A DNA stretch of 64,000 nt from Thermoproteota archaeon (lineage in GTDB: Archaea > Korarchaeota > Korarchaeia > Korarchaeales > Korarchaeaceae). Position numbers and translations under genes: made by a program. Positions 1 to 64,000 of this stretch are shown here, piece by piece (positions within the stretch are counted from its first letter, which is position 1; each line of letters begins with the position of its first letter). The notes beneath the pieces are model-generated. The model was not told the origin of the DNA, made no database searches, and saw only the letters and a list, made by a program, of their open reading frames with translations. The stretch covers positions 303,112-367,111 of the forward strand of contig JAOZFN010000007.1 of NCBI GenBank assembly GCA_027492205.1, in the 5' to 3' direction.

Positions 1-287
1 ACCCCAGAGAGGACGCGGGAGGTAGGGAGAAGAGAGGGAGAGGAACGAAGGGAACTGGATGGAGAGACGAGAGCCTGCGGGAGAGGTCAGAGGCGAAGGA
101 ACAAAAGAGGGGGAAGGGGAGAGGGCAGAGGCCGGCGAGGAGCCAGGCCACGAAGCGAGGGCGCGAGCATGGCCTAGACGGGGGTCTCCACCACATCCCG
201 CCCCCTGAGGAATATCCGGCAAGCGTACGGCGAATGTTTCCGCCGGGCTGAGGCGTCGACCCAGCCGCAGAGCCAGGGCGCGGGGGG

Positions 288-1553
288 ATGAGGGTCGCCT
301 CCCGGGCCGGGAGGCAGCTGATTTTGAGGAGTGCAAGGAGGATATCAAGCCTGGAGTCTTTCCTTTCCCCCGAGTTTTTTGAGGGGAGTTTAGGAGAAGT
401 TTCCCCCACCGAGCGGGGCGAATGGAGGGCCGACGCGGCCGCAGAGGTCCCGGACGTGGCTGACTACCCAGCCTTCGCCAGGCGACTCCACAGGCGGCTG
501 AGGCCCAGGATCGGCTGGGGCCCCGAGGAGCTGGACGAACTCCTCTGGCCGGAGCCGACGCCGGAGCTGATGGCCAGGGCCAGGTTCCTGCTGGAGAGGG
601 CCGGTCTAGATGAGAGTGGGGTCAGGAAGGCGGTCAGGGCGATGTTCGGGAGGAAGGGGGTCAGAGCGCTCGAGGCGGGGGCCAGGCTCAGGATCGGGTG
701 GGTGGAGAAGGCCTTCCTCTACGAGAGGGCCTACGAGGTCACGCAGAGGGTGATGAGGGAGCACCCCGACTGGTGGGCCAAGAGGGTGAGGCGCGCGGTT
801 AGCGAGGAACTCGGCATGGAGATGCCGCTGAGCACGGTCTACTGCTGGATGAAGAGGGGGAATCGACCGAACGTGCTCCCGCTGAGGATGTGCCCCGCCC
901 TGGGGACGGTGATGGGGATCGCGCTGAGCGACGGGGCCAAGACGGACAGCGCCAGGCTCAGGGTGAAGGACAGGGACTTCGCGGGGGCCTACGCGAGGGC
1001 CCTGGAGGAGGTGTCCGGTAGGAGGTTCGAGGTCAGGGGGCGCGGGGGGAGATACGAGGTGTTCCTCCGGGGCTCCCCGATACTCGAACTTATGAGGACG
1101 GGGCTGTGGAAGGTAGTGGCGTACCTGTATCCCTCTGAGTTCCTGGCGGCGCTGTTCAGTGGGGACGGTTGGGTAACCCCGCAGCTGAACATCTGGGGTC
1201 TTCGACCCTCAATAGGGTTCGTGAACAGCAACCTGAGCCTCGTCGGCTTCACAGACTGGCTGCTGAGGAGGTTCTACGGGATAAGGATGGGATGGCTCCT
1301 TCAGGAGAGTGAGGGTGAGGTTCAGGTCATTCGAGGGCAGAGGGTCAGGGTGAGGGCCTCCTACAGGATCTACACATCAAACACGAGGTTCGTGGAAATC
1401 TACGCAGAGAGAATTGGCTTCGTGATAGAGAGGAAGCAGAGGATGCTGGAAGATCTGGTGGATATCTGGCGTCGCTTCGAGCCGAAGGATCGCCCTGAGG
1501 AGTTTAAGAGACGATACGAGAAAATCAACGGGAGGTGGGTTCGTAGGCATTGA
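288..1553 (+). CDS. Free-standing double-motif LAGLIDADG homing endonuclease-like protein
   Basis: Two LAGLIDADG-like helices (GTVMGIALSDGA, FLAALFSGDGWV), a preceding HTH-like segment (PLSTVYCWMKRG) and a C-terminal 'IGFVIERKQ' typical of DOD endonucleases; true start uncertain. Confidence 0.75.
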   Translation: MRVASRAGRQLILRSARRISSLESFLSPEFFEGSLGEVSPTERGEWRADAAAEVPDVADYPAFARRLHRRLRPRIGWGPEELDELLWPEPTPELMARARFLLERAGLDESGVRKAVRAMFGRKGVRALEAGARLRIGWVEKAFLYERAYEVTQRVMREHPDWWAKRVRRAVSEELGMEMPLSTVYCWMKRGNRPNVLPLRMCPALGTVMGIALSDGAKTDSARLRVKDRDFAGAYARALEEVSGRRFEVRGRGGRYEVFLRGSPILELMRTGLWKVVAYLYPSEFLAALFSGDGWVTPQLNIWGLRPSIGFVNSNLSLVGFTDWLLRRFYGIRMGWLLQESEGEVQVIRGQRVRVRASYRIYTSNTRFVEIYAERIGFVIERKQRMLEDLVDIWRRFEPKDRPEEFKRRYEKINGRWVRRH

Positions 1554-1586
1554 AACGAACGGAGATGTCTCCGAACAAGGAGATAA

Positions 1587-1690
1587 TGGTGGACCGGGCG
1601 GGATTTGAACCCGCGAGCCTCCCGCAGATTAGGCCGGCCTAAAAGGCCAGCTTGCCAAGCGGGCGCTCTACCAGGCTGAGCTACCGGCCC
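1587..1690 (-). tRNA. tRNA-Ala(GGC) with 26-nt canonical 37/38 intron (1627-1652), encoded CCA
   Basis: GGGCCGGTAGCTCAGCCTGGTAGAGCG...CCCGC-TTGGCA[intron]T-GCGGG...GGTTCAAATCC...CCGGTCCACCA; BHB helix TTGG/CTAA with 3-nt bulges. Confidence 0.95.
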
Positions 1691-1717
1691 ACGCAGGCAG
1701 GTAGAGGCCCGATGCGG

Positions 1718-1725
1718 TAATTAAA
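1718..1725 (-). promoter_or_regulatory. TATA box of tRNA-Ala
   Basis: TTTAATTA on the minus strand about 28 nt upstream of the tRNA 5' end. Confidence 0.6.
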
Positions 1726-1946
1726 CCTTACCTCCTCTCCCCTCCGCTCCACCCCCTCCCCGCTACAGAAGGCCTCGCAACTCGGGCGGGTTTCTTCACG
1801 GTCTCCCCCACAGATCACTTTTTCTATAGCAGTCAACCCACGCCCTCCCTCCTTCCTTCTCTCTCCCGCCTTCCCGCCTTAACGCTGAAAACTATCCTCC
1901 GGCCAAACAACCGTTTTATTTCGTCTCGGCTTGAGATGAGGGGATC

Positions 1947-2375
1947 ATGAGGGACGGCCTCAGGCGCCTCCTCCTCTGGATAGTCCGCGAGTACGAGACC
2001 AGGTACCGCAGGGGCATCACCGTGACCAGGCTCATGAAGCTCCTCTACATGGTCGACCTGGAGCTGAGAAGGAGGGGGTTGCCCACCTCGGGCGTCAGGT
2101 GGGTCAGGTGGTACTACGGGCCCTTCTCCAGGGAGGTCATGAGCGGGATTAACGAGCTGATCGAGGAGGGGGAGCTGAGGAGGGAGGCCGTCGTCAGAGG
2201 GGACAAGATCATAGGGGTGCTCAGCTCGGAGAGCGGGGCCAGGCTGGAGCCGGAGGTCGAGGCGGTCGCCAGGAGAGTTGTTGGAGAGCTCGGAGGGCTG
2301 AAGTTCGAGAGGCTGCTGGACAGGGTCTACGCCACCTTCGACGAGGACAAGGACCTGGGGGACGAGGTGCCTTGA
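1947..2375 (+). CDS. Panacea (DUF4065/SocA-like) antitoxin-domain protein
   Basis: Motifs TRLMKLLYMVD and W.RWYYGPFS; TATA-like TTTTATT at about 1914. Confidence 0.75.
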   Translation: MRDGLRRLLLWIVREYETRYRRGITVTRLMKLLYMVDLELRRRGLPTSGVRWVRWYYGPFSREVMSGINELIEEGELRREAVVRGDKIIGVLSSESGARLEPEVEAVARRVVGELGGLKFERLLDRVYATFDEDKDLGDEVP

Positions 2376-2773
2376 AGGCGCTGAGGCTCGTGAGGCTGGA
2401 GGGCCTGATCGGGAAGTTGGAGGAGCTGGTCAGGTCGGGGAGAGTGCCAGCATTCGAGGACACTGGGCCAGAGGACTACCCGGAGATGGACAGGGAGAGG
2501 CTCGAGGATCTCCTCGCGGAGGGCATCTACCACCTGGAGGAGGTCCCCGGGCGGATTCCGGCGCGGGCGGAGCTGGTGCTGAGGACCACGCTGGGGCTGC
2601 TGAGGTCTGCCAGAGAGGCCGACGACGAACTCCTGAGGAGGGCTCTGTTCATCTACGCGTTCTGCGAGGCCCTGGTCAGGGTCAGACCCAAGTCTAGCAA
2701 GCTGCTGAGGGCCTGCTGGGAGAGGATCGACTCAGAGGTGAGCAGAATTTCCGACGCCGTCTTCGCGCAGTGA
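2372..2773 (+). CDS. Hypothetical helical protein, coupled to the Panacea gene
   Basis: TTGA start/stop overlap; 133 aa ORF. Confidence 0.6.
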   Translation: MKALRLVRLEGLIGKLEELVRSGRVPAFEDTGPEDYPEMDRERLEDLLAEGIYHLEEVPGRIPARAELVLRTTLGLLRSAREADDELLRRALFIYAFCEALVRVRPKSSKLLRACWERIDSEVSRISDAVFAQ

Positions 2774-2777
2774 GGTC

Positions 2778-3473
2778 GTGGTGCTCGACACCTACTACTA
2801 CTTCAGGCCCTGGTCACTGGTTGAGCTGAGGGGGCATCTTCGTGGAAGGAGGGTGATCCTTATAGCTCCTCATCAGCTACGCACGATTCTGAGCCATCTA
2901 AACACTAGGCGGGTGGAGATCATCAACAGGTGGGATAGGAGGATCGTGGAGCGAGGTAGGGGGAGGCCCAAGCCCTGGCGAAGTCTAGCCAGGAAGCTTA
3001 AGGATGCGGATCTACTGTGCGCACTCTACCTAGGGTGGGAGCTCTCAAGAGAGCCCTTAGGTAGGATGCTCCGCATGAAGTCGGGGCTCAAGATAACGCG
3101 AGGAGATGTCGCTGACCTGAAGTATGGGCTGGACGAGTCTATAGAGGAGGAATCCCTGCGGGACTTTTTGAGGGAGCTGATTCGCGATCTCACCTCGGCT
3201 GATCTCGAGATCAGGAACGTAACGGTGAGTTCCAGGGAGGTCTCCCAGGTGAAGGCCAGGCTCATTGAAGAGCTGTGCGCCGCTCAGAATTGTCGTAAGA
3301 GCAAGCCCGACAGTGAAGATCTGATTCTCCTGCTGACCATTAACAAGCTGCGAGAGCGAGTGAGAGTGTATGCGATAGAGAGAGATAGGGGTGAGTGCTT
3401 CGCCTGCGCTCTGAGACATCTTCTCAAAACAGACCAAGCGTGGCGAGACAAGATTAGGATTGGACAGCTTTAG
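2778..3473 (+). CDS. Divergent PIN-domain protein (putative RNase toxin)
   Basis: N-terminal VLDT, then DSEDLILL and YAIERD acidic motifs in PIN order. Confidence 0.5.
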   Translation: MVLDTYYYFRPWSLVELRGHLRGRRVILIAPHQLRTILSHLNTRRVEIINRWDRRIVERGRGRPKPWRSLARKLKDADLLCALYLGWELSREPLGRMLRMKSGLKITRGDVADLKYGLDESIEEESLRDFLRELIRDLTSADLEIRNVTVSSREVSQVKARLIEELCAAQNCRKSKPDSEDLILLLTINKLRERVRVYAIERDRGECFACALRHLLKTDQAWRDKIRIGQL

Positions 3474-3904
3474 ATCCCAGCTTGCCTTACTATCTCCTCG
3501 TACCTCTTCTTCGTTAGCCTCTCTCCAGCTACGGTGACGAATCTTTTGGGCCTATACGGCTTTGAATACCTCCTTAGGCCCCTCAGCGGTATGACTAGAA
3601 GCTTCTTTGCCCTGGGCTTTCCCCTCACGTAGGCCGCCAACTCCTCTCTGTTGAGCATCAGCCTCCTCCCGTACTTCTTCACCGCCTCTTCTGGCTCAAG
3701 CATCTCCACCGCCTCCGCCGTCCCCTCTCCCACTATAGCCCTCACGTCCCCAGAGGCGTAGAACAGGATCTTGGAGCCTGGCCGCAGGTCCTTGTAGACC
3801 GTTGGCACCTTCACGAATACCGTCCTACCTTCGTCGAATATCCTGGAGATCAGCTCGCCGGGGAGCGGGAATATGGCTCCCACGATCTCATCGTTAGATG
3901 ACAT
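3470..3904 (-). CDS. DUF365 / ASCH-like (PUA superfamily) protein
   Basis: FPLP...RIFDEGRTVFVK...LRPGSKILFYAS...IVGEG pattern. Confidence 0.75.
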   Translation of the reverse strand: MSSNDEIVGAIFPLPGELISRIFDEGRTVFVKVPTVYKDLRPGSKILFYASGDVRAIVGEGTAEAVEMLEPEEAVKKYGRRLMLNREELAAYVRGKPRAKKLLVIPLRGLRRYSKPYRPKRFVTVAGERLTKKRYEEIVRQAGI

Positions 3905-3954
3905 CGGGTTGTTGGTTTCAAGTGATTAGGATAAAGGCTTGCAGTTGAAGAGAG

Positions 3955-6900
3955 CTAGGCAGTTCCTTCGAATATTCTCAGAGTCTCTTCGAGGGCTTCC
4001 AGCTCTTCTGAAGTTAGGTCGTAGAGCTGGGCTACCAGTTCGTCAATCTCGTCCTCAACCTCTCGTAGGGCTTCGATATCGCCTTCAGCGGCTAGGTTGT
4101 GAGCTTTTTTAGATAATTCCGCAAGATTCAAGTGAAGTGGGTTCTCTGTATCGAATTTGGGTACTCTTACATGTTCTAATATGTGCGTGGAGATCGCCGT
4201 TTCTATCGTGTACCCCGCGACTATCGCCCTTACAGGCGCCGAGTTCAGGACTGCAGATACGTAATGTGCCTCCAACTCGTTATTGAATGGTATGTAGGTA
4301 AGCTTGTGGTCTGGTAAGACTGGCTTCCTTCCTAAGAGTGGGTGTTCAATCGGTCCGATTACGGCGGCCTGAAAGAGGCCTTTCCCCGAGATCCTGCCAG
4401 AAACTTCTCTCCAAGCAACTTTAAATGTACTTATTGCTGGTTCGGCATTAAATATCCAGTAAAATGGCGGTATTCCTTCAATATTTTCAAGCCGTCTATC
4501 CCTGTAAGGTCTCAGCTTGGATCGGTAAGGCTCAGTGTTTCTTCTAACGAGTTCGTCAAAAAACTCAATGAAATATGAATAAGTCAGGGGATATTTAGTC
4601 CTCATTTCGACGGATGGTACTACCCTACCATCTTTTGTGAGGGGGAGTATCATGTAAGTAGATGGGTAAGCAATCCATCTCTTGAGGTCTCTCCCTCTAA
4701 CTAGAGGGTAAACCAGATCGGGCTCTACGACCGCTTCAACTGATTTTAGTTTCTTCTTGCTAATCTCTGACATGTTTCTGACTAGAATTCCTTCAGGCTG
4801 ACTGGAAAGTAGTTGGACCCAGTACACGCCATTTAGCCCTGGATGAACCCCTACGTAAGCTTTGTAGCTAGACTTACCTAACAGCTTGTAAATGCCCATA
4901 GATGCCATCTTACTAGTCAAAATCCAGGGGGCGGCGGCATCATAGCTGGTATTGTCTTTCTGTATCGGTTCTAATATCATCTCAACGCGGTTTGAAAGAC
5001 TGGCGACCTCTTCAATGTCGGCAGCGTTGGGATCGTATCCTTCTCCGGATTTTGACCAAACGATACACCTTACTGGAAAGTGAGATACGCCCTTTTTCAA
5101 GACTATTAGGGAGGTTCTGTTAGTAGCCCCCTCGAACGGACGCATTTCAACGAGGTCGTGTATAACGATTAACTCACACTTAGTTGCGAGGAATCGTCTG
5201 AAGCTGGATCCAGCTTTAGTCTTGAATACCGTGAAGGGGATTAACATGCTGAGCCTACCATTTTCATTCATGTATCTCTCGACGGAAGTAGTCACGAACA
5301 ACATGGCGATATCTCTGTTAATTCTACCTATCCCCCTCCCCCCTCCCTCAAAGAGACCGAACTTTGCCCACAAGTCTCGGGTGACCTCCCTGTAGTCCTC
5401 AGGAAGGCTCTCCCAGTTGATCCACGGGGGGTTCCCCACAACGTAGTCGAACCTTCCGACGAAGAGAGGCGCAAAGGAGTTTGCGAGTATCCTGAGCCAT
5501 ATCCTATCCTTCCCCTCTTCCTCCAGCTCCCTCAGCCTGTTGAACAGCGCAGCCAGGGCATCCACCTCTTCGGATGTGCACTCTACCTCCCTGGCCAGAA
5601 GCTGCCTGAACTGCTCCTCAGGATACCTGTTCCTCACGCAGTGCTCCATCACCCTGAGCACGTTGGCCAGCTCGCCCCTCTCCACCACGCCGGTGGGGAC
5701 CTCGAACTCCCCGACAACCGTCCTGAGCACGTACGAGGACTCCAGCAGCCTCGTCCTCTGCTCCACCAGGATCGAGTCGCAGAGGTACACGGGTATCACT
5801 ACCGGTTCCCTCCTCTCCCTGATCAGCGGTCCCAGGGTGAGTAGGTAGTTCGCCCTGGCCGCTATGACGGCCAGTGGGTTGAGGTCGAAGCCCACTATGT
5901 TCTCCGTCACCTTCTCCAGCACTTCCGCGGGGTCTAGGAACTCCTCCTCCGCTCTCTCCCTGACCCTCTTCAGGGCTAGCACCAAGAATGTCCCGGAGCC
6001 GCACGCGGGGTCTAGGAGCCTCTTGCTCGGGTCGCCGTCGTAGCCGACCTCGTTCAGCACAAGCTCCGCTAGCCAGTCAGGAGTGTAGAACTCGCCGAGG
6101 TCGTGTCTTATCCTCCTCGGAACCAGGTTCTGGTAGAGTTCCTTGAAGAGGTCCCTCACCCTCTCGGGCTCCAGCTCGGCCGTCCCTACCTCGTAGTCTG
6201 ACAGCCTCTGCACCACCCTGGCCAGGGCCCGCGCCAGCTCCCCGTCCCACTCGTTGAGGTACCACGAGAAGTAGTCTGCCTCCAGGAAGTTCAGTATTCC
6301 CAGCTGCCTGAAGACGCCCCCGTCCTCCAGCCTCGCCAGCTCGTCCCTCAGCCCCTCTGCGGAGGAGTAGTACGCGGACTCCAGCCTCCTCCAGTAGGAC
6401 TGGATCAGCGAGTCGCCGTAGAGCGCCGCAACCTCGGCCGCTATCAGCTTCATCAGCAGGGCATAGTAGGTGTGGATGGCGAAGAGGAGCCTCTCCGGAT
6501 CGGCGTCCCTCATCTCGTACTGCCTCTGGAGCCCCTCTATCTTCCTGCGGGAGTAGGCGCAGACCTGAGAAAAGACCCTCCTCCAGTCCTCGAACAGCAC
6601 CTCTGTCCTGGGAGATTGCGGATTCGAGAGCCTCTGATAGAGCACCCTTATCGCGTGCCTGGCTACGTCGCTCCTGGGGCCGAAGTCCGAGATGAGGAAC
6701 TGAGCGTCCAGCGGTTTCCTCCTAAGTCCTCTTAAGGCCTCCACGAGCTTGGAGAGAGCCCTGGCGGAGACGGAGTAGGGACCGTCACTGAGCCACTGCT
6801 TGTCTCGAGAGCGGTACCTCACGAAGCCAATCTGCCGCCCGTCTAGTACGACGCCGAAGTACCTACTGAACTCAGCCTCCCTCCCCTCAGCCAGGATGAT

Positions 6901-7200
6901 GATGTAGCTCCTGACCTGCGCCGCGGCGCCGGTGAAGCCTGAGCTGCTCGAGAGCGTGCCAGGCCGCTTGTACTCAATGACGACCTTCCCGTACAATGCG
7001 TCGGGCCTGACGCCCTCTGCGAGCGTCCTCTCGTGGGCGGGCTCCCAATGCAGCTCCAGCGCCTCGAAGACCTCCTTTAAGACGGCCTCGACTCGCGTCC
7101 TGAGCTCGGCCTCGTTGCGCGACTCGTCCGCGGCCCTGAGTATGGAGGCGGCCACCTGATCTAGGTCTATGGGTTTAGCTGGCAAGGCCCTCGGGGGCAT
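3955..7200 (-). CDS. Type IIG restriction-modification enzyme (nuclease + N6-adenine MTase + TRD)
   Basis: N-terminal RPDALYGKVVIEYK (PD-ExK), GEFYTP, motif I LLDPACGSGTF, motif IV NPPW, C-terminal TRD-like region; TATA TTTAAA at about 7218-7223. Confidence 0.92.
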   Translation of the reverse strand: MPPRALPAKPIDLDQVAASILRAADESRNEAELRTRVEAVLKEVFEALELHWEPAHERTLAEGVRPDALYGKVVIEYKRPGTLSSSSGFTGAAAQVRSYIIILAEGREAEFSRYFGVVLDGRQIGFVRYRSRDKQWLSDGPYSVSARALSKLVEALRGLRRKPLDAQFLISDFGPRSDVARHAIRVLYQRLSNPQSPRTEVLFEDWRRVFSQVCAYSRRKIEGLQRQYEMRDADPERLLFAIHTYYALLMKLIAAEVAALYGDSLIQSYWRRLESAYYSSAEGLRDELARLEDGGVFRQLGILNFLEADYFSWYLNEWDGELARALARVVQRLSDYEVGTAELEPERVRDLFKELYQNLVPRRIRHDLGEFYTPDWLAELVLNEVGYDGDPSKRLLDPACGSGTFLVLALKRVRERAEEEFLDPAEVLEKVTENIVGFDLNPLAVIAARANYLLTLGPLIRERREPVVIPVYLCDSILVEQRTRLLESSYVLRTVVGEFEVPTGVVERGELANVLRVMEHCVRNRYPEEQFRQLLAREVECTSEEVDALAALFNRLRELEEEGKDRIWLRILANSFAPLFVGRFDYVVGNPPWINWESLPEDYREVTRDLWAKFGLFEGGGRGIGRINRDIAMLFVTTSVERYMNENGRLSMLIPFTVFKTKAGSSFRRFLATKCELIVIHDLVEMRPFEGATNRTSLIVLKKGVSHFPVRCIVWSKSGEGYDPNAADIEEVASLSNRVEMILEPIQKDNTSYDAAAPWILTSKMASMGIYKLLGKSSYKAYVGVHPGLNGVYWVQLLSSQPEGILVRNMSEISKKKLKSVEAVVEPDLVYPLVRGRDLKRWIAYPSTYMILPLTKDGRVVPSVEMRTKYPLTYSYFIEFFDELVRRNTEPYRSKLRPYRDRRLENIEGIPPFYWIFNAEPAISTFKVAWREVSGRISGKGLFQAAVIGPIEHPLLGRKPVLPDHKLTYIPFNNELEAHYVSAVLNSAPVRAIVAGYTIETAISTHILEHVRVPKFDTENPLHLNLAELSKKAHNLAAEGDIEALREVEDEIDELVAQLYDLTSEELEALEETLRIFEGTA

Positions 7201-7462
7201 TGTATCGCGCTCGGTACTTTAAATGCCTAGTTAAGGCTGTAGGAACATGGGAAAGATTTCCTATTCACTGGCCGCAAGTCTCATGGGTAGAATTTCTTCC
7301 TGCACCTAAGCCACCTAGCTCGTCAGCTCTATTGGGCCAGCAAACGTTGTGGGCAGCAGATTCGGACAAACAGGTATTCTGATACCCCGAACTGTTGAAA
7401 AGAGAAAATATAACTGTTCTAGGGCAACTTTTATAAGGAATATAGCTGGAAACAAGAGTGTT

Positions 7463-8458
7463 ATGCAGGGGAACCCTTGGGCTAATCCAGGGATGGCCGT
7501 TAAAAAAGTACTCCTAAATACGGGTCTCTACCGGAAGGTCGAGGAGGAGTTCTTCGACCTGTTTGACCTGAAGACCAGCGGCGCCGAAGCAGTGCTGCTG
7601 GCCGCATATGGAAGTCACAGGTCGTTCTACCTTGTCGATGAAGACAGGGTGGCCATACCTCCCCGGGAAGAGGACCTGGTGGTTTGTCCTCCGGTGCCGC
7701 TTAGAGAACTGAGCCCAAGAGACGTTGTAAAAAGCCCAATGCCGACGGCTTGGCCCACTCACGATTGGGAACTCCTGAGAAGACTCCTAACCGGCGAGAA
7801 GTACGTTTTGCTGCGAGATGTCCGAGATGTCAGGAGTCTCCTAGAAAGAGTCAAGTCCGCAGGGATTGAACCTACTGACGTGCTCGTGGCTCCGGTTCTT
7901 TCAGATTTCAGGCCGGACTGGGAACCCGGCTTTCTAGTGTACCTTGCCGGATTGGCCTTGAGGTCCCGGGGTTACCTAGTGGCAGGGGAGGGTCCCGGTC
8001 CGCTGAGGTTCTTCGGTCCCGACCTGTGCGCCTTCAGAACCAGTCAATTCTGCGAGGGAGCCTTTCTACTGGAGCTTCTCCTAGGAAAGAAGTTGAAGAA
8101 AGGTTATTCAGAAGAGAGCGCTTGCGTTATAGAGGTGGAAGCTCAAAGGAGAATTTTAGACAGTAAGCACGGCGTGGCCCAGGCCCTGAAGTACGTTAAC
8201 TGGAGTGAAGGCCGTCTGGGCAAGGCTTTTGTCGCTGGCGCATTTCTCGAGGCTTATCAAATAGAAGAGGCAGTAAGGCGAGGATGCGGCGTTATATCTC
8301 TATCACCAGATGGCGATATTGTGTTTATAGATGCCAGAGATCTCTCCATCCAAGAACTCCAGCACGAATTTCTACAGTACGTGAGTGATGTAATCTCTCA
8401 GCTTGAATTACGCGCTGAGAGGTGTCCATTCTTACCTCGAAGGGAAGAGGTATCCTAG
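7463..8458 (+). CDS. Putative PD-(D/E)xK restriction-like nuclease
   Basis: C-terminal GPDLCAF...VIEVEAQ...GVAQALKY; TTTTATAA at 7429-7436 favours ATG 7463 (or 7493). Confidence 0.6.
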   Translation: MQGNPWANPGMAVKKVLLNTGLYRKVEEEFFDLFDLKTSGAEAVLLAAYGSHRSFYLVDEDRVAIPPREEDLVVCPPVPLRELSPRDVVKSPMPTAWPTHDWELLRRLLTGEKYVLLRDVRDVRSLLERVKSAGIEPTDVLVAPVLSDFRPDWEPGFLVYLAGLALRSRGYLVAGEGPGPLRFFGPDLCAFRTSQFCEGAFLLELLLGKKLKKGYSEESACVIEVEAQRRILDSKHGVAQALKYVNWSEGRLGKAFVAGAFLEAYQIEEAVRRGCGVISLSPDGDIVFIDARDLSIQELQHEFLQYVSDVISQLELRAERCPFLPRREEVS

Positions 8459-8459
8459 A

Positions 8460-9498
8460 TCAGACATCTACAAGTTGACGGTAGTCTCTAATTCCGGCGG
8501 CCCTATCCAAGGCAACTCCTACTATCCTCTTTACCTCTCTGAGGTTTCTCTCCAGCTGATCGAAAGCGCTCATCCAAGGATTCCCGGTCTTGCGTTCCTT
8601 GGTAAAGTAGAGGAGCGTGTACCCTTCACTTCCCGAGTACACCTCTAACTTCTTCACCCTCATTGAGCTTTCTCTCAAAGCCCTCACGTACGCATCGACG
8701 ACCTTGTGGTAGGGGACTTCACCTAGCCTGAGGCGCTCCCTCCATAGAGCCTCATAGGCGGGCCCTAAGAACTTGGCACACTTGCTGGCCGGATCGGGTG
8801 GTCCTTTGAATTCTCTCCCTAGTGCCCTAGCTAGACCCACATGATTCAGCAGTACCATGACATCGGCTCCTCTGTCTACCAAGTCCATTAGGGTCTCATA
8901 GTAAACATTCGCTCCTTCGTTATCTGCGAACACTAATGCGTGCTCTCCTCTCTCCGGAGCGACTTCCTGCCAACCTTCGTTACAATCACCGTGACGAATA
9001 TCCACGCGAGGTATCGCTTGCTCGCCATTAGTCTCGGAGCCTATGGGCGTCACAAGATCATTCTCAAACATCCACTGAACCCTGGCCCTCAGGGCGTCTG
9101 CTCTGGCCTCTTTGATCTCAAATCCAACTACCTCATCAAAGGGTCCGTTTAGCTTCCCGCTGAGAATCAACGGGGTTGACCCTACTAGAAATTAGGGGCT
9201 CCCCGCTGGCCTCGAGTTTGTACAGCCTACAACCAGCTAGAAGATCAATGAACTTTATTTTCCTCGGCCAGATCGTTCTCCTTTGCTCTACACGTTTTCT
9301 CTGCTGGGACCTCATCACCCGTACATAGACATCGGCCATCCATGCCAGCGCGACGAGTTTTACGGCAGTTTTAGGCGAAGTTACCTCGTAGAACTCTTCT
9401 GAAACGCGGGATAGTTCTTTCCCTAACGTGATTATGTTCTCAAACTTAGAGGAAAGCCAGTCTAGGAGACTCGGATACCTGCTCCTTACTCTACGCAA
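8460..9498 (-). pseudogene. Three-Cys-motif partner (TcmP-like) SAM-dependent methyltransferase, split by a +1 frameshift near 9190
   Basis: Frame 1: KTAVKLVAL...FIDLLAGC. Frame 2: LVGSTPLIL...GFEIK...HGDCN...LVFADNEG. Joined, these give a TcmP-type protein of about 345 aa. Confidence 0.7.
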
Positions 9499-10463
9499 TT
9501 GCACCTGACCCCGCTCCACTCGGGATACGTGCCAGGCTCGGGCAGGAGATCTGAGAGCCTGCGCCACATCTCCGGCGTCTCCTTACACAGGGCAACGTCG
9601 CCTGAGTAGCCTAGCCTCCTCAGCTCCTCCAAAACGTACCTGTACATCTCCTCCCTCAGGTCAGGCTTGATCTTCAGTCCCCATCCGGTTTTCTCCCCGC
9701 CTCTCAGGTATTCGTGCCAGCTTCTATCCTTGGCAAACTTAACGGTCTTCCACAGTCCCCTGAGCGTCCCCAGAGTGATCCTGCTTGGCTCAAGCTCGTA
9801 CCTGTGCAGCGCGTCTTCCACCAGCTTCGAGTACTCCCCCCTCCACCCAGGGACCGGTATCATGGGGTCGAGCCTCAGCCTGAGCTCGAAGCCCTCTCTC
9901 TGCACGAGCCTGGCGGCGGCCATCCTGTCCTCCGGGCCAGGGGTCCCCCTCTCGTAGAGCCTGGCTGGCTTTGAAGCGTTGACCGAGAAGCTGACTACTA
10001 TAGCCTCCCTTGGGCCGCTCCACTCCAGTAGAGGCTGCACGTGCCTCACGCCGCCCTTGGTAACCATAAGGAACCTGTGGCCTGGGTGGGTCTCTAGGAG
10101 ATCTGAGATCACCTCTAGGAGCAGGTGAGTCCACTCAGGAATGGCCAGGCTGTCGCTCAGCTCCCCTGTATTCAGGAGCAGCCTCTCGCCCCTGGAGTCG
10201 GCCCAGGACAGGAGGTCCTCTAGCTCCGCCTTCAGCCCCTCTAGGTCCTTGAGCCTAGGGGTCTTGTTACCGAAGAACGTGCCCTGGAGATAGCAGTAGG
10301 AGCAGCCAAACGGGCAGCCGTTCGCCCACTTCAACTCCCAGAAGTGGGGGCAGACGATGTCGGAGGGCGTCTTGGCGAAGTAGACCACGTAGCGGGAGTT
10401 CTGCCACTTGAGTAGTGGCGACATAGGTTTTAGCTCGATGAAGTCCTCCTCCGTTCTCCTCAC
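9486..10463 (-). CDS. Spore photoproduct lyase (SplB)-like radical SAM protein
   Basis: GCPFGCSYCYLQ (CxxxCxxC), NTGELSDSL, LRLDPMIP, LCKET, C-terminal CNC; SD GAGGAGG. Confidence 0.85.
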   Translation of the reverse strand: MRRTEEDFIELKPMSPLLKWQNSRYVVYFAKTPSDIVCPHFWELKWANGCPFGCSYCYLQGTFFGNKTPRLKDLEGLKAELEDLLSWADSRGERLLLNTGELSDSLAIPEWTHLLLEVISDLLETHPGHRFLMVTKGGVRHVQPLLEWSGPREAIVVSFSVNASKPARLYERGTPGPEDRMAAARLVQREGFELRLRLDPMIPVPGWRGEYSKLVEDALHRYELEPSRITLGTLRGLWKTVKFAKDRSWHEYLRGGEKTGWGLKIKPDLREEMYRYVLEELRRLGYSGDVALCKETPEMWRRLSDLLPEPGTYPEWSGVRCNCVE

Positions 10464-10498
10464 GGCCTCCTCTTCTGACTATAATGTGAGTGGATCGT

Positions 10499-12403
10499 TT
10501 AAGCGTTTGCAAGCCTAAGTAGGCAAAAGTATTCTCTGATCATCTCCAGCCGCTCTCTTGACTGAGGGGTCTCTATTAGGAAAGATTTGCCCGTCCCCCC
10601 AGAAGATAGGATAACGTCGCAGATCGTCTCTTCTATGAATCGCCTCCTATCAGAACTCTCGGAGAGTTCCTCCCAGGACTTCCTCTGCTCTTTAGAGAGG
10701 AGGAGTGACTTCCCGGTCTTAGACAGGGAGCCGAGACCCTCCCTTTCCAGAATCCTGAGCACCGCCATGAACCTCCCCACCGGAACTTGGGGAGGTGTGA
10801 GTCCGCTAGAGGAGTACACGGCGTCGAGTCTCGAGATCAGTATCTTATAGAGGGTGGAAACGCGCTTGCTGCTCTTGTCTTTTACCTCTCTCCTGAGAGC
10901 CTCGAGGAAGCTGGAGACTGACGCTCGCAGCAGGACGCGACTTTTCTCTTCTTCCCCTCCCTCTGCGACTACCTCTTGGACGGCTTGGGGGGTCAGCAGG
11001 AAGGCCAGAACCTCTCTGAGATCCCTTTCAAATGCTCCATACTTATCCAGAAACTCTGACCTCCACTCGCCCCTTAGGAGCAGGCTGAGCTTGAGCAGGA
11101 AGGGGTCCACCTCTATAATCCCAAGGGCATGGCCAGCCTTGGAGAACTCGGCCTCTAGTGCTGTCCGCTCATCTGGATACCATTCAGCAATGGAGAACAA
11201 CAGAACTGGAACATTTCTAAGCATGTTCAAGAGCTGATCCCGGTCTCTCTGGGATCTCTGCCAGGACCTCCCCGTCTTTATCTCCACAGCGATGCGTTGG
11301 ACGAGTCTGTTGCCCTTCTCTCCGGCTTCCGGTTTGTAGGTCCAGACGAGGTATTGGGCATCGGTGACGGCCCCTGGCAGCGACAGCCTGTCCCTCGAGA
11401 GAGTCGCCAAGTAGTCTAGCTTGGTCTCCCCGAGGCTCACAGTGACTGGAATAGCCCTGAGTTTCTTCCACATGAACTCCCTCCAGAGCTCTTCCACCTG
11501 CCTGCCGAGGTCAACGCTTGATCCCATCTCGGCTTCTGGATCAATATTATCCAGGATCTCCTGAAGCATTTCGGTGATGTACTTTATCACACCTCCTATC
11601 TCCCACATTAAAGCTCTGTCCTCGGCTTTCTTCCTCAGCAAGGGGTAGAGCACGCTGAAGTGTTTGTCCAGACTCACGCGATATGAATCCTTGTAGGCCC
11701 TGAAGAGGGCCATTACCTTGAGGGTTGCGTCCCGGGCGGCCTCAACTCTCTCGTCGTCAGGCATGCTCAGCCTGTACTCTCTAGACCTCGCAAGGAGTCT
11801 ATTAGCAAGCGCCCGATCTTTCTCAAACTCGGCTCTGACTCGTTTTGACATCATTAGGATGGCTGACCCTCTTGGCGGTCTATCCGACGAGCCCTCCGTT
11901 AGCCACCGAACTATATCTGCCAGATCCTCAAACCTCTTCCGGTCCCCCCTAGCCAAATCCCCAAGAAGCTGGTCCAATTCGTCCACTATCAGTACGACAG
12001 GCTTCTCTGCAGGTATAGAGACGATCTGTTGTAAAATCAATTCTCTTACGTCACACACCGGATCTAGGAAGACCCTCCTGACCTCGACTCCCCTCTTCTG
12101 AAGGAATTCCTTCAAGACAAAGCCCAGCTGAGACTTGCCGGATCCATACTCCCCGACAACCGAGACTATAGCCCCACGCCAGTCTCTATCCTTGAGATAA
12201 TTGAAGATAGCCCCATTTACTTGTCTGAGCCTTCTGACGTTTACGAAAAAGTCCTTGAGTTGATCTAGGGGGAACTCAATGGGCCTCCTATCAGACCACG
12301 ACTCTAGTACCTTGCCTAGCGAGCTGGGGTTGTACTTGGAGTATGTTTTAGAGAGGTTATAGAACTCCTCCCGTGCCTTGGAGAGAGATTCAGGATGAAT
12401 CAC
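10499..12403 (-). CDS. P-loop (AAA-like) ATPase with C-terminal PD-(D/E)xK-like nuclease domain
   Basis: Walker A GEYGSGKS, Walker B LIVDELD, later TDAQ...IAVEIKTG; GTGA overlap with the upstream gene gives start 12403. Confidence 0.75.
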   Translation of the reverse strand: MIHPESLSKAREEFYNLSKTYSKYNPSSLGKVLESWSDRRPIEFPLDQLKDFFVNVRRLRQVNGAIFNYLKDRDWRGAIVSVVGEYGSGKSQLGFVLKEFLQKRGVEVRRVFLDPVCDVRELILQQIVSIPAEKPVVLIVDELDQLLGDLARGDRKRFEDLADIVRWLTEGSSDRPPRGSAILMMSKRVRAEFEKDRALANRLLARSREYRLSMPDDERVEAARDATLKVMALFRAYKDSYRVSLDKHFSVLYPLLRKKAEDRALMWEIGGVIKYITEMLQEILDNIDPEAEMGSSVDLGRQVEELWREFMWKKLRAIPVTVSLGETKLDYLATLSRDRLSLPGAVTDAQYLVWTYKPEAGEKGNRLVQRIAVEIKTGRSWQRSQRDRDQLLNMLRNVPVLLFSIAEWYPDERTALEAEFSKAGHALGIIEVDPFLLKLSLLLRGEWRSEFLDKYGAFERDLREVLAFLLTPQAVQEVVAEGGEEEKSRVLLRASVSSFLEALRREVKDKSSKRVSTLYKILISRLDAVYSSSGLTPPQVPVGRFMAVLRILEREGLGSLSKTGKSLLLSKEQRKSWEELSESSDRRRFIEETICDVILSSGGTGKSFLIETPQSRERLEMIREYFCLLRLANA

Positions 12404-13128
12404 AGCTCCCACCTCGCCGAGATCTTGGCCCTGCTGGGTATCACGAGCTCGCAGTAGGTCTCCCCGGTCACCCTGTCCTGCCACGTGGAGAACACCCTGC
12501 CCCCGAGACCGGGCGGTAACCTGTCTAGGTCCTCGGCGGACTCGAGGACGTCCCTGTAGGGCTCCAAGACCGGTATCCTCACGAGTCCCCGCTTCCAGAG
12601 CGACACTAGGATGTCCCGCACCCCGTCCCCGTACACCCTAGCCAGCGTGCCGTAAGTCACCGCACCCCTAGACCTCACGTCCTCGAGCACGGCCTCCTCC
12701 AGGGAGGTCGTGAGCACGGGAACCCTCCTCTCCCGGACGAGGTTGAGCTCAACCAGCCACCTGGCCAAGGCGCGGGCCTCCGTAGTCGTGACCTCGACTC
12801 CGAGTGAGGCGAGCGCCGCGGACAGAGAGCCCGGAGTGAGGGGGACGGAACTCCGGGTGAGCGCCCCTACGGCCTCGGCGAGCCTGAACTCCCTCATTAT
12901 GGCGTTTGCTAGGGACTCTCGGAAGTCATCGAGGGACCTTAGGTCGTCGACTCTTTGGAGCACCCACTCGAGGGTCTTGACGTACCGTGAGGCCGTCCTG
13001 GTGGACTTCACCCCGAGGATCTCGGCCGCGTCCTTCTCCCCCTTCAGCCTGCTTCTAGCGAGGGCAAGTCTGTAGAGTCCACTAATCCTGGTGGGATAGA
13101 AGCGGCTTGACCGGCGCATGATCCGCAC
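12400..13128 (-). CDS. Winged-helix/HTH DNA-binding protein, first gene of the operon
   Basis: DAAEILGVKSTRTASRYV HTH plus a second wHTH-like segment (VTYGTLARVYG...LWKRGLV); TATA-like TATTTA at about 13142-13147. Confidence 0.6.
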   Translation of the reverse strand: MRIMRRSSRFYPTRISGLYRLALARSRLKGEKDAAEILGVKSTRTASRYVKTLEWVLQRVDDLRSLDDFRESLANAIMREFRLAEAVGALTRSSVPLTPGSLSAALASLGVEVTTTEARALARWLVELNLVRERRVPVLTTSLEEAVLEDVRSRGAVTYGTLARVYGDGVRDILVSLWKRGLVRIPVLEPYRDVLESAEDLDRLPPGLGGRVFSTWQDRVTGETYCELVIPSRAKISARWEL

Positions 13129-13338
13129 CTCAGAGGGCCCCTAAATATTGGAAAAAGTTTGTGCATCAGTCTGGGGATTGCCTATCTGGACTGAGCGGAG
13201 AGCGCGTGATCACGACATCGTCCCTCCGAAGGATGCGCAGAAGCCCAAGCCCGCTGAATCTGCCTTGGTTCAGGGGCGCTGGACGGCCGCTGCGTTCACG
13301 CGGGCCGCGCTCCCTGCCGAGCCAACCCAACTCTTTTT

Positions 13339-13363
13339 GTAGTACGTACTACCCACTACCCAC
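13339..13363. promoter_or_regulatory. Putative vapBC operator: 14-bp palindrome plus CTACCCA direct repeat
   Basis: GTAGTACGTACTAC (13339-13352) and CTACCCA x2 immediately before ATG 13365. Confidence 0.55.
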
Positions 13364-13364
13364 G

Positions 13365-13604
13365 ATGGGCGAGGTCGTCAGGGTCACGAGGAAGTTTCAG
13401 ATGACGATCCCCAGGAGGGTAAGGGAGGCGCTGGGGATCAGGGTGGGCGATAGGCTGGAGGTGGATGTCGAGGGAGATCGAATCGTCGTGAGGCCCCTGA
13501 GGCCCAGGGTAGAGGACCCGGTGGAGGCGCTCCTGTCGCTTGTGAGGGAGCCCGTGGACGTGGATGCGGTGAGGCTCGTAGAGGAGTCCTGGGGCGAGGA
13601 CTGA
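13365..13604 (+). CDS. vapB: AbrB/MazE-family antitoxin
   Basis: VRVTRKFQMTIPRRVREALGIRVGD. Confidence 0.9.
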   Translation: MGEVVRVTRKFQMTIPRRVREALGIRVGDRLEVDVEGDRIVVRPLRPRVEDPVEALLSLVREPVDVDAVRLVEESWGED

Positions 13605-13606
13605 TC

Positions 13607-14164
13607 TTGGGAGGCGCGGTCCGAGGGAGCCCGTGGAGGGCGGGGTCCGAGGGTGAGGGGGGGCGAGAACTAGTGGAGGCCTATGTGGACACGAACGTAT
13701 ACGTCTACGTGGCCCTCAGGCACCCGGAGTTCGGCGAACTCTGCGCGCGCATACTGAGGGCCGTTGTGTCCGGCGAGCTGAGGGCCGCCGGTTCCGACCT
13801 GGTGGCCATTGAGCTCCTCGGCTCCCTGGCCAGGGTGGGCCCCGAGGTGGCCAGGGGCGCGCTCGAGGCCTACCTGGCGATGCCCGTCAGGAGGCTCGAG
13901 GTCGACGAGAGGGTCCTCAGGGCGGCCGCCCTGATCAACGGGGTGGTGAACGTCGGTTACGACGCGATCCACGCCGCGCTCATGCTCCTGAACGGGGTCG
14001 GAGCCGTCGTGACCAACGACCTGGGGGACTGGGTCAGGCTGGCCAAGAGGCTGACGGACGTGGCCTCAACAATCGAGGAGGGTGAAATCCAGGTGAGGTC
14101 CCGAGAGCTGGCGGTGATCAGCCCGAGGTCCTTCCCCCGGCCCGTGGAGGTCGGCTCGGCGTGA
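13607..14164 (+). CDS. vapC: PIN-domain toxin
   Basis: YVDTNVYVY...YDAIHAA...TND. Confidence 0.9.
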   Translation: MGGAVRGSPWRAGSEGEGGRELVEAYVDTNVYVYVALRHPEFGELCARILRAVVSGELRAAGSDLVAIELLGSLARVGPEVARGALEAYLAMPVRRLEVDERVLRAAALINGVVNVGYDAIHAALMLLNGVGAVVTNDLGDWVRLAKRLTDVASTIEEGEIQVRSRELAVISPRSFPRPVEVGSA

Positions 14165-14239
14165 GCCCGTGGGGGTTGGCGGCTTCATCCGAGAATTTAT
14201 ATCTCTCCGACAATAAAACCTCTTCTGAGGAATGCACAA

Positions 14240-14491
14240 ATGTCTGAGGTGGTGCTGAGGGTCGGGAAGAGGGGGGAGATCTACACGACCAGGGAGCTGA
14301 GGGAGCTGGCGGGCATCAGGGAGGGCGGGAGGGTCAGGGCCAGGGTCGAGCGGGGCAGGGTGATCATCGAGCCCCTGCCCACCTTGGAGGAGCTCATCCG
14401 GGAGCCGGTGGTGGAGGTGAGCCCGGAGGAGGCCGAGAGGCTGAGCGAGGAGGCCCAGAGGGAGGTCGGCTCCCGCGATCTCGGGGGGTGA
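14240..14491 (+). CDS. vapB: AbrB-family antitoxin
   Basis: LRVGKRGEIYTTRELRELAGIREG; TTTTATAT TATA upstream. Confidence 0.88.
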   Translation: MSEVVLRVGKRGEIYTTRELRELAGIREGGRVRARVERGRVIIEPLPTLEELIREPVVEVSPEEAERLSEEAQREVGSRDLGG

Positions 14492-15105
14492 ACGCGCTGC
14501 CGGAGGTGAGGGCCGGGCCCGGGCTCACTCCGGGCGAGCCACCGGGTGCGGGTGAATCTGACTCTGTGGCCGGGGCCGGCGTCAGGTTTGGCGCCGAGGC
14601 CGAGGCTGGGAGCCGTGCAGAGGCGGGACCGGAGCTGATCCTGGACACCACGTACCTCCTCCCCATATTCGGCGTCGGCGTGGGGCTCCCGAGGTACGAG
14701 TCCCTGTTCCCCAGGCTCCTGGAGACGTTGAGCGTCGGGTACAACCCCGTCTCCCTCGTGGAGGCCAAGTGGATTTCTCTCGGCCTGGCCAGGGATCACC
14801 CGGACAGGCGCGACAGGCTCCTCTCGGCCTACCGCAGGGGCCTGGCCGCGATCCTGGCCGACGAGAGGATCTCGGCCACCGAGCTCACCGGCCCGGAGGT
14901 GGAGGCCGTTGCGGACCGGCTCCTCCTCGAGTTCGGGCTGGCGGACTACTTCGACAGGGTGATCTACGCGACGGCCGTCGTCGGGAGCGCGGCCCTGCTG
15001 ACGGAGGACGGGGAGCTCCTGAGGCTCGCCAGATCGCCGGAGGCCCCGAGGCCGAGGGAGGCGCTGAGGTGGGCCGACGTTCCCGGGAGGCTCCTCGGCG
15101 ATTGA
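14488..15105 (+). CDS. vapC: PIN-domain toxin with low-complexity N-terminal extension
   Basis: ILDTTYLLP...SLVEAKW...DYFDRVIYATA...LTED; GTGA overlap. Confidence 0.88.
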   Translation: MNALPEVRAGPGLTPGEPPGAGESDSVAGAGVRFGAEAEAGSRAEAGPELILDTTYLLPIFGVGVGLPRYESLFPRLLETLSVGYNPVSLVEAKWISLGLARDHPDRRDRLLSAYRRGLAAILADERISATELTGPEVEAVADRLLLEFGLADYFDRVIYATAVVGSAALLTEDGELLRLARSPEAPRPREALRWADVPGRLLGD

Positions 15106-15159
15106 ATCCGTGGGTCGTGAAACTTATCTGTGGCGACATTCCAAACTTTGTGGATAGAT

Positions 15160-15408
15160 ATGGGGATCTATGGGGTGGAAGTAAGGAGGGTGGACAGGCA
15201 GGGCAGGCTCGTCCTGCCTCCGGACTGGCGGGAGTCTGAGCTCGGGGACTCCAGGGAGGTGCTCGTGATCAAGGGGAGGGGCTACCTGAAGCTTATACCG
15301 AGGAGGAGGCGTGACCTGACGAGGTTCTTTGACTCCGTGGATCTGGGCGTCGAGTCCATAGTCGACTGGGCCGAGTTCGAGGCGGAGCTGCCTCGCGGCA
15401 GGGGGTGA
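15160..15408 (+). CDS. Orphan AbrB-family antitoxin
   Basis: RRVDRQGRLVLPPDWRE; no PIN ORF follows. Confidence 0.8.
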   Translation: MGIYGVEVRRVDRQGRLVLPPDWRESELGDSREVLVIKGRGYLKLIPRRRRDLTRFFDSVDLGVESIVDWAEFEAELPRGRG

Positions 15409-16102
15409 CTGAACTGGACCCAAGACCCGAGGTGGGCAAGGATCCGCGCGCGGGGGTAAGCCTCCAGAAGCGCCTCTATCCAGGGTCCTCGGGATCTCCC
15501 TAAACTTGTCCGGAATACACCCAGCTAGGATCGTTGAGGTCGACTCAAACCTGATGAGACTAGCCTCCCTTCAGGGCTGAGTACGCCTGGGATGGGAGTT
15601 CCCAAATCGTTATGGGGCGTTCGAGAGGGACTTGGAGGAGGTTATGCCTATCCTGCTCGGCCCGATCTTCCCCGCCCCTTTGGCGTCGAGACTGCCCTCC
15701 AGATACACCGCCGAGTCTGCTGGGGGCGCCTCACTACTCGAAGCCCGATCTAGCAAGGAAGTCGCTGCGATCAGGGGCGGCCATAGGTCTCTTAGCAGAC
15801 GAGATAGCTCGGGGCGTAGACAGATCCAGCTGGAAGAGAATAGACAGCCGTTCTAGTTAGAGCTGGTCGCTCAGCAGTCCGGTCTCGTTAAGTTCCTCCA
15901 ATCCGCACTCAGCGAGATTCCACAAACCCGCTCAACTCTTTGAGGAGGTAACGATCGCTGCGCGATTCCCCGCGCATGGGCGTCACGCGAGTGGGCAGGC
16001 CGTTTTTATTTGGAGAACTGTAGGGCTGCGCTGTGCACTTCATCACAGCAAAGCGAAAGGCGCGTTCACTTTTATTGTAACCTATGAGTTCTGACCGCCG
16101 AC

Positions 16103-17476
16103 GTGCGCGCAGTCAGCTACGCTGACGCAGCTCTGCTGGACGAGCTGACCCCCTTTCTCGCGCTTTCCAAGCGAATTAAGGGCTTCTACCGGAGAGTTGA
16201 GTGCTCTCTCCCGAGGTCTCTCGTGGAGGGACGATCGTACCTACCATACGTTGCTATGGTGCTCTCAGTGGTTATTCCGCTGTTCCTTGCTCAGATGGGC
16301 GGGTACATTTGGACTTATGGACTAAGTAGAACTATCTCGCTTCTAAAACAGAGTGAATACATCTACTATGCCTCCCATCCTAGGGAGATACCGACAGGCA
16401 TTGTTCCAGATGGTCTAGATATTTTCAGACGCATGCCGCCATTCCCTGATGTGATGATGTTCAGCTACGTGGCCGGCTCCTACGCTGCCTATCACCTCGC
16501 CCGCTGGATAGTGGGTTACTCTAGGCTCCTTTCGAGCCTCGCCCCACACTCTCAAGACGATTCATCTTTAGGAGCTCGTCCGCGGGTCGGGAGGATGCCA
16601 GCCTTTTTCTTGAATCCTGGGGTTTGGGCGGTCAGCTGGGCGATTCTGATGGGTTCAGAGGCCCTCATGAGCCACTACCAGCTTTGGGTTTTTAGGGGTG
16701 AGGGCGCCAAGGAGGTGGTCGTCCAGCTTATCTGGATGCTGGACGACATGTGGATTAACCTCGTGACAGTTTCCGCGGCCTACTGCGCGTTAGCGGCCTC
16801 CCTCTGGTCTAAGATTCTAGTAAGCTTTCTCTTAGAGGATACATCCTCTTGGCGAGCCCAAGAAGCGGTCGAGACATACCTGATCAAGCTCAACGACGAA
16901 CTCGCCAAGGCCTGGACCTCTCTCAGTGTGGGGTGGCTGATCCCTTGGGGGACCTACTCTAGCCTGTACGCGACTCTCGTGGAGGTTCTGGGGCTTGAGG
17001 CCAGGGGAATCACCGAAAGCCTCCTAGGTTTCGCCCGGCTCGGGAGGATCCTGCTTCCCCTATCTGCACTGGTATGGGGTATGCTGCGCCGCTCGGGGAA
17101 GGTGTGGTGTGACACGCTCCGTGTCATCATGCGGTCTGCTGAGGAGAATCAGAGGAGTCAGCCGCAAAGAGAGGCGATCTTCAAGACGGTGCACCGCGTC
17201 GTGGGGAGGCTGCTCGTTAGGTACTCCCCTATAGAATTTCTCTACGCCTGGCTGACAATTCCAGAGATCGTAGAGGTCTTCTTAGAGATATTAGCCAGGT
17301 CAGTGGGGAGTAGTGTGTACTTCAGGCTAGCCGAAGCTCCGATCGGCCTCTTGACTGGGTTCTCTATAGGAGATGCGGTGTTCTCTAGGTTCTCTCGCAC
17401 CATAGAGGTGTATCCGGAGGTATTCGGACATGGTAGCCATTCTGTGCGATCCAAGCCTGGGCAGATATCGAGGTGA
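16103..17476 (+). CDS. Multi-pass membrane protein of unknown function
   Basis: 457 aa ORF with several hydrophobic segments; overlaps the next gene. Confidence 0.65.
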   Translation: MRAVSYADAALLDELTPFLALSKRIKGFYRRVECSLPRSLVEGRSYLPYVAMVLSVVIPLFLAQMGGYIWTYGLSRTISLLKQSEYIYYASHPREIPTGIVPDGLDIFRRMPPFPDVMMFSYVAGSYAAYHLARWIVGYSRLLSSLAPHSQDDSSLGARPRVGRMPAFFLNPGVWAVSWAILMGSEALMSHYQLWVFRGEGAKEVVVQLIWMLDDMWINLVTVSAAYCALAASLWSKILVSFLLEDTSSWRAQEAVETYLIKLNDELAKAWTSLSVGWLIPWGTYSSLYATLVEVLGLEARGITESLLGFARLGRILLPLSALVWGMLRRSGKVWCDTLRVIMRSAEENQRSQPQREAIFKTVHRVVGRLLVRYSPIEFLYAWLTIPEIVEVFLEILARSVGSSVYFRLAEAPIGLLTGFSIGDAVFSRFSRTIEVYPEVFGHGSHSVRSKPGQISR

Positions 17477-18308
17477 TGTAGACGATGTGCTGGCCCTCCT
17501 GTATCTGATCAGGAGGGGGGTAAGGATATCTGGTATAGCAGCCGTGGAAGGAAACGCAGACGCCAGGCACGCATATCAGGTAGCTGAGTCTGTGGCTCGG
17601 GCCAGCGGTGAGGACATACCCGTTTACCCTAGCCCAAAGGCGGTGCGAGGTGAGGAGACCGCGGTTGACTTCCTTAGGAGCGCCATCTCCGAGGGGGAGG
17701 ATGTCATCGCCATGTCACCATTGACATATTTGGCGGAGGCCCTCAGGAAGGTGAACGGCCCCTTCTACTCCAGAATCTTCATCATGGGTGGATCCATTCG
17801 CCAAAGGGCCCTGGCGGCCTTTCCGGAGTTCAACTTCTGGAAAGATGCTCTTGCCGCGAGGAGGGTTCTCGAGGCCCCGTGGAGAGAGGTTCATGTTATT
17901 CCCCTAGACTTCACGGCGACCGTGAAGTGGGACTGCGGGAGGCTGGTTCGTTCCCTCCGGGAGATCTCAATGGACTTGAACGATCCCCTGATTAAACTCG
18001 TTGCTGGAGGCATTGTCCCGTGGTGCAGAACCTCCACCACATTCTTCGGGGGGCTCGTCCCGCATGATGTCTTGGCGGTCATATACTACGATCGGGCGGA
18101 TCTTTTCAAGGTCTCGGAAAGGAGACTCACTGTGGAGGTCAAAGGCCTCTTCAAGAAGGGACGCCTGACAGAGTCTGAGGGCGCCAGGCCTCTGCGCCTA
18201 GTGAATGGACTGTCCGCCGGTTCGGAAAATCTGCTAGACCTCTTTCTCGCTGCCATCAGGGGAGGCAAATCTGTACCTACAAGGGCAGAAGGCCGTCCTT
18301 TGGTCTAG
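17430..18308 (+). CDS. Inosine-uridine preferring nucleoside hydrolase family protein
   Basis: CDP...DVDDVLAL, EGNA, IMGG, EFNFWKD, PLDFT, PHDVLA. Confidence 0.88.
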   Translation: MVAILCDPSLGRYRGDVDDVLALLYLIRRGVRISGIAAVEGNADARHAYQVAESVARASGEDIPVYPSPKAVRGEETAVDFLRSAISEGEDVIAMSPLTYLAEALRKVNGPFYSRIFIMGGSIRQRALAAFPEFNFWKDALAARRVLEAPWREVHVIPLDFTATVKWDCGRLVRSLREISMDLNDPLIKLVAGGIVPWCRTSTTFFGGLVPHDVLAVIYYDRADLFKVSERRLTVEVKGLFKKGRLTESEGARPLRLVNGLSAGSENLLDLFLAAIRGGKSVPTRAEGRPLV

Positions 18309-18559
18309 TCGGATGCGCGGTGACCCACAGCTGCCTACAAGACCTGCGCTGGGAGGCCGTGGCAGGCCCGGATAATTTGCGGCGACGCTAAAGATGGCGC
18401 AAAGAATGGCAGTGCTCCAGCTTCTCCACCTATAGCGCGACTTGGGCCTGCCACGGCGCGCATCTCGGACGACCGCCCATGTACTCATCCTTGAGGGGGT
18501 GATTTGAGGATAAGAGGACCTCAAGGCGATGTCCCCAACCCCCTCGCAAGAGATCCTCA

Positions 18560-18965
18560 CCTTATATCCTCTGAATAGCCCTCATCTGCGCGCCATCTCG
18601 ATCAAAAGTTCACTCCACTCTTGAGAGGCGTGCTCTCCTCTAAATTTCAGAAGGGCTGGCGTCCAGCTCAAGGTCCCTTGGCGACGGAAAGGGATGGGCT
18701 AGTGCGTACTCCCGGAGGTCGACCCTCTCTTGCTTCACCGTTATCCTGTTTATCATGTCAGACAGGGTCTTCCCCGTTTTTCTTCCGCTCGAATAGAACT
18801 CTCTCATCTCTAACTATAAGCCAGGAGAGCGAGATACTAGGTCCATGTCGATAGCCAATACTCTGCTGCCAGATTCCCTGGCAACCACGCAGTCAGGGCT
18901 GCGATCGTTGTCTTGCCCACACCACCTGGAGCCGAGAACAGCCCCAGTACTTTTCCGCCCTTAAT
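18560..18965 (-). pseudogene. Degraded ParA/MinD-family ATPase (multiple frameshifts)
   Basis: Manual translation: KVLGLFSAPGGVGKTTIAALTAWL / RESGSRVLAIDMD / PSISLSWLIV...; deviant Walker A. Confidence 0.7.
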
Positions 18966-19381
18966 TAGGTGAGCACCTTTATCTTTCTTTCGGACTTATC
19001 GACTAGAATTACCTTTAACCTATCGATGCGCAAATCCTACGGAGCGCCCTCTCCGTCCTCTCATCTACATGCTGCGTGATGTGCAGAATTACGGCCTCCC
19101 TGCTGTAGAGTTCTCTTAGAGCTATGGCCTGATCGATTCCCGAGTAAAATCTCGAGTCAAGCTTTACCTCCACCGACAACCTCCCGCCGCTCTCGGAGAG
19201 GTCTACCTCGACGTCCGGATACTGGCTCGATCTCAGGATGGCCCTTATCTCAAGCGGGAGACTGGCGGCCTTGGCTCTGGCCGCAATGACAGCTTGGATC
19301 CGTCTCTCGTCTCGGAGCGCGCATATGTCGTCGATTGAGGAATCGAACCTGCGTTAGCAATTCGAGTGGGGAGGGGGACAT
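18965..19381 (-). pseudogene. Degraded small PD-(D/E)xK nuclease (two frameshifts)
   Basis: Manual translation: YPDVEVDL...RLSVEVKLDSRFYSGIDQAIAL; ATG 19381 and C-terminal LKVILVDK in other frames. Confidence 0.65.
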
Positions 19382-19594
19382 CGTGCTAGTCTGTTCGGTC
19401 TATTTTGTGATTGAGTTGCGCTCTCCGGCGTCTCGCCCCGAGTCTCTCTGCATGAGTCCCTCTATTCCCCTTGAGGACGCTCGACTCACGTGGGTCTGCG
19501 GGTTGGCGGGGGAGTCGGTCAGATGAAGGGCTGGGTGGAAGGGACGCTCGGCTACGTGGGAACTTTTATTTGTGGGTAGTGGGAAAATCAATCT

Positions 19595-19882
19595 GTGGGA
19601 GAAATGGTTGAGATGCTGAGGGTGGACAGGAGGGGGCGTGTGCTCATACCCTCCAGGGTCAGGAGGGAGCTCGGGATAGGCAGGGCCGTCCTCATGAGAG
19701 TCCAGGGAGGCAAGATCGTGCTGGAACCCGTCAAGGATCCGGTGGACGACCTCCGCGAGCTCGTGACAAGAGGGCCGGAGAGCGTGGCCTCCGAGCTGAG
19801 GGGGCTCAGGAGGGCCGCCGAGGAGGAGGGCCTGGGCGAGGTGAGGAGGAGGTGGGGCGGCGACTCGTCGAGGCGGACCTGA
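19595..19882 (+). CDS. vapB: AbrB-family antitoxin
   Basis: RVDRRGRVLIPSRVRRELGI. Confidence 0.88.
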   Translation: MGEMVEMLRVDRRGRVLIPSRVRRELGIGRAVLMRVQGGKIVLEPVKDPVDDLRELVTRGPESVASELRGLRRAAEEEGLGEVRRRWGGDSSRRT

Positions 19883-20274
19883 TACTCTCGGCGATACTGC
19901 CGGGGGACCCCCTGGGGGAGGTGTCCAGGGAGGCCCTGTACTCGCTCGGCGGGGCCGCCCTGTCCCCCTACGCGCTCGTCGAGCTCGACCTGCTGGTCAG
20001 GTCCGGGAGGCTGGGGGTCAGGGACGAGGGGGCCTTCTTCTCGGCGCTCGGGAACCTGCTGGGGCTGGCTGGCCTTCGACCGCTGCCCCCCGAGCCGCGG
20101 TACCACGCGAGGGCCGCCGGGCTCAGGTCCGAGTACCCTGAGCTGACGTTCTTCGACAGCCTTCACGCCGCCGTGGCCGTGGAGGGGGGTTACAGGATAG
20201 TCAGCTACGACCGGGTGTACGACGCCGTAGATGGGTTGGAGAGGGTGGACCCCAGGTCTCTGGCGCGGGGGTGA
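19852..20274 (+). CDS. vapC: PIN-domain toxin
   Basis: LVEADLIL...LTFFDSLHAAVA...SYDRVYD. Confidence 0.88.
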   Translation: MGRRLVEADLILSAILPGDPLGEVSREALYSLGGAALSPYALVELDLLVRSGRLGVRDEGAFFSALGNLLGLAGLRPLPPEPRYHARAAGLRSEYPELTFFDSLHAAVAVEGGYRIVSYDRVYDAVDGLERVDPRSLARG

Positions 20275-20422
20275 GGGGCCCTCCTCCTCAGGGGCGGTCC
20301 GATGGATCCCGGCTTGAAGGACTCAAGAGGGGAGACGTCTCGAAGCCCGCCCCGCCCAGCTGCGGGGACGGGGAGCGCCCCGATGGACGGTCTCGAATTG
20401 GGCGGTCGGCCGTCCTCGTGGA

Positions 20423-21403
20423 TCAGTCGAGGTCCCTGTGCTCGAGGATCAGGAGTGAGAGCAGGACGCTCAACACCAGGGTGAGGTGCATCGATAGGAA
20501 GGCGGTCTCCGGGCTTGGCCTGAAGCCCACCAGCTCGGCTCCTTGGGGGGAGCGGTTCAGCCAGTGGGTCAGCGCCAGCCTGGCGTCGTTCTCGAAGTTG
20601 AGGTAGAAGAGGCTCTCGGCCACCCTCCTGCCCATTCCGCCGGGGATGATCGTCGGCAGCAGGCTGGAGCCCATTGCAACGCCGAAGTAGTAGCCTAGAA
20701 CGCCCAGTATGGGCAGGAAGCTCCTCTTGGTGAAGACCGATATGAGCAGGGTGACCCCGGCAACGACCATGCAGTACTCCCACGTGACGAGCACCATCTT
20801 GGCCAGGTCGTCCGAGAGCAGCTGGAGGGCCTTGGCAACTCCGGAGGGCGACGGAAAGAAGGCCGCGGAGAACAGGGCGGCGATGCCGATGTAGGTGACC
20901 GCGACCAGGCCAAGGGTCGCGAGGGAGAAGACGAGGAGCTTGGATGCGACGACGACGCTCCTCAGGGTCGGCTTCGTGGCAATCACGTTGAGGGAGCCTG
21001 AGCTCCTACCTCCCGCTATGAACTCGCTCACGACAATCGCGACCACGACCAGGGAGGGGAGGCTGAGCCAGTAGCCGGAGGCGAGGTCCAGCAGCCCGCC
21101 TACGATCCCCCTCTCGAATCCCCTTCCCAGCAGGTCGACGATGTCCGACACGCTCCTGCCGGGGTAGGTCAGCCTCAGGAGCTCGGCGTTCTGGGGCGCG
21201 GCGGGGAGGAGGGAGAGCCCCGCGATGTAGACGACGATCCCCAGGGGTGTCAGCATTATCACCAGGTAGGCCGCGAACCTCCCGCTGGCGAGGGTGAGCC
21301 TGGCCTCCAGCGGGATCAGCCTCGCGAGCTTCACCAGCTCCTCCCTTGCCGAGCAGCCTCTGAACCTCTCCAAGAAGGGCGAGGTCAACTCAGCTCCCCT
21401 CAC
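20423..21403 (-). CDS. ABC-2 type transporter permease
   Basis: Hydrophobic; SEFIAG..SSGSL...TKPTLR.VVVASK signature. Confidence 0.85.
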   Translation of the reverse strand: MRGAELTSPFLERFRGCSAREELVKLARLIPLEARLTLASGRFAAYLVIMLTPLGIVVYIAGLSLLPAAPQNAELLRLTYPGRSVSDIVDLLGRGFERGIVGGLLDLASGYWLSLPSLVVVAIVVSEFIAGGRSSGSLNVIATKPTLRSVVVASKLLVFSLATLGLVAVTYIGIAALFSAAFFPSPSGVAKALQLLSDDLAKMVLVTWEYCMVVAGVTLLISVFTKRSFLPILGVLGYYFGVAMGSSLLPTIIPGGMGRRVAESLFYLNFENDARLALTHWLNRSPQGAELVGFRPSPETAFLSMHLTLVLSVLLSLLILEHRDLD

Positions 21404-22304
21404 CCACGATCCTCACGAAGGCCTCCATCAGCCCGCCTCGTGTCGAGAACCGCCTGAGGACGAGTCCCTCGTCGAGCACGAACCTAAGTATCTCCCGCTG
21501 GACCTCCCTGGCTGCCTCGCGTTCGGGCCGGACGATCAGCCTGCTTCCGATCCTGCTGACCTCGACGCCCAGTCTCTTGAGGTGGGCCTCCAGCGCATCC
21601 GACCTGTCGACGCTCACCTCGAACGTCGGCGTCTCGCCGGCGAGTTCGTCAACGGGCCCACAGCCCCTCACCCGGCCCTCGAGCATGATGGCGGCGTGGT
21701 CCACTATCAGCTCGGCCTCGCTGAGGACGTGCGTCGACACCAGGGTCGTTATCCCTTCCCCCCTCGAGAGCTCCCTGATCTTGTTCATCACCTCCAGCCT
21801 GCCCATGACGTCTAGGTTCTGCGTGGGCTCGTCGAGTACGACCACGTCGGGGCTTCCCATCAGGGCCTGGGCCACTCCGAGCCTGCGCTTCATCCCTGCC
21901 GAGAGGTTTCCGAACCTCTCGCGCTCCCAATCCTTGAGCCCTATCCACTCGAGCATCCTCGACGCCTCTTCCCTGGCCTCTTCCCTGCTCATCCCCCACA
22001 GCAGGCCCACGTACTCGAGGAAGTCCATCAGCCTCCACCTTCCGTCTATGGAGAAGTCCTCTGGGAGGTATCCTATGTGTCTCCTGGCCCCTATGCTGCC
22101 GGCCGGGTATCCCATCACCGTCACCGACCCCCTGCTCGGCTTTAGGAGCCCCACGATGACCTTTATGGTCGTCGACTTCCCCGCCCCGTTTGGGCCGAAT
22201 AGCCCGAACACGGATCCCCTGGGAACCTCAAAGGTCGCGTCTCTCACGGCGGGGAAGTCACCGTAGTACTTCGCGAGGCCCTTCACCTCTATTGCGGGCG
22301 TCAC
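21390..22304 (-). CDS. ABC transporter ATP-binding protein
   Basis: GPNGAGKST, LSAGMKRR, LDEPT. Confidence 0.95.
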   Translation of the reverse strand: MTPAIEVKGLAKYYGDFPAVRDATFEVPRGSVFGLFGPNGAGKSTTIKVIVGLLKPSRGSVTVMGYPAGSIGARRHIGYLPEDFSIDGRWRLMDFLEYVGLLWGMSREEAREEASRMLEWIGLKDWERERFGNLSAGMKRRLGVAQALMGSPDVVVLDEPTQNLDVMGRLEVMNKIRELSRGEGITTLVSTHVLSEAELIVDHAAIMLEGRVRGCGPVDELAGETPTFEVSVDRSDALEAHLKRLGVEVSRIGSRLIVRPEREAAREVQREILRFVLDEGLVLRRFSTRGGLMEAFVRIVGEGS

Positions 22305-23596
22305 CTCTGTGACCTCCCTCCAGCACCCCCTCTCCTCGCCAGAAGGACGGTCAGGACCGTCGTCAGCGCGGGAAATGTGGAGAGGAAGGCGACGTAGTAG
22401 GGCCAGTATATGCTAACCTCCCGTCCGATCTCGCTCTTGAGGGAGACCACCCGGGCTCTCGTCGCGTTTGCCTCGGAGACGATCATCCTGTAGAGGATGC
22501 CGCTCACCGAATCATAATACGCCTTGATCCTGACATCCTCGCCTCGGCTGGAGAAGACCGCCGCCCTCCTGACGGCCCCCAGGAAGAAGTACCTTCCGTC
22601 ACCGTCGCGTGCGAGCTGGCGCCCTGAGACGTTCAGTTCTTCCACCGAGGGGTCGATCCAGTAGGGAATTGGCTCTCCACCCTGAATCGCCAGTCCGATC
22701 CTGGGGTCCATTCTCAGCGTCTCCATCTCTACCTCGTTCCCCACCTCGAGCCTCCCAACCAGCAGGTGGTCTTCCTCCCTCCCCTCGAGCCACAGGTATG
22801 TCCTGCCGCTGGAGACCGGCCTGAGGGTCCGATTTCCCAGGTCCTCCATTGTGACCTCGTCGAACCTCATGAGGAAGGGTCCGCACTCGTCGGCTCGCCC
22901 GGAGTTCTCCGAGGCTAGTGCGTGGATCGCCAGCGAGGCGATCAGGAGGGCTGAGATCAGGGCGACGATCAGGTGAGCCCTCCTCCTCCCCGAGGCGTAC
23001 CTGATCAGTAAGTAGGAGAGAAGCGGCAGCAGTATCGTGGAGGCCAACGAGAGGATTGTCGATCTCACCACCCCTCTCGGCAGGCTCGATTCCCCGGGCA
23101 GGACGAGCGTGTATCTGTCCTCGCCCTCGAAGCGCAGGTTTAGCGCTGGTCCCCCGCTCGCGTGGACCACCACGCTGAGCGTGGGGGACACCCTGACGAG
23201 CTTGCCGCCGGCTCCCGGCTCGCCGAACACGAGTCCCTCCCAGTGGATCAGGCCTGGAGTCGACAGGTTCTGCTGGAGCTTGTCCCCCTGGAGGGTGGAT
23301 CCGTTCACCTCCAGCGGGAGCCCGTCGTTCCCCCCAGCCAGCTCGACCAGCGATATCTGGCTCGGATCGAATGTGACCTCCAGAAAGAGGAGGGCCATGG
23401 AGGGCTCGTAGTCGTCCTCGGAATATTCCAGGGGCGGCTCGACGATCATCCTGACCGTGACGTTTACCCCTGCTCCGGAGAAGTTCTGGCTGGAGACAAT
23501 GGGCTCATATCCGACCCCGGGGTGCGTCGTCGCCTGTATGGCTGTCAGGGCTGTGGCGATGGATAGTAGAACTAGAACAAATTTGGGAGACGTCAT
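22301..23596 (-). CDS. Secreted/membrane-anchored protein co-transcribed with the ABC exporter
   Basis: Signal peptide, internal TM pair, C-terminal TM; GTGA overlap; TTTTATTA promoter at about 23622-23629. Confidence 0.7.
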   Translation of the reverse strand: MTSPKFVLVLLSIATALTAIQATTHPGVGYEPIVSSQNFSGAGVNVTVRMIVEPPLEYSEDDYEPSMALLFLEVTFDPSQISLVELAGGNDGLPLEVNGSTLQGDKLQQNLSTPGLIHWEGLVFGEPGAGGKLVRVSPTLSVVVHASGGPALNLRFEGEDRYTLVLPGESSLPRGVVRSTILSLASTILLPLLSYLLIRYASGRRRAHLIVALISALLIASLAIHALASENSGRADECGPFLMRFDEVTMEDLGNRTLRPVSSGRTYLWLEGREEDHLLVGRLEVGNEVEMETLRMDPRIGLAIQGGEPIPYWIDPSVEELNVSGRQLARDGDGRYFFLGAVRRAAVFSSRGEDVRIKAYYDSVSGILYRMIVSEANATRARVVSLKSEIGREVSIYWPYYVAFLSTFPALTTVLTVLLARRGGAGGRSQR

Positions 23597-23708
23597 CGGG
23601 TTTCTCTACCGCCGAAGGGCCCTAATAAAAGTGGTTCTGGCGGGGAGATCGCTCGAAAGGCGGATTCTCCTGTAGAGTGCTGTCTCAACGCGCTCATCCG
23701 GTGAGGCG

Positions 23709-25841
23709 CTACAGCACTTCGAGGATCTCCGAGTAGAGTGGCTTCAGTCTGGCTCTGGCCTCTACTTCGTCTAGGTGAGTTCCAGAGGCCGCTGCAAGAG
23801 CCCTGAGCACGTCTAGGTCGTATTCAGGCCTTTTCCCCTCGCCCCTCCCCGCCTCTCGGTACTGCTCGGGCAGGGGGGGCCATGTCGCCTCGGCGTACTT
23901 CCGGAACACCGAGTCCAGTCGCTCCACCACCTCGGGGTCGCCGAGGTCGGGCACCCGCATCGCGCGGAGGTGCCACACGTAGATGTGGCCGAACGCCCCC
24001 TCCACCGTCGTGAACATCGCCCTCAACCAGGCGACGGCGAAGGTGCTGTTCAGCCAGGCGCAGAGCGCCCTCTCCCTCCGGGGGTCCAGCCTGACCATGT
24101 GCGCCCTCGAGGAGGCTATTACCCGGGGGCTCCAAGTCGCGACGAGCGGCGTCGAGTCGAACCTCACGGCCTCGGGAACCAAGAGACGGCCACCTCTCTC
24201 CCTGTAGAACCTCTCGGCGTCTGCAGACTTTGGAGAGATCCTCTGGGCCAGGCGTGGGTCGAACTCGAGCCTGCCGAACGCCTCCCTGCCGGCGCTGCTC
24301 AAGATCATCAGCGCCCCCTCAGGGGAGTGGACGAACCTGGAGGAGAACTCGCGCCCCCTGAACCTCCTCGGGTTGGTCACCCTGAGGCCGGACGCGTCCG
24401 CGAGCCTCGTGAGCCTCGTCCTGAGGCCGGGCAGCCGCCCCCCGGTCATGCGCACGACGAGGCGCTCCACCATTTGGGGAAGCCCCAGGACGGGCGACAG
24501 GTTCCAGACGAACTCCTCCACCAGCCCGCGCCGAACGAGCCGGACCTCCGCCTCGGCGCGGCCGGCCCTCGTGATCCCCTGAGACCCCCTCCCGACGAGC
24601 CTCGCGACCTCGGCCGCGAGCAGGGCGCCCTCCAGGGGGGTCTCGGGCTGCCTCCTGAGGATCACCACGGCCGTCGGCGGGGGCGCGCCGCCCGCGGCCC
24701 CACCCCCTGCCTCGCCTTCCCCGCCCCCCAGCTTCCTCGCCACCACCAGCACCTCGGAGAGCTGGGTGGACTGGCTGAGGCTCTCACCGCCTCTGGGCAC
24801 CACGACGCACTCGAGGTGGTAGCCTGAGACCAGCGCGGCCCTCATCAGGAGGTACGCGGCCCCCTCGAGCGCCGCCCTGGGGAGGACCAGCGCCACCCTC
24901 CCGCCCGGCCTGAGGTGCCTGTCGGCCAGGAAGAAGAAGGGGAGCGCCGCCCCGGCCCTGAGTGGATCCACGCTCCCCCTGGTGAAGGTGCGCCCCTCCC
25001 CGACGAGTGCCCCGTAGATCCGCCTAACCCCCTCCCTCTCCACGGCGGAGGTCTCGACGTCTCTGACCAGGCGGGTGTACTCCGACCAGAGCCTCCGAAA
25101 TCCCTGGGGGGTGGTCGCGTAGTCGAATATCCTGGGCCTTGATCCCCCCCTCCCCGGGGCGGTGGTCCGGGAGAACGGGGGGTTCATTATCACGAGGTCG
25201 AACCTGGGAACGCGAACCTCAGCGGGGGGGAGATCTCGCCCCTCGAGGCCTCCCCACCAGAGGTCCAGAGATCCCAGCGAGCCCGACTCGTCCACCGGGA
25301 GGTGTCGCAGGACGACCCGTGTGTCGGAGCCCTTCCCCCGCGAGGTCAGGAACTCCCTCGCCGCTCTCAGGGCGTCCGCAGAGGCGTCAAACCCCCACAG
25401 GCACCCGCCCGGTCTGCCCCCGCCGCCCTCTCGACTGGGGTGCGCCTCCCCACCCCGCGCCGGCCCCTCGCCGGCCAGCCGCGAGAGTGTCTCGAGGGCG
25501 GCGTGGGACGCCACCAGGAGCACCCCCTCGCCGCAGGCGAAGTCGCACACCCAGAGGCCCCCGTCGGGATTCTCCGGGGGCCAGCCGTCTCCTGGGGAGA
25601 AGATCGCCAGGAAGGCCAGGAGGTACGCTATCGGCTCCCTCGTGTAGAAGGCCGCGTAGCCCTTCCTGGCGATCTGGTCTCCCGGGGGTCGGCGCGGGCG
25701 GGGACCCCCTCGTTCCCCGGTCGTCCCTCCCCCGGCGGACCCGCGATTCCACCGGCTGGCGAGTTCCGCCAGCGCGTCTGCTGCCGCGGCGGAGGTTGGA
25801 TCGCCGGGCGGGGCCTCACCCGGGGCGAGCTCAGGGGACAT
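23709..25841 (-). CDS. N6-adenine DNA methyltransferase (Type IIG-like MTase+TRD, no recognisable nuclease domain)
   Basis: AAFYTREP, motif I CDFACGEGVLL, motif IV MNPPFSR, WLNST; ATG 25841 preferred over the 940-aa ORF. Confidence 0.8.
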   Translation of the reverse strand: MSPELAPGEAPPGDPTSAAAADALAELASRWNRGSAGGGTTGERGGPRPRRPPGDQIARKGYAAFYTREPIAYLLAFLAIFSPGDGWPPENPDGGLWVCDFACGEGVLLVASHAALETLSRLAGEGPARGGEAHPSREGGGGRPGGCLWGFDASADALRAAREFLTSRGKGSDTRVVLRHLPVDESGSLGSLDLWWGGLEGRDLPPAEVRVPRFDLVIMNPPFSRTTAPGRGGSRPRIFDYATTPQGFRRLWSEYTRLVRDVETSAVEREGVRRIYGALVGEGRTFTRGSVDPLRAGAALPFFFLADRHLRPGGRVALVLPRAALEGAAYLLMRAALVSGYHLECVVVPRGGESLSQSTQLSEVLVVARKLGGGEGEAGGGAAGGAPPPTAVVILRRQPETPLEGALLAAEVARLVGRGSQGITRAGRAEAEVRLVRRGLVEEFVWNLSPVLGLPQMVERLVVRMTGGRLPGLRTRLTRLADASGLRVTNPRRFRGREFSSRFVHSPEGALMILSSAGREAFGRLEFDPRLAQRISPKSADAERFYRERGGRLLVPEAVRFDSTPLVATWSPRVIASSRAHMVRLDPRRERALCAWLNSTFAVAWLRAMFTTVEGAFGHIYVWHLRAMRVPDLGDPEVVERLDSVFRKYAEATWPPLPEQYREAGRGEGKRPEYDLDVLRALAAASGTHLDEVEARARLKPLYSEILEVL

Positions 25842-26412
25842 GGTGGACTCCCCCTCTGAGGGGGCGGCCGACGACCCGCCCCGGGGGACGCCCAGGCGGC
25901 GGATGGGTGACCTATGCGGGGCGAGCGGGGAGTTCAATGGGTCCCGCCTGACCCCGCGCGGGGATTGATAATAGCCTTCTCGGCGGCTGAAGTTCCCGCG
26001 GGCGCGAATCCCGGGAGTGGATCTCCTGCTCACTGCCTCAGGGGCTCCTCGATCTCTCGGAAGAACCTCCTCTCCCTCCGCCGAAACTCCCACAGCGGGG
26101 CGGCGGAGAGCTGCGAGCGAATGACCTGTGGGACCTTCTTTACGTTGAATGATACTACCACATTTGACATTTTCCTGTATAACCCATTGAACACAAAAAG
26201 CCTTGCTATTTAAGGATCGTGGTGAAAGATCCGACGCCTGCGCGCCCCTCTGGCCGCGCCCGGTCGCGTCCATCCCGTAGAGGTATATCTCCGTTTTCTT
26301 TGCTGTAGATTGCCAAGATTCGGGTCTTGGGGATCGCTTCACACCGCTGACGCCGGGGCCGCGACTTGCTTTATAACCTGTGGGCGGCCCGATTGCCGCA
26401 TGCTGCAGGGAG

Positions 26413-27249
26413 GTGATCGCCTTTTCCGGTGGAGGGGAGAGGCACCCGCTGGCGTTCCCCAGGGTGTTCAAGGCGGGAGGCCGCAGGGTGCTAGAGGTAT
26501 CGGTCCTCCTCGATAATCGGCCCGGCGCCATGGCCGGGGTCGCCAGCTATTTGGGGGAGAGGGGGGTGAACATCCTCTCGGGCGTCCACCACCATGTCGC
26601 TGAGGGCTGGGAGGACGAGGGGTGGTGGTGCTTCTTCGTGGAGTGCGACGAGGCCGAGGTCGACCGGGTTCGAGAGTGCCTGAGAGAGCTGGGACAGCTT
26701 GAGGGCGTGAGGCGCGTTCAGGTGTCGGAGGCGAACGTGGGGGGCCTGGCGGTGGACAGACACCACTCGGTCCAGCTCATGGGCGTCGACAGGGTGGTGA
26801 CCTTCAGGACTGGGTGGATAGACGGCATATTCCGCGAGATATACAGGAGGTGGGGAGACGACGGCCGCAGGATGATCTACCTCGAGGGATACTACGGGGG
26901 CAGAAAGAGCTATGGTTTCTGGAGGGAGGCGTTCGGCCTGGAGGGCAGAGAACTCGCGGAGGCCGCCCTGGAGCTGTGGGTCGTGCTGGGCTGGGCCGAG
27001 GACGTCCGGGTCGTGGAGTTCGATCGGGCGCGGGGCGAGGCGACCGTGAGGGTGTGGGGGTCCTTTGAGGCCATCCAGCCGTCAGAAGGCCTGGTCTGCC
27101 ACTTCCTGCTCGGGGCCGTCTCGGGGTTCCTGTCGGAGATGTTCGGCAAGCCCCTGTTCGGGCAGGAGACCAAGTGTCAAGCCGCCGGGGACGAGTACTG
27201 CGAGTTCGTGATAAGGGAGAAACCGTTCGTATTTGGGAGCGTGTCCTAA
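26413..27249 (+). CDS. ACT + V4R domain sensor protein
   Basis: LDNRPGAMAGVASYLGERGVNI (ACT); CHF..G...G...ETKCQAAGDEYCEF (V4R). Confidence 0.85.
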   Translation: MIAFSGGGERHPLAFPRVFKAGGRRVLEVSVLLDNRPGAMAGVASYLGERGVNILSGVHHHVAEGWEDEGWWCFFVECDEAEVDRVRECLRELGQLEGVRRVQVSEANVGGLAVDRHHSVQLMGVDRVVTFRTGWIDGIFREIYRRWGDDGRRMIYLEGYYGGRKSYGFWREAFGLEGRELAEAALELWVVLGWAEDVRVVEFDRARGEATVRVWGSFEAIQPSEGLVCHFLLGAVSGFLSEMFGKPLFGQETKCQAAGDEYCEFVIREKPFVFGSVS

Positions 27250-27489
27250 ACCGAGGGCTGCCGGACGATTGCCAGCAGAGATGCTCTAGAGCTTGCTGAG
27301 CCGCTCCACAGCCGAAACGAGTTCCGATCGAGATCGCCGCCAGCGGCCGATCCGGTGCCTATGGCAAGAATCACAAATTTGTCAAAGTTCGCGCGCGAGC
27401 CAGTGAGCGGAGGCGCGGCCCCTCCCAGGATCGCCGGCTCTCCCGGGGATCGCCCGGTGGGATCTCGGCGCACCTTTCAGGTCGGGATG

Positions 27490-28260
27490 GAATCCTCCTC
27501 TCGCGCGTGGGGTATCCACAAGGCGGTATCGGCCGTCCGGCACGCTCTCAGGGCCGCTTCCAGCGGTGAGAGGGTCCTCTATGTCTCGGTCACGCGCGGC
27601 CCCCGGCGTATCAGGGAGGCCGCGGAGCGCCTCGGAGTGGGCCTTTGGGAATTTGAGGAGCGCGGACTTCTGAGGCTCCTCCGCATCACGCCTGCCGCAA
27701 GGCAGGAGGGGGCCCAGCAAGCTCTGCTGGACTTCACAGAGGAGCTGAGGTCCTTCTCACCCGACCTGTCGTCATAGAAGGGCCGCGCTCTGTTCGCCAA
27801 CCTGTGCCTCTACACGCTTTTTGGGCCCTTCGGGGAAGGGTTCTACGGTTGGCAGAGGAGGGCGAGCTCGCCGACGTGGTCATCGCGAACGAAGAAGGAC
27901 TCGACCTCAACCCGGCTGCCAAGCAGTTCACCGTGGAGATGAGCAACGTGGTCGTCCGACTCGGCTGGGGGAAGATCGAGAACGTCCGAGTGAGGACCAT
28001 GAACATCTGAAGCGTTGGACTCGAGGTGGCCAGGCCTTCTCGGGAGTTCGTAATCTCCAAGGAGCTTGGAGGGGCCCTGGTGCTGGCCATCACCCGCAGC
28101 CTGTACGACCTCCCCGGTCGGGGAATCCCATTAGCTTGTGGTGAAGAAGCTGAAGGAACTCCTCGGAGGCGAGATCCCACGTGGATCCGTGACCGCGATA
28201 GTCGGTGGAACCGGCGCGGGCAAGGGGGAGCTGGCCGACATCTCGGCCGAGGTGCGAAAC
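27490..28260 (+). pseudogene. Decayed KaiC/RecA-superfamily ATPase (double domain)
   Basis: Fragments GERVLYVSV...AERLGVGLWEFEERGLL; NVVVRLG...REFVIS; LLGGEIPRGSVTAIVGGTGAGK, spread over different frames with stops. Confidence 0.7.
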
Positions 28261-28416
28261 GCGGTGGGAGGGTCCACGTGCTTAGCTTCGACCTGCCATG
28301 GTCCGACGTTGAGGCGCTCCCAAGGGGTCGAAGGGCGCGGTCATGCTGGTGGAGGGGGGTCCAGCCGTCCGGGGAGTTCGTCAAGAGCGCGGTGCGTCAA
28401 GCGACCACGCGCATTG

Positions 28417-28554
28417 CGAGAGCCTCGGCATCAGCTGGCTGAATCTCCATCGCGGGATATTGCGAATGAGAACCCCCGAGGGTGGGAGTGCGATCTGGGC
28501 CTGGTTGCCCAAGACCAAACCGCATCCGCCTTGCGGGCGGAGTTGCCCTCCCGA
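28417..28554 (-). ncRNA. Candidate structured ncRNA, copy 1 (homologous to 31977-32144)
   Basis: Shared blocks with copy 2, three-way junction with GNRA-type loops, TTTAAATA box at 28575-28582. Confidence 0.6.
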
Positions 28555-28691
28555 TATCGATTGGAGGGCGGGAGTATTTAAAGTAAGGGGGTCAAGCTGC
28601 GGAGATAGAACGTAAGAGAAGCCTTTGAATCGCATTCCGGCCTGTCGAGCTCGCTTTAAGTGGAAATGGGGTTACCTCCGAGACCTAGCCC

Positions 28692-29057
28692 TCAGCCCCT
28701 GGCCTTCACCAGCAGCCAGTTCTCCGACCCTCTCATCCTGATCAGGGCGTACTTGCCCCTCATCCTCCCTCCCCTGGCCACGAAGGTGATCTTGTCTGGG
28801 GTTCTCTCGAGGAGTTCGTACTCGCCCCGATCCCATATCCTGACCTCTCCTGCCCCGTAGTGCCCCTCGGGAATCACCCCCTCGAAGTCCGCATACTCCA
28901 GCGGGTGGTCCTCGGTCTGCACCGCCAGCCTCCTCACTCCCGGCTCCGTCGGGATCCCCTTCGGAATGGCCCACGACTTGAGGACGCCGTCCATCTCCAG
29001 CCTCAGGTCCCAGTGCAGCCTCCTCGCGTGGTGCTCTTGGACGACGAATATGGGCAT
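28692..29057 (-). CDS. Stand-alone LigD 3'-phosphoesterase (PE) domain protein
   Basis: FVVQEHHARRLHWDLRLE..GVLKSWAIPKG...TEDHPLEY...GHYGAG...WDRG. Confidence 0.93.
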   Translation of the reverse strand: MPIFVVQEHHARRLHWDLRLEMDGVLKSWAIPKGIPTEPGVRRLAVQTEDHPLEYADFEGVIPEGHYGAGEVRIWDRGEYELLERTPDKITFVARGGRMRGKYALIRMRGSENWLLVKARG

Positions 29058-29175
29058 GCCCGGTCTGGTAGCCAACGCCGCGGGCCCTTTTTAGTCACGC
29101 TCCTCATTTTCAGAGGAGCTCCCGTCGGAGGTGGGCTTATTACGCGGCCGGCGGCGGGCTCGGAGGGAAGCGCCC

Positions 29176-30465
29176 TTGCCCGGCATAGTGGTCGTTGGGA
29201 TGCAGTTCGGGGATGAGAGCAAGGGGGCCGTCGTGGACTACCTGTCCAGGGATGCAGACCTCGTGGTGAGGTACAACGGCGGGGCCAACGCGGGCCACAC
29301 AGTCGCCACCGGAGACCTGAGGCTCAAGTTCCGCCTCATGCCGTCCGGCGCCCTCTGGGGAAAGAGGCTCGTCATCGGAAATGGGGTCGTGGTGGATCCA
29401 AAGGTCCTGCTGGACGAGATTAAGGCTCTGAGGGAGGTGGGCGTGGAGCCGAACCTGCTGTTGAGCAGGAAGGCCCACGTGGTCATGCCCTACCACAAGG
29501 TCATAGACGCCGGCAAGATGGCCGGATCGCTGGGCACCACCAAGAGGGGGATAGGCCCGACCTACGCCGACAAGGCCAGGAGGACCGACGCGATCAGGGT
29601 GGACGATCTCGTGGGGCCGAGGTTCAGGGAGAGACTCGAGTCCGTGCTCAGGTTCAAGCTGGACGAACTCGTCGCCTACGGCATCGTGAGGAGGGAGGAG
29701 GACCTTCCCAAGTACCTTGAGGAGGTCTACGGGGAGTACTCGGAGTACGGAAGGGAACTCAGGCCCTACGCGGGCGAGGCCTACCTCGAGGTGAACCGGG
29801 CCCTGGACGAGGGCAAGGTCGTCCTGTTCGAGGGGGCCCAGGGCACCCTGCTGGACTTGGACCACGGGACCTACCCCTACGTCACCTCCTCAAACCCCGT
29901 GGCCGGAGGGGCGTGCGTTGGAGTGGGGGTCGGGCCCACCAGGATAGACAGGGTGATAGGCGTGGCCAAGGCCTACACCACCAGGGTGGGCGCGGGTCCG
30001 TTCCCGACGGAGATCCACGACGAGCTCGGCGACAGGATCAGGGAGAGGGGAGGCGAGTACGGCACCGTGACGGGGAGGCCCAGGAGGTGCGGGTGGCTCG
30101 ACCTGCCCATGCTCAGGTACTCGATCATGATCAACGGGATCACCGAGATCGCCCTCCGCAAGCTGGACGTGCTGGGCGGGACAAGGCCCCTGAAGGTGGC
30201 CGTGGCGTACGAGATCGACGGCGAGGAGAGGGAGGTCATGACGCCCTTCGTCTCCGACCTGGAGAGGGTGAGGCCCGTCTACGAGGAGCTGGACGGGTGG
30301 GAAGAGCTCTCTCCGGGTGAGTGGGGGAGGGTTGCGAGGCGGGGGTACGACGCCCTCCCGAGGGGCGCGAGGGACTACGTGGAGTTCATCGAGGAGAGGC
30401 TCGGCGTGCCCGTGACGATGGTGGGCGTGGGTCCGAGGCGGGAGGACACCATCGAGAGGGTGTAA
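29176..30465 (+). CDS. purA: Adenylosuccinate synthetase
   Basis: QFGDESKG, RYNGGANAGHT, GTTKRGIGP, EGAQG, GTYPYVTSS, GTVTGRPRRCGW. Confidence 0.97.
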   Translation: MPGIVVVGMQFGDESKGAVVDYLSRDADLVVRYNGGANAGHTVATGDLRLKFRLMPSGALWGKRLVIGNGVVVDPKVLLDEIKALREVGVEPNLLLSRKAHVVMPYHKVIDAGKMAGSLGTTKRGIGPTYADKARRTDAIRVDDLVGPRFRERLESVLRFKLDELVAYGIVRREEDLPKYLEEVYGEYSEYGRELRPYAGEAYLEVNRALDEGKVVLFEGAQGTLLDLDHGTYPYVTSSNPVAGGACVGVGVGPTRIDRVIGVAKAYTTRVGAGPFPTEIHDELGDRIRERGGEYGTVTGRPRRCGWLDLPMLRYSIMINGITEIALRKLDVLGGTRPLKVAVAYEIDGEEREVMTPFVSDLERVRPVYEELDGWEELSPGEWGRVARRGYDALPRGARDYVEFIEERLGVPVTMVGVGPRREDTIERV

Positions 30466-30805
30466 CCTAGATCTCTGCCGAAGGGAGGCGCCTGGTGTCC
30501 AAGGGGATTACTATGGGGTCTGCTGTACCGCGCGGGGGAGCCTGGCGGTTCTGGCGGAGGTTATCTTTTCGTACCGGGTCTCCTGCCATCGACGGCCTTC
30601 GCAGTTTGTCTGGACGTACGAGGTTGCCGCGAGGGTGGAGGACCCAAGAGTGGCTCCATACCACGGGACCTGGACGCTGCAACCCGACACCGAGAGCACG
30701 TCAGCCCGTTTTTTCTACATACCCACAACCTTCGGGAGGTCCGAGGCGGGATGTCGGACCGGGGAGGCGCGAGCGATAAAATATGAGACCCAGGTTTAGC
30801 TCGCG

Positions 30806-31387
30806 GTGCGAGGAGCGTTGTTGGGAGGCCGCGGGCGATTGGCTCTCCTCTTGGCTGCAGGGTTTGCGGCCGCTGCCCTGGCGTACGCGGCCTTGAAAGG
30901 CCCGGAAAGGCCCCCCTCCGCGGCGCGGATCGAGCTCTCGAGTCCCGCCTTCGAGGGAGGAGGAGTCATCCCGAGGAGGTACACCTGCGACGGCGAGGAC
31001 GTCTCCCCTCCGCTAGAGTGGGGCGATCTCCCGGAGGGAACCCTGTCCCTGGCGCTGATAGTTTTCGATCCAGACGCCCCGGGTGGCGAGTTCACACACT
31101 GGTTGATCTACGGGATCCCCGCCGACGTCGGGGGGCTTCCCGAGGGAGTTCCCGGTGAGGGGGTCGTCGCCGGCCTGGGAACCCAGGGCCGGAACGACTT
31201 CGGGAGGATAGGGTACGGCGGTCCGTGCCCACCCCCGGGCCCCGCGCATCGGTACGTCTTCAGGCTCTTCGCCCTCGACGCGGAGCTCGACCTGCCGCCC
31301 GGAATCACCAGGGGCGAGCTGGAGGCGGCCGTTGAGGGGCACGTCTTGGGCGTGGGGGAGCTGGTAGGCCTGTACTCAAGGCCGTGA
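30806..31387 (+). CDS. YbhB/YbcL (PEBP) family protein
   Basis: YTCDG..SPPL.W, DPDAP, HW, GYGGPCPP, HRYVF. Confidence 0.93.
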   Translation: MRGALLGGRGRLALLLAAGFAAAALAYAALKGPERPPSAARIELSSPAFEGGGVIPRRYTCDGEDVSPPLEWGDLPEGTLSLALIVFDPDAPGGEFTHWLIYGIPADVGGLPEGVPGEGVVAGLGTQGRNDFGRIGYGGPCPPPGPAHRYVFRLFALDAELDLPPGITRGELEAAVEGHVLGVGELVGLYSRP

Positions 31388-31405
31388 GACTGGAGGCGCG
31401 CGGCC

Positions 31406-31966
31406 ATGGGCTACAGGGCCCACCTGCTGGCGGGGGGAGCGGTAGGGGTCGCCGCGGCCCTGACGCTCCGGGGCCTTGGCCTGAGTTCGGCGGGGGGCCT
31501 CTGCCCCGTGCTGGTCGTGGCATTCGCCCCCCTGGGCGCGCTGCTCCCCGACCTCGACGTGACCTCCTCGAAGGTCAGCAGACTGTCCGGGGCTCTGGCC
31601 GTCGGCTTCGTCGCCTGGGCTCTGATCTCTGAGGGGCCGCTGAGGTACTTCGCGCTCTGGTGGGTCGGGGTCGTCGTGGTAGGGTCGACGCTCGGCCCAC
31701 TAGGCAGACACAGGTCGGCGTTCCACTGGGTCATCCCGGTCCTCCTGATCGTCCCCCTCCTCTTCTCTCACTGGGCGCTAGAAGGCGAGGTGTCGGGGCC
31801 GCTCGACTTAAGCGGCCTCCACCTCCTGTTGACGTCCCCTCTGGAGGAGTTCCGGGCGATCTGGGCCTCCTCTTGGCCCGGCGGCCCCCTGACCCCGGAG
31901 TTCTGCGCAACCGTAGGCGCGGTCCTCGGGGCCCTCTCTCACCTCTCTCTGGACCTGTACTTCTGA
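31406..31966 (+). CDS. YdjM-like membrane metal-dependent hydrolase
   Basis: YRAH, GALLPDLD, HRSAFH, SHLSLD. Confidence 0.85.
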   Translation: MGYRAHLLAGGAVGVAAALTLRGLGLSSAGGLCPVLVVAFAPLGALLPDLDVTSSKVSRLSGALAVGFVAWALISEGPLRYFALWWVGVVVVGSTLGPLGRHRSAFHWVIPVLLIVPLLFSHWALEGEVSGPLDLSGLHLLLTSPLEEFRAIWASSWPGGPLTPEFCATVGAVLGALSHLSLDLYF

Positions 31967-31976
31967 GTCCGGTGGT

Positions 31977-32144
31977 CGAGGGGTCTCGGCGCCTGATGCG
32001 GTCCCGTTAAGCTTGGAAGGGCCGCAAAGCCTGTTCAGGCGCAGAGTACATTGGAACGAGACCCCTTGAGGGTGGGAGAGCGATCCATTCCTCAGTTGCC
32101 CGAGGTGAGATCGCCTCCGCCTTTCGGCGGAGTTGCCCTCCCGA
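31977..32144 (-). ncRNA. Candidate structured ncRNA, copy 2
   Basis: GGGAGGGCAACTCCGCC-GAAA-GGCGGAG...CCTCGG-GCAA-CTGAGG...CTCCC; TTTAAATA box at 32163-32170. Confidence 0.6.
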
Positions 32145-32485
32145 GCCACTTCCCGGCCCGGGTATTTAAACTAGGGGGCGCCGTCGCACGCGCGCGGAGG
32201 GCGGCCCGCGGGCCGGAGGGACATCGGTCTCGCCCTCCACTTCCGTTCGCTGGACCGATAGGTCTTCCACTCGTCTCGGGAGGATCGTTCACTTGTGGTC
32301 GCTGACCATAATGCGGCGGTCGCCGACCTTGAGACGCGTAAGGGCGTCCGTCGGAGGGATGAGAGGCGCCGCGCGCGTGCCGAGAGAGGTATAAAATGGC
32401 ACGCGCCGCGAATGAGTAAGCTGTTGTTCCTTCGGTCTTCTCGGACGGTTAAACCTGGGGAGAGGGCTCACGGCTCCTCGATCCT

Positions 32486-33439
32486 CTACTCGGAGTTACC
32501 CAGGCTCCTCAGCACGAAGCTCTCGCCCCTATACTCCACCACCCTCACCTCGCCCCTGGCCACCAGCTCGCGGAGGGTCTCATCGGGGTCGAGCCCACCC
32601 CTCTCCAGCAGGGCCCTGGCGTACTCTACCCTCATGGGGTGGACCGATGTTATCGAGAGGAGCGACTCTATCGGGTCTCCCAGGGAGGCGAAGTCTGGCC
32701 CCTCGTGCCCCGTGAGTAGCTCAACTCTGTCAGGCCCCAGTACGTCGGCGAAGATCTCGTGGGCCGCCGTCAGGGTCTCCTCGCTCGGCGGCCTTACGAA
32801 GCGCTCAGCAGGGGGCCTCGTGGGTATGGATACGTACGCCCTTGCCGGATCTAGTGAGGCCAAATACTCCGCAATAGCTTTCAGCTCCTCCGGCGAATCG
32901 TTCACGCCCCTCACCAGCATGGTCTCTGTTATGAGGCGGCCTGAATACTCTCCTGCGAATGCCCTCAGCCCCTCTAGCCTCTCAAGGTGGGGGATGTCGG
33001 GATGCGGTCGATTGATCAGCTTCCAGACTCTCTCTGAGACGGCATCGACTTTGGCGGACACCAGATCGGCCTTGGAGAGGTCCGACCTGACCTCTGGCAG
33101 GTGCACAAGGGAGGCGTTGGTTATCACCGCGACCCTGACGTTCACCCGGGCCTTGATCAGCCCGACGGCCCTCCCGAGGTTCTCGTCGAGGGTGGGCTCG
33201 CCGTCGGGGACGAACGTCACGTAGTCCACCTCCCCCTCCAGCGAGTCGAGGGCCCTCTCCACCGATTCTGCGATGAGGACCGGATCGTAGAACTCCCTCC
33301 TCCTCGCCTCCAGGTGGGGCGTCTTGCCCAGCTGGCAATACACGCAGGAGTAGGTGCAGTGCTTGGGTGGGATGTTGTTGACCCCCAGGGACCTGCCCAA
33401 CCTCCTTGATGGGACCGGGCCGAACACTAACCTCGACAC
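32486..33439 (-). CDS. Radical SAM Fe-S oxidoreductase (COG0731-like)
   Basis: FGPVPSRRLGRSLG, CTYSCVYCQ, DGEPTL. Confidence 0.9.
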   Translation of the reverse strand: MSRLVFGPVPSRRLGRSLGVNNIPPKHCTYSCVYCQLGKTPHLEARRREFYDPVLIAESVERALDSLEGEVDYVTFVPDGEPTLDENLGRAVGLIKARVNVRVAVITNASLVHLPEVRSDLSKADLVSAKVDAVSERVWKLINRPHPDIPHLERLEGLRAFAGEYSGRLITETMLVRGVNDSPEELKAIAEYLASLDPARAYVSIPTRPPAERFVRPPSEETLTAAHEIFADVLGPDRVELLTGHEGPDFASLGDPIESLLSITSVHPMRVEYARALLERGGLDPDETLRELVARGEVRVVEYRGESFVLRSLGNSE

Positions 33440-33640
33440 GCCCCAGCCCCAGGCCAGGGGGATAAATCCATTGCCGAGAATCTTCGGGCACGGAAAAACC
33501 TTCCCATAAGAGGAGGCAGCCTGAGATCGCCCAGTTGCCTCATCTTACGCGCGCCCGCTTGAGTTCGGGGGCGAAGTCCGCGGCCGAGGTGCCCTCCCCC
33601 GCAGCGCCATTTCAGGAGATCTCCCCCGCCAACGGTCGGA

Positions 33641-34552
33641 ATGCGGCCAGTGGCTACGTACTCGATAGTGGCCCGCGACCCCGAGACTGGCCAGCTGGGG
33701 GTGGCCGTCCAGTCCCACTGGTTCTCGGTGGGAAGCGTGGTCCCCTGGGCCGAGGCGGGCGTCGGCGCGGTGGCAACCCAGTCGTTCGCGGAGCCCTCGT
33801 ACGGCCCGCTGGGGCTCGCCCTGATGAGGGCCGGGAAGGACGCGGACGAGGCACTCAGGGCCCTGCTGGAGGTGGACCCCAAGAGAGAGTACAGGCAGGT
33901 AGCGTTCGTAGACTCCTCGGGCCGGGTGGCGGTTCACACCGGGGAGCTGTGCATACCGGAGGCCGGGCACGTCGTCGGAGATGGCTTCAGCGCCCAGGCC
34001 AACCTCATGAGCACGTCTGACGTCTGGCCGGCCATGGCGGAGGCGTACGAGTCTGCGGAGGGAAACCTGGCCCACAGGCTCCTGGCGGCGCTGGAGGCGG
34101 CCGAGGAGGCGGGAGGAGACATCAGGGGGATGCAGTCGGCCGCCATCCTCGTCGTGTCGGGCAGGCTGAGCGGGAGGCCGTGGGGTGAGGTGCTCGTCGA
34201 CCTGAGGGTCGAGGACCATCCGAGGCCTCTGGAGGAGCTCAGGAGGCTCCTCAGGCTTCACGAGGCCTACACTCACTCCAACAGGGGCGACGAGCTCATG
34301 GCCAAGGGTAAGATCGAGGAGGCCCTTGGCGAGTACGGGAGGGCGGCCGCGCTGGCCCCGGAGATCGTGGAGCTGCCGTTCTGGCAGGCGGTGACCCTCG
34401 CCAGCTCAGGGAGAATCGAGGAGTCCCTGCCAATATTCGAGAGGGTGTTCAAGGCCGAGAATAGGTGGGTGGAGGTCCTCAGGAGGCTCCCAAGGGTTGG
34501 AATGCTCGAGGAGGATGTGGTGAGGGGGATACTCAAGTCACTGGGCCGGTAG
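33641..34552 (+). CDS. DUF1028 (Ntn-hydrolase-like) protein with C-terminal TPR-like region
   Basis: TYSIVARD..TGQLGVAVQS, GAVATQ, GGDIRGMQSAA, DLRVEDH. Confidence 0.9.
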   Translation: MRPVATYSIVARDPETGQLGVAVQSHWFSVGSVVPWAEAGVGAVATQSFAEPSYGPLGLALMRAGKDADEALRALLEVDPKREYRQVAFVDSSGRVAVHTGELCIPEAGHVVGDGFSAQANLMSTSDVWPAMAEAYESAEGNLAHRLLAALEAAEEAGGDIRGMQSAAILVVSGRLSGRPWGEVLVDLRVEDHPRPLEELRRLLRLHEAYTHSNRGDELMAKGKIEEALGEYGRAAALAPEIVELPFWQAVTLASSGRIEESLPIFERVFKAENRWVEVLRRLPRVGMLEEDVVRGILKSLGR

Positions 34553-34584
34553 CGGGCAACGTCGGAGCGCCCACCTGGCTTCTC

Positions 34585-35100
34585 TCAGCTTTGAGACTCC
34601 CTCAACATCCTGGCCTTCTCCAGATACCTCCTCTCCTCCTCGGCCACCCACGACCTAGGATCTACCCTCCTCAGCTCGCCGTCGGAGGTCCTGATGACCA
34701 CCGACGTTATCCCAGCGTTGATTATGGCCCTTCTACACCTCTCGCAGGGCATGGCCTCCGTGAGTTCGCCGGTCCTGGCATCCCTACCAGCGATGTAGAG
34801 GGTCCCGCCTACCAAGCTCACCCCGCTCCTGGCCGCATTGATTATGGCGTTTTCCTCGGCATGTACGGCCGGGCAGAAGTCGTATCCGGTCCCCTTGGGC
34901 ATGTTGGCCAATTCCTTCAGGCAAAATCCAAACTCGTCGCAGTGCTTCATCCCCCTGGCCGGGCCGTTGTAGCCCGTGGAGACTATTGTGTCCCCGACCA
35001 CGATCACGGCCCCATATTTGCGGAGGAGGCACGTGGACCTCTCTAACACAACCTCGGCTATGCGGAGAAAGTACTCCTCCTTGGAGGGTCTGCCGGACAC
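34585..35100 (-). CDS. dCMP deaminase (ComEB-like) family
   Basis: RSTC...GAVIV...TGYNG...HAEENA...PCERC. Confidence 0.92.
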   Translation of the reverse strand: MSGRPSKEEYFLRIAEVVLERSTCLLRKYGAVIVVGDTIVSTGYNGPARGMKHCDEFGFCLKELANMPKGTGYDFCPAVHAEENAIINAARSGVSLVGGTLYIAGRDARTGELTEAMPCERCRRAIINAGITSVVIRTSDGELRRVDPRSWVAEEERRYLEKARMLRESQS

Positions 35101-35194
35101 CGGCCTCTCGACGGGGCGTTGAATTTAACGCTCTCGCGATCCACTGGACTCGCCGACCAGATCAACTCGGCCTGTCCTGCGCTGGTGACTCAGA

Positions 35195-36334
35195 TCAGTG
35201 GCCGAGGAGCTCGTCCAGCTCTGCCATGAACTTCCTCTCGATCCTCTTCTTGACCGCGTACGGGAAGCGGCCCAGCAGGGCAATCCTCTTCCCGTAGGCC
35301 AGGACGGCCCGGCCAGCTCCCAGCGAGACGAGGCACCTGGGAGACTGAACTGAGAACCTTATCTTGTGGATCCTGGGTGGCAGACCCCTCAGATCCCTCC
35401 AGATGTTCTCTGCTATGGTCTCCCCCTGAAACATGGCCTCCTCAGCCATCTTGGCGGCCCACTTCCCACCCACCTCGAGGTGCACGCAGTCCCCGGCCGC
35501 ATAGGCGCCCTGGGCCCCGATAACCCTCATGTGCTCATCCACGGCCATGAATCGGCCCCTCTTGTACTTCCTCGACAGGCGCTCGACCGGCTCGGGCGGC
35601 ACGACTCCGGCGGTCCAGGCTGCGGCCTCGAACTCCAACTCCTCTCCACCCTCGAGGATTGCTTTACCCTCCTCCACCCTCTCCACGCCCTTTCCGAGGA
35701 TGAACCCAACGCCCCTAGACTCCAGGAAGGACTTGGCCAGCTCTCCCGCCCTCGCGTTCCCCATGCAGGGGGCGGCCCTCTCCAGCTTCTCCACTATCGT
35801 GACCCTGAAGTCTGCCCCCAGCCTCTCGCCCAGGTCCACGACCTCTCCCGCCACTTCGACACCCGTCAGGCCGGCGCCCACTACCAGTACCGTCCCTCCT
35901 GAGGCTTCGCTCAGGAGCTGGCGAAATCTCATCGTGTCGTCCACCCTGTAAGTGGTGGTAGCTGAGCTGGGGAGTCCGCCCGGAGGCGTCCAAGGCCTTG
36001 CCCCTATGCCGACCGCCAGGTAGTCGTAGTCCAGAATCTCACCCGTATCCAGCGTGACCTTCTTCTCCTCCAGCCGGAGCCCCGTCACCCTCGCCCTTAT
36101 CAGGTCCGCGCCGTGGGACTTTAGGGCGGGGGAGACGTCCCGCCGTATCTCCTCTGGGTTCACCTTGTCGGACACAAGCTCCGGGGCGGATGGCAGGTAC
36201 TCAAAGGAGCCGGAGGCCGATACGAAGATCACCTCCAGCCTGCCCAGGAGATCTCTATGTATCAGCCCCCTTAGAACGCCCAGGCCGGCGAATCCGGTTC
36301 CGAGGACGAGGAGTCTCGGGTTCCCGCCTGACAT
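35195..36334 (-). CDS. FAD-dependent oxidoreductase (NDH-2/SQR-like)
   Basis: VLGTGFAG, VVGAGLTGVE, AAGDC. Confidence 0.88.
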   Translation of the reverse strand: MSGGNPRLLVLGTGFAGLGVLRGLIHRDLLGRLEVIFVSASGSFEYLPSAPELVSDKVNPEEIRRDVSPALKSHGADLIRARVTGLRLEEKKVTLDTGEILDYDYLAVGIGARPWTPPGGLPSSATTTYRVDDTMRFRQLLSEASGGTVLVVGAGLTGVEVAGEVVDLGERLGADFRVTIVEKLERAAPCMGNARAGELAKSFLESRGVGFILGKGVERVEEGKAILEGGEELEFEAAAWTAGVVPPEPVERLSRKYKRGRFMAVDEHMRVIGAQGAYAAGDCVHLEVGGKWAAKMAEEAMFQGETIAENIWRDLRGLPPRIHKIRFSVQSPRCLVSLGAGRAVLAYGKRIALLGRFPYAVKKRIERKFMAELDELLGH

Positions 36335-36460
36335 CCTGCGGCAATCGCTTACCTCACAAAAATCCTTTTGGAGGCCACTTAGCCGCTTTTGGGTCATTGA
36401 GGTCTGGGCCGCGGCCAGCGCGCCGCAACCCGAGGGGCTCCCTCCGGACTAGGGCTTTTA

Positions 36461-37693
36461 TTGGCAACCCCGCGTGGGCATCATCCGGTAGAGTTGGAGC
36501 TTCTAACGCTTGCCTTGGTCGGTCTGCTGGCTCTTATAGCTCCGCTGATCTCTAAGGTAACCGAGGTACCCTGCGTGGTCCTGGAGATCGCGCTGGGGAT
36601 CGTTTTCGGGCAATCCGTGCTGGGCCTAGTCAGAGTGGAGGGCCCATGGACCACCTTTCTATTCGACTTCGGGCTGATCTACCTCCTGTTCATGGCTGGA
36701 CTTGAGGTCGAGGCCAGGTTTCTCCGACAGAACGCGGTCGACTCGATGGTAATAGGCGTGCTATCGACGCTAGTGCCCCTCGCCATGGGATACTCCTTCG
36801 GCTGGGCGGTGGGGTTCTCGCCCGAGCTGACCGGCGTCATATTCTCTACGACCTCCGTCGGCGTGGTCCTGCCCGCCGCCAAGGAGCTGGAGCACCTCTT
36901 TCAGGGGCTAGCCGGACGTTCGGGTGAGGTCCCGTTCCACAAGCTGCTGATAGGGGCGACTGCCGTCTCAGACATGCTCAGCATGTTCATGCTCGCCTTC
37001 ATGATAGAGAGGAGGGGCGCAAACATCCAGACCCTGGCGCTGATAGCGGCGGCCGGCGTCCTGCTCCTCCCGTTCTACCGAGCCCTCCAGGCCTACGGCA
37101 GGCTCGCCAACAGGATGATTGAGCTGGAGAGGAGGTACCACTTCACCACCCGGATGAGCATGGTACTCATGATAGTGCTCGCCGCGGCGGCAGAGCTCAT
37201 CGGCGTTCACGCGGTAGTGGGCTCTTTCTTCGCTGGGGTGCTCGTGTCAGTGCTCACGGAGGGGTACGAGAGGCTGGGAGAGAGCCTGATATCCTTTGGC
37301 TACTCTCTCTTCCTCCCGGCGTTCTTCCTCCTGGCCGGGGCAAAGGTGAACCTGCCGGAGGTGGCTGCCGCCGGGGAGCTGTGGCTCCTGCCTGCCTTTC
37401 TCGCGCTTAGCTACGTCGGAAAGCTCGTTGGGGTGTACGTACCCGCCAGGCTACGCGGGCACAGCAAAGAGGTCTCCCTCACCATGGGGACGCTGATGTG
37501 GGCGAAGCTGAGCCTGGTCATCGCGGCATCGGAGGCGGCGCTGAGGCTCGGCTTGGTGGACGTTAGCGTCTACTCGACGGCGGTCCTGTTCGCCCTCTTC
37601 ACCGTTCTGCTGGCTCCGCTCGCGGCCAAGATACTGGCGTCCAAGACGGCGGTAGACGTGGCCAAGGCCCAGAGGCTCGGAGAGGTGATCTAA
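36461..37693 (+). CDS. Cation:proton antiporter (CPA2/Kef family)
   Basis: About 12 TM; LFMAGLEV, TTSVGVV, SDML, GSFFAG. Confidence 0.9.
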   Translation: MATPRGHHPVELELLTLALVGLLALIAPLISKVTEVPCVVLEIALGIVFGQSVLGLVRVEGPWTTFLFDFGLIYLLFMAGLEVEARFLRQNAVDSMVIGVLSTLVPLAMGYSFGWAVGFSPELTGVIFSTTSVGVVLPAAKELEHLFQGLAGRSGEVPFHKLLIGATAVSDMLSMFMLAFMIERRGANIQTLALIAAAGVLLLPFYRALQAYGRLANRMIELERRYHFTTRMSMVLMIVLAAAAELIGVHAVVGSFFAGVLVSVLTEGYERLGESLISFGYSLFLPAFFLLAGAKVNLPEVAAAGELWLLPAFLALSYVGKLVGVYVPARLRGHSKEVSLTMGTLMWAKLSLVIAASEAALRLGLVDVSVYSTAVLFALFTVLLAPLAAKILASKTAVDVAKAQRLGEVI

Positions 37694-37741
37694 TCCCCGC
37701 GCCCCCATCTATTTCACTCAGGAAAGGCCCCGACCCTGAAG

Positions 37742-37891
37742 CTACCACTTGAGCGCCCTCTTGAGGATCCAGTAGATCACCAGCGCCAAGAGAGCTATCA
37801 GGATGATCCTCACTAAGAGCCAGACTATCCTCCACAATAGGATCGCGAGAGCCAGGGCCACCAGCAGCAACAGCGCGTCCCTAACGCGCAT
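37742..37891 (-). CDS. Small hydrophobic membrane protein (49 aa), absent from the ORF track
   Basis: MRVRDALLLLVALALAILLWRIVWLLVRIILIALLALVIYWILKRALKW*. Confidence 0.65.
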   Translation of the reverse strand: MRVRDALLLLVALALAILLWRIVWLLVRIILIALLALVIYWILKRALKW

Positions 37892-37915
37892 CCCAAGCAT
37901 TCAGTCGGGGCGGGC

Positions 37916-38995
37916 CTATAAGCTTGGCCCGCCCTCCCTCCTGAGGAACTCCCTGACGCGCGGCGGGAGGTCCCCCTCGCCGACCCCCTCGAGGTGGGGG
38001 GTGAGGTCCACCGAGTTGAAGGTGTCCCAGAAGAGGAGCGGGCCCCTCGCCCCGGCAATGGCCTTGGCGAGGAGGGCCGCGAAGGCCTTCGCGGTGTACG
38101 TGAGGTCCAGCTCCACGCCGTCGGTCCCGAGCAGGAGTTCCCTGGCCTCCACGGCCTCCCGCGTGGGGGCGCCGTATCCGGGTCCGTAGAAGCCGTGGAT
38201 CACCTCCAGGTCGGAGGGGCTGAATCTGAGGTCGGGGACCGAGTCCGACCGAGACCTGAGGAGCCTGACAACCCTGTTGGCCAGGTCGGCCACCCTCCTC
38301 GCGTTGCCTATCCTCTCTGGAGTGACCCTGACCCCGACCAGCCTCGAGTCCAGACCCGCGAGCCTCAGCCCGACCAGCAGGCCGGCCAGCGTTCCCCCGG
38401 TTCCGAGCGCGAGGTAGATCTCCCGGGGCTCGGGCAGCTCTCCGGAGTCGACCTGGCGAGCCAGCTCCAGCCCGGCGTCGACGAAGCCGAGGGCCCCCAG
38501 GGGGGAGGAGCCGCCGAGGGGGAGGGTGTAGATCCCTCTCCTGGTGAGCTTGATCCAAGCCACGATCAGCGCCCTCTCCAGGGAGTTCCTGGCCAGGTGC
38601 ACCTCGGCCCCAAACTTCACGTCCAGGAGGAGGTTCCTCCTCACGTGAGGGTTGATCGGCTGGGGGTGGAGGACCAGTATAGATCTGAGGCCGAGCCTGC
38701 GGGAGTGTATGGTCGTCGCCAGGCAGTGATTAGACCCGAGGCCGCCGAACGTGAGCACGTACCTCTTTCCTCGCCTCTTCGCGTCGGCCAGGGTGAACTC
38801 CAGCTTCCGAACCTTGTTACCCCCGTAGTGACTTGAGGAGCGGTCGTCTCTTTTGATCCAGATCTCGCAGAGCTCTTCAGACTCACACAGACCCTCTAGC
38901 CTGTGGACGGGGGTGGGAAGGTCCCCAAGGCTCGTCCAAGGGATTCTCCCCTCCAGCTCTGGATGCTCCTCGAAGAGCCAGGGGCGCGCCCTCAT
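37916..38995 (-). CDS. D-cysteine desulfhydrase / ACC deaminase family PLP enzyme
   Basis: IKRDD....YGGNKVRKLEF, SNH, GTGGT, YTAK. Confidence 0.92.
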   Translation of the reverse strand: MRARPWLFEEHPELEGRIPWTSLGDLPTPVHRLEGLCESEELCEIWIKRDDRSSSHYGGNKVRKLEFTLADAKRRGKRYVLTFGGLGSNHCLATTIHSRRLGLRSILVLHPQPINPHVRRNLLLDVKFGAEVHLARNSLERALIVAWIKLTRRGIYTLPLGGSSPLGALGFVDAGLELARQVDSGELPEPREIYLALGTGGTLAGLLVGLRLAGLDSRLVGVRVTPERIGNARRVADLANRVVRLLRSRSDSVPDLRFSPSDLEVIHGFYGPGYGAPTREAVEARELLLGTDGVELDLTYTAKAFAALLAKAIAGARGPLLFWDTFNSVDLTPHLEGVGEGDLPPRVREFLRREGGPSL

Positions 38996-39076
38996 CGAGT
39001 CGACGCTCCAGCGCAGGATATAACCCCCCTGCGCCCACTCGGCCCCGCCTTTTATTCCGATAGACCACGCGCCGCG

Positions 39077-39310
39077 ATGCGGATCCCTGGGAGGTTGATA
39101 TCCTTTCCGCTCCGGCGCGGACCGAGCCTAGATGCCAGCAGGGAGAGGGTCAGGAGGCACCTCCGGGAGGTCATCGCGGAGGTCAGGGTCGTCAACCCCG
39201 CGGCCAGCGAGGCAGCCGAGGCGCTAGCGGCCCTCATGGTTGGGCTGCTGACGGCCAGCGAGGGGGAGGCTCGGGAGCTGGCCAGGCTGCTGGGGGTGGG
39301 TCGTGAGTGA
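39077..39310 (+). CDS. Small hypothetical protein, first gene of the pilus-accessory operon
   Basis: TTTTATT at about 39050; GTGA overlap with the next gene. Confidence 0.5.
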   Translation: MRIPGRLISFPLRRGPSLDASRERVRRHLREVIAEVRVVNPAASEAAEALAALMVGLLTASEGEARELARLLGVGRE

Positions 39311-39729
39311 ACGAGACGCTAGCTTACGCCCTGATCGGTCTCGTCTCAGCGGCTGCGATGTTGGGCCTCGTCTCGGGGCCCATGAGGGAGGCTGCGGAGA
39401 GGGTGGACCGGAGGGTGACGGCGGCGAGCGAGTGGACCCTCGGCGGGGCCGTGAGCAACTGCGTGTCGGCCGTAATAGGAGGGGGGACCTGCAGAACTCG
39501 GGCGTTCGTTCCGGTGGAACTCGTGGTCGAGGTCAAGGGGGGTCGGGTCATAGTCTGGGACAACGAGAGCCTGGCCAAGTTCACGGTCGAGTTCCCGGTT
39601 GAGGTGAGGCTCCTGAACGGGCAGACGTACCCCTGGCACCCTGAGAACAAGGTCCGCGTGGTCAGGGGGTTCGTCTGGGTCGAGGCGGCCTGGGCCGACG
39701 GGACCGTGCTGCTGGAGGTGGGGGGGTAG
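39307..39729 (+). CDS. Pilin/pseudopilin-like protein
   Basis: N-terminal NET+hydrophobic helix followed by a beta-rich domain. Confidence 0.55.
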   Translation: MNETLAYALIGLVSAAAMLGLVSGPMREAAERVDRRVTAASEWTLGGAVSNCVSAVIGGGTCRTRAFVPVELVVEVKGGRVIVWDNESLAKFTVEFPVEVRLLNGQTYPWHPENKVRVVRGFVWVEAAWADGTVLLEVGG

Positions 39730-39998
39730 TGAGGAGGGTGCTCAGGGAGTCGCTCGGCATCGCGCTGAACGCCACCCTCCTGCTGAGCGCCCTGGCCATG
39801 GGCGCCCTCCTGCGCGGCCTGGGAGAGCTGGCCTCAAGCGCCCGGCTCAGGGAGGACCTCTCGAGGCTGAGGGAGAGGGCCGAGTCACTTCGCGTCGTCA
39901 CCGTGGTCAGGTACCCGTGGGGGGCCGAGGTCCAGGTTCCGCCAGGAGCGGGCGGCTTCGGGGAGGGAGGTGGGCGGGTTGTCGGAGGAGGCGGCTGA
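39729..39998 (+). CDS. Small pilin-like membrane protein
   Basis: Basic N-terminus plus hydrophobic helix; coupled. Confidence 0.5.
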   Translation: MRRVLRESLGIALNATLLLSALAMGALLRGLGELASSARLREDLSRLRERAESLRVVTVVRYPWGAEVQVPPGAGGFGEGGGRVVGGGG

Positions 39999-40107
39999 CG
40001 CGATCGGGGACCTGCTCTGGCTCGCCCTGGTGATCGCCGCGCTCGTCGCGGCGACGCTGGCCGCGGCTCAGAGGCCGAGCCCGCTGCCGCTGGGGGTGAT
40101 ACCGTGA
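39979..40107 (+). CDS. 42-aa single-TM protein, absent from the ORF track
   Basis: TTG after GGAGGTG SD; MSEEAADAIGDLLWLALVIAALVAATLAAA...; GTGA overlap. Confidence 0.5.
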   Translation: MSEEAADAIGDLLWLALVIAALVAATLAAAQRPSPLPLGVIP

Positions 40108-40379
40108 GGGTCCTGTGGCTGTCGGTGGGCGCGCTGACGGTGGTTGTGCTGGCCGGCTATGCCCTCCTGGGATACCAAGGCCCCGGGTGGGTGATCGCCT
40201 GCAGGGACTCACAGGCCGGCGGGCTCGTCGACGCGCTCAAAGAGGAGGGGGTGAGGCTCGTCTGGGAGGGCGTGGCAGAGGTGGACGGCAGGCTGAACCT
40301 CTCCTGCCCGCTGTCGGCGAGGGTGGTGATCCCGCTCCCTGAGGGGCTGAACCACACCGTTGAGGTGGGGGGAGGGTGA
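40104..40379 (+). CDS. Small membrane-anchored protein
   Basis: N-terminal TM; coupled by GTGA. Confidence 0.55.
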   Translation: MRVLWLSVGALTVVVLAGYALLGYQGPGWVIACRDSQAGGLVDALKEEGVRLVWEGVAEVDGRLNLSCPLSARVVIPLPEGLNHTVEVGGG

Positions 40380-41299
40380 GGGACCTCCTCGGGCTCGCCG
40401 CAGTGCTGGTGATCGCCCTCTCGGCGCTTGGGGGGCACAGGGCAAGTGAGCTCGATCCGCCCGCGGTCGACGCCGGACTCTCGCAGTCGGTGGCGTGGAT
40501 GGAGGCCGAGACCGCCCTTCCTCGGCTCCTGATCTACATCCGCTGTGCGATCGACAGGTGGATGGTCGAGACAAACGGCGGGAGCCTCGAGAACATCGAA
40601 CTTCCGCAGATAGATCTGAGGGAGTGGGAGGAGGTGATTGCCCGGGCGGCGCTCGTGGAGGCCGCATCGGAGCTCAGGGCCTCAGCCGAGGTGGAGCTCA
40701 AGAGGAACCCCGGCCCCGGCGGGGTGGACGAGGATCTCAATTCCCTCTTCCTCGGTGGGGGCGACTCCGGGATGATAAGGGTCCGAGGCTCGCTCAACGT
40801 CTCGACTCTGGTTAGGAGGGGGCTGGCCCAGACGTCGGCGGTCAGGAACTACACATTCACGGTGGTCCACCCCCTGAGGTACTACTCGGTGGTTGAGGCC
40901 CACCGGGAGGCCGCGGAGGGAGTCAGCGAGATAGCTGGCCAGTCGATATTCTTTGTGGGGGTCGTCAACTCCACCGACGAACTCCTCGACGCCTCTGACG
41001 ACGCGATACGGCAGGTGCTCGGAGAGATCGGGTCGCTGGAGAGGGAGCTGAGGGACAGGTACTCCAGGAGGGGATTGAGCGTCTCGTTTGACGTTGCTCT
41101 CAACGGATCAGAACTCGACCTGGTGGAGAGGGGCGAGTGGGTCGAGGTGACGCACCGTGCCACCATCCTCATACGCGTCTGGGTGGAGGACCCCCAGGTC
41201 CGCTACTGGTGGGGCGGAGAGAAGATCGGGTGGGGGTGCTACTCGGAGGGCGAGATCACGGTCGTCACCCGCGGGCTCCTGCGGAGGGGACCCACTTGA
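40376..41299 (+). CDS. Secreted/membrane-anchored protein (minor pilin/adhesin-like)
   Basis: N-terminal hydrophobic helix; several N-x-S/T sequons. Confidence 0.55.
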   Translation: MRDLLGLAAVLVIALSALGGHRASELDPPAVDAGLSQSVAWMEAETALPRLLIYIRCAIDRWMVETNGGSLENIELPQIDLREWEEVIARAALVEAASELRASAEVELKRNPGPGGVDEDLNSLFLGGGDSGMIRVRGSLNVSTLVRRGLAQTSAVRNYTFTVVHPLRYYSVVEAHREAAEGVSEIAGQSIFFVGVVNSTDELLDASDDAIRQVLGEIGSLERELRDRYSRRGLSVSFDVALNGSELDLVERGEWVEVTHRATILIRVWVEDPQVRYWWGGEKIGWGCYSEGEITVVTRGLLRRGPT

Positions 41300-41541
41300 A
41301 CCCCTTCGAGAGAGAGCTTGAGGGGCTGCTCTGGGGGCTCTTGGAGGCCTTGAGGGAGGGCCTGCTGAGGGTGTCGGCCCTCGCCCGAGAGGCCGCGCCT
41401 CCGATAGGCCTCCTCCTAGTCCTCGCCTGGCTCCTGGAGGACCACCTGGATCTGGCGAGGGAGGTCCGGCGGGTGATGCTCTACCTGCTGGTGGCGGCGA
41501 TCGCGCTGGCCTCGATCCCTAGAATCCTGGGCGCCCCCTGA
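41296..41541 (+). CDS. Small two-TM protein
   Basis: TTGA overlap; PIGLLLVLAWLL...RRVMLYLLVAAIALASIPRIL. Confidence 0.55.
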   Translation: MNPFERELEGLLWGLLEALREGLLRVSALAREAAPPIGLLLVLAWLLEDHLDLAREVRRVMLYLLVAAIALASIPRILGAP

Positions 41542-41600
41542 ACACCCGCGCTAGCGCGATACTTTCGTCAGGTGGGCGGAGGAAACCCGCAGCGGCCCAC

Positions 41601-42524
41601 TTGCAGCGCATGGTGGTCCAGGGAGACGCGCCCAGGTGCCCGATTGACGGATCTCGCCTCATCGTCGAGGGCGGCTGTCTGGTGTGTCCGACGTGCGGGA
41701 GGACGTGGGGCAGACTCTCGCGGCCCGAGAGCTGGCGGTCGGGAGTTCCAGCGAGGAGTTCCCGGGTGAGGATTATCCAGGACCTGGCTGAGGCTCTTGA
41801 GGTGCCTGATTCGGTCCGCTCGGCCGCCGAGGGGCTCTTGGGAATCTACCTCTCCAGGAGAGGGGGGAGGGCGTCCGCCGCCCTCGCCGCCGCCTGCCTC
41901 CTGGCCGCGGGTAGGAGGCTGGGGTATCCCCTGACGATCTCGGAGGTGCTGGATGCGCTCTCCCTCACTCGGGTGAGGAGGGTCAGGCCAGGCGACGTCT
42001 TGAAGGGCTTGGAGGCAGTAAAATCGCTCTTAGGCGTCTCTTGCCGGGTCTCTCCGGAGTACTACGTCGGGGCGATAATCAGGGGGCTGGTCAGGTCCGG
42101 TCTGGACATGAGGGGAATGGAGGAGGTGATCAGGATCCGGGCCATCGCCATGCTGCGCCGGATCGAGGGGTCGGGTGGGTTCCTGAGGGGGAGGAACCCC
42201 CGGCACCTCGCGGCGGTCGCGGTCCTGCTGGCCATGGAGGAGGTCGGGTTCCCCACGAGGTTGAGGGGAGGGGCTCAGATTCCGTTCAAGGATCTGCTGC
42301 GGAGACTGGGGCTCGGGAAGAGCAGATGGAAGGAGACCGCCAGCCTGCTAGAGGAGCGCCGGGATCGCGAGGGCCGTCGTGAAGGCCGCCAGGTCGAGCG
42401 TGGAGAGCCTGCCGCCGCGAAGGTACCCGGCGACGCACGCGGCGGCGAGGGCCACCCACGGTATCGGCCCGCCCAAAGGGCACGTAGACAGGACGAGCTT
42501 CAAGTCTCCGCCCCCCAGGCCTAG
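41601..42524 (+). CDS. Divergent transcription factor IIB (TFB)-like protein
   Basis: Zn ribbon CPIDG...LVCPTCG; cyclin repeats ALAAACLLAAGRRLGYPLTISEV, PEYYV, RGRNPRHLAAVAV. Confidence 0.75.
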   Translation: MQRMVVQGDAPRCPIDGSRLIVEGGCLVCPTCGRTWGRLSRPESWRSGVPARSSRVRIIQDLAEALEVPDSVRSAAEGLLGIYLSRRGGRASAALAAACLLAAGRRLGYPLTISEVLDALSLTRVRRVRPGDVLKGLEAVKSLLGVSCRVSPEYYVGAIIRGLVRSGLDMRGMEEVIRIRAIAMLRRIEGSGGFLRGRNPRHLAAVAVLLAMEEVGFPTRLRGGAQIPFKDLLRRLGLGKSRWKETASLLEERRDREGRREGRQVERGEPAAAKVPGDARGGEGHPRYRPAQRARRQDELQVSAPQA

Positions 42525-42734
42525 CCTGTGTAGGACCAGCGCGGCCGGGATGGACAGGGCGGACCATATGAGGGCCGGCCTCCACCACCCCACAGAGCCG
42601 GCCACAGCCAGGTTTAGGATCAAGAAGGTGGCGTTGAGACGGTTCGGAACCCTACCTGAGCGGGAGTCAACGCAGGCCGCAACCCACACCTCCGAGAGGA
42701 GGAGGGCTGCGGGGGCGAGGCTGGACACGTTCAA
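42348..42734 (-). CDS. Prepilin peptidase A24 (TadV-like, short form)
   Basis: ACVDSRSGRVPNRL, GLGGGDLKL; TTGA overlap. Confidence 0.85.
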   Translation of the reverse strand: MNVSSLAPAALLLSEVWVAACVDSRSGRVPNRLNATFLILNLAVAGSVGWWRPALIWSALSIPAALVLHRLGLGGGDLKLVLSTCPLGGPIPWVALAAACVAGYLRGGRLSTLDLAAFTTALAIPALL

Positions 42735-43312
42735 ACTCCCATCGCCTCCAGCAGAGCTATAGCCAGCGCCGCCGAGGCGGCCGGCAGGGTCATCCAGGCG
42801 GGGCTGTCCCCAGCCTCGGACAGAAGGAGCGCTGAGAATCCCAGTCCAACAGCCACCATCGGACCCAGGGCCCCGGTTCCCTGGACGCCAGGGCTCAGGG
42901 ACATTTGAGCCAGAAGCTCGGTCACCTTGCCCAAGACCGCCGTCGAGGCGGCTACGGACGCAGCTAGGATCCTGCACACCCGCCTGTGCCACCTCAGCAG
43001 CGACTCCCTCTCCTCCATGAGCTGTCCGATGGCGCGGGATGCCGAGGCGGCGTGGCGGAGGATCATGGCCGCCCCCTCCGGGCTCAGGCCAGGGACCAGC
43101 GCCCTCACCAGGGGGGAGTCTTCGCCAAAGGCCTCGGCGGCAAGGGAGAGGGAGGCCAGGACGTCCCCCTCGACCTTCGCCCTGGCCGCCGCCCCCCGCA
43201 GATCGCTTCGAGAGCGCGCCAGGGTCTCAACGGCGGCCAGGGGAGGCATGCCGGCCTCCAGGAGGGAGGCCAGCCAGTCCATCAGGCTCGGGCCCTCCAC
43301 AGCCGGACCCAC
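42731..43312 (-). CDS. TadC-like (T2SSF) membrane platform protein
   Basis: LASLLEAGMPPLAAVE plus TM segments; operon context. Confidence 0.65.
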   Translation of the reverse strand: MGPAVEGPSLMDWLASLLEAGMPPLAAVETLARSRSDLRGAAARAKVEGDVLASLSLAAEAFGEDSPLVRALVPGLSPEGAAMILRHAASASRAIGQLMEERESLLRWHRRVCRILAASVAASTAVLGKVTELLAQMSLSPGVQGTGALGPMVAVGLGFSALLLSEAGDSPAWMTLPAASAALAIALLEAMGV

Positions 43313-43803
43313 CTCCTCACCGACGCCGCCAGAAGAGACAGGGAGATCGCGGCGGCCGCCGGGGCGATGAAGCTCGGTGGCGCGGAGCCCGCGACCACCG
43401 AGGCCGCCACCACGGTGATGGCGGAGAAGGCGGCCGTCGTCCGGATCCCCAACCTGAGCGACATCTCCCGAGACTCGGCCTCGATCTCAGACTCAACGTA
43501 GCGCCTGAGAACGTCGAGAGAGACCCCCGGGTTTCCTCCCCTGACAAGCGCGGTGACCGCCTCCCTCAGAGGGGCCCAGTCTACTGTTGAGAGCGACCTC
43601 TCGAGCGCCGCTTCGATGGACGTGCCCTCGACGGCCGCCTCAGCCAGGGCGCTCCTGAAGGCCCGCGCGACCTCCTCAGGCGCCGCCTCGGCGGCAACCC
43701 TCAGGGCGGCGGGCACGCCGGCTGGCAGGGCGGCGCAGAGCGCGTAGACGGCCCGCAGCCTGTCGCGGGACCTTCCTCCTCCAAACAGGCTGGCGACGCT
43801 CAA
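43282..43803 (-). CDS. TadB-like (T2SSF) membrane platform protein
   Basis: AGVPAAL...EGTSIEAALE...GGNPG; TTGA overlap with the ATPase. Confidence 0.7.
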   Translation of the reverse strand: MSVASLFGGGRSRDRLRAVYALCAALPAGVPAALRVAAEAAPEEVARAFRSALAEAAVEGTSIEAALERSLSTVDWAPLREAVTALVRGGNPGVSLDVLRRYVESEIEAESREMSLRLGIRTTAAFSAITVVAASVVAGSAPPSFIAPAAAAISLSLLAASVRRWVRLWRARA

Positions 43804-45200
43804 GCCGGAATCACCCTGCCAACGGCGGCCGCGACCTCGAAGTTCGTCCGCATGCCCCTGAGCGACCGGACGAGGTCGAGCCAGGCGCCGCTCGGCTCGG
43901 GGTCGACCTCCTCCCAGGCGCCTCCAATCACCGTGCCGACGCGCTCCACCCTCTTGTCTCTCATGAACGCGATCAGCGCGCCCTCGAGGGCCTGGGAGAG
44001 CCCCCAGGAGGACCACTTCCGCAGCAGCCCCCGCCAGTCCGAGGCGTGCGTGGTGGCCAGCACCCTGAAGCCAGAGTCGAAGGCGAACTCAAACGCCTTC
44101 GCGTGCTCTGAACTCAATATCTCCCCCAAGAAGACGACGTCTGGGTTCCTGTGGAGCAGGGCCATGACCGCCAAGGTCCGGGCCCCGGGAATTGCATATG
44201 CGTGGTGGAGCATCCCGTACTCACCGAGGTCCTCCACCTCCCTGACCTCCTCCACCGTGAGCACCCTGACCCCCCTCCCTAGGGCCACCAGCAGGGCGTT
44301 GCATAGCGTCGTCTTGCCCGACCCAGTCGGACCCGCGACCAGGACGGGCGTTCCCCCGGACAGCGCCTCAAGCACGTGCGCGGCCTGAGCCTCCGAGATG
44401 GTCCCAAGGGATATGAGCCTTGGGAGTGGGAGGCGAGACATCGCGGACAGGTTCCTTGCGTCGAACCCAGGGGTGGAGGCTGGGGGCACGTCCACCGTGA
44501 GCCTCACCCTGCCCCCGGGCAGCTCCAGGTCGACCTTTGCGAGAGGGTTGTGGGGACCGATGGAGCCGTGTGGATGGAGTTCGACGAAGCTCCTTATTCT
44601 CTCAAAGTCGGTCTCGTCGAGGATCAGGTTCTCGACGACCAACCTTCCCGCCTCGATGTGATCGATGTACACCCTCGATCCGAGGCTCCCGTAGACCTCA
44701 GTCACGTCCGAGCCCATTAGGAGGATCGCGATCGGCCACAGCTTCGTCGATCTAACGGCCGCCTCAAGGGCGAGGTCCGGATCCAACCCCATTCCGGCCG
44801 CCAGCGACGACCGGTAGGACACCGTCCTCCAAAGCCCCGCTTCCAGCACGTCGGGCGGGTACCTGCCCCGCAGGAGTTCTGCCGCAGCTGCTGCGGAGGC
44901 CGCGGAGTCGCCGCCGCGGACCCAGCTCTTCGGGACCAGCGCGCCTTCTCGCCGACCGTTCTGCACGAGCAGGGCGGGTCCCAGGTCCTCCAGAATCCTC
45001 CCATCTGGAACCGGCGGACAGCGAGGCGGAGGAGGAACGGCTGCGATGATCCCCCTGGCCTCCCTCTCCCCGCGGGCCGACCTGGCCCTCAGCTCGTCGT
45101 AGGTCCTCGCGGGCCTGGTGGCTAGGAGTCGCGCCCACGCGTCGTCGAGCCGAGATACGGCGGCCGCGAACTCGTGAACCCTGCCCTCCCCCAGCAGCAA
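43800..45200 (-). CDS. Type IV pilus/Tad assembly ATPase (TadA/VirB11 family)
   Basis: GPTGSGKTT, VEEVRE, RNPDVVFLGEI, TTHA. Confidence 0.9.
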   Translation of the reverse strand: MLLGEGRVHEFAAAVSRLDDAWARLLATRPARTYDELRARSARGEREARGIIAAVPPPPRCPPVPDGRILEDLGPALLVQNGRREGALVPKSWVRGGDSAASAAAAAELLRGRYPPDVLEAGLWRTVSYRSSLAAGMGLDPDLALEAAVRSTKLWPIAILLMGSDVTEVYGSLGSRVYIDHIEAGRLVVENLILDETDFERIRSFVELHPHGSIGPHNPLAKVDLELPGGRVRLTVDVPPASTPGFDARNLSAMSRLPLPRLISLGTISEAQAAHVLEALSGGTPVLVAGPTGSGKTTLCNALLVALGRGVRVLTVEEVREVEDLGEYGMLHHAYAIPGARTLAVMALLHRNPDVVFLGEILSSEHAKAFEFAFDSGFRVLATTHASDWRGLLRKWSSWGLSQALEGALIAFMRDKRVERVGTVIGGAWEEVDPEPSGAWLDLVRSLRGMRTNFEVAAAVGRVIPA

Positions 45201-45212
45201 GGCCCTCCCTCT

Positions 45213-45503
45213 TCAAGGAACGGTCGAATTCGCAGTCAAGTTAGCCTGCTCCTCTCCCCAGTGGAAGATGCCGCCCAATCGATCTCTCAGATCGGTCACA
45301 AAGTCGAGGAACTTCTTGTCGGCGAGTTCTGGCAGGTTCCACACCAGGTCCACGACGCCCGCCACAGGATTGACCACCAGGACGAAGAACGCGGCGATCG
45401 TGGCGGCTATGAGGAGAGCCTGCTCGACCGTCTGAGTGACCCCCCTCTCGTCCTCGAGAAACTCGATCAGATAGCCGGGAAGACGCCGGCGGACCTCCTC
45501 CAC
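45213..45503 (-). CDS. Flp-like major pilin (class III signal peptide)
   Basis: FLEDERG|VTQTVEQALLIAATIAAFFVLVV; TTTTATA promoter at about 45532-45538. Confidence 0.75.
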   Translation of the reverse strand: MEEVRRRLPGYLIEFLEDERGVTQTVEQALLIAATIAAFFVLVVNPVAGVVDLVWNLPELADKKFLDFVTDLRDRLGGIFHWGEEQANLTANSTVP

Positions 45504-45530
45504 GGGATCACCGATTGGCGGCCGCGGCGG

Positions 45531-45932
45531 CTATAAAAGGCGGGGCCGGGACTCCCCGGAGAGAAGGACCTCGGCCGCCCTGAGGAGGTCGTCCGCCGAC
45601 CCGGAAGACAGTAGGTCCCTCCAAGCCCTGGGCAGGGCGGGTGAGAGCTCGGCCAAGTCGGAGTTGAGGGGCTGAGACAGCCTAGCAGCGAGCTCATACC
45701 TTATGGCGGAGAGGATCAGCTCTCTGGACCTCTCGAGGTGTCCGGCTTCTTTAAGCTCTCTGGCCCGCTCTAAGACTCTGAGTAGTAGCTTTCTCCTTCT
45801 TCGCTCCCGAATCCACCCGCGGGCCTCCAGCGACGCCTCAATGAGGACGACTAGGCAGGCGGGGGCCGCGGCCGGGGGCGACAGCGCTCCGGCAAGGAGC
45901 AGGGAGAGAGCCGCCAGGATCGGCGCAAACAT
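45531..45932 (-). CDS. Membrane protein in the pilus locus
   Basis: Two N-terminal hydrophobic segments; TGATG coupling. Confidence 0.55.
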   Translation of the reverse strand: MFAPILAALSLLLAGALSPPAAAPACLVVLIEASLEARGWIRERRRRKLLLRVLERARELKEAGHLERSRELILSAIRYELAARLSQPLNSDLAELSPALPRAWRDLLSSGSADDLLRAAEVLLSGESRPRLL

Positions 45933-46726
45933 CAGAGACCCCCCTCAGCCATCCTCTCCATGATGAGGCGCCTCACCTCCGCGACGTCATCCGCCACTGA
46001 CCGCGACACCCTGGGCCCAACTGGCGGCGGGGGAATCTCGACTACCCTCCGGGAGAACAGGCGGCGCGGGATGAGCCAGGGGATTGCCCCCGAGACGGCG
46101 CCGGCGAGCGCCCCGAGCGCGCCCGACGTCGAAGACACGAGCAGAGCGGCCGCCGATGTCGCGAGGGCGAGACCGGTCCCCCGCATTGTCCTCTCTCCGG
46201 ACCGAAGGTAAGCCCACGCCGGAATCGCCAAGACAGACGTTCCGGCCGCCAGAGAGTCGAGCCGGACGGCCCACCAGGCGGCGGTGGAGTACCTCGGGGG
46301 CAGCGCCAGGGCCGCGGCGGCCCCCATCACTACGGCGTATCCCGTGAACTTGAGCACGGACCTGGCGGACTTGGCGTAACCGTATCGCCAGGCGAGGCAC
46401 ACACTGGCAAAGTCAGAGAATCCAAACACGGCCGGAGCCACAAGTGACCCCCTCACCAAGAGGTCGATCAAGGTAGAGCCGTAGGACATTCCGGACAGGC
46501 TTGAGGCATAAACCAGGCCCAACACGCCCGCGCTGGAGAAGGAGAGGAGATAGCCAACGAGTCCACCGAGCGCCCCGGTCAGCGCGGCCTCCAGCGGCGA
46601 GTTGAAGATCTCACGCGACTCCGGCGGCCCGGGCACCCCCCCAAGGGCCCCGGTGAGCAGGGAGACGGCGACCAAGGAGTAGGCGCCCACGAGGACAACC
46701 AGGATCCTAGACGGACTCGAGGTCAT
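45932..46726 (-). CDS. Multi-pass membrane protein in the pilus locus
   Basis: Highly hydrophobic 264 aa ORF. Confidence 0.6.
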   Translation of the reverse strand: MTSSPSRILVVLVGAYSLVAVSLLTGALGGVPGPPESREIFNSPLEAALTGALGGLVGYLLSFSSAGVLGLVYASSLSGMSYGSTLIDLLVRGSLVAPAVFGFSDFASVCLAWRYGYAKSARSVLKFTGYAVVMGAAAALALPPRYSTAAWWAVRLDSLAAGTSVLAIPAWAYLRSGERTMRGTGLALATSAAALLVSSTSGALGALAGAVSGAIPWLIPRRLFSRRVVEIPPPPVGPRVSRSVADDVAEVRRLIMERMAEGGL

Positions 46727-46735
46727 CGAAAAGCA

Positions 46736-48061
46736 TCACCACCCATCCATCGGCTCCAGACCAGACGCGAGGAGAGCGAATCTCCACGCTCCCAGCTCTG
46801 CACTTCTCAATTCAGCTAAGTTCACCGAGCCCGACCTCATGTAGGACTCAAGCGCCGCCCTGTCGAGCCCGGCCATCTCCAGGGCGGACCTGATGACTGA
46901 CTTCTTCACCCTCACAACTCGCCCGTCTGGATATCTGACCTCAAACGACCCACCCAGTATCCTCTTCAACTTCCCCTGAACCTTCGCCGCTATGCCTGAC
47001 CTCTCCGACCGCCCCCCTGAGGTTGGGGTCTCCTGGGGTGCCTTGCCGGGGGCCCTGCCGGTGCTGGCCTGTCGTTGAGCTTGAGGCGTCCCCGCGTACA
47101 CCAGGTGAATGGGGGGCAGGCCGCTCGATCCGGTCGGCTGGGACTCCGGGTGGGGCTCGGCCGAGAAGATCTCCCTGAGTTCCGACTCTACGCTCTCAAA
47201 GCTGGGCGCCGGCGTCTCAGGAGCTGGGCGGGCCTTTTCTATGCGAATCGCCTCAACTCGCTCCAAGATAGTGTCTAGGCGCTCAGCTAAGGTCCTGACT
47301 GGTCGCAGCCTGGGGAGCCTGTCCAGCGGGATGGCGTCGTGGACCATAAGCCTCGCCAGCTCGGGGTCTTCCGGCAGGACTATGGGGCGCCTCCCGAAGT
47401 AGGTGTCCACCAGGTCTTCCCACCTCATCCCGGTCTCGTCGAAGGGCTCTGACTTGTGAAACCTGTTCAGGATCACCGCCACCGTCGGCGCTCCCCTGTC
47501 CTCCAGCGCCCGGCACATTGACGCCGTGGCGACAACCCTCCTTCTCGAGGGGGTGACCACTGCGACGGCCGCGTCTATCCACTCAGAGAGCGCGTGGGCA
47601 AACTCCGCGAGGGAGGGGTCCCCGGGAGGGAAGTCGAGGAGCGCCAGCTCGATCCCCCTCTCCTCCAAGGCCGCCCGGATTCTCTCTAGCGATTCCCTGA
47701 GACGCTCTGCGTCGAGAGACCTTACCTCCGCTACTCTCGAAATCGCCCCCGGGATGACCGAGAGGGATCTCAACCCCGGGGGTGACACCCTGCCTCCCGG
47801 AATCGACAGTAGGACTCGGGGGGCGATCAAGACGGAGTCGAGGTCTGCCCTGTCGAGCAGGAGATCCACCAAGTCAGGCCCCGACCAGCGACCGAGAAGC
47901 ATCTTAGTCAGCATGGCCTCCGTCACGTCTGCGTCGACGGCCGCGATCCTCGAGAGTTCCCTTCGAGATCCGTAGGAAAGCGCAAGCGCCAGGAGAAAAG
48001 AGATCGTTGTCTTTCCCACGCCCCCCGTTCCGACGACGCCGACCGCCCTCGTGTAAGTCAT
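46736..48061 (-). CDS. MinD/ParA-family ATPase (TadZ/CpaE-like) with C-terminal extension
   Basis: GTGGVGKTT, AVDAD, LLDFPP, VILNR; TTATATA promoter at about 48083-48089. Confidence 0.85.
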   Translation of the reverse strand: MTYTRAVGVVGTGGVGKTTISFLLALALSYGSRRELSRIAAVDADVTEAMLTKMLLGRWSGPDLVDLLLDRADLDSVLIAPRVLLSIPGGRVSPPGLRSLSVIPGAISRVAEVRSLDAERLRESLERIRAALEERGIELALLDFPPGDPSLAEFAHALSEWIDAAVAVVTPSRRRVVATASMCRALEDRGAPTVAVILNRFHKSEPFDETGMRWEDLVDTYFGRRPIVLPEDPELARLMVHDAIPLDRLPRLRPVRTLAERLDTILERVEAIRIEKARPAPETPAPSFESVESELREIFSAEPHPESQPTGSSGLPPIHLVYAGTPQAQRQASTGRAPGKAPQETPTSGGRSERSGIAAKVQGKLKRILGGSFEVRYPDGRVVRVKKSVIRSALEMAGLDRAALESYMRSGSVNLAELRSAELGAWRFALLASGLEPMDGW

Positions 48062-48144
48062 CGCCGGCCACTGTCGAGCAGTATATAACCTGGGGCCGGC
48101 GTCGCACCTGTGGTCACTCAGGTCGACGGAGGCTCTTCAGACGC

Positions 48145-48336
48145 TCAGACGACGCGGATCCTGCGGTAGGGAATCTTGTTCTGCCAGGAGTACCTTCTCA
48201 TCCGCTTGCTCCTGCCAAATCCGCAGGCCGCGCAGTACTTCTTTCTCACGTTGTACGCGTGCCTCCCGCACCTTCTGCAGCGGATGTGGGTCTTACCACG
48301 GGACCTCTTTCCCATGGAGGGAGTTCCCTTCACCAT
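48145..48336 (-). CDS. rpl37e: 50S ribosomal protein L37e
   Basis: [11 protein letters not shown]...THIRCRRCG...CAACGFG. Confidence 0.98.
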
Positions 48337-48375
48337 CGCCAGACACCTCCGAGTTCAGCCCTCGGCCCGACTGCG

Positions 48376-48636
48376 CTACCTCCCCCCAGACCCGCCGGGG
48401 GTCGAGATGGCCACCACCGTGTCCCCCCGGATGAGTATCCTCTTGCCGAGCCTGGTAGTCTTAAGCTGGACCCCCTCAGGGGTCTGCACGTGGTACATCT
48501 CCTCAGCGTTGTCGACTATCAGATTGAGGTGGTTGTCGAAGGCCCTGAGTATGCCCCGGACCCAAGACCCGTTCTTAAGGGACACCAGCACGTTCCCATT
48601 CATGTTCCTGGTGAGGTACTGCATGGCGTTGCTCAT
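48376..48636 (-). CDS. Sm-like (Lsm/SmAP) protein
   Basis: VSLKNG..VRGILRAFDNHLNL...LIRGDTVVAIS; adjacent to rpl37e. Confidence 0.95.
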   Translation of the reverse strand: MSNAMQYLTRNMNGNVLVSLKNGSWVRGILRAFDNHLNLIVDNAEEMYHVQTPEGVQLKTTRLGKRILIRGDTVVAISTPGGSGGR

Positions 48637-48763
48637 GCGCCCGCGCCCAGGTGCTAGTCGCTTTCGGGGAATTAAACTTTGGCGCGATCGCGTAAGCCCT
48701 CCGCCCAACATCCTTTAAATAGCGTGGGCCCGGCAAAATGACGTCTCGGGAAGGTGTGGAACT

Positions 48764-49171
48764 TTGGGTTTCTTCAGGAAGATCTTCGGCAGGCGGAAAG
48801 ATGGTGAAGAAGAGTACTATGACGAGTACTACGAGGAGGGAGAGTACGAAGATGTCGAGGGTCTGGAGGACATCCCCCCAGTCCACCCGGCCATGGAAGA
48901 AAAGCCCCTGGCGATAAAGCCCGTGGACCTGAGGAGCATGACGGACATCGACCTGATCCTCGGGGAGGTCAGCGACAACAACATAGTGATAGTTCGGTAC
49001 GACGAGCTGGCCAATAAGAGCAGTCAGGAACTCCGAATAGCGCTGCAGCAGCTGAAGGAGAAGGTCCAGCGGATGGGTGGCGAGGTTGTGCTCATTAAGA
49101 CGGAAGACTACCCGCCCCTTCTCGTGGTTCCGAGCTTCGTGGCAGTCTGGAGCAGTCCTAAGGAGGAGTGA
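48764..49171 (+). CDS. sepF: Cell division protein SepF (archaeal)
   Basis: Amphipathic N-terminus MGFFRKIF; NNIVIV...L...V...GGEV...LLVVP. Confidence 0.8.
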   Translation: MGFFRKIFGRRKDGEEEYYDEYYEEGEYEDVEGLEDIPPVHPAMEEKPLAIKPVDLRSMTDIDLILGEVSDNNIVIVRYDELANKSSQELRIALQQLKEKVQRMGGEVVLIKTEDYPPLLVVPSFVAVWSSPKEE

Positions 49172-49172
49172 A

Positions 49173-51104
49173 TCAGGCCAGGGATAGCCTCTCGGACACC
49201 CTGGGAGCCAGCACGGCTGCCTGGCCCCTGAAGGTCCTCTCCGCTATCGGGCGGAAGGACGCCATCTTCCTCTCCTCGCCGTGCACCAGGATGAACCTCC
49301 TAGGTCTCGGAGAGACGCGACCCATCCAGCTGAGCAGCTGGACCCTGTCGGCGTGCGCAGAGAACCCCTCCACCGAGCAGACGCAAGCCCTCACCTGGGT
49401 TCTGGTCGGGGCGCCGTTCCTCGTGACCGTGATCTCCTTGGCTCCCTCCTTCAGGGCCCTTCCCAGGGTGCCTGGGGGCTGATAGCTGACCAGAACCACG
49501 GCGTTTCTCTCGTCGTCGGCCAGCATGGATAGGTACTCGACGCTCGGCCCTCCAGCGAGCATACCGGACGGGGCCAAGATTATCGCGGGACCTCCCTCGA
49601 CGATCGCCTCCCTGTCCTCCCTGCTGCTCACCGGCGTGATGTGCGGCTCCGTGAAGGGGTCGACATCCTCCTTGAAGACCTTTGACTTCATGTAGTCCGA
49701 CATGTAGTCGGGGTAGGCCGTGTGGATTGCCGTGGCGTCGTAGATCATGCCGTCGATGTACACGGGGATGTCAGGGAGTTCGCCCTTTGAGAAGGCGTCC
49801 ACCAAGCTCAGCATGACCTCTTGAGCCCTGCCGACCGACAGGGCAGGGATAAGCACCTTGCCACCCTTGGCGACCGTCTCCTCGATTATGGAGATCAGCT
49901 GGCGCTCCGCCTCCTGAAGTGGAGGCATGACGTCCCCCTCTCCGGAGTAGGTGGTCTCCATTATGACGGTCTCGACCCTCGGGAACTTGGTGTGGGCCCT
50001 GCTCAGGAGCTTGGTGTCCCTGTACCTGAAGTCACCCGTGTAGAGGATGTTGTGCCTCGCGCTGAGCACGTTGAGGTGGGCCAGCGCAGAGCCCAGTATG
50101 TGCCCGGCGTTGTAGAATGTGAGCTTGATGTCGGGGGATATGTCAACGGTCTCGCCGTAGTCAAGGGCTATCATGTGGTTGATCAGGAGCCTTATCTCCC
50201 TCTCACCGAAGTAAGGGAGCTTTCCCGTGCGCATGGAGACGTTGATGTAGTCGTAGAGCAGCAGCGTGATCAGGTCCCGGGTGGGCCTCGTGACGTAGAC
50301 CGGGCCCCTGTACCCATACTTGAACAGGAGGGGGAGGGCGCCGGAGTGGTCGAGGTGGGCGTGGGTCACTATGACCGCATCCAGCTCGTCCAGGTCGAGG
50401 TCTGGGAGGTCATACCTCGGGAAGAAGTCCCCGCCCCCCACGCCTATGCCGGCGTCCAGCAACACGGAGCTCTCCCCCGTCCTGACGAGTAGGCTGGACC
50501 TGCCGACCTCCCTGGCACCGCCGAGGAACGTGATCGTGAGTCCCCTCCCCAGGGGAACGGGTTCTCTAAAGATCCTCTTGGCGATCCTCCTCAGGTTCTT
50601 CTTCCTCTCGTGGGCCCCCTCGATGAGCAGGTTGTAGAGGACGTTGAGGAACGTTGACTGCATCGTCGGAGCTCTCATGACGACGGGGCGCCACCCTGTA
50701 GCCTTGAGGACCTCGTTTATGCTCGATCCGGCCTTTCCCACGACGTATCCAGTCCTCTTGGCAAGGATGTACACCTCCCCAGTTTCATCCACGAACTCCA
50801 TATCGACAATCTCGGCGCGGTCGGGGATGAGTTCCTTGATCTTCCTCTTCGCCTCCTGAGGCGAGAGGATGGGCTTAGCGGCCCGAATTATGATCTTCTT
50901 CTTCAGCGCCTTGGCTATCTCACCCAGCACGCCCCCGCTGTCGAGGAAGTCGGGCAGGTTCGAGACGTAGGCGACGACGAAGGGCCCCTCTAGCTCCACC
51001 TTCTCTACCTTGCCCAGCTTTGAGAGCTCCGCGCGAACCCTCCGCTTCAGCTGATCCGCGGGGAGGTACCTCGTATCATGGCGAGAAACCATGCTGGTGG
51101 CCAC
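49173..51104 (-). CDS. fttA: Beta-CASP ribonuclease aCPSF1 (FttA) with KH domains
   Basis: EGP, GYVVGKAG KH, LGGAREVGRS, THAHLDH, AGHILG, GFSAHAD. Confidence 0.96.
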   Translation of the reverse strand: MATSMVSRHDTRYLPADQLKRRVRAELSKLGKVEKVELEGPFVVAYVSNLPDFLDSGGVLGEIAKALKKKIIIRAAKPILSPQEAKRKIKELIPDRAEIVDMEFVDETGEVYILAKRTGYVVGKAGSSINEVLKATGWRPVVMRAPTMQSTFLNVLYNLLIEGAHERKKNLRRIAKRIFREPVPLGRGLTITFLGGAREVGRSSLLVRTGESSVLLDAGIGVGGGDFFPRYDLPDLDLDELDAVIVTHAHLDHSGALPLLFKYGYRGPVYVTRPTRDLITLLLYDYINVSMRTGKLPYFGEREIRLLINHMIALDYGETVDISPDIKLTFYNAGHILGSALAHLNVLSARHNILYTGDFRYRDTKLLSRAHTKFPRVETVIMETTYSGEGDVMPPLQEAERQLISIIEETVAKGGKVLIPALSVGRAQEVMLSLVDAFSKGELPDIPVYIDGMIYDATAIHTAYPDYMSDYMKSKVFKEDVDPFTEPHITPVSSREDREAIVEGGPAIILAPSGMLAGGPSVEYLSMLADDERNAVVLVSYQPPGTLGRALKEGAKEITVTRNGAPTRTQVRACVCSVEGFSAHADRVQLLSWMGRVSPRPRRFILVHGEERKMASFRPIAERTFRGQAAVLAPRVSERLSLA

Positions 51105-51105
51105 C

Positions 51106-51798
51106 CTACCGCGCGGTCTTGAGGAACTCCTCTATCTCCTTTGGGGAAAGGAAGCGAACCCCCTCTCCGGTTATCACAGCCACATCCATCCCGTCTCCGG
51201 TAGCCGAGTCTCTCGAGATCGCCGCCGCCATGGCGGATATCGCGAGGTCCTTCGCCTCGTCAACGGGCATCCCCTTGCGGTAGCCCTCCTCAATGACTGA
51301 AATGGCAACCGGCGATCCCGAGCCCGTAGCCAGGTATTCTTCCTCGGTCATCGTGCCGAAGAAGTCCACGTTGAACAGGCGCGGTCCGGTTGAATCCACC
51401 CCTCCGATTATCATGTGGGCAATGAGGAGGACCGGCCTGAATGACTTCAGCAGCAGCGCCAGATACCGGGCCTTCGCGAGGGTGGGCATGTCTTGGCCGT
51501 GCTCGAGCCTGTAGAGGGAGGAGAAAGTCTTCAGATTGTTCACTAGGAACTGTCCGTCTGCCACCAGCCCAGATATTGTGACAACGCTCCTCTCGTCTAT
51601 CTGTATCATCTTCTTGGCCTTCTTGCTGGCCACAAAGGTCTCAGCCGACGCCCTCCTGTCGGAGGCTATCACGACTCCCCCTTCTGCCTTTACCCCCACG
51701 GTCGTCGTGCCCTTCAGGAGCCTCTCCCTGACCTTCTCAAGCTCGGACTCTCTAAGGGGGGTCCTTCCCAAAACTCCGTCTGGTAGCATCTCTGACAT
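51106..51798 (-). CDS. psmB: Proteasome subunit beta
   Basis: KG|TTTVG, ASDRRAS, ATGSGS, RDSATG. Confidence 0.97.
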   Translation of the reverse strand: MSEMLPDGVLGRTPLRESELEKVRERLLKGTTTVGVKAEGGVVIASDRRASAETFVASKKAKKMIQIDERSVVTISGLVADGQFLVNNLKTFSSLYRLEHGQDMPTLAKARYLALLLKSFRPVLLIAHMIIGGVDSTGPRLFNVDFFGTMTEEEYLATGSGSPVAISVIEEGYRKGMPVDEAKDLAISAMAAAISRDSATGDGMDVAVITGEGVRFLSPKEIEEFLKTAR

Positions 51799-51877
51799 CT
51801 CCTTCCACGGGGTGTGGAAAAGCGGGCGCCAGTCCCGGCGCTCCTCGATCCCTCTGGGGATCGCGTATTAATAAGGA

Positions 51878-52360
51878 TTGGTGGGGGCCGGCCCGGAAAG
51901 GGTTGGAGGGTTGGGAAGGAGGGTAGTCACACTAATCCCTAAGGGTCAGGCCAAGACTGGCTATCGCTTCCTATTCGCGGGCCCCGCGGAAGCCTGCAGC
52001 AGATGCAGGCTCAGGTCCGTGTGCGTTGAGAACCTGACAGAGGGACGAGTCTACGAGGTGATATCGGCGATCCCCAAGAAGAAGTTCCCCTGCGACCTTC
52101 ACGGGAGCGAGGTGGTCCCTGTTGAGGTCCACATCCCCCCGATCGAGGTTGCCATTCCCAAGCGCCAGGCAGTGGTCGGGGCTGTTCTCAGATTTAGACC
52201 GCCCAGCTGCCCCGGTGAGTGCGAAAACAGGGATCTGTGTGAGCCGCCTGGTCTGAAGGCGGGCGACCGAATCAAGATAGTCGAGGTCCTCCCCAGGGAT
52301 CTCAGGTGTCCCAAGGGGGAGGACCTGGCTGCGTGTCTCGTCGAGATTCAGGGGGCTTAG
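51878..52360 (+). CDS. UPF0179 family protein
   Basis: VTLI...A..GYRFLF.G...CSRC....C..NL..GRVYEV; start uncertain. Confidence 0.85.
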   Translation: MVGAGPERVGGLGRRVVTLIPKGQAKTGYRFLFAGPAEACSRCRLRSVCVENLTEGRVYEVISAIPKKKFPCDLHGSEVVPVEVHIPPIEVAIPKRQAVVGAVLRFRPPSCPGECENRDLCEPPGLKAGDRIKIVEVLPRDLRCPKGEDLAACLVEIQGA

Positions 52361-53148
52361 GACTCCCTCGAGGCCGCCTCTGAGCTCGCCTCTACCTCGG
52401 CCTCTCCGGCACCCTCCTCCAGCTCTGCGGCCTCGGCCTCTTCCTCTGGGACCTCGTACTCCTCCACAAATCTCACCCGCTTCAGGTCTTTCAGCCACCT
52501 CATGACGGCGGACATGACCCTGATCTTTCTGACGAACGCATCCCTCCTCGTGTAGGCCGTCGGCGGGAGCTCCACCTCGGCGACCTCTCCGTCGATCCTG
52601 GCGTTCACCTTGTCCAGCGGCACCTCGAAGTACCTGGCCACGAGGGCCCTCACCCTCTCCGCCGGGTCTGTCAGGATGGCCTCGGGTCTCAGCCAGACCC
52701 TTATTCTCCTGCCTGCGAGGGGGTGGTTGAAGTCTATTCGAACCCTGCCTCCGCTGATCGACCTGACTATCCCCCTCTCGTCGCCGTATCTTATGATGTC
52801 TCCGACGGCCACGTCCTTGATGCCGGCCTTCTTCAGCCGTGAGATGGGGAAGATCTTCTCCTTGTCGGGATCATACTCCCCGAAGGCATCCTTGGGTTCT
52901 AACTCTACCTCGATCTCCTCCCCGACGCTGCGCCCGACCATGGACTCCTCGGCCCTCTTGAATACCCTGCCCTCCCCTACCACTATCAGCATGGGCTCGT
53001 ACAGGTCATCTGGAGAGTAGATACCGGCCTCTCGGGCCTCCTCCTCGATGGTGGTCATGTAGACCTTTCCGGTCTCGGCGTCCGCGACCCTGACGCTGAC
53101 CAGGGCGAAGTCCCCCTCCTTGATCTCTCCCTCTCGCGCGTCCGACAT
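52357..53148 (-). CDS. FKBP-type peptidyl-prolyl isomerase (long archaeal SlyD-like)
   Basis: IKEGDF, PKDAFG, RVRIDFNHPLAG; acidic tail. Confidence 0.93.
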   Translation of the reverse strand: MSDAREGEIKEGDFALVSVRVADAETGKVYMTTIEEEAREAGIYSPDDLYEPMLIVVGEGRVFKRAEESMVGRSVGEEIEVELEPKDAFGEYDPDKEKIFPISRLKKAGIKDVAVGDIIRYGDERGIVRSISGGRVRIDFNHPLAGRRIRVWLRPEAILTDPAERVRALVARYFEVPLDKVNARIDGEVAEVELPPTAYTRRDAFVRKIRVMSAVMRWLKDLKRVRFVEEYEVPEEEAEAAELEEGAGEAEVEASSEAASRES

Positions 53149-53161
53149 CTCGGCGTTCACC

Positions 53162-54607
53162 TCACCCCTTGACCACGCCGATAGGCGTGAGCCTGGCCAC
53201 CATCCTCGCGATTCCGGCCTTGTGGGTGGCCAGGACGACCTCGTCAACATCCTTGTAGGCGCCGGGAGCTTCCTCGGCGGCCACCGCCAGGGAGGCTGGC
53301 TTCACTATGATGCCCCTCTTGGCGAGCATCTCCACGATCTGGCTTCCCCTGTAGGTCCTCTTGGCGCGGGCCCTGCTCATCACCCTGCCGGCGCCGTGGG
53401 CGGAGGTCCCGAAGGTCTCCCGCATGGCCTGCTCCGTGCCGACCATGACGTAGCTGGCGGTCCCCTGGGACCCCGGTATCAGGACGGGCTGGCCGATGTC
53501 CCTGTAGTCCGACGGGATCTCCGGCCTGCCGGGTGGGAAGGCCCTGGTGGCGCCCTTCCTGTGCACGAAGACCTTGACGGTCTTCCCGTCCACCACGTGC
53601 TCCTCCAGCTTGGCTATGTTGTGGGCCACGTCGTAGACCATCCTCATCCCCATGTCCTCGGCCGACCTCCCAAAGACCGCCTCGAAAGACTCCCTGACCC
53701 AGTGGACAATCATCTGCCTGTTGGCCCACGCGTAGTTTGCGGCCCCCTTCATGGCGGCGAAGTACCTCTGGGCCAGCTTGGAGTTCGCGTAGGCACAGAC
53801 CAGCTGCCTGTCGGGGAGCCTGAAGTCCAGGTTCCTGGCCTCCCTGAGCATCAAGCCAAGGTAGTCGTCGGCGACCTGGTGGCCGAATCCCCTGCTCCCG
53901 GTGTGTATCATCACTGTGACCTGGCCCGGCTCTTCGATCCCCATGGCCCTCGCGGCCTCGGGGTCGTAGATCTTGTCCACCACCTGGACCTCGAGGAAGT
54001 GGTTCCCGCTCCCGAGGGAGCCGAGCTGGGGGGCGCCCCTCTCCTTGGCCCTGCGGCCGATCGCGTTGGGGTCGGCGCCCTCCATCATGCCGCCCTCCTC
54101 GGTGTGGGCCAGGTCCTCCTCCCACCCGTACCCGTGCTCCACGGCCCACCTGGCCCCCATCACTATGACCTCGTCCAGCTGGGCGGGGGAGAGCCTCACC
54201 TTGCCCCTGCTGCCCAGCCCCGAGGGCACGTTGGAGAACAGCTTGTCTACGAGCTGCTTGAGCCTTGGACGAACGTCGGACTCCCTCAAGTCCGTCCTGA
54301 GAAGTCGGACCCCACAGTTGATGTCGAATCCGACGCCTCCCGGGCTTATCACCCCCTCGTAGGCATCAAAGGCCGCGACGCCCCCGATCGGAAAGCCGTA
54401 GCCCGAGTGCATGTCCGGCATGGCCAGAGAGTACTTGTAGATGCCGGGCAGGGTGGCGACGTTGGCCAGCTGATCGACCGACATCTTCTCGACTCCTCGA
54501 ATGAGCTTCTCAGTGGAGATTATCAGCCCGGGAACCCTCATTCCAGCCTTGTATCCCTTCGGGAGGAGCCACCTGACCTCATCAACCCTCCGGAGGACGG
54601 ACAGCAT
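53162..54607 (-). CDS. rtcB: RNA-splicing ligase RtcB
   Basis: [49 protein letters not shown]. Confidence 0.98.
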
Positions 54608-54670
54608 GATCACACCTCGGCGCGAACCGCCGTATGGGGGGAATAAAAATTCGGGGCGGCGCGTCAACCG

Positions 54671-55570
54671 GTGCGCGTATTCGCAGGCATCGACCGCGAG
54701 ATGCTGGAGAGGTACAGGCTTCTCATGGCCGAGTACGGTATAAGCCTCAGGAAGGAGGCTGATCAGCACCTCCTGCTCAACCTGGAGGCCCTCGACCTCA
54801 TGGTGGACTCCGCGGGGATCAGGGGGTCCGACGCCGTATTGGAGGTCGGCCCTGGTCCTGGAAATCTCACGGAGAGAATAGTTGGGAAGAGGCCCAAGTC
54901 GCTGACGCTTGTTGAGAGGGATAGAAGGTTCGTGAGGCTGTTGGAGGATCGGTTCGGGGGTCTCGAGTGGGTCGAGGTGGTCAGGGACAGCGCGCTCAGG
55001 GTGCTGCCCGACGAAGACCACGCGGTAATGGTGTCCAACCCACCTTACGGGATCTCGTCGAGGCTTGTGGTGGGGCTCTCGTTGAGCAGATTTGAGAGGG
55101 TGGTGCTGACCTTTCAGCAGGAGTTCGGTAGGAGGCTGACCGCCAGTCCCGGAACTCCGGCCTACGGGAGCCTCTCGGTGCTGACTCAGGTCAGGTACGA
55201 CGTGGCGCAGCTGGCGCTGCTGAGGGCCTCCTGCTTCTACCCCCGCCCCAAGGTGGATACCGTGATACTCCTCCTCAGGTCGAGAAACCCCCCGGGGCCC
55301 GAGCTGAGAGTGCTGAAGGGGGTCCTCCCGCACATCTTCTCGAGGAGGAAGAGGACGCTCCGCGCGGCCCTGAAGGGCTGGCTTCGGGGCGTTCTCGGGC
55401 TGGAGGAGCCCCTCTTGTCCGAAGTACTAGCCCAGTGCCCGATATCGACGGACGAGAGGGTCTACAAGATCCCCCCAGATGAATACCTCGAGCTGGCCTC
55501 CTTCCTGAAGGGTGTCTCGGATGAGGTGGCTGGAGGTCGAGGTGGAGGGACTGCGGATCAGGGTCCCTGA
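54671..55570 (+). CDS. rsmA: 16S rRNA m6,2A dimethyltransferase
   Basis: [37 protein letters not shown]. Confidence 0.93.
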
Positions 55571-56120
55571 GTCGGTCTACCCACCCGAGCTGGACACCGC
55601 GCTCATGCTCAGGTGTCTACGAAGCGCTCACCCGGCAGGGAAGAGGGTCCTTGATGTCGGCACCGGATCCGGCGCGCTGGCGGTGGCCGCGGCCCTCTGG
55701 GGGGCATCAGAGGTCGTGGCCACGGACGTTAACCCTATGTGCGAGCTGGCCGTGGAGGTCAACTCCCGGAGGTACGGCGTTCAGGTCGAGTTCAGGCTGG
55801 GTGATCTCTTTCAGCCGGTCACAGGGGAGAGGTTCGAGCTAATAACGTTCAACCCCCCGTATCTGGCTGAAGAGCCTCGAGACCTCGCCTCGGCCGCCTG
55901 GGCCGGCGGCCCGAGGGGCAGGCGGCTGATAGACCGCTTCGTCGAGGGGGTTGGAGAGCACCTGACGCACGGCGGGACTGCCCTCCTGCTCCAGGCCGAG
56001 TCCAACGACCTAGAAGAGACGCTGAACCTCGCCAAGACGCTGGGCCTCTCGGTCACTCCCGTGGGCTCTCAGAAGGTGGCCTTCGACAGGCTGTGGGTGC
56101 TGAGAATCAGCCTCCCCTGA
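55521..56120 (+). CDS. HemK2/Mtq2-family protein methyltransferase
   Basis: VYPP..DT, LDVGTGSG, FNPPY, WAGG..GR. Confidence 0.92.
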   Translation: MRWLEVEVEGLRIRVPESVYPPELDTALMLRCLRSAHPAGKRVLDVGTGSGALAVAAALWGASEVVATDVNPMCELAVEVNSRRYGVQVEFRLGDLFQPVTGERFELITFNPPYLAEEPRDLASAAWAGGPRGRRLIDRFVEGVGEHLTHGGTALLLQAESNDLEETLNLAKTLGLSVTPVGSQKVAFDRLWVLRISLP

Positions 56121-56325
56121 GGGCCTCAAGCGCCTCCTTGGCCATCTTGTAGTGCTTCTTGCACAGTGGAATGTGCCTCAACCCCCTGTTCTTCAGGCGG
56201 AGCTTAAGCGCCTGTAGAGCAGGTACGAACGACCTGCCGACGATCTTGGCGGCCGGCTCGTCGCACCCGACGACGGCGCAGGTCCTCCCTTCAACATCGA
56301 CCTCTCCTTCAGGCAAATCGATCAC
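56107..56325 (-). CDS. Small Zn-finger protein
   Basis: CAVVGC...LCKKHYK. Confidence 0.75.
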   Translation of the reverse strand: MIDLPEGEVDVEGRTCAVVGCDEPAAKIVGRSFVPALQALKLRLKNRGLRHIPLCKKHYKMAKEALEALRGG

Positions 56326-56339
56326 CCCATATCCGTATG

Positions 56340-56418
56340 TGGCGGGCCCGGCGGGACTTGAACCCGCGACCACCGGCTCCGGAGGCCGGCGCTCTGATCC
56401 GTGCTGAGCTACGGGCCC
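56340..56418 (-). tRNA. tRNA-Arg(CCG), encoded CCA
   Basis: GGGCCCGTAGCTCAG...CCGGC-CTCCGGA-GCCGG...GGTTCAAGTCC...GGGCCCGCCA. Confidence 0.96.
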
Positions 56419-56463
56419 CGGCCAAAAGGGGCCGACGGAAAAATTAACGTTGCGTCGAGGGGG

Positions 56464-56628
56464 CTACGCGGTCTTGAACTCCGTGTACCCGCACTTGCCG
56501 CAGGTCCACCTGTTCTCGTGCTCGGCCATGAAGGATCCGCATCTGGGGCACTGCCTCTTCTTCCTGACGAGCTTCCCGTCCTTGATCTCGTAGTAGGTGT
56601 GAACCCGGACGTTCGCGTGCTTGACCAA
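56464..56628 (-). CDS. rps27ae: 30S ribosomal protein S27ae, absent from the ORF track
   Basis: [41 protein letters not shown]. Confidence 0.96.
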
Positions 56629-56642
56629 CGATCACACCTCCC

Positions 56643-56948
56643 TCAACTCGCCTGGTCTCCCCCCTCGCCCCCTGCGCCCTCGTTCTTCCTTATGACGTGC
56701 TCGGGCTCTATCTGGAGCGCGTAGTCTCGGTCGTCGTAGGCCATGGCGAGGACCCTCGCGCGGCGGGCCCCGTACTCGGTCAGGACCCTGCGAACGAACA
56801 CGACGCCCAAATCCTTACCGAGAGCCTTGGCCAAGGCCTCTCGGACTTCCCGCCTGGTTGGAGTCCCGCCCTCGAATGACACGATTGCCCTGACCTCCTC
56901 CCTGCGTAGGAGCGGGTTGCGACGCCTCTCCTCTATCTTCAGCTCCAT
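56643..56948 (-). CDS. rps24e: 30S ribosomal protein S24e
   Basis: RRNPLLRREE...GTPTR...TEYG...IEP. Confidence 0.95.
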   Translation of the reverse strand: MELKIEERRRNPLLRREEVRAIVSFEGGTPTRREVREALAKALGKDLGVVFVRRVLTEYGARRARVLAMAYDDRDYALQIEPEHVIRKNEGAGGEGGDQAS

Positions 56949-57004
56949 GGGAGACCCTCAGCACGGCGAGGCCAGCCGGCCTATTAAAGGGTGGCGTCGC
57001 GGCG

Positions 57005-57196
57005 TCACTCAAGCACCCTCAGCGCGTACATCCCAGACCTGGATATGCCGAGCCTCTTGGCTAGAACGGAGCGAACTGGATCAACGATGGCCACGACCCC
57101 TTCCCAGTTGGGAGTAAGATCGGTGGACCCGCACACGGGGCACGCATCTCCGTCTGTGAGGGCTTTGTCCCTCCTACACGCCCTAAGACGCGCCAC
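57005..57196 (-). CDS. spt4: Transcription elongation factor Spt4 (RpoE'')
   Basis: ACRRD...CPVCGS...WEG...SVLAKRLGI..SGMYAL. Confidence 0.93.
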   Translation of the reverse strand: MARLRACRRDKALTDGDACPVCGSTDLTPNWEGVVAIVDPVRSVLAKRLGISRSGMYALRVLE

Positions 57197-57746
57197 CCTC
57201 CCCCGCCTCCCGTGCCTCCACCTTTCCCATGCCCGGCTGCCTGCAAGTCAGGGAGACCCTGACAATCGGCTCTCCCCGCGCCGCGGCCGCTGGACTTGGC
57301 CTGCTCACGCCCGTTATCCTGGCCCTGACGACATCACCCCGCCGATAAGTGACCCTAGTCTTTCTTCCCTGCAGGACGCCGGCCCTGTGCACGAAGACGT
57401 CGTCTCCGAGTTGGGATATGTGGACGAAGCCGTCTATGGGCCCCATGGTGATCACAATCCCGTGCTCCAGGACAGCCTTGACCTCGCCCTCCACTATCTC
57501 GTGGACCTTGGGCAGGAACGTGAGAACCTCGAACTCGGCGCGGAAGTAGATGGAGGGGCTGGAAATGAGCGCCTTGCCGAGGCTTACGTCGGAGACCCTA
57601 AGGACCTCGAGGATGAGGCCCACATCCTCCAGATACCTCCCAACGTACCTGGCCCGGAGGAGTTCCTCGGCGACCTCCCTGGGATCGTCTCCCAGCCTCT
57701 TGGGAGGGACCCAGACCATGTCGCTCATCCTAACGACGTAGTACAA
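57183..57746 (-). CDS. rpoE: RNA polymerase subunit E' (Rpo7)
   Basis: VWVPP...GPIDGFVHISQ...GDVVRARI...LTCRQPGMGK. Confidence 0.95.
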   Translation of the reverse strand: MYYVVRMSDMVWVPPKRLGDDPREVAEELLRARYVGRYLEDVGLILEVLRVSDVSLGKALISSPSIYFRAEFEVLTFLPKVHEIVEGEVKAVLEHGIVITMGPIDGFVHISQLGDDVFVHRAGVLQGRKTRVTYRRGDVVRARITGVSRPSPAAAARGEPIVRVSLTCRQPGMGKVEAREAGEGGAS

Positions 57747-57764
57747 ACGATCACCCCCGGAGAC

Positions 57765-58166
57765 TCAGGGCCTGAACTTGGCGGGGTCTTCGAGGACCAG
57801 CCTCTTGCCTGCCCTGAGGTACACCACCGGCACACCCCGCTCAAGGCACCTGTTCTTTAACGCATTGTCCAAGGTGACCACCACCCTGCTCCCGGACCCG
57901 GTGGAGGAGTACTTCACTATCGCCTCGTCCGCTGGCCCCGACGACTCCCTCACCTCGATCTTCAGCGCAGGAAGGGAGCTCAGGACGCTCCTGGCGGCAG
58001 GATCTCGCTCCTCCGCCTTAATCCTCAGCTCCTCGAGGCACGAGGTCAGGGTGACGAGCCTGGCGCCGGGAACCAAGTCAAAGAGGTGGCTCAAGCTCAC
58101 GGGGACCTTCTTCTCGAAAATCCCCAACAGAAAAGAGGTATCCAACACCAACTCCCTCTCGGTCAA
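57765..58166 (-). CDS. PIN-domain protein (Utp24/Fcf1-like)
   Basis: VLDTSFL...EEL...ADEAI...VTLDNALK; conserved position upstream of rpoE. Confidence 0.88.
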   Translation of the reverse strand: MTERELVLDTSFLLGIFEKKVPVSLSHLFDLVPGARLVTLTSCLEELRIKAEERDPAARSVLSSLPALKIEVRESSGPADEAIVKYSSTGSGSRVVVTLDNALKNRCLERGVPVVYLRAGKRLVLEDPAKFRP

Positions 58167-58189
58167 GGGTGGCCACCCAACGGAGGGGG

Positions 58190-58296
58190 TGGTGGGCCCG
58201 GCGGGACTTGAACCCGCGACCTCCCGCTTTTCCCCTGGCTTGTGGCGGGAGCCGCCATATAAGGCGGGCGCTCTATCCAGGCTGAGCCACGGGCCC
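58190..58296 (-). tRNA. tRNA-Ile(UAU) with 29-nt intron (about 58230-58258), encoded CCA
   Basis: Ile-type body GGGCCCGTGGCTCAGCC...GGGCCCA-CCA; stem CCCGC/GCGGG; mature loop CT-TAT-AA. Confidence 0.85.
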
Positions 58297-58384
58297 CCGC
58301 CCCCCGGCCCCTGCTGCCGGGCTGGCTTATATAAAGATAGAGAGTGGGCGGGACTGGGGGGTCAGCTCGGGACTGCCTGCGCGA

Positions 58385-59014
58385 ATGCCCGCGGCGAAGG
58401 TGTGGATCAGGGAGATCCTCGAGGGCCGGTTTGAGGACGTGAGCGTCGGAACGGTCAGGTACTTCAGACTCCCAGCCGGAGGAAGCGTCGTCTCCGTCAG
58501 GGTGATGGGGGTTGTGGTCGACTCATACATGAGCACAGACGCGGGACACGCGAGGGTCGTCTTAGAGGACGGGACGGGATCCATATCGATTAGGGCCTGG
58601 GACCAAGACGTCGAGATGCTCGTGGACCCGGAGACCGGGTCCCCCTACTCGCGGGGAACCGTGCTGGACGTGGTGGGCAGGGTGAGGGAGTGGAAGGGAG
58701 AGAGGTACGTCGTCCCCCAGCTTACGGTGAGGGTCGAGGACCCCAACTGGATATTGGTTAGGGCCCTGGAGATCCTCAGAGAGAGGATGAGGATCGCCGC
58801 GGCGTCAGCCGGGGAGGAGGGGGCGGAAGGCGAACATCCGGACGTGAGGGAGGCCATTCTGAAGCTCCTCGGGGGGAGGGGGCCCCTGTCTGAGGAACAG
58901 ATCGTTGCTGAGTTCTCTGGCTCCCAAAGGGGGGCCGTGCTCCGTGCCCTGGACCGGCTGATGGAGGAAGGGTTAATATACCTTGACGAGAGAGGGAGGT
59001 ACGTCGTAGCTTAG
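58385..59014 (+). CDS. Replication protein A subunit (RPA32-like OB fold + wHTH)
   Basis: VRVMGVVV...LEDGTGSI.IRAW...DVVGRVREW...DPNW; C-terminal wHTH. Confidence 0.85.
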   Translation: MPAAKVWIREILEGRFEDVSVGTVRYFRLPAGGSVVSVRVMGVVVDSYMSTDAGHARVVLEDGTGSISIRAWDQDVEMLVDPETGSPYSRGTVLDVVGRVREWKGERYVVPQLTVRVEDPNWILVRALEILRERMRIAAASAGEEGAEGEHPDVREAILKLLGGRGPLSEEQIVAEFSGSQRGAVLRALDRLMEEGLIYLDERGRYVVA

Positions 59015-59034
59015 CGATCAGAGGAGGTAGAACC

Positions 59035-59457
59035 TTGTCGACTAAGGAGGAGTACCTTGAGATGCTCCGGGCAGCCCGCGAGAGGCTCCCGAAGGGGGTA
59101 GTCGTTAGCGGCGAGAGGTTCACCCCGCCGACCCCCGTGGTGATTATTGAAGGGAGGCAGACACACCTCATCAACTTCAAGGAGATATGCGACGCCCTCA
59201 ACAGGGATCCAAAGCTCGTCGCCCGGTATCTGTCCAGAGAGTTGGGAAGCCCCTACATGATGACCGGAGGCGGCAAGCTGATACTGTCCAGGAGGATAGA
59301 CCCCCAACTGGTCGACGCCAGGGTGAAGAGGTTCATAGAGAGGTACGTGCTCTGTCCCATCTGTGGAAGGCCTGACACGAAGCTCGTTAAGGTGAAGAGG
59401 ACTCTCGTTCTGAAGTGTCTGGCCTGCGGGGCCGAGACGCCGGTCCCGAAGGTCTGA
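59035..59457 (+). CDS. eif2b: Translation initiation factor aIF-2 beta
   Basis: ERF...INFKEICDALNR...YVLCPICGRPDT...CLACGA. Confidence 0.96.
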   Translation: MSTKEEYLEMLRAARERLPKGVVVSGERFTPPTPVVIIEGRQTHLINFKEICDALNRDPKLVARYLSRELGSPYMMTGGGKLILSRRIDPQLVDARVKRFIERYVLCPICGRPDTKLVKVKRTLVLKCLACGAETPVPKV

Positions 59458-59485
59458 GGGAATATTTTAGAAGGCGGCGTTTATC

Positions 59486-59890
59486 TTGCCATCGCGCAGG
59501 AGGGGGAGGAGAAAGAGAACCTTCAGGCGGAGGAGGAGGCCCATGTCAAAGAAGTCCTCAAAGCCCGAGAGTTCTCTTGACGCCGAGATGGAGGAACTCC
59601 TACCCGCTGACGAGGACCTTGAGGTCTTCGGTCGGGTCCTGGACCCGGTGGGCAAGGGGCACTTCAGGGTCGAGTGCACCGACGGCGTCGTCAGGATAGC
59701 TAGGGTGAGGGGGAAGCTCAGGGGCAAGCGGCACTGGATAAGGAGGGGGGACATAGTGCTCGTATCCGTCTGGCCCTTCAAGAGGGACAGGGGGGACATA
59801 GTGGTAAGGTACAGCCGTCAGCAGGTCGAGTGGCTCATTGAGAAGGGGTACCTCGACAGGTCTTGGGCGATGATGGAGGATGTCCTCTGA
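59486..59890 (+). CDS. eif1a: Translation initiation factor aIF-1A (start 59486 or 59543)
   Basis: VECTDGVVRIARVRGKLR...WIRRGDIVLVSVW...GDIVVRY. Confidence 0.93.
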   Translation: MPSRRRGRRKRTFRRRRRPMSKKSSKPESSLDAEMEELLPADEDLEVFGRVLDPVGKGHFRVECTDGVVRIARVRGKLRGKRHWIRRGDIVLVSVWPFKRDRGDIVVRYSRQQVEWLIEKGYLDRSWAMMEDVL

Positions 59891-60692
59891 GCCCGATGAG
59901 GGCTACGAGGAGATCGAGCGCCGGCTCGAGAGGATGATGGAGGAGGAGTACGCCAAGCGGGCGAAGAGATTCAAGGACGAGGAGTACTACAAGGTCAGGC
60001 AGTTGGTTTTTGATACAAGAACGATCAGAGCTCTCATAAAACTGTTTAATAAGGGCGTTATAAGAGACATAACGTGGATCGTGAGTGCGGGTAAGGAGGC
60101 CGTCGTGATGGCCGGCACGGGACCCGAGGGGGATGTGGCGGTGAAGGTATACAAGATCGCCACCGCCAACTTCAGGAAGTACCTGGACTACATCGTGGGG
60201 GACTATCGCTTCGTTCCGGTGAGGGATAGAGATCGCCTGATAAGGCTGTGGGCGAAGAAGGAGTATAGGAACCTCGTCCGGCTCTACGAAGCCGGGGTAT
60301 CTGTTCCTAAGCCCATAGCAGTCGTGGGAAACGTGCTCGTGATGGAGTTCATAGGAGACGGGGGATTCCCCGCCCCCCTACTGAGGGAGGTGAGGGAACT
60401 CCCGGACCCGAGTTCCACCCTCGATGCCATACTGGCAGACGTTAGGAGGACGTACCTGGACGCGGAACTCGTTCACGGGGACCTGAGCGAGTACAACATC
60501 ATGTACTGGAGGGAGAAGCACTGGGTGATAGACGTCTCCCAGGCCGTCGTCACCCTGCACCCGATGGCCGAGGCTTACCTCAGGAGGGACGTCGAGAGGG
60601 TGATCCGCTTCTTCTCGACCAGGTTTGGGGTGAGGGGCCCTGACCCGTGGAGCTTCGTTGATGAGTTGATTAGAGAGGGAGAGGCGAGGTGA
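59880..60692 (+). CDS. rio1: RIO1 family kinase
   Basis: SAGKEA, AVKVY, WAKKEYRNL, LVHGDLSEYNI, IDVSQ. Confidence 0.96.
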   Translation: MSSEPDEGYEEIERRLERMMEEEYAKRAKRFKDEEYYKVRQLVFDTRTIRALIKLFNKGVIRDITWIVSAGKEAVVMAGTGPEGDVAVKVYKIATANFRKYLDYIVGDYRFVPVRDRDRLIRLWAKKEYRNLVRLYEAGVSVPKPIAVVGNVLVMEFIGDGGFPAPLLREVRELPDPSSTLDAILADVRRTYLDAELVHGDLSEYNIMYWREKHWVIDVSQAVVTLHPMAEAYLRRDVERVIRFFSTRFGVRGPDPWSFVDELIREGEAR

Positions 60693-60700
60693 GCCCCTGA

Positions 60701-61333
60701 ATGGCCATCGAGATTAGAGTCAAGATCCCGAGGAACAGGGTGGGCGTGCTCATAGGGAAGAGGGGGGCCACCAGGAGGTACCTCGAGAGGGTGACCGGGG
60801 CGAAGATAACCGTGGACAGCGGGTCCGGCGAGGTCACGATCACGTTTGAGGAGCCCCCCGAGGACCCCCTCATGCCCCACAAGCTTCAATCCGTCATTCA
60901 GGCAATTGGGAGAGGCTTTTCCCCCGAAAGGGCGATGAAGCTCCTGAACGACGAATACGTGCTGGAGATAGTCGACCTTCGTGATTACGTCGGTCCCAGC
61001 AAGAACGCCCTTCAGAGGATCCGGGGGAGGCTCATAGGGGAGAGGGGGAGGGCGCGGACCTACATCGAGAGTCGCACCGGGACCGACATATCAATATACG
61101 GCCACACTGCGGCCATAATTGGAAGGTACTACGACATCATCCCCGCCAAGGAGGCGATCGTATCCCTCGCCTCTGGCTCCAGGCACTCCACCGCCTACCG
61201 GAGGATGGAGCGAAAGATCGCCGAGATGCGGGAGAGGGAAGTCCTGGAGCAGATGATGATCATGAGGGAGGCGAGGTCCCGGCGGCGGATGAAGGAGAGT
61301 GGAGAGGAGGGTGAAGAATGGGAGGAGGGCTGA
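60701..61333 (+). CDS. KH-domain rRNA-processing protein (Dim2/Pno1)
   Basis: RVGVLIGKRG, AIGRGFS, RIRGRLIG..GRAR. Confidence 0.93.
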   Translation: MAIEIRVKIPRNRVGVLIGKRGATRRYLERVTGAKITVDSGSGEVTITFEEPPEDPLMPHKLQSVIQAIGRGFSPERAMKLLNDEYVLEIVDLRDYVGPSKNALQRIRGRLIGERGRARTYIESRTGTDISIYGHTAAIIGRYYDIIPAKEAIVSLASGSRHSTAYRRMERKIAEMREREVLEQMMIMREARSRRRMKESGEEGEEWEEG

Positions 61334-62886
61334 AGGAACTCGAGCAGATTAGCGCTGCCGACTTCTTCTACAGAAACAGATCGCTGGCGGGATTTGACAA
61401 CCCCGTCAGGGCCACCTACACGACCGTGAGGGAACTCGTGGAGAACGCGCTGGACGCCAGCGAGCTAGCCGGGCGGCCCCCCAAGGTCATGCTCACGATG
61501 GAGGAGGTGGCCGAGGGTCGCCTTGAGGGGGCGGCCGTCTACATGCTGAGGGTGAGGGACAACGGGGTTGGGCTTGACCCCGAGGACGTTCCGGCAGCCT
61601 TCGGGAAGGTCTTCGTCAGCTCCAAGTACAAGCTGATGCAGAGCAGGGGAACGTTCGGGCTTGGAGGAACCATGGCGCTCCTCTACGGACAGATCACGAC
61701 GAACCGGCCTTTCAAGGTGATAACGGGGAGAGAGGGATCGCCCCTCTACGAGTTCACCATGAAGATCGACATTCAGAAGAACGAGCCGATTGTCCTGGAC
61801 AGGAGGATATTGGCAGGCGTGACGAGGAGGTCGATGACGACGGTCGAGCTCTACTTCGAGGGGAACTACAGGCGGGCCAGGTCGAAGATCATCGACTACC
61901 TCCACCAGACGGCGATCGTCACCCCCTACGCGGACATAATGTTCATCGACCCAGACGGCCTATTCTTCTTCTTCGCCAGGACCACTGACCAGATACCCCC
62001 TCCGCCAAAGGAGACGAAGTTTCACCCCAAGGGAATCGACTTTGAGCTGCTGAAGAGGCTCGCCGAGACCACGAACACCCGGAAGCTGGCTGGCTTCCTG
62101 ACCACCCACTTCCAGAGGGTGGGCCCCAAGACGGCGGCGGAGATCCTGGCCAGGGCCGGCCTGTCTCCGGACCTCAGCCCCAAGAGGCTGAGCGATGAGG
62201 AGCTGGAGAGGCTGTTCAAGGCGCTCGTCACCTACGACAACTACCTCCCGCCCGACCCAAGCGTCCTGTCTCCGCTGGGTCCCAAGCTGTGGGAGGAGGG
62301 CATCAAGAAGGAGCTCAGGCCGGAGTTCGTAAAGGCAGTTCAGAGGCCCCCCGCAGTCGTCGAGGGCCACCCAGTCATAGTGGAGACGGCCATCGCCTAC
62401 GGAGGTGACATAAAGCCCGCCGGGGAGATCCAGCTCTACCGGTTCGCCAACAGGATTCCCCTCCTCTACGACGTCAGCAGCGACGTCTCCTACCTGGTGG
62501 CCAGGCGCCTCAACTGGAGCGTCTACGGGCTCAAGTCCCTGGAGGACGAGCCAATCGCCCTCTTCTTCCACGTTGTCTCCACGAAGGTCCCGTTCAAGAC
62601 CGTTGGGAAAGAGTTCATCGCAAACAAGCCCGAGCTGGCGAGGGAGGTTGAACTCGGCTGGAGGGCCTGCGCAAGGGATCTGAGGATCTACCTCAGCAGA
62701 AAGAGGAGGGCCGCATCGGCCGCCAGGAGGGTTGAGCTCCTGTCGAGGTACTACGCGCTGATAGCGGAGGTCCTCGAGGAGTTGACCGGGGAGCGGCCGC
62801 CCATTGAGACCTTACTAGCCAGGGTGGCGAGGAAGGCCAAGGTGGAGGTCCCGGTGGAGGTGAGGGAGAGTGGCGACGGAAGCTGA
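61318..62886 (+). CDS. top6B: DNA topoisomerase VI subunit B
   Basis: ELVENALDA, DNGVG, SRGTFGLG, RFANRIPLL. Confidence 0.97.
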   Translation: MGGGLKELEQISAADFFYRNRSLAGFDNPVRATYTTVRELVENALDASELAGRPPKVMLTMEEVAEGRLEGAAVYMLRVRDNGVGLDPEDVPAAFGKVFVSSKYKLMQSRGTFGLGGTMALLYGQITTNRPFKVITGREGSPLYEFTMKIDIQKNEPIVLDRRILAGVTRRSMTTVELYFEGNYRRARSKIIDYLHQTAIVTPYADIMFIDPDGLFFFFARTTDQIPPPPKETKFHPKGIDFELLKRLAETTNTRKLAGFLTTHFQRVGPKTAAEILARAGLSPDLSPKRLSDEELERLFKALVTYDNYLPPDPSVLSPLGPKLWEEGIKKELRPEFVKAVQRPPAVVEGHPVIVETAIAYGGDIKPAGEIQLYRFANRIPLLYDVSSDVSYLVARRLNWSVYGLKSLEDEPIALFFHVVSTKVPFKTVGKEFIANKPELAREVELGWRACARDLRIYLSRKRRAASAARRVELLSRYYALIAEVLEELTGERPPIETLLARVARKAKVEVPVEVRESGDGS

Positions 62887-63985
62887 GTCCGTGGAGGAGA
62901 TCAAGAGGAGGATAATGGAGATAGCTGAGCGGGTGGCCGAGGACATAGAGCGGGGTGAGTTCCCAAGCATTAGGTATCCGCCGAACTCCAAGGGGAACAT
63001 CGAATTCAGGGAGGACGTCGGCTACATCTTCAGGCCCAAGACCTTCAGCGAGATAGAGGGGGACAGGGTAAAGAGCGTCAAGACGCTGGCTGGAGTGCTC
63101 TACGGCCTGGCCAAGGCGCTCGACCACCTCGAGAACGGGCTCACCATGACCAAGAGGGATTTCTACTACCTGCACAAGGTCGAGCGACTGAAGGGGACGC
63201 TCTTTCCCGAGGATCAGAGGGAGACCGACGCCCGGATCGTCTTGATGGAACTCATCCTAGGCGCGCCCCGGGAGGCCTTCTCCATAACGAGCGACCCCAG
63301 AGGCTGGATCTACGGAGACATAGAGCTTGTGGACATGACCGGAAGGACCATAAGGGCAGACAGAGTCGGCGAGATGGGGTACTCGGTCCCCCCGAGGCCC
63401 GAGAATATCAAGTTCAAGAGGATCGGCGTTAAGGCGGTCGTGGCCGTCGAGAAGGTCGGTCCCGCCAAGAACATGATCGAACTGGGCATTCCAGAGGAGT
63501 ACAACCTCGCCATAGCCATACTAAAGGGGCAGGCCTCTAGGAGCATGCGACGATTCCTCAGGATGCTGTCGGACGAGGGAGTTCCCATAGCCATCCTGAC
63601 GGACTTCTCCCCCTGGTCCCTCAGGATAGCGGCTACCGTGGTGTACAACAGCATAAGCTCGGCCCACATCCCGTACCTCGCGGCGCCCGAGGCCAGGTTC
63701 ATAGGAATAATGGCGGAGGACGTGGAGACGGGCTTCTTCAAGGACTACCAGTTCGCGCTGGAGCCCCTGACCCAGGCGGACCTGAAGGCGGCGATGGACA
63801 ACGTGCACCTGCCGAACCTGCAGCACCCGTTCTGGCAGAGAGAGAACGAGTGGTTCCTGAAGAACAAGAAGAAGGCTGAGCTAGAGATCTTCAAGGCGAT
63901 GAGCCCGTCTGCGAAGGAACTCAAGGAGCTGTTCGTGAGCTACCTTCGGGAGAAGCTCGAGAACAGGCTCGGGGTGCCCATCTGA
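62870..63985 (+). CDS. top6A: DNA topoisomerase VI subunit A
   Basis: TKRDFYY (catalytic Tyr), VAVEK, KGQ, TDFSP, KAELE; follows top6B. Confidence 0.93.
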   Translation: MATEAESVEEIKRRIMEIAERVAEDIERGEFPSIRYPPNSKGNIEFREDVGYIFRPKTFSEIEGDRVKSVKTLAGVLYGLAKALDHLENGLTMTKRDFYYLHKVERLKGTLFPEDQRETDARIVLMELILGAPREAFSITSDPRGWIYGDIELVDMTGRTIRADRVGEMGYSVPPRPENIKFKRIGVKAVVAVEKVGPAKNMIELGIPEEYNLAIAILKGQASRSMRRFLRMLSDEGVPIAILTDFSPWSLRIAATVVYNSISSAHIPYLAAPEARFIGIMAEDVETGFFKDYQFALEPLTQADLKAAMDNVHLPNLQHPFWQRENEWFLKNKKKAELEIFKAMSPSAKELKELFVSYLREKLENRLGVPI

Positions 63986-64000
63986 CCCTGAGCCAACCTT

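What the first reader, a model, noticed from the sequence alone, without database searches (positions are those of the whole stretch)
7463..13128. Candidate new DNA-modification defence system: wHTH, ATPase/nuclease, SPL-like radical SAM, TcmP-like MTase, facing a PD-(D/E)xK nuclease
Seen: four tightly coupled minus-strand genes (GTGA overlap, 35-nt gap, overlap) whose last stop lies 1 nt from the stop of a convergent restriction-like nuclease, all between a Type IIG R-M gene and vapBC modules. Known: TcmP normally partners the DUF5131 three-Cys protein, and SplB-family radical SAM enzymes do radical chemistry on DNA bases. A thermophilic, non-sporulating archaeon has no obvious need for spore photoproduct repair. 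Inference: the SPL-like enzyme replaces DUF5131; with TcmP it writes an unusual self-mark on DNA, while the ATPase-nuclease and convergent nuclease restrict unmarked DNA. I do not recognise this five-gene combination as a named system.
Basis: partly seen in the sequence, partly recalled or inferred. Interest (0 to 1): 0.85.

Follow-up and report, generated by a model that had tools for sequence, protein, structure and literature searches.

The report
Broken TcmP/radical-SAM pair among unrelated neighbours
The five genes are not one defence system: the only conserved unit is a widespread, still uncharacterised pair, a radical-SAM enzyme resembling a DNA-repair enzyme plus a methyltransferase-shaped partner, and the partner gene is broken in this genome.

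Summary
The five-gene "system" does not hold up.

- **wHTH + ATPase pair.** The 242-aa protein and the ATPase form a separate pair. It occurs in 17 of 21 sister-genus genomes without any radical SAM or TcmP gene beside it. In a same-genus relative a different cassette sits in its place, upstream of a conserved rSAM leader.
- **Conserved core.** The real unit is two genes: an SPL-family (SplB-like) radical SAM enzyme plus TcmP, which has an RlmJ-like methyltransferase fold. Of 80 loci from archaea and bacteria, the two are adjacent in 44 and fused in 9.
- **Not a true SPL.** The enzyme scores 59 bits against a 400-bit cut-off. The catalytic Cys of SPL aligns with an invariant Glu, and four further Cys are nearly invariant.
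- **Context.** In bacteria the pair often sits beside LexA, RecA/RecX or inside ImuB–DnaE2 cassettes. Twelve of 81 loci, counting the window and three other loci of its six-locus clade, have a Type IIG/ISP-type gene nearby.
- **State in this window.** TcmP is divergent and frameshifted. A second TcmP remnant elsewhere in the genome is also broken.
- **Convergent gene.** It has a PD-(D/E)xK-type fold and belongs to a rare family, seen beside TcmP in one other archaeon.

My reading is a DNA-directed radical enzyme pair, more likely lesion reversal than self-marking. This scan has noted the pair before in other genomes.

The parts
3955..7200 (-). Type IIG restriction-modification enzyme (context, a separate system)
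   Evidence: PADLOC REase_MTase_IIG, 1090.9 bits, residues 15-1079 of 1081. Pfam Eco57I, N6_Mtase and MmeI_Mtase.
7463..8458 (+). Convergent protein of a rare family. Its C-terminal half has a PD-(D/E)xK (restriction-endonuclease-like) fold. The ORF is open from 7349; homologues begin near residue 50.
   Evidence: No Pfam, NCBIfam, PADLOC or PHROGs family. Only 26 representatives at E<=0.001 among 1.84 billion proteins. Model pLDDT 91.7. VIA-align: 3dnx Z 9.6, PaqCI 8.4, AF1548 7.3, NucS-type 2vld 6.8. A homologue in two pieces lies directly upstream of TcmP in L019. In G054 the homologue is not next to the module.
8460..9170 (-). TcmP-like gene, C-terminal fragment (frame B)
   Evidence: Aligns with residues 104-319 of the G005 TcmP (E 4e-8) and with the G014 TcmP (E 1e-9). 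Scores 69 bits on my own TcmP HMM. PADLOC PDC-M41A, E 0.0019. One relative at 79% identity in 5.8 billion proteins.
9136..9567 (-). TcmP-like gene, N-terminal fragment (frame A). The real start is probably a GTG or TTG near 9500-9510, overlapping the rSAM stop.
   Evidence: Aligns with residues 10-107 of the G005 TcmP, including the D-L-x-A-G motif (E 6e-7). Of 7 listed differences to a related contig, 6 fall on third codon positions of this frame (counted by hand).
9136..9195 (-). Frameshift zone of the TcmP-like gene (a +1 shift is needed between the frame-B stop upstream and the frame-A stop)
   Evidence: Sequence read. The two fragments are collinear with intact TcmP. No public contig laid covers this zone.
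9486..10463 (-). SPL-family (SplB-like, COG1533-type) radical SAM enzyme, intact
   Evidence: Pfam SPL 49.4 bits and Radical_SAM 33.1 bits. NCBIfam spore photoproduct lyase equivalog 59.3 bits against a cut-off of 400. Profile match to Geobacillus SPL structures, E 2e-21. CX3CX2C plus C38, C293, C321, C323 and E101 are conserved in 73-76 of 76 family members.
10464..10540 (-). rSAM leader, conserved with the same-genus genome G002. It contains a TTAAAC (TATA-like) element and overlaps the last ~13 codons of the ATPase ORF.
   Evidence: Alignment of the window with L014; sequences read. The C-terminal extension of the ATPase is absent from sister-genus homologues.
10499..12403 (-). P-loop ATPase with a D...E-I-K nuclease-like motif and a C-terminal region. 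A separate module.
   Evidence: Only weak P-loop family matches. Walker A, Walker B and D...EIK columns are invariant in 5 sequences. Homologues at 38-46% identity in 17 of 21 sister-genus genomes and 0 of 4 same-genus genomes. 13 proteins, the query included, in the 5.8-billion-protein search.
12400..13128 (-).
   Evidence: No family in four libraries. Found upstream of the ATPase homologue in 11 of 11 sister-genus loci at 46-57% identity. GTGA overlap with the ATPase start.
13161..14164 (+). vapBC-like toxin-antitoxin pair (context). Syntenic with G002.
   Evidence: Pfam MazE_antitoxin and PIN. Homologues flank the variable cassette in L014.

Best explanation
The region is a mosaic in a low-GC island beside a tRNA-Lys gene. 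It is not one system.

**Shown**
- The only evolutionarily conserved unit inside it is a two-gene module: an SPL-family radical SAM enzyme (9486-10463) plus TcmP (8460-9567, frameshifted here).
- This pair is kept together across archaea, bacteria and some viral contigs in three gene orders and as a fusion, with TcmP at the N-terminus.
- The 242-aa protein and the ATPase/nuclease-like protein are an unrelated pair. They landed upstream of the rSAM's own leader.
- The Type IIG enzyme and the vapBC pairs are separate neighbours.

**Inferred mechanism**
- TcmP is an RlmJ-like SAM-binding fold whose catalytic tetrapeptide reads D-P-x-G. I propose it binds nucleic acid, flips out the target nucleotide(s) and hands them to the radical SAM enzyme.
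- The enzyme would cleave SAM at its CX3CX2C cluster and use the 5'-deoxyadenosyl radical to abstract a hydrogen from a DNA base or sugar.
- Bacterial copies are wired into LexA, RecA-RecX and ImuB-DnaE2 units, and SplB-like genes are documented SOS genes. The most likely chemistry is therefore light-independent direct reversal of a cross-link-type DNA lesion other than classical spore photoproduct.
- An invariant Glu takes the place of SPL's hydrogen-donor Cys, and a second four-Cys metal site is probable.

**State in this genome**
- The module is probably impaired: TcmP is frameshifted, and the genome's other TcmP, next to a DUF5131 gene, is truncated.

**Odds:** mosaic architecture about 0.85; pair acts on DNA about 0.7; lesion repair rather than marking about 0.45.
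For: **Pair is conserved**
- Of 80 genome loci found with the rSAM profile, TcmP is fused in 9, adjacent (250 bp or less) in 44 and farther away in 1. It is not found in 20, and not found with a contig end close by in 4. No rSAM ORF was called in 2.
- Gene orders among the adjacent cases: 18 upstream on the same strand, 15 downstream on the same strand, 11 convergent.
- Fusion needs 8 changes on the rSAM tree.
- The neighbours in G005 and G014 pass TIGR04474: 103.1 and 75.4 bits against a cut-off of 53.

**TcmP fold**
- Model pLDDT 90.3.
- Best structural matches are RlmJ and DUF519, E 1.6e-7 to 2e-6, TM 0.45-0.53.
- The TcmP profile hits an RsmD-like methylase (E 8e-4) and RlmJ (E 7e-3).

**The wHTH + ATPase pair is separate**
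- No homologue in the 80 loci.
- Absent from the G005, G014 and G002 loci.
- Present as a pair in 11 of 11 sister-genus loci examined, with no rSAM or TcmP match in their roughly 1.5-kb flanks.
- In 3 of 4 longer stretches it sits beside an MFS transporter, an SDR, glycine-cleavage P subunits and NAD kinase.
- G002 has a 139-aa protein and a ParA-like ATPase at the same place, between vapBC and the rSAM.
- About 75 nt upstream of the rSAM start are conserved between the two genomes. They include the last codons of the window's ATPase ORF, an extension that its homologues lack.

**Damage-response context (all bacterial)**
- LexA in 4 loci, directly upstream of the module in 3.
- RecA with RecX in 2 loci.
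- DnaE2 in 6 loci and a Y-family polymerase in 3, flanking the module.
- SplB (COG1533) is reported as SOS-regulated in several phyla (PMC8565304, passages).
- SplB is linked to ImuB-C (PMC3765255, abstract and passages).
- Archaeal SplB-like genes lie next to the PCNA-binding repair protein NreB (PMC4929162, passages).

**Not a true SPL**
-.

**TcmP broken**
-.
Against: - No experiment exists for any member of the pair, and no lesion or product is known.
- Archaea have no LexA, so the SOS argument is carried over from bacteria. The SOS-context loci fall in few clades: 5 changes on the tree, five loci being close Acidobacteriota kin.
- In the window's own clade of six loci, all four that have enough flank carry an Eco57I-type methyltransferase gene within 5 kb. 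This fits a defence or modification role at least as well.
- TcmP + DUF5131 is catalogued by PADLOC as a phage-defence candidate.
- The rSAM occurs on 7 viral contigs.
- 20 loci have the rSAM without TcmP, so the enzyme may not need it.
No matched control set of random loci was run.
- The frameshift could be an assembly error. The related contig shows third-position differences, which fits a gene under selection until recently.
Confidence: 0.55

Rival explanations
1. The TcmP-radical SAM pair, here perhaps with the convergent PD-(D/E)xK-fold protein, is a DNA-modification or defence module. The enzyme pair writes an unusual mark on DNA, or on phage DNA. It works with, or in the manner of, the Type IIG/ISP restriction-modification enzymes it so often neighbours.
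For: - An Eco57I/MmeI/ISP-type methyltransferase-nuclease gene lies within 8 kb of the module in 12 of 81 loci, counting the window. It is within 500 bp and on the same strand in L028, L039, L041, L065 and L077, and 91 bp away in L050.
- The association needs 9 changes on the rSAM tree, so it arose repeatedly.
- All four evaluable members of the window's clade have one.
- L079 has an Hma-type methylase and ATPase next to the module.
- TcmP is PADLOC candidate PDC-M41A/M30A.
- The module is on viral contigs.
- ParB_N domains are adjacent or fused in L025, L066, L078 and P0112.
- The convergent protein recurs beside TcmP in L019.
Against: - No restriction partner is conserved with the pair.
- The rSAM matches no PADLOC model.
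- LexA, RecA and ImuB-DnaE2 wiring is hard to reconcile with a constitutive self-mark.
- In Chloroflexota the module is a stable resident between mtnA and mtnP, with the Type IIG gene present in some genomes and absent in others.
- Defence islands gather unrelated mobile genes, and I ran no control for chance adjacency.
- The PDC candidates are untested: searches found no functional study.
Confidence: 0.25
2. One reading: all five genes form one new modification-restriction system. The wHTH protein regulates, the rSAM and TcmP mark self DNA, and the ATPase-nuclease and the convergent nuclease cut unmarked DNA.
For: - The genes are tightly spaced.
- Both putative effectors have nuclease-like features.
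- In the same-genus genome G002 the slot upstream of the rSAM again holds a small protein with a D...E-V-K motif and an ATPase. This could be read as interchangeable effector cassettes.
Against: - The 242-aa/ATPase pair is absent from all 80 rSAM loci and from the orthologous loci of G005, G014 and G002.
- It is nearly universal in a sister genus without the rSAM or TcmP beside it, and there it has housekeeping neighbours.
- The rSAM keeps its own conserved leader.
- TcmP is broken here.
Confidence: 0.06
3. The pair acts on RNA (rRNA or tRNA), not DNA, as TcmP's closest structural relative RlmJ does.
For: The best fold and profile matches of TcmP are rRNA methyltransferases, RlmJ and RsmD-like. 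Some loci have translation-related neighbours: alanyl-tRNA synthetase and TrmO in L022, EF-G in L070.
Against: The rSAM's nearest characterised relative acts on DNA. The recurrent partners are DNA proteins: LexA, RecA, RecX, DnaE2, Y-family polymerase, ParB_N, a NucS-like nuclease and R-M enzymes.
Confidence: 0.08

Closest known systems
TcmP + DUF5131 ('three-Cys-motif') gene pairs: NCBIfam TIGR04474 with Pfam PF07505; PADLOC candidates PDC-M41 and PDC-M30
   Same: - The same partner family: the G005 and G014 neighbours pass TIGR04474 and hit PDC-M41A.
- A two-gene layout with a Cys-rich, radical-SAM-superfamily enzyme.
- RadicalSAM.org lists DUF5131 as Megacluster-5-2 and SPL as 5-3 (PMC9477430, one passage read).
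- Untested function.
   Different: - The enzyme here is an SPL-family protein with CX3CX2C, not DUF5131.
- hhalign finds no relation beyond the Cys motif, and the rSAM hits no PADLOC model.
- In L035, L048 and L069 both enzymes flank one TcmP.
- The window's TcmP fragments miss the curated cut-offs.
SOS-regulated SplB-like radical SAM genes (COG1533) of non-sporulating bacteria
   Same: The same Pfam family, SPL PF20903. The same LexA, ImuB and DnaE2 contexts that I saw in the related loci (PMC8565304 and PMC3765255, passages).
   Different: The passages I read do not mention a TcmP partner or fusions. The window is archaeal and has no LexA. No substrate is known for either.
Spore photoproduct lyase (SplB) of Bacillus/Geobacillus, PDB 4fhc and relatives
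   Same: Radical SAM core with CX3CX2C. Profile match E 2e-21 over about 180 residues.
   Different: - The equivalog cut-off is missed by far: 59.3 against 400 bits.
- The hydrogen-donor Cys (mutated in entries 4fhg and 4rh0) aligns with an invariant Glu.
- Four further Cys are nearly invariant.
- It has an obligate-looking partner protein.
- That SPL itself lacks those four Cys is recalled, not tested.
RlmJ (23S rRNA m6A2030 methyltransferase) / DUF519
   Same: The best structural match of the TcmP model. It shares the D-x-x-A-G-x-G and G-S-P-L-I-A motifs.
   Different: About 14% identity. TcmP has D-P-x-G where N6-adenine methyltransferases have (D/N)-P-P-(Y/F) (that consensus is recalled). 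TcmP has extra N- and C-terminal helices. No methyl transfer has been shown.
Archaeal SplB-like genes adjacent to nreB (MacNeill 2016, PMC4929162)
   Same: Archaeal SPL-family enzymes of unknown substrate, proposed to repair other cross-links (passages read).
   Different: A different partner, NreB rather than TcmP. I did not test whether the window's enzyme belongs to that subgroup.

Membership tests
Spore photoproduct lyase proper (NCBIfam TIGR04070 equivalog) | Score above the curated equivalog cut-off | tested here: not met
   59.3 bits against a cut-off of 400. TIGR03886 scores 32.2 against 437.55.
Spore photoproduct lyase proper | Conserved hydrogen-donor cysteine (Cys140 of the Geobacillus enzyme; the role is recalled) | tested here: not met
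   In the HMMER alignment to 4fhg and 4rh0, the position that is mutated in those entries aligns with E101. E101 is Glu in 76 of 76 family members.
Radical SAM superfamily / Pfam SPL family (PF04055, PF20903) | CX3CX2C cluster motif and a score above the Pfam gathering cut-off | tested here: met
   PF20903 49.4 bits against 27; PF04055 33.1 against 29.5. C50, C54 and C57 are present in 75 of 76 members, the other row being a gap.
TcmP (NCBIfam TIGR04474) | Score above the curated cut-off (53 bits) | tested here: not met
   Neither window fragment gives a match at E<=10. A six-frame search of the whole genome finds none. The intact neighbours in G005 and G014 score 103.1 and 75.4 bits.
TcmP (by homology) | Collinear similarity to bona fide TcmP and the family's near-invariant residues | tested here: inconclusive
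   The N fragment aligns to TcmP residues 10-107 and the C fragment to 104-319. My own HMM gives 19 and 69 bits. Of the near-invariant columns, K, D, the first G and Y are kept. The second G of motif I is Arg, the Ser of G-S-P is Glu, and the Pro of D-P is Asn; that last change is also seen in the intact L049 protein. The reading frame is broken.
PADLOC candidate system PDC-M41 / PDC-M30 | Both components present: A = TcmP, B = DUF5131 | tested here: not met
   A is only a weak hit, E 0.0019. B is absent, and the rSAM matches no PADLOC model. A DUF5131 gene exists elsewhere in the genome, on contig C2, with a truncated TcmP remnant beside it.
PD-(D/E)xK nucleases (convergent protein, 7463-8458) | Restriction-endonuclease-like fold | tested here: met
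   The VIA-align list is dominated by such nucleases: Z 9.6, 8.4, 7.3 and 6.8 over model residues ~143-328. Foldseek gives only weak matches, best E 2e-3. The Z values are middling by the tool's own note.
PD-(D/E)xK nucleases (convergent protein) | Catalytic D ... (D/E)-x-K triad | tested here: inconclusive
   Conserved D187 and E224-x-E226 are present, but there is no conserved Lys at the third place. Activity cannot be judged.
Type IIG restriction-modification enzymes (3955-7200) | Full-length match to a Type IIG model with the gamma-class N6-adenine methyltransferase domain | tested here: met
   PADLOC PDLC03630, 1090.9 bits, positions 10-1100 of 1100. Pfam Eco57I and N6_Mtase.
SOS (LexA) regulon member | LexA operator upstream or a lexA-linked operon | not testable with these tools
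   The window is archaeal. LexA linkage was seen only in bacterial relatives.

The most novel reading that the evidence does not exclude
TcmP plus the SplB-like enzyme would be a two-subunit, sometimes fused, radical-SAM machine for DNA that is new to biochemistry. An RlmJ-like base-flipping subunit would feed an SPL-like enzyme. That enzyme carries a second four-Cys metal site and a Glu in place of SPL's hydrogen-donor Cys. Depending on lineage, the machine would either reverse cross-link lesions in the dark in anaerobes, or write a radical-derived DNA mark used together with Type IIG/ISP enzymes. In this genus the slot upstream of it would hold exchangeable ATPase-plus-nuclease effector cassettes.
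Probability: 0.2. Interest if true: 0.8.

Novelty: new variant of a known kind. Interest (0 to 1): 0.42.

Why it matters
SplB-like radical SAM genes are among the most widespread SOS-linked genes with no known substrate. Archaeal copies have been an open question since at least 2016 (PMC4929162).

The work here gives a concrete handle for biochemistry. One large subfamily almost always travels with, or is fused to, an RlmJ-like partner. It has lost SPL's catalytic Cys and has gained four invariant Cys. The natural next move is to reconstitute an intact pair or a natural fusion.

It also bears on how the PADLOC 'TcmP + DUF5131' defence candidates should be read. The same partner protein sits in LexA, RecA and ImuB-DnaE2 units, so a DNA-damage role has to be tested alongside phage defence.

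For this window the practical result is negative. The five-gene system is an accident of neighbourhood, and the local copy is probably broken.

Tried and rejected
- **Complex prediction.** The G005 rSAM with its TcmP (alignments A6 and A2) gave no verdict: score 0.00, mark 0.32. This is no evidence either way.
- **Public runs.**
  - Four runs held only small shares of the stretch's sampled words (0.15, 0.15, 0.07, 0.00), and no RNA holder was listed.
  - The laid contigs do not cover 8952-9200, so the frameshift could not be checked.
  - One 250-nt contig is identical over 8431-8657 and departs from the window at 8431. I cannot explain it.
  - The loose end upstream of the rSAM start, compared by eye, is the reverse complement of the G002 leader read. 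Those contigs therefore come from a G002-like strain.
- **ESM Atlas look-up of the convergent protein.** Closed or not held.
- **Metagenome neighbourhood search for the convergent protein.** I did not pursue it. Instead I searched five genomes that hold the module; 2 of 5 had the family, and it was adjacent to the module in one.
- **hhalign of the rSAM profile against one DUF5131 sequence.** No relation beyond the Cys motif.
- **PHROGs.** No family for any of the window's proteins.
- **PDB profile searches.** The ATPase profile gave only P-loop matches. The 242-aa protein's profile gave only a marginal wHTH repressor match, E 0.23.
- **Same-genus genomes.** No relative of the TcmP fragment or of the convergent protein in four genomes. 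One of them is only 72% complete.
- **Sigma-70 promoter and terminator scan.** Not informative for an archaeon.
- **Literature.** Searches for TcmP, DUF5131, 'three-Cys-motif partner protein', PDC-M30/M41, COG1533, Gp37Gp68, PF07505 and TIGR04474 found no functional study of the pair.
- **Programmed frameshift or a functional split of TcmP.** Considered and rejected for lack of any support. The break falls inside the Rossmann fold, and no relative shows the same split.

Full report
**1. What is in the sequence**

ORF listing gives these minus-strand frames:
- 12400-13128 (242 aa);
- 10499-12484 (ATPase);
- 9486-10463 (radical SAM, rSAM);
- two overlapping frames, 9136-9567 and 8460-9170.

- GTG at 12403-12401 overlaps the TGA at 12402-12400.
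- 35 nt separate the ATPase stop from the rSAM start.
- One base separates the two convergent stops.

The flanks are also as described:
- 3955-7200 is a full-length Type IIG enzyme (PADLOC 1090.9 bits).
- 13161-14164 is a MazE/AbrB-type antitoxin plus a PIN protein.
- GC falls to 0.46-0.60 between about 3.5 and 12.5 kb, against 0.63-0.68 on either side.
- A tRNA-Lys gene lies at 1591-1677.

The setting therefore looks like an acquired island.

**2. Family assignments**

The rSAM passes Pfam SPL and Radical_SAM. It misses NCBI's spore-photoproduct-lyase equivalog by far: 59.3 against 400 bits.

The two TcmP-like frames, the 242-aa protein and the convergent protein match nothing in Pfam or NCBIfam, even at E 10 for NCBIfam. 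PADLOC gives only a weak PDC-M41A hit for the C-terminal TcmP fragment and P-loop-level hits for the ATPase. PHROGs gives nothing.

**3. The TcmP-like gene is real but broken**

The nearest rSAM orthologues, G005 (68% identity) and G014 (45%), each have a convergent neighbour. Those neighbours pass TIGR04474 at 103.1 and 75.4 bits, cut-off 53.

The window's N fragment aligns to residues 10-107 of the G005 TcmP. Its C fragment aligns to residues 104-319. This is one gene with a +1 shift just after the G-x-P-L-I motif.

The gene is very divergent:
- about 24% identity to the G005 TcmP, although the two rSAMs are 68% identical;
- three near-invariant residues changed;
- a single relative, at 79% identity, in the 5.8-billion-protein search.

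Six of seven listed differences to a related public contig fall on third codon positions of the N-fragment frame (counted by hand). The gene was therefore under selection until recently. No laid contig covers the shift itself, so an assembly error is not excluded.

The genome has no TIGR04474 match anywhere. On contig C2 a DUF5131 gene is followed by a ~100-aa TcmP remnant that runs into a vapBC-like pair. Both TcmP copies of this organism are broken.

**4. The conserved unit is two genes**

A profile of the rSAM (A1) retrieved 80 loci from one-genome-per-species contigs. About 25 are archaeal and the rest bacterial. I called ORFs with a simple script and scanned them with a TcmP HMM built from 23 unfused neighbours.

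| TcmP relative to the rSAM | Loci (of 80) |
|---|---|
| Fused | 9 |
| Adjacent, within 250 bp | 44 |
| 3 kb away | 1 |
| Not found | 20 |
| Not found, contig end within 300 bp | 4 |
| No rSAM ORF called by my script | 2 |

The adjacent cases use three arrangements: 18 upstream on the same strand, 15 downstream on the same strand, 11 convergent. On a quick maximum-likelihood tree of 76 rSAMs, fusion needs 8 changes.

Seven viral contigs also carry the rSAM. Three of them have two tandem copies and a convergent TcmP.

Repeated fusion and rearrangement with retained linkage is strong evidence that the two proteins work together. A complex prediction gave no verdict and is not used.

**5. The other three genes do not belong to the pair**

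The 242-aa protein and the ATPase:
- They have no homologue in any of the 80 loci or next to the rSAM in G005, G014 or G002.
- The ATPase is found at 38-46% identity in 17 of 21 genomes of a sister genus. It is found in 0 of 4 genomes of the window's own genus, and once weakly elsewhere; 19 of 43 genomes overall, the window's own included.
- In all 11 sister-genus loci fetched, the 242-aa homologue sits directly upstream, and no rSAM or TcmP match was found in their roughly 1.5-kb flanks.
- In 3 of 4 longer stretches the pair has the same housekeeping neighbours: an MFS transporter, an SDR, glycine-cleavage P subunits and NAD kinase.
- The family is tiny: 13 proteins, the query included.

The same-genus genome G002 (rSAM 90% identical over the 162 residues on its contig):
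- The same vapBC pair and the same rSAM flank a different cassette, a 139-aa protein and a ParA-like ATPase.
- About 75 nt upstream of the rSAM start are conserved between the two genomes, including a TTAAAC element.
- In the window that stretch encodes the last ~13 codons of the ATPase, a C-terminal extension that the sister-genus homologues lack.

The ATPase pair therefore looks like an insertion upstream of an rSAM unit that has its own leader.

The convergent protein:
- It belongs to a rare family: 26 representatives in 1.84 billion proteins.
- Its model is confident, pLDDT 91.7.
- Its C-terminal half resembles restriction-endonuclease-fold proteins, with Z 9.6 to about 5 and a list dominated by such nucleases. 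Foldseek alone is weak.
- The conserved acidic residues are D187 and E224-x-E226, without the usual Lys.
- A homologue in two pieces lies directly upstream of TcmP in a Desulfurococcales genome, L019. In another genome with the module it lies elsewhere.

I treat it as a possible accessory, not a fixed part.

**6. What the two core proteins look like**

TcmP:
- The model of the G005 protein (with alignment A2) has pLDDT 90.3.
- RlmJ and DUF519 are its best structural matches.
- The sequence profile also reaches an RsmD-like methylase and RlmJ.
- Near-invariant residues are a Lys in the N-terminal helix, D-x-x-A-G-x-G, G-S-P, D-P and a Tyr.

The rSAM:
- Its profile matches Geobacillus SPL structures at E 2e-21.
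- The residue that is mutated in the C140 variant entries aligns with E101, which is Glu in 76 of 76 members.
- C38, C293, C321 and C323 are Cys in 75, 76, 73 and 74 of 76 members, beside the CX3CX2C motif.
- A second metal or cluster site is a reasonable inference.

**7. Context of the pair elsewhere**

I ran Pfam on 90 neighbours and BLAST from annotated seeds over all ORFs. They give two recurrent settings.

(a) DNA-damage genes, in bacteria only:
- LexA in 4 loci, directly upstream of the module in 3.
- RecA-RecX upstream in 2 loci.
- DnaE2 in 6 loci and a Y-family polymerase in 3, with the module lying between them in Acidobacteriota.
- RadC-N-type genes in 5 loci.

This agrees with print:
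- splB/COG1533 is described as SOS-regulated in several phyla (PMC8565304, passages).
- SplB-like genes are linked to ImuB-C (PMC3765255, abstract and passages).
- Archaeal SplB-like genes next to nreB are discussed as possible cross-link repair enzymes of unknown substrate (PMC4929162, passages).

(b) Restriction-modification genes:
- Eco57I/MmeI/ISP-type genes lie within 8 kb in 12 of 81 loci, counting the window. Six are directly adjacent.
- The association needs 9 changes on the tree.
- In the window's own clade of six loci (support 100), the four with enough flank all have one. The other two sit on contigs of about 2.8 kb.

Further observations:
- DUF5131 lies next to the same TcmP in 3 loci.
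- ParB_N is adjacent or fused in 3 loci and in one database protein.
- A NucS-like protein takes TcmP's place in G032.
- In Chloroflexota the module sits between mtnA and mtnP homologues, genes of methylthioadenosine/5'-deoxyadenosine salvage (that functional reading is from general knowledge).

Caveats: kin are not independent, no matched control for chance adjacency was run, and the gene calls are crude.

**8. Reading**

The architecture claim, a mosaic with a two-gene core, is well supported.

For function I commit to a DNA-directed radical enzyme pair. TcmP would present the target and the rSAM would do hydrogen abstraction. Lesion reversal is the single most likely role (about 0.45) because of the repeated SOS wiring and the family's one characterised member. 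DNA marking or defence is a serious rival (about 0.25), and it fits the archaeal clade's neighbours better.

In this genome the module is probably not fully functional.

**9. Novelty**

Three things are already known:
- TcmP + DUF5131 pairs are catalogued but untested (PADLOC).
- SplB-like SOS genes are in print.
- This scan has already noted TcmP with SPL-like or DUF5131 enzymes in at least 15 other genomes, among them a look-alike of this rSAM.

I found no paper describing the TcmP/SplB-like pairing, its fusions, the Glu-for-Cys change or the four extra Cys. The library lacks most subscription journals.

The window adds a broken, divergent copy and a clear counter-example to reading neighbours as one system.

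Noticed in passing
G000 contig C2, locus L123 1000-3417: A DUF5131 gene (PF07505, 73.6 bits) is followed by a ~100-aa TcmP N-terminal remnant (own HMM, E 3.6e-11). The remnant runs into a vapBC-like pair. The genome's second TcmP is therefore also broken, and no TIGR04474 match exists genome-wide.
   Followed up: partly
window 10499-13128; loci L096-L110: The 242-aa protein and the ATPase (Walker A/B, D...EIK motif) form a conserved pair of unknown function. It is present in 17 of 21 genomes of a sister genus. In 3 of 4 longer stretches it has housekeeping neighbours. The family is tiny, 13 proteins.
   Followed up: partly
L014 (G002) 1177-2450: In the same-genus genome, the slot between vapBC and the rSAM holds a different cassette: a 139-aa protein with a D...E-V-K motif and a ParA-like ATPase. 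The slot looks like a hot spot for ATPase-plus-nuclease-like cassettes.
   Followed up: partly
window 1591-1677 and 3500-12500: A tRNA-Lys gene lies next to a stretch of lowered GC (0.46-0.60 against 0.63-0.68). That stretch holds the Type IIG gene, the convergent gene, the module and the ATPase pair. It is probably an integrated island; its ends were not mapped.
   Followed up: no
window 3470-3904 (-): A DUF365 protein lies 50 nt downstream of the Type IIG gene on the same strand, with weak hits to PADLOC candidates PDC-M11A/B. It may be an accessory of the restriction enzyme.
   Followed up: no
window 1947-2773 (+): A SocA/Panacea-domain antitoxin-like protein (142 aa) overlaps a 133-aa ORF of no family. 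This may be another toxin-antitoxin pair.
   Followed up: no
L036, L039, L028, L041, L042, L045, L055 (Chloroflexota and relatives): The TcmP-rSAM module sits between an IF-2B-family (MtnA-like) gene and a PNP_UDP_1 (MtnP-like) phosphorylase gene. A Type IIG gene is inserted in some genomes. This may be a link to salvage of 5'-deoxyadenosine, or only lineage synteny.
   Followed up: no
L035 10125-10964, L048 9988-10720, L069 770-1459: One TcmP gene is flanked by both an SPL-like radical SAM gene and a DUF5131 gene (PDC-M41B, 349.6 bits in L035). The two enzymes can therefore coexist rather than replace each other.
   Followed up: partly
viral contigs L116-L118: Three related viral contigs carry two tandem copies of the SPL-like enzyme and a convergent TcmP. 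Two other viral contigs (L119, L120) carry the enzyme with no TcmP found.
   Followed up: partly
L011 (G005) 3680-6998 and 10268-14517: The orthologous module in G005 is surrounded by several other genes: a viperin-like radical SAM protein (354 aa), a 387-aa protein with a Type I/IIG N-terminal nuclease domain, a 294-aa protein of no family and a 537-aa Eco57I-type methyltransferase.
   Followed up: no
window 8431 (runs X1, X2): A 250-nt public contig identical to 8431-8657 departs from the window at 8431, inside the last codons of the convergent gene. A close strain may lack that junction. Unexplained.
   Followed up: no

Follow-up and report, generated by a model that had tools for sequence, protein, structure and literature searches.

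A candidate structured RNA family with a three-way junction and conserved TATA boxes in two related genera of uncultured Thermoproteota

Introduction

Several described RNAs offer points of comparison for a small three-way-junction RNA in an archaeon. The Hgc RNAs are orphan archaeal structured sRNAs that came from comparative genomics and have no assigned function. The c-di-GMP-I aptamers (RF01051, with the c-di-GMP-I-GGC variant, RF03167) are three-helix junctions in which J2/3 is a conserved multi-nucleotide strand. In the S domain of archaeal SRP RNA (RF01857; helices 5, 6 and 8), a closing helix carries two adjacent hairpins with GNRA/GNAR-type loops; the SRP is normally universal. TnpB/IscB omega-RNAs, like other scaffold-plus-guide RNAs, join a constant structured portion to a 3′ guide.

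Here we describe two copies of an RNA element in a Thermoproteota genome that shares features with each of these and matches none of them. The window, the whole 64,000-nt stretch of DNA analysed, contains both copies within about 4 kb (Table 1). Like the orphan archaeal sRNAs, the element is GC-rich, stable, lineage-restricted and, as we infer, independently transcribed; unlike them it has a distinct three-way-junction architecture and no sequence or covariance-model (CM) similarity to Rfam families. An earlier sequence-only reading of the locus had proposed an unannotated, independently promoted family of structured noncoding RNA, and TATA boxes, covariation and the lack of an Rfam match all uphold that proposal.

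Table 1. Positions of the two RNA copies, their parts and their neighbours in the window.
Feature	Position	Strand	Basis
KaiC-like pseudogene, converged on by copy 1	27511..28319	+	tblastn
Copy 1 3′ extension	28385..28460	-	alignments
Copy 1 tail: A, mini-hairpin CCCUCGGGGG, pyrimidine-rich run UUCUCAUUC	28461..28483	-	Alifold, tail comparison
Copy 1 core, 69-nt three-way junction	28484..28552	-	CM matches, fold, covariation
Copy 1 P1	28548-28552 paired with 28484-28488	-	
Copy 1 J1/2, GGCAAC	28542-28547	-	
Copy 1 P2 (CGCAA loop)	28525-28541	-	
Copy 1 P3 (GCAA loop)	28490-28523	-	
Copy 1 TATA box, TTTAAATA	28575..28582	-	22 nt upstream of G1; read directly
Conserved non-coding block directly upstream of copy 1 promoter	28585..28700	.	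alignments
YdjM-family membrane protein gene, converged on by copy 2	31406..31966	+	PF04307, E 3.7e-08
Copy 2 long hairpin P4 (AGGGGUCUCG...CGAGACCCCU)	31979..32066	-	fold, alignment
Copy 2 tail: A, mini-hairpin CCCUCAAGGGG, then UCUCGUUCC	32053..32073	-	Alifold, folds, tail comparison
Copy 2 core, 69-nt three-way junction	32074..32142	-	CM matches, MFE fold, covariation
Copy 2 P1	32138-32142 paired with 32074-32078	-	
Copy 2 J1/2	32132-32137	-	
Copy 2 P2 (GAAA loop)	32116-32131	-	
Copy 2 P3 (GCAA loop)	32080-32113	-	
Copy 2 TATA box, TTTAAATA	32163..32170	-	20 nt upstream of G1

Results

Two copies with a common fold, strand and promoter

The sequence-only reading rested on blocks shared between the copies. 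Positions 28536-28554 and 32126-32144 share an identical 19-nt block, GGCGGAGTTGCCCTCCCGA, and 84% identity is seen over 32 nt between 28464-28495 and 32054-32085, the spacing being 3590 nt in both cases. Within the 1.94-Mb genome, exact matches to a 17-nt core occur at the two copies only; allowing two mismatches adds three sites, the same number as a reversed-pattern control. The three-way junction that had been proposed is recovered in both minus-strand folds and is composed of P1 (GGGAG/CUCCC), J1/2 (GGCAAC), P2 (UCCGCC/GGCGGA) and a GCAA-capped P3. Copy 1 has a folding z-score of -3.29 and copy 2 one of -6.46, and none of 200 shuffled sequences folds as well. Copy 1 scores 98.5 bits with covariance model R1 and 87 bits with R2, and copy 2 scores 96.5 and 93.9 bits, respectively. 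A pairing of the 5′ GAGGG with CCCUC in the tail was considered and rejected; the tail is unchanged in members that have C at position 4.

Many G-U pairs of the alignment would become mismatches on the plus strand, and the 97-nt cores fold more stably on the minus strand (-45.1 versus -37.2 kcal/mol for copy 1, -49.2 versus -40.8 kcal/mol for copy 2); the minus strand is therefore the RNA strand. Each copy has the TTTAAATA box 20-22 nt upstream of its first G, as had been claimed, and the arrangement is general: TTTAAATA, TTTATATA or TTTTTATA with a 20-22-nt spacer is found in all 16 members whose upstream sequence is available; a contig end cuts the 17th. The box is kept despite unrelated flanks between paralogue types. 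Directly upstream of the copy 1 promoter lies a non-coding block of which about 60 nt are kept in all six c1-type loci and about 115 nt in four of the six. It occurs once in the genome, has no Rfam match, and is possibly a regulatory site or a divergent transcript.

Both copies point at the 3′ ends of plus-strand neighbours, in agreement with the sequence-only reading: copy 1 at a KaiC-like pseudogene, which is frameshifted, gives tblastn matches in differing frames and lacks its C-terminal third, and copy 2 at a YdjM-family gene. ORFs at the pseudogene have no Pfam match. Genes for KaiC-superfamily ATPases recur loosely near copies of the element; they are not orthologous. Most copies in the window's genus lie directly against a plus-strand gene at its 3′ end, an arrangement that would suit a cis element of those genes, such as a 3′ UTR structure or bidirectional terminator, in place of a separate RNA gene. 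We regard this as highly improbable, since the G-U pairs and GNRA loops fit the minus strand only, the minus-strand TATA box stands at a fixed distance in 16 of 16 members, and the convergent partners differ (KaiC pseudogene, YdjM, DUF1028, methyltransferase), with none at all in the second genus. The two genera share no conserved gene neighbour.

A family in two genera, with covariation in three helices

Covariance models R1 and R2, together with pattern searches, define a family of 20 sequences, 17 of them distinct. Of 43 genomes from the phylum, 7 contain the RNA: four of five genomes of the window's genus, g1, carry two copies each (G000, G001, G003 and G004), and three of five genomes of a second genus, g2, carry one each (G005, G009 and G012). 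In metagenome contigs, CM matches coincide with 7 of 10 pattern loci; the other pattern matches (L064, L065 and L068) are chance occurrences without a CM match. Searches of this genome and its relatives with a covariance model, suggested when the copies were noticed, have thus yielded further members in g1, g2 and metagenome contigs. Outside g1 and g2, R1 and R2 found no member in the remaining 32 genomes from the phylum, in searches that scored about 100-150 first-look candidates per genome, so that divergent members elsewhere could escape. Weak CM matches in G023, G007, G021 and G019 (E 0.29-0.99) and in G013 and G019 (E 1.15 and 4.08) were rejected on inspection of the alignments. The family was not matched in viral contigs, phage records or plasmid records, and a literature search that did not extend to full texts returned nothing on this three-way-junction RNA or on SRP loss in the group.

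Further copies bear out the covariation anticipated from the two in the window. In a model-fitted alignment (A5), 94.9% of cells pair, compared with 85.8% when shuffled, and 12 of 27 pairs show compensatory changes; the observed values were reached by none of 500 shuffles, a control that overstates support where sequences are related. In a structure-blind MAFFT alignment (A6), 99.3% of cells pair, compared with 39-54% when the partner strand is slid, and 6 of 17 pairs are compensatory. Compensatory changes are present in all three helices. Position 4 of P1 is A-U in nine sequences and C-G in eight, and the compensatory pair of P2 is C-G in 14 and U-A in three (both in A6), although the 17 sequences represent few lineages, so that P1 and P2 may each have changed only once. 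P1, the junction strand GGYAAC and P2 are nearly invariant in sequence, whereas P3 varies freely in length and sequence. J2/3 and J3/1 are one nucleotide each, and variable.

Comparison with known RNA families

At gathering thresholds, Rfam finds only three tRNAs in the window, all at other sites. At E <= 10 the sole match inside a copy is a local one of 18.6 bits to the P2 hairpin, where the gathering score is 59, and five other member loci give no match at E <= 1. Known ribozyme models match neither the copies at E <= 10 nor those five loci at E <= 1. The RNase P RNA of the genome was located on contig C12 (99.1 bits), separate from the RNAs on C9. Comparison of the copies with Rfam covariance models, one of the checks proposed for the locus, accordingly places the family in none of the known ones. 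Readings as a K-turn, H/ACA, C/D-box or tRNA-like RNA were dropped after a by-eye check showed their motifs to be unconserved.

The single local match, a weak one that takes in P2 and its flanks, is to the c-di-GMP-I-GGC model (RF03167), and there is a likeness to c-di-GMP-I aptamers in the three-helix junction and in a G-rich strand that ends in CAAC/CAAAC and is followed by a short GAAA-capped hairpin. Conserved junction nucleotides with variable distal stems are, moreover, an aptamer pattern. These features would fit a ligand-sensing, riboswitch-like RNA or a catalytic RNA acting alone, with the invariant junction as its pocket or active site, but we consider such a function unlikely. The match covers model positions 12-35 of 80 only and falls short of a full-length score. 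J2/3 is a single nucleotide here, and single variable nucleotides at J2/3 and J3/1 leave little for a pocket; no ribozyme or riboswitch model rises above noise. The RNA is archaeal, has its own promoter and lacks a downstream gene to regulate: in g1 no gene follows on the same strand, and the gene that comes next in g2 has a separate promoter-like box, itself conserved.

The sequence 3′ of the scaffold

Beyond P1′ the members diverge. The tail of copy 1 is likely to be the 3′ end or terminator region of the RNA; the three pairs of its mini-hairpin, predicted by Alifold, are retained by 6, 6 and 7 of the seven sequences compared. The 3′ extension that follows is conserved in close orthologues only (G001, L071), cannot be aligned with G004_c1 or L063, and may represent read-through or a lineage-specific domain. 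The sequence-only reading had placed a P4 helix after both scaffolds. In copy 2 this hairpin was recovered in the fold. Its conservation, which includes compensatory changes in the inner stem, is confined to the three c2-type orthologues, and the other 14 members lack it; the 5′ strand of P4 competes with the mini-hairpin of the tail. The G-U-rich P4 proposed for copy 1 is not the minimum-energy fold and is unconserved beyond close relatives. Where U-tracts come immediately after P1′, as in g2 copies and the G004-lineage second paralogue, the RNA probably consists of the scaffold alone.

A constant scaffold with a variable, guide-like region had also been proposed, and this layout is not supported: the 3′ part can be aligned among close orthologues only, and elsewhere U-tracts come right after the scaffold. 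The sequences do not support a variable 3′ region as a feature of the family. As in omega-RNAs, the 3′ part does differ between the two paralogues beside a structured constant part, and the genome encodes three TnpB-like proteins, so that a guide-type RNA, whose 5′ scaffold binds an effector while the 3′ region pairs with a nucleic-acid target, deserves consideration. It nevertheless appears quite unlikely. The TnpB-like (PF07282) genes are on C11, C3 and C12, whereas the RNAs are on C9 and adjoin no effector gene; the 3′ parts are conserved between orthologues and not hypervariable; and the proposed search for targets of the variable inserts returned, in the organism's own genome, complements of the c1 and c2 3′ parts that are 13-15-nt chance matches (E >= 0.24). 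The possession of a TATA box and the presence of only one or two copies per genome further distinguish the family from omega-RNAs.

Low copy number also weighs against a mobile RNA, another suggestion of the sequence-only reading that we now consider unlikely. The genome has two copies, inverted repeats are absent from both flanks of each, as would not be expected of an IS end or MITE, and viral, phage and plasmid sequences give no match. The copies form direct repeats at a distance of 3590 nt, their surroundings are rearranged between species, and the KaiC-like gene is truncated at copy 1, all of which might suggest a mobile-element remnant or a 3.6-kb insert bounded by an integration (att) duplication. 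That origin is extremely improbable, however: both copies are full length with their own promoters, housekeeping genes (purA, PEBP, YdjM) lie between them, neither has terminal inverted repeats, and both paralogues are kept in all four RNA-bearing g1 genomes.

SRP components in RNA-bearing genomes

SRP RNA, SRP54, FtsY and SRP19 are undetectable in 11 of 11 genomes of three genera, every RNA-bearing genome included, and are found in relatives of those genera. PF02978, PF01922 and PF00448 are absent from G000, and tblastn of a relative's SRP54 against G000 gave a best E of 0.005. The two distributions are complementary: seven of the ten g1 and g2 genomes, which all lack SRP54, FtsY and SRP19, carry the RNA, and none of the 25 SRP-positive genomes in g3 and g5 does. 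There is also a loose resemblance to the h5/h6/h8 S domain in the way that a single helix closes two neighbouring hairpins with GNRA caps. The RNA might on these grounds be a relic of SRP RNA, or its functional successor in a clade without canonical SRP. Structure and context make this very unlikely. The hairpins are very unequal in length, and the helix-8 motifs of 12 relatives' SRP RNAs (GGAA loop, AGCA) are missing. CM similarity is seen in neither direction, R2 scoring at most 11.1 bits on either strand of the 12 SRP RNA loci and the SRP model finding no match at E <= 10 in positions 28300-32300 of the window. Neither SRP54 nor FtsY remains as a partner, SRP19 is absent as well, and the RNA is not at the syntenic DRG-RpiA site. 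Genus g4, which is SRP-less, also lacks the RNA, and the pattern may be mere shared ancestry of g1 and g2.

Discussion

We propose that the two copies are paralogous genes of a new small structured RNA that acts in trans as a scaffold and is probably protein-bound, a reading to which we assign a probability of roughly 0.55. Transcription of each copy would begin at G1 of GGGAGGG under the control of a separate archaeal TATA promoter. We predict the functional unit to be a Y-shaped scaffold of 69 nt (as much as about 82 nt in the second genus), built from the 5-bp P1, the 6-nt junction strand GGYAAC, a 6-bp P2 hairpin with a GNRA-type loop, and P3, a long GNRA-capped arm of variable length in which only pairing is kept. 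The pattern of conservation suggests that P1, J1/2 and P2 form a module recognised sequence-specifically by a partner in trans, most probably a protein, with P3 as a structural arm. The lineage-specific 3′ sequence, whether a mini-hairpin with a pyrimidine run, plain U-tracts or the long hairpin of copy 2, would serve termination or stability and not guiding.

To our knowledge, uncultured hyperthermophile-type archaea have so far yielded few structured RNA families. The present family is previously undescribed and was found only in two related uncultured genera and in metagenome contigs, and its comparative support is unusually clean, with a promoter, a defined strand and covariation in three helices. 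The sharp division between an invariant module and a free arm makes it a good target in the search for a new RNA-protein partnership.

We know of no free-living archaeal lineage without SRP, and if the absence seen here is real, this would be the first. It would then be of interest how membrane proteins are targeted and whether lineage-specific RNAs are involved. Very tentatively, the element could be the RNA component of a new ribonucleoprotein that emerged or persisted in the SRP-less clade, either as a much reduced descendant of SRP RNA or as part of a replacement for co-translational targeting.

Results

The two predicted RNA genes lie on the minus strand as direct repeats spaced 3590 nt apart (within positions 28200-32400 of the window). 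The identical blocks noticed in the sequence-only reading were recovered, with a 19-nt block identical between the copies and a 32-nt block 84% identical. Minus-strand alignment over 242 columns gives 76% mean column identity, and nearly all of this identity falls in the first ~75 nt and the upstream TTTAAATA box. Exact matches to a 17-nt core number two in the 1.94-Mb genome, and allowing two mismatches yields three sites, the same number as a reversed control pattern. Both copies fold on this strand into the three-way junction proposed earlier (helices P1, P2 and P3), with full-length z-scores of -3.29 for copy 1 and -6.46 for copy 2 and none of 200 shuffles as stable; the 97-nt cores reach -45.1 and -49.2 kcal/mol on the minus strand versus -37.2 and -40.8 on the plus strand.

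Features of the window (window coordinates)
Feature	Position	Strand	Remark
tRNA gene	1590-1690		intron
KaiC-like pseudogene	27511-28319	+	converged on by copy 1
Copy 1, 69-nt core	28552 (first G, G1) to 28484	-	
Conserved non-coding block	28585-28700		directly upstream of copy 1 TATA box
LigD-type 3′-phosphoesterase gene	28692-29075	-	copy 1 lies downstream
Copy 2, 69-nt core	32142 (G1) to 32074	-	
tRNA gene	58193-58296	-	intron

The covariation that had been claimed from two copies holds across the family. In a model-fitted alignment, 94.9% of 435 cells pair versus 85.8% in shuffles, and 12 of 27 pairs are changed on both sides, values reached in none of 500 shuffles; sliding the 3′ partners lowers pairing to 34-55%. 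Because this alignment leans towards the model, we repeated the count on a structure-blind MAFFT alignment, counting only P1, P2 and the base of P3 (17 pairs). Here 99.3% of 289 cells pair versus 39-54% when slid. Compensatory changes occur in six of these pairs, although the relatedness of the sequences means that they represent few independent events. At P1 position 4, nine sequences have A-U and eight have C-G; a P2 pair is split between C-G (14) and U-A (three); and at the base of P3, covariation is seen in four of six pairs. G-U pairs are frequent (13 of 17 sequences at one P3 pair); read from the plus strand they would not pair, so minus must be the RNA strand. An alternative pairing of the 5′ GAGGG with a tail CCCUC is refuted, as the tail is ACUUUUC or CCUUUC in those members where position 4 is C, without compensation.

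Each copy had been credited with its own TATA box, and such a box (TTTAAATA, TTTATATA or TTTTTATA) is kept 20-22 nt 5′ of G1 in 16/16 members with upstream sequence, while the sequence around it is unrelated between paralogue types. Archaeal promoter layout places the predicted transcription start at or beside G1. The non-coding block upstream of copy 1 is itself conserved, ~60 nt being kept in six of six copy-1-type loci and ~115 nt in four of them, and its conservation extends to loci with a different neighbouring gene. It matches no Rfam family and occurs once in the genome. A regulator may bind there, or the near-palindromic TATA box may also drive a divergent transcript.

By blastn, clear homologues among 41 related genomes occur in the window's genus (g1) only. 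Covariance models built from seven sequences and rebuilt from eleven scored the same seven genomes in searches of the family (36 genomes), class (40) and phylum (43): four of g1 with two copies each (G000, the window's genome, and G001, G003 and G004) and three of a second genus, g2, with one each (G005, G009 and G012). The g1 and g2 genomes without a match are G002, G015 and G018 (72%, 75% and 71% complete), and there was no scoring match in genera g3 (21 genomes), g4 (one) and g5 (four) or in the seven genomes from other families; when five non-scoring genomes were searched permissively, the best match had 16.3 bits (E 1.15). Since only ~100-150 first-look candidates were scored in each genome, divergent members could have escaped these searches. 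Scanning 185,579 species genomes with an IUPAC pattern gave eight stretches, each in a genome already known to carry the RNA. Ten metagenome stretches matched the pattern. Seven of these contain a model match, two of them in double copy; L064, L065 and L068 lack one and are chance matches. The family totals 20 sequences, 17 of them distinct.

The RNA had been called unannotated, and at Rfam 15 gathering thresholds the 64-kb window yields three tRNAs and nothing else; two of these carry ~28-30 nt insertions, introns, in the anticodon arm region. At E ≤ 10, positions 28300-32300 give nine sub-threshold matches, of which just one falls within a core, where the P2 hairpin locally matches c-di-GMP-I-GGC (18.6 bits; gathering score 59), and five loci with other members have no match at E ≤ 1. 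RNase P RNA lies elsewhere in the genome, on contig C12 (99.1 bits). The analysis lends no support to a ribozyme.

Signal recognition particle (SRP) RNA in disguise was a further candidate. We found no SRP RNA in G000: a profile built from the SRP RNAs of 12 relatives, which recovers 12/12 of its own loci, found nothing with nhmmer at E ≤ 10 by default and at best E 0.85 with --max. After DRG-RpiA, where SRP RNA lies in g3 and g5, no RNA but a convergent gene is present in G000, which encodes SecY.

Detection of SRP components by genus (genomes with a match/genomes searched)
Component	g3	g5	g1	g2	g4
SRP RNA	20/21	4/4	0/5	1/5	0/1
SRP54 M domain	21/21	4/4	0/5	0/5	0/1
SRP-type GTPases (SRP54 and FtsY)	21/21	4/4	0/5	0/5	0/1
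SRP19	20/21	4/4	0/5	0/5	0/1

The single g2 match lies on a 3073-bp contig of G015 (C15; L107), which also holds a tRNA start. The contig is probably a binning contaminant, judging from its 43.8% GC and the lack of blastn likeness between its SRP RNA and those of relatives. The g4 genome, G007, has a sub-threshold SRP RNA match only (22.3 bits), and a weak SRP54 M-domain match in G009 comes from an unrelated membrane protein. All eleven g1, g2 and g4 genomes thus lack every SRP component detectable by the models used, while SRP-type GTPases occur in five of five outgroup genomes. The new RNA occurs only among these eleven. This distribution does not identify it as an SRP RNA: against SRP RNA loci, searched on both strands, its rebuilt model reaches no more than 11.1 bits, the new RNAs are not matched by the SRP model, no SRP proteins are left, and the SRP-less g4 also lacks the RNA. 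The overlap may reflect shared ancestry only. In the portions of the literature available to us we came across neither an account of SRP loss among these archaea nor anything on the new RNA.

Discussion

Our results support an independent structured ncRNA family, with its own promoter element, compensatory pairs and no Rfam counterpart. The sequence-only reading had gone further and proposed a constant scaffold followed by a 3′ helix, P4, enclosing a variable insert, a layout it tied to a guide RNA, ribozyme or mobile RNA. A long P4 hairpin is real in copy 2, where its inner stem covaries among three orthologues, but it is confined to this one paralogue. Its 5′ strand is in competition with a mini-hairpin (CCCUC-N-GRGGG) that, followed by a pyrimidine run, lies downstream of the P1 3′ strand in the GC-rich copy-1 and copy-2 types. 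The 3′ part of copy 1 is alignable with its closest orthologues only. Since the region after P1 splits by lineage and paralogue, a variable insert is no shared family feature. U-tracts directly after P1 (CCUUUC..., ACUUUUC...) in 3/3 g2 members and 4/5 of the second paralogue of the G004 lineage fit archaeal oligo-U termination, with a predicted RNA of ~75-110 nt. A genome search for complements to either RNA gave nothing beyond 13-15-nt chance matches, and the TnpB-like genes lie on contigs other than that of the RNAs (C9); the guide reading is unsupported.

A mobile RNA is likewise unsupported: neither copy is flanked by inverted repeats, and viral contigs, phage records and plasmids contain no family match. 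Each copy does converge on a plus-strand gene or pseudogene, as had been claimed, copy 2 lying downstream of a radical-SAM gene and facing a YdjM-family gene. The KaiC-like pseudogene facing copy 1 is in tblastn pieces in at least two different frames, the C-terminal third being absent. Copy 1 occupies the place of the missing remainder, which suggests a rearrangement breakpoint there. On a G004-lineage metagenome contig two paralogues lie 7 kb apart among the same gene set (purA, PEBP, KaiC, radical SAM) in a different arrangement. The g2 RNA sits between a divergent nitroreductase gene and a GvpD/KaiC-like ATPase gene. An AT-rich box (ATATTTTATTAGA) lies between this ATPase gene and the RNA, ~130-150 nt downstream of G1; it is conserved in 3/3 loci (L044, L045 and L014) and is probably the promoter of the ATPase gene. 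No neighbour gene is conserved across g1 and g2, and the recurring KaiC-superfamily genes are not orthologous, the g2 protein having no match in G000 at 1e-5.

The G004-lineage paralogues (L063:3562-3654 and L063:10578-10669; L043 and L053) have nearly identical P3 arms and differ in P1 (A-U versus C-G), P2 loop and tail, a pattern suggesting that part of the RNA has undergone gene conversion.

Constraint within the RNA is uneven. Near-invariant across both genera are P1 (GGGMG/CKCCC), the J1/2 strand (GGYAAC) and P2 (UYCGCC, loop, GGCGRA), with a GNRA or CGCAA loop on P2, whereas P3 varies from ~34 to ~48 nt, with differing internal loops and GCAA, GAGA, GGAA or GUAAA caps; J2/3 and J3/1 are one variable nucleotide each. 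The YAA of J1/2, lying beside the GAN that ends P2 on its 3′ side, may resemble a recurrent junction motif. An invariant P1-J1/2-P2 corner beside a free P3 points to sequence-specific recognition of that corner by a partner, with P3 as a structural arm. We infer, at somewhat better than even odds (roughly 55%, the claims of existence included), that the most likely mechanism is that of a trans-acting scaffold RNA whose invariant corner would be read by a putative protein partner.
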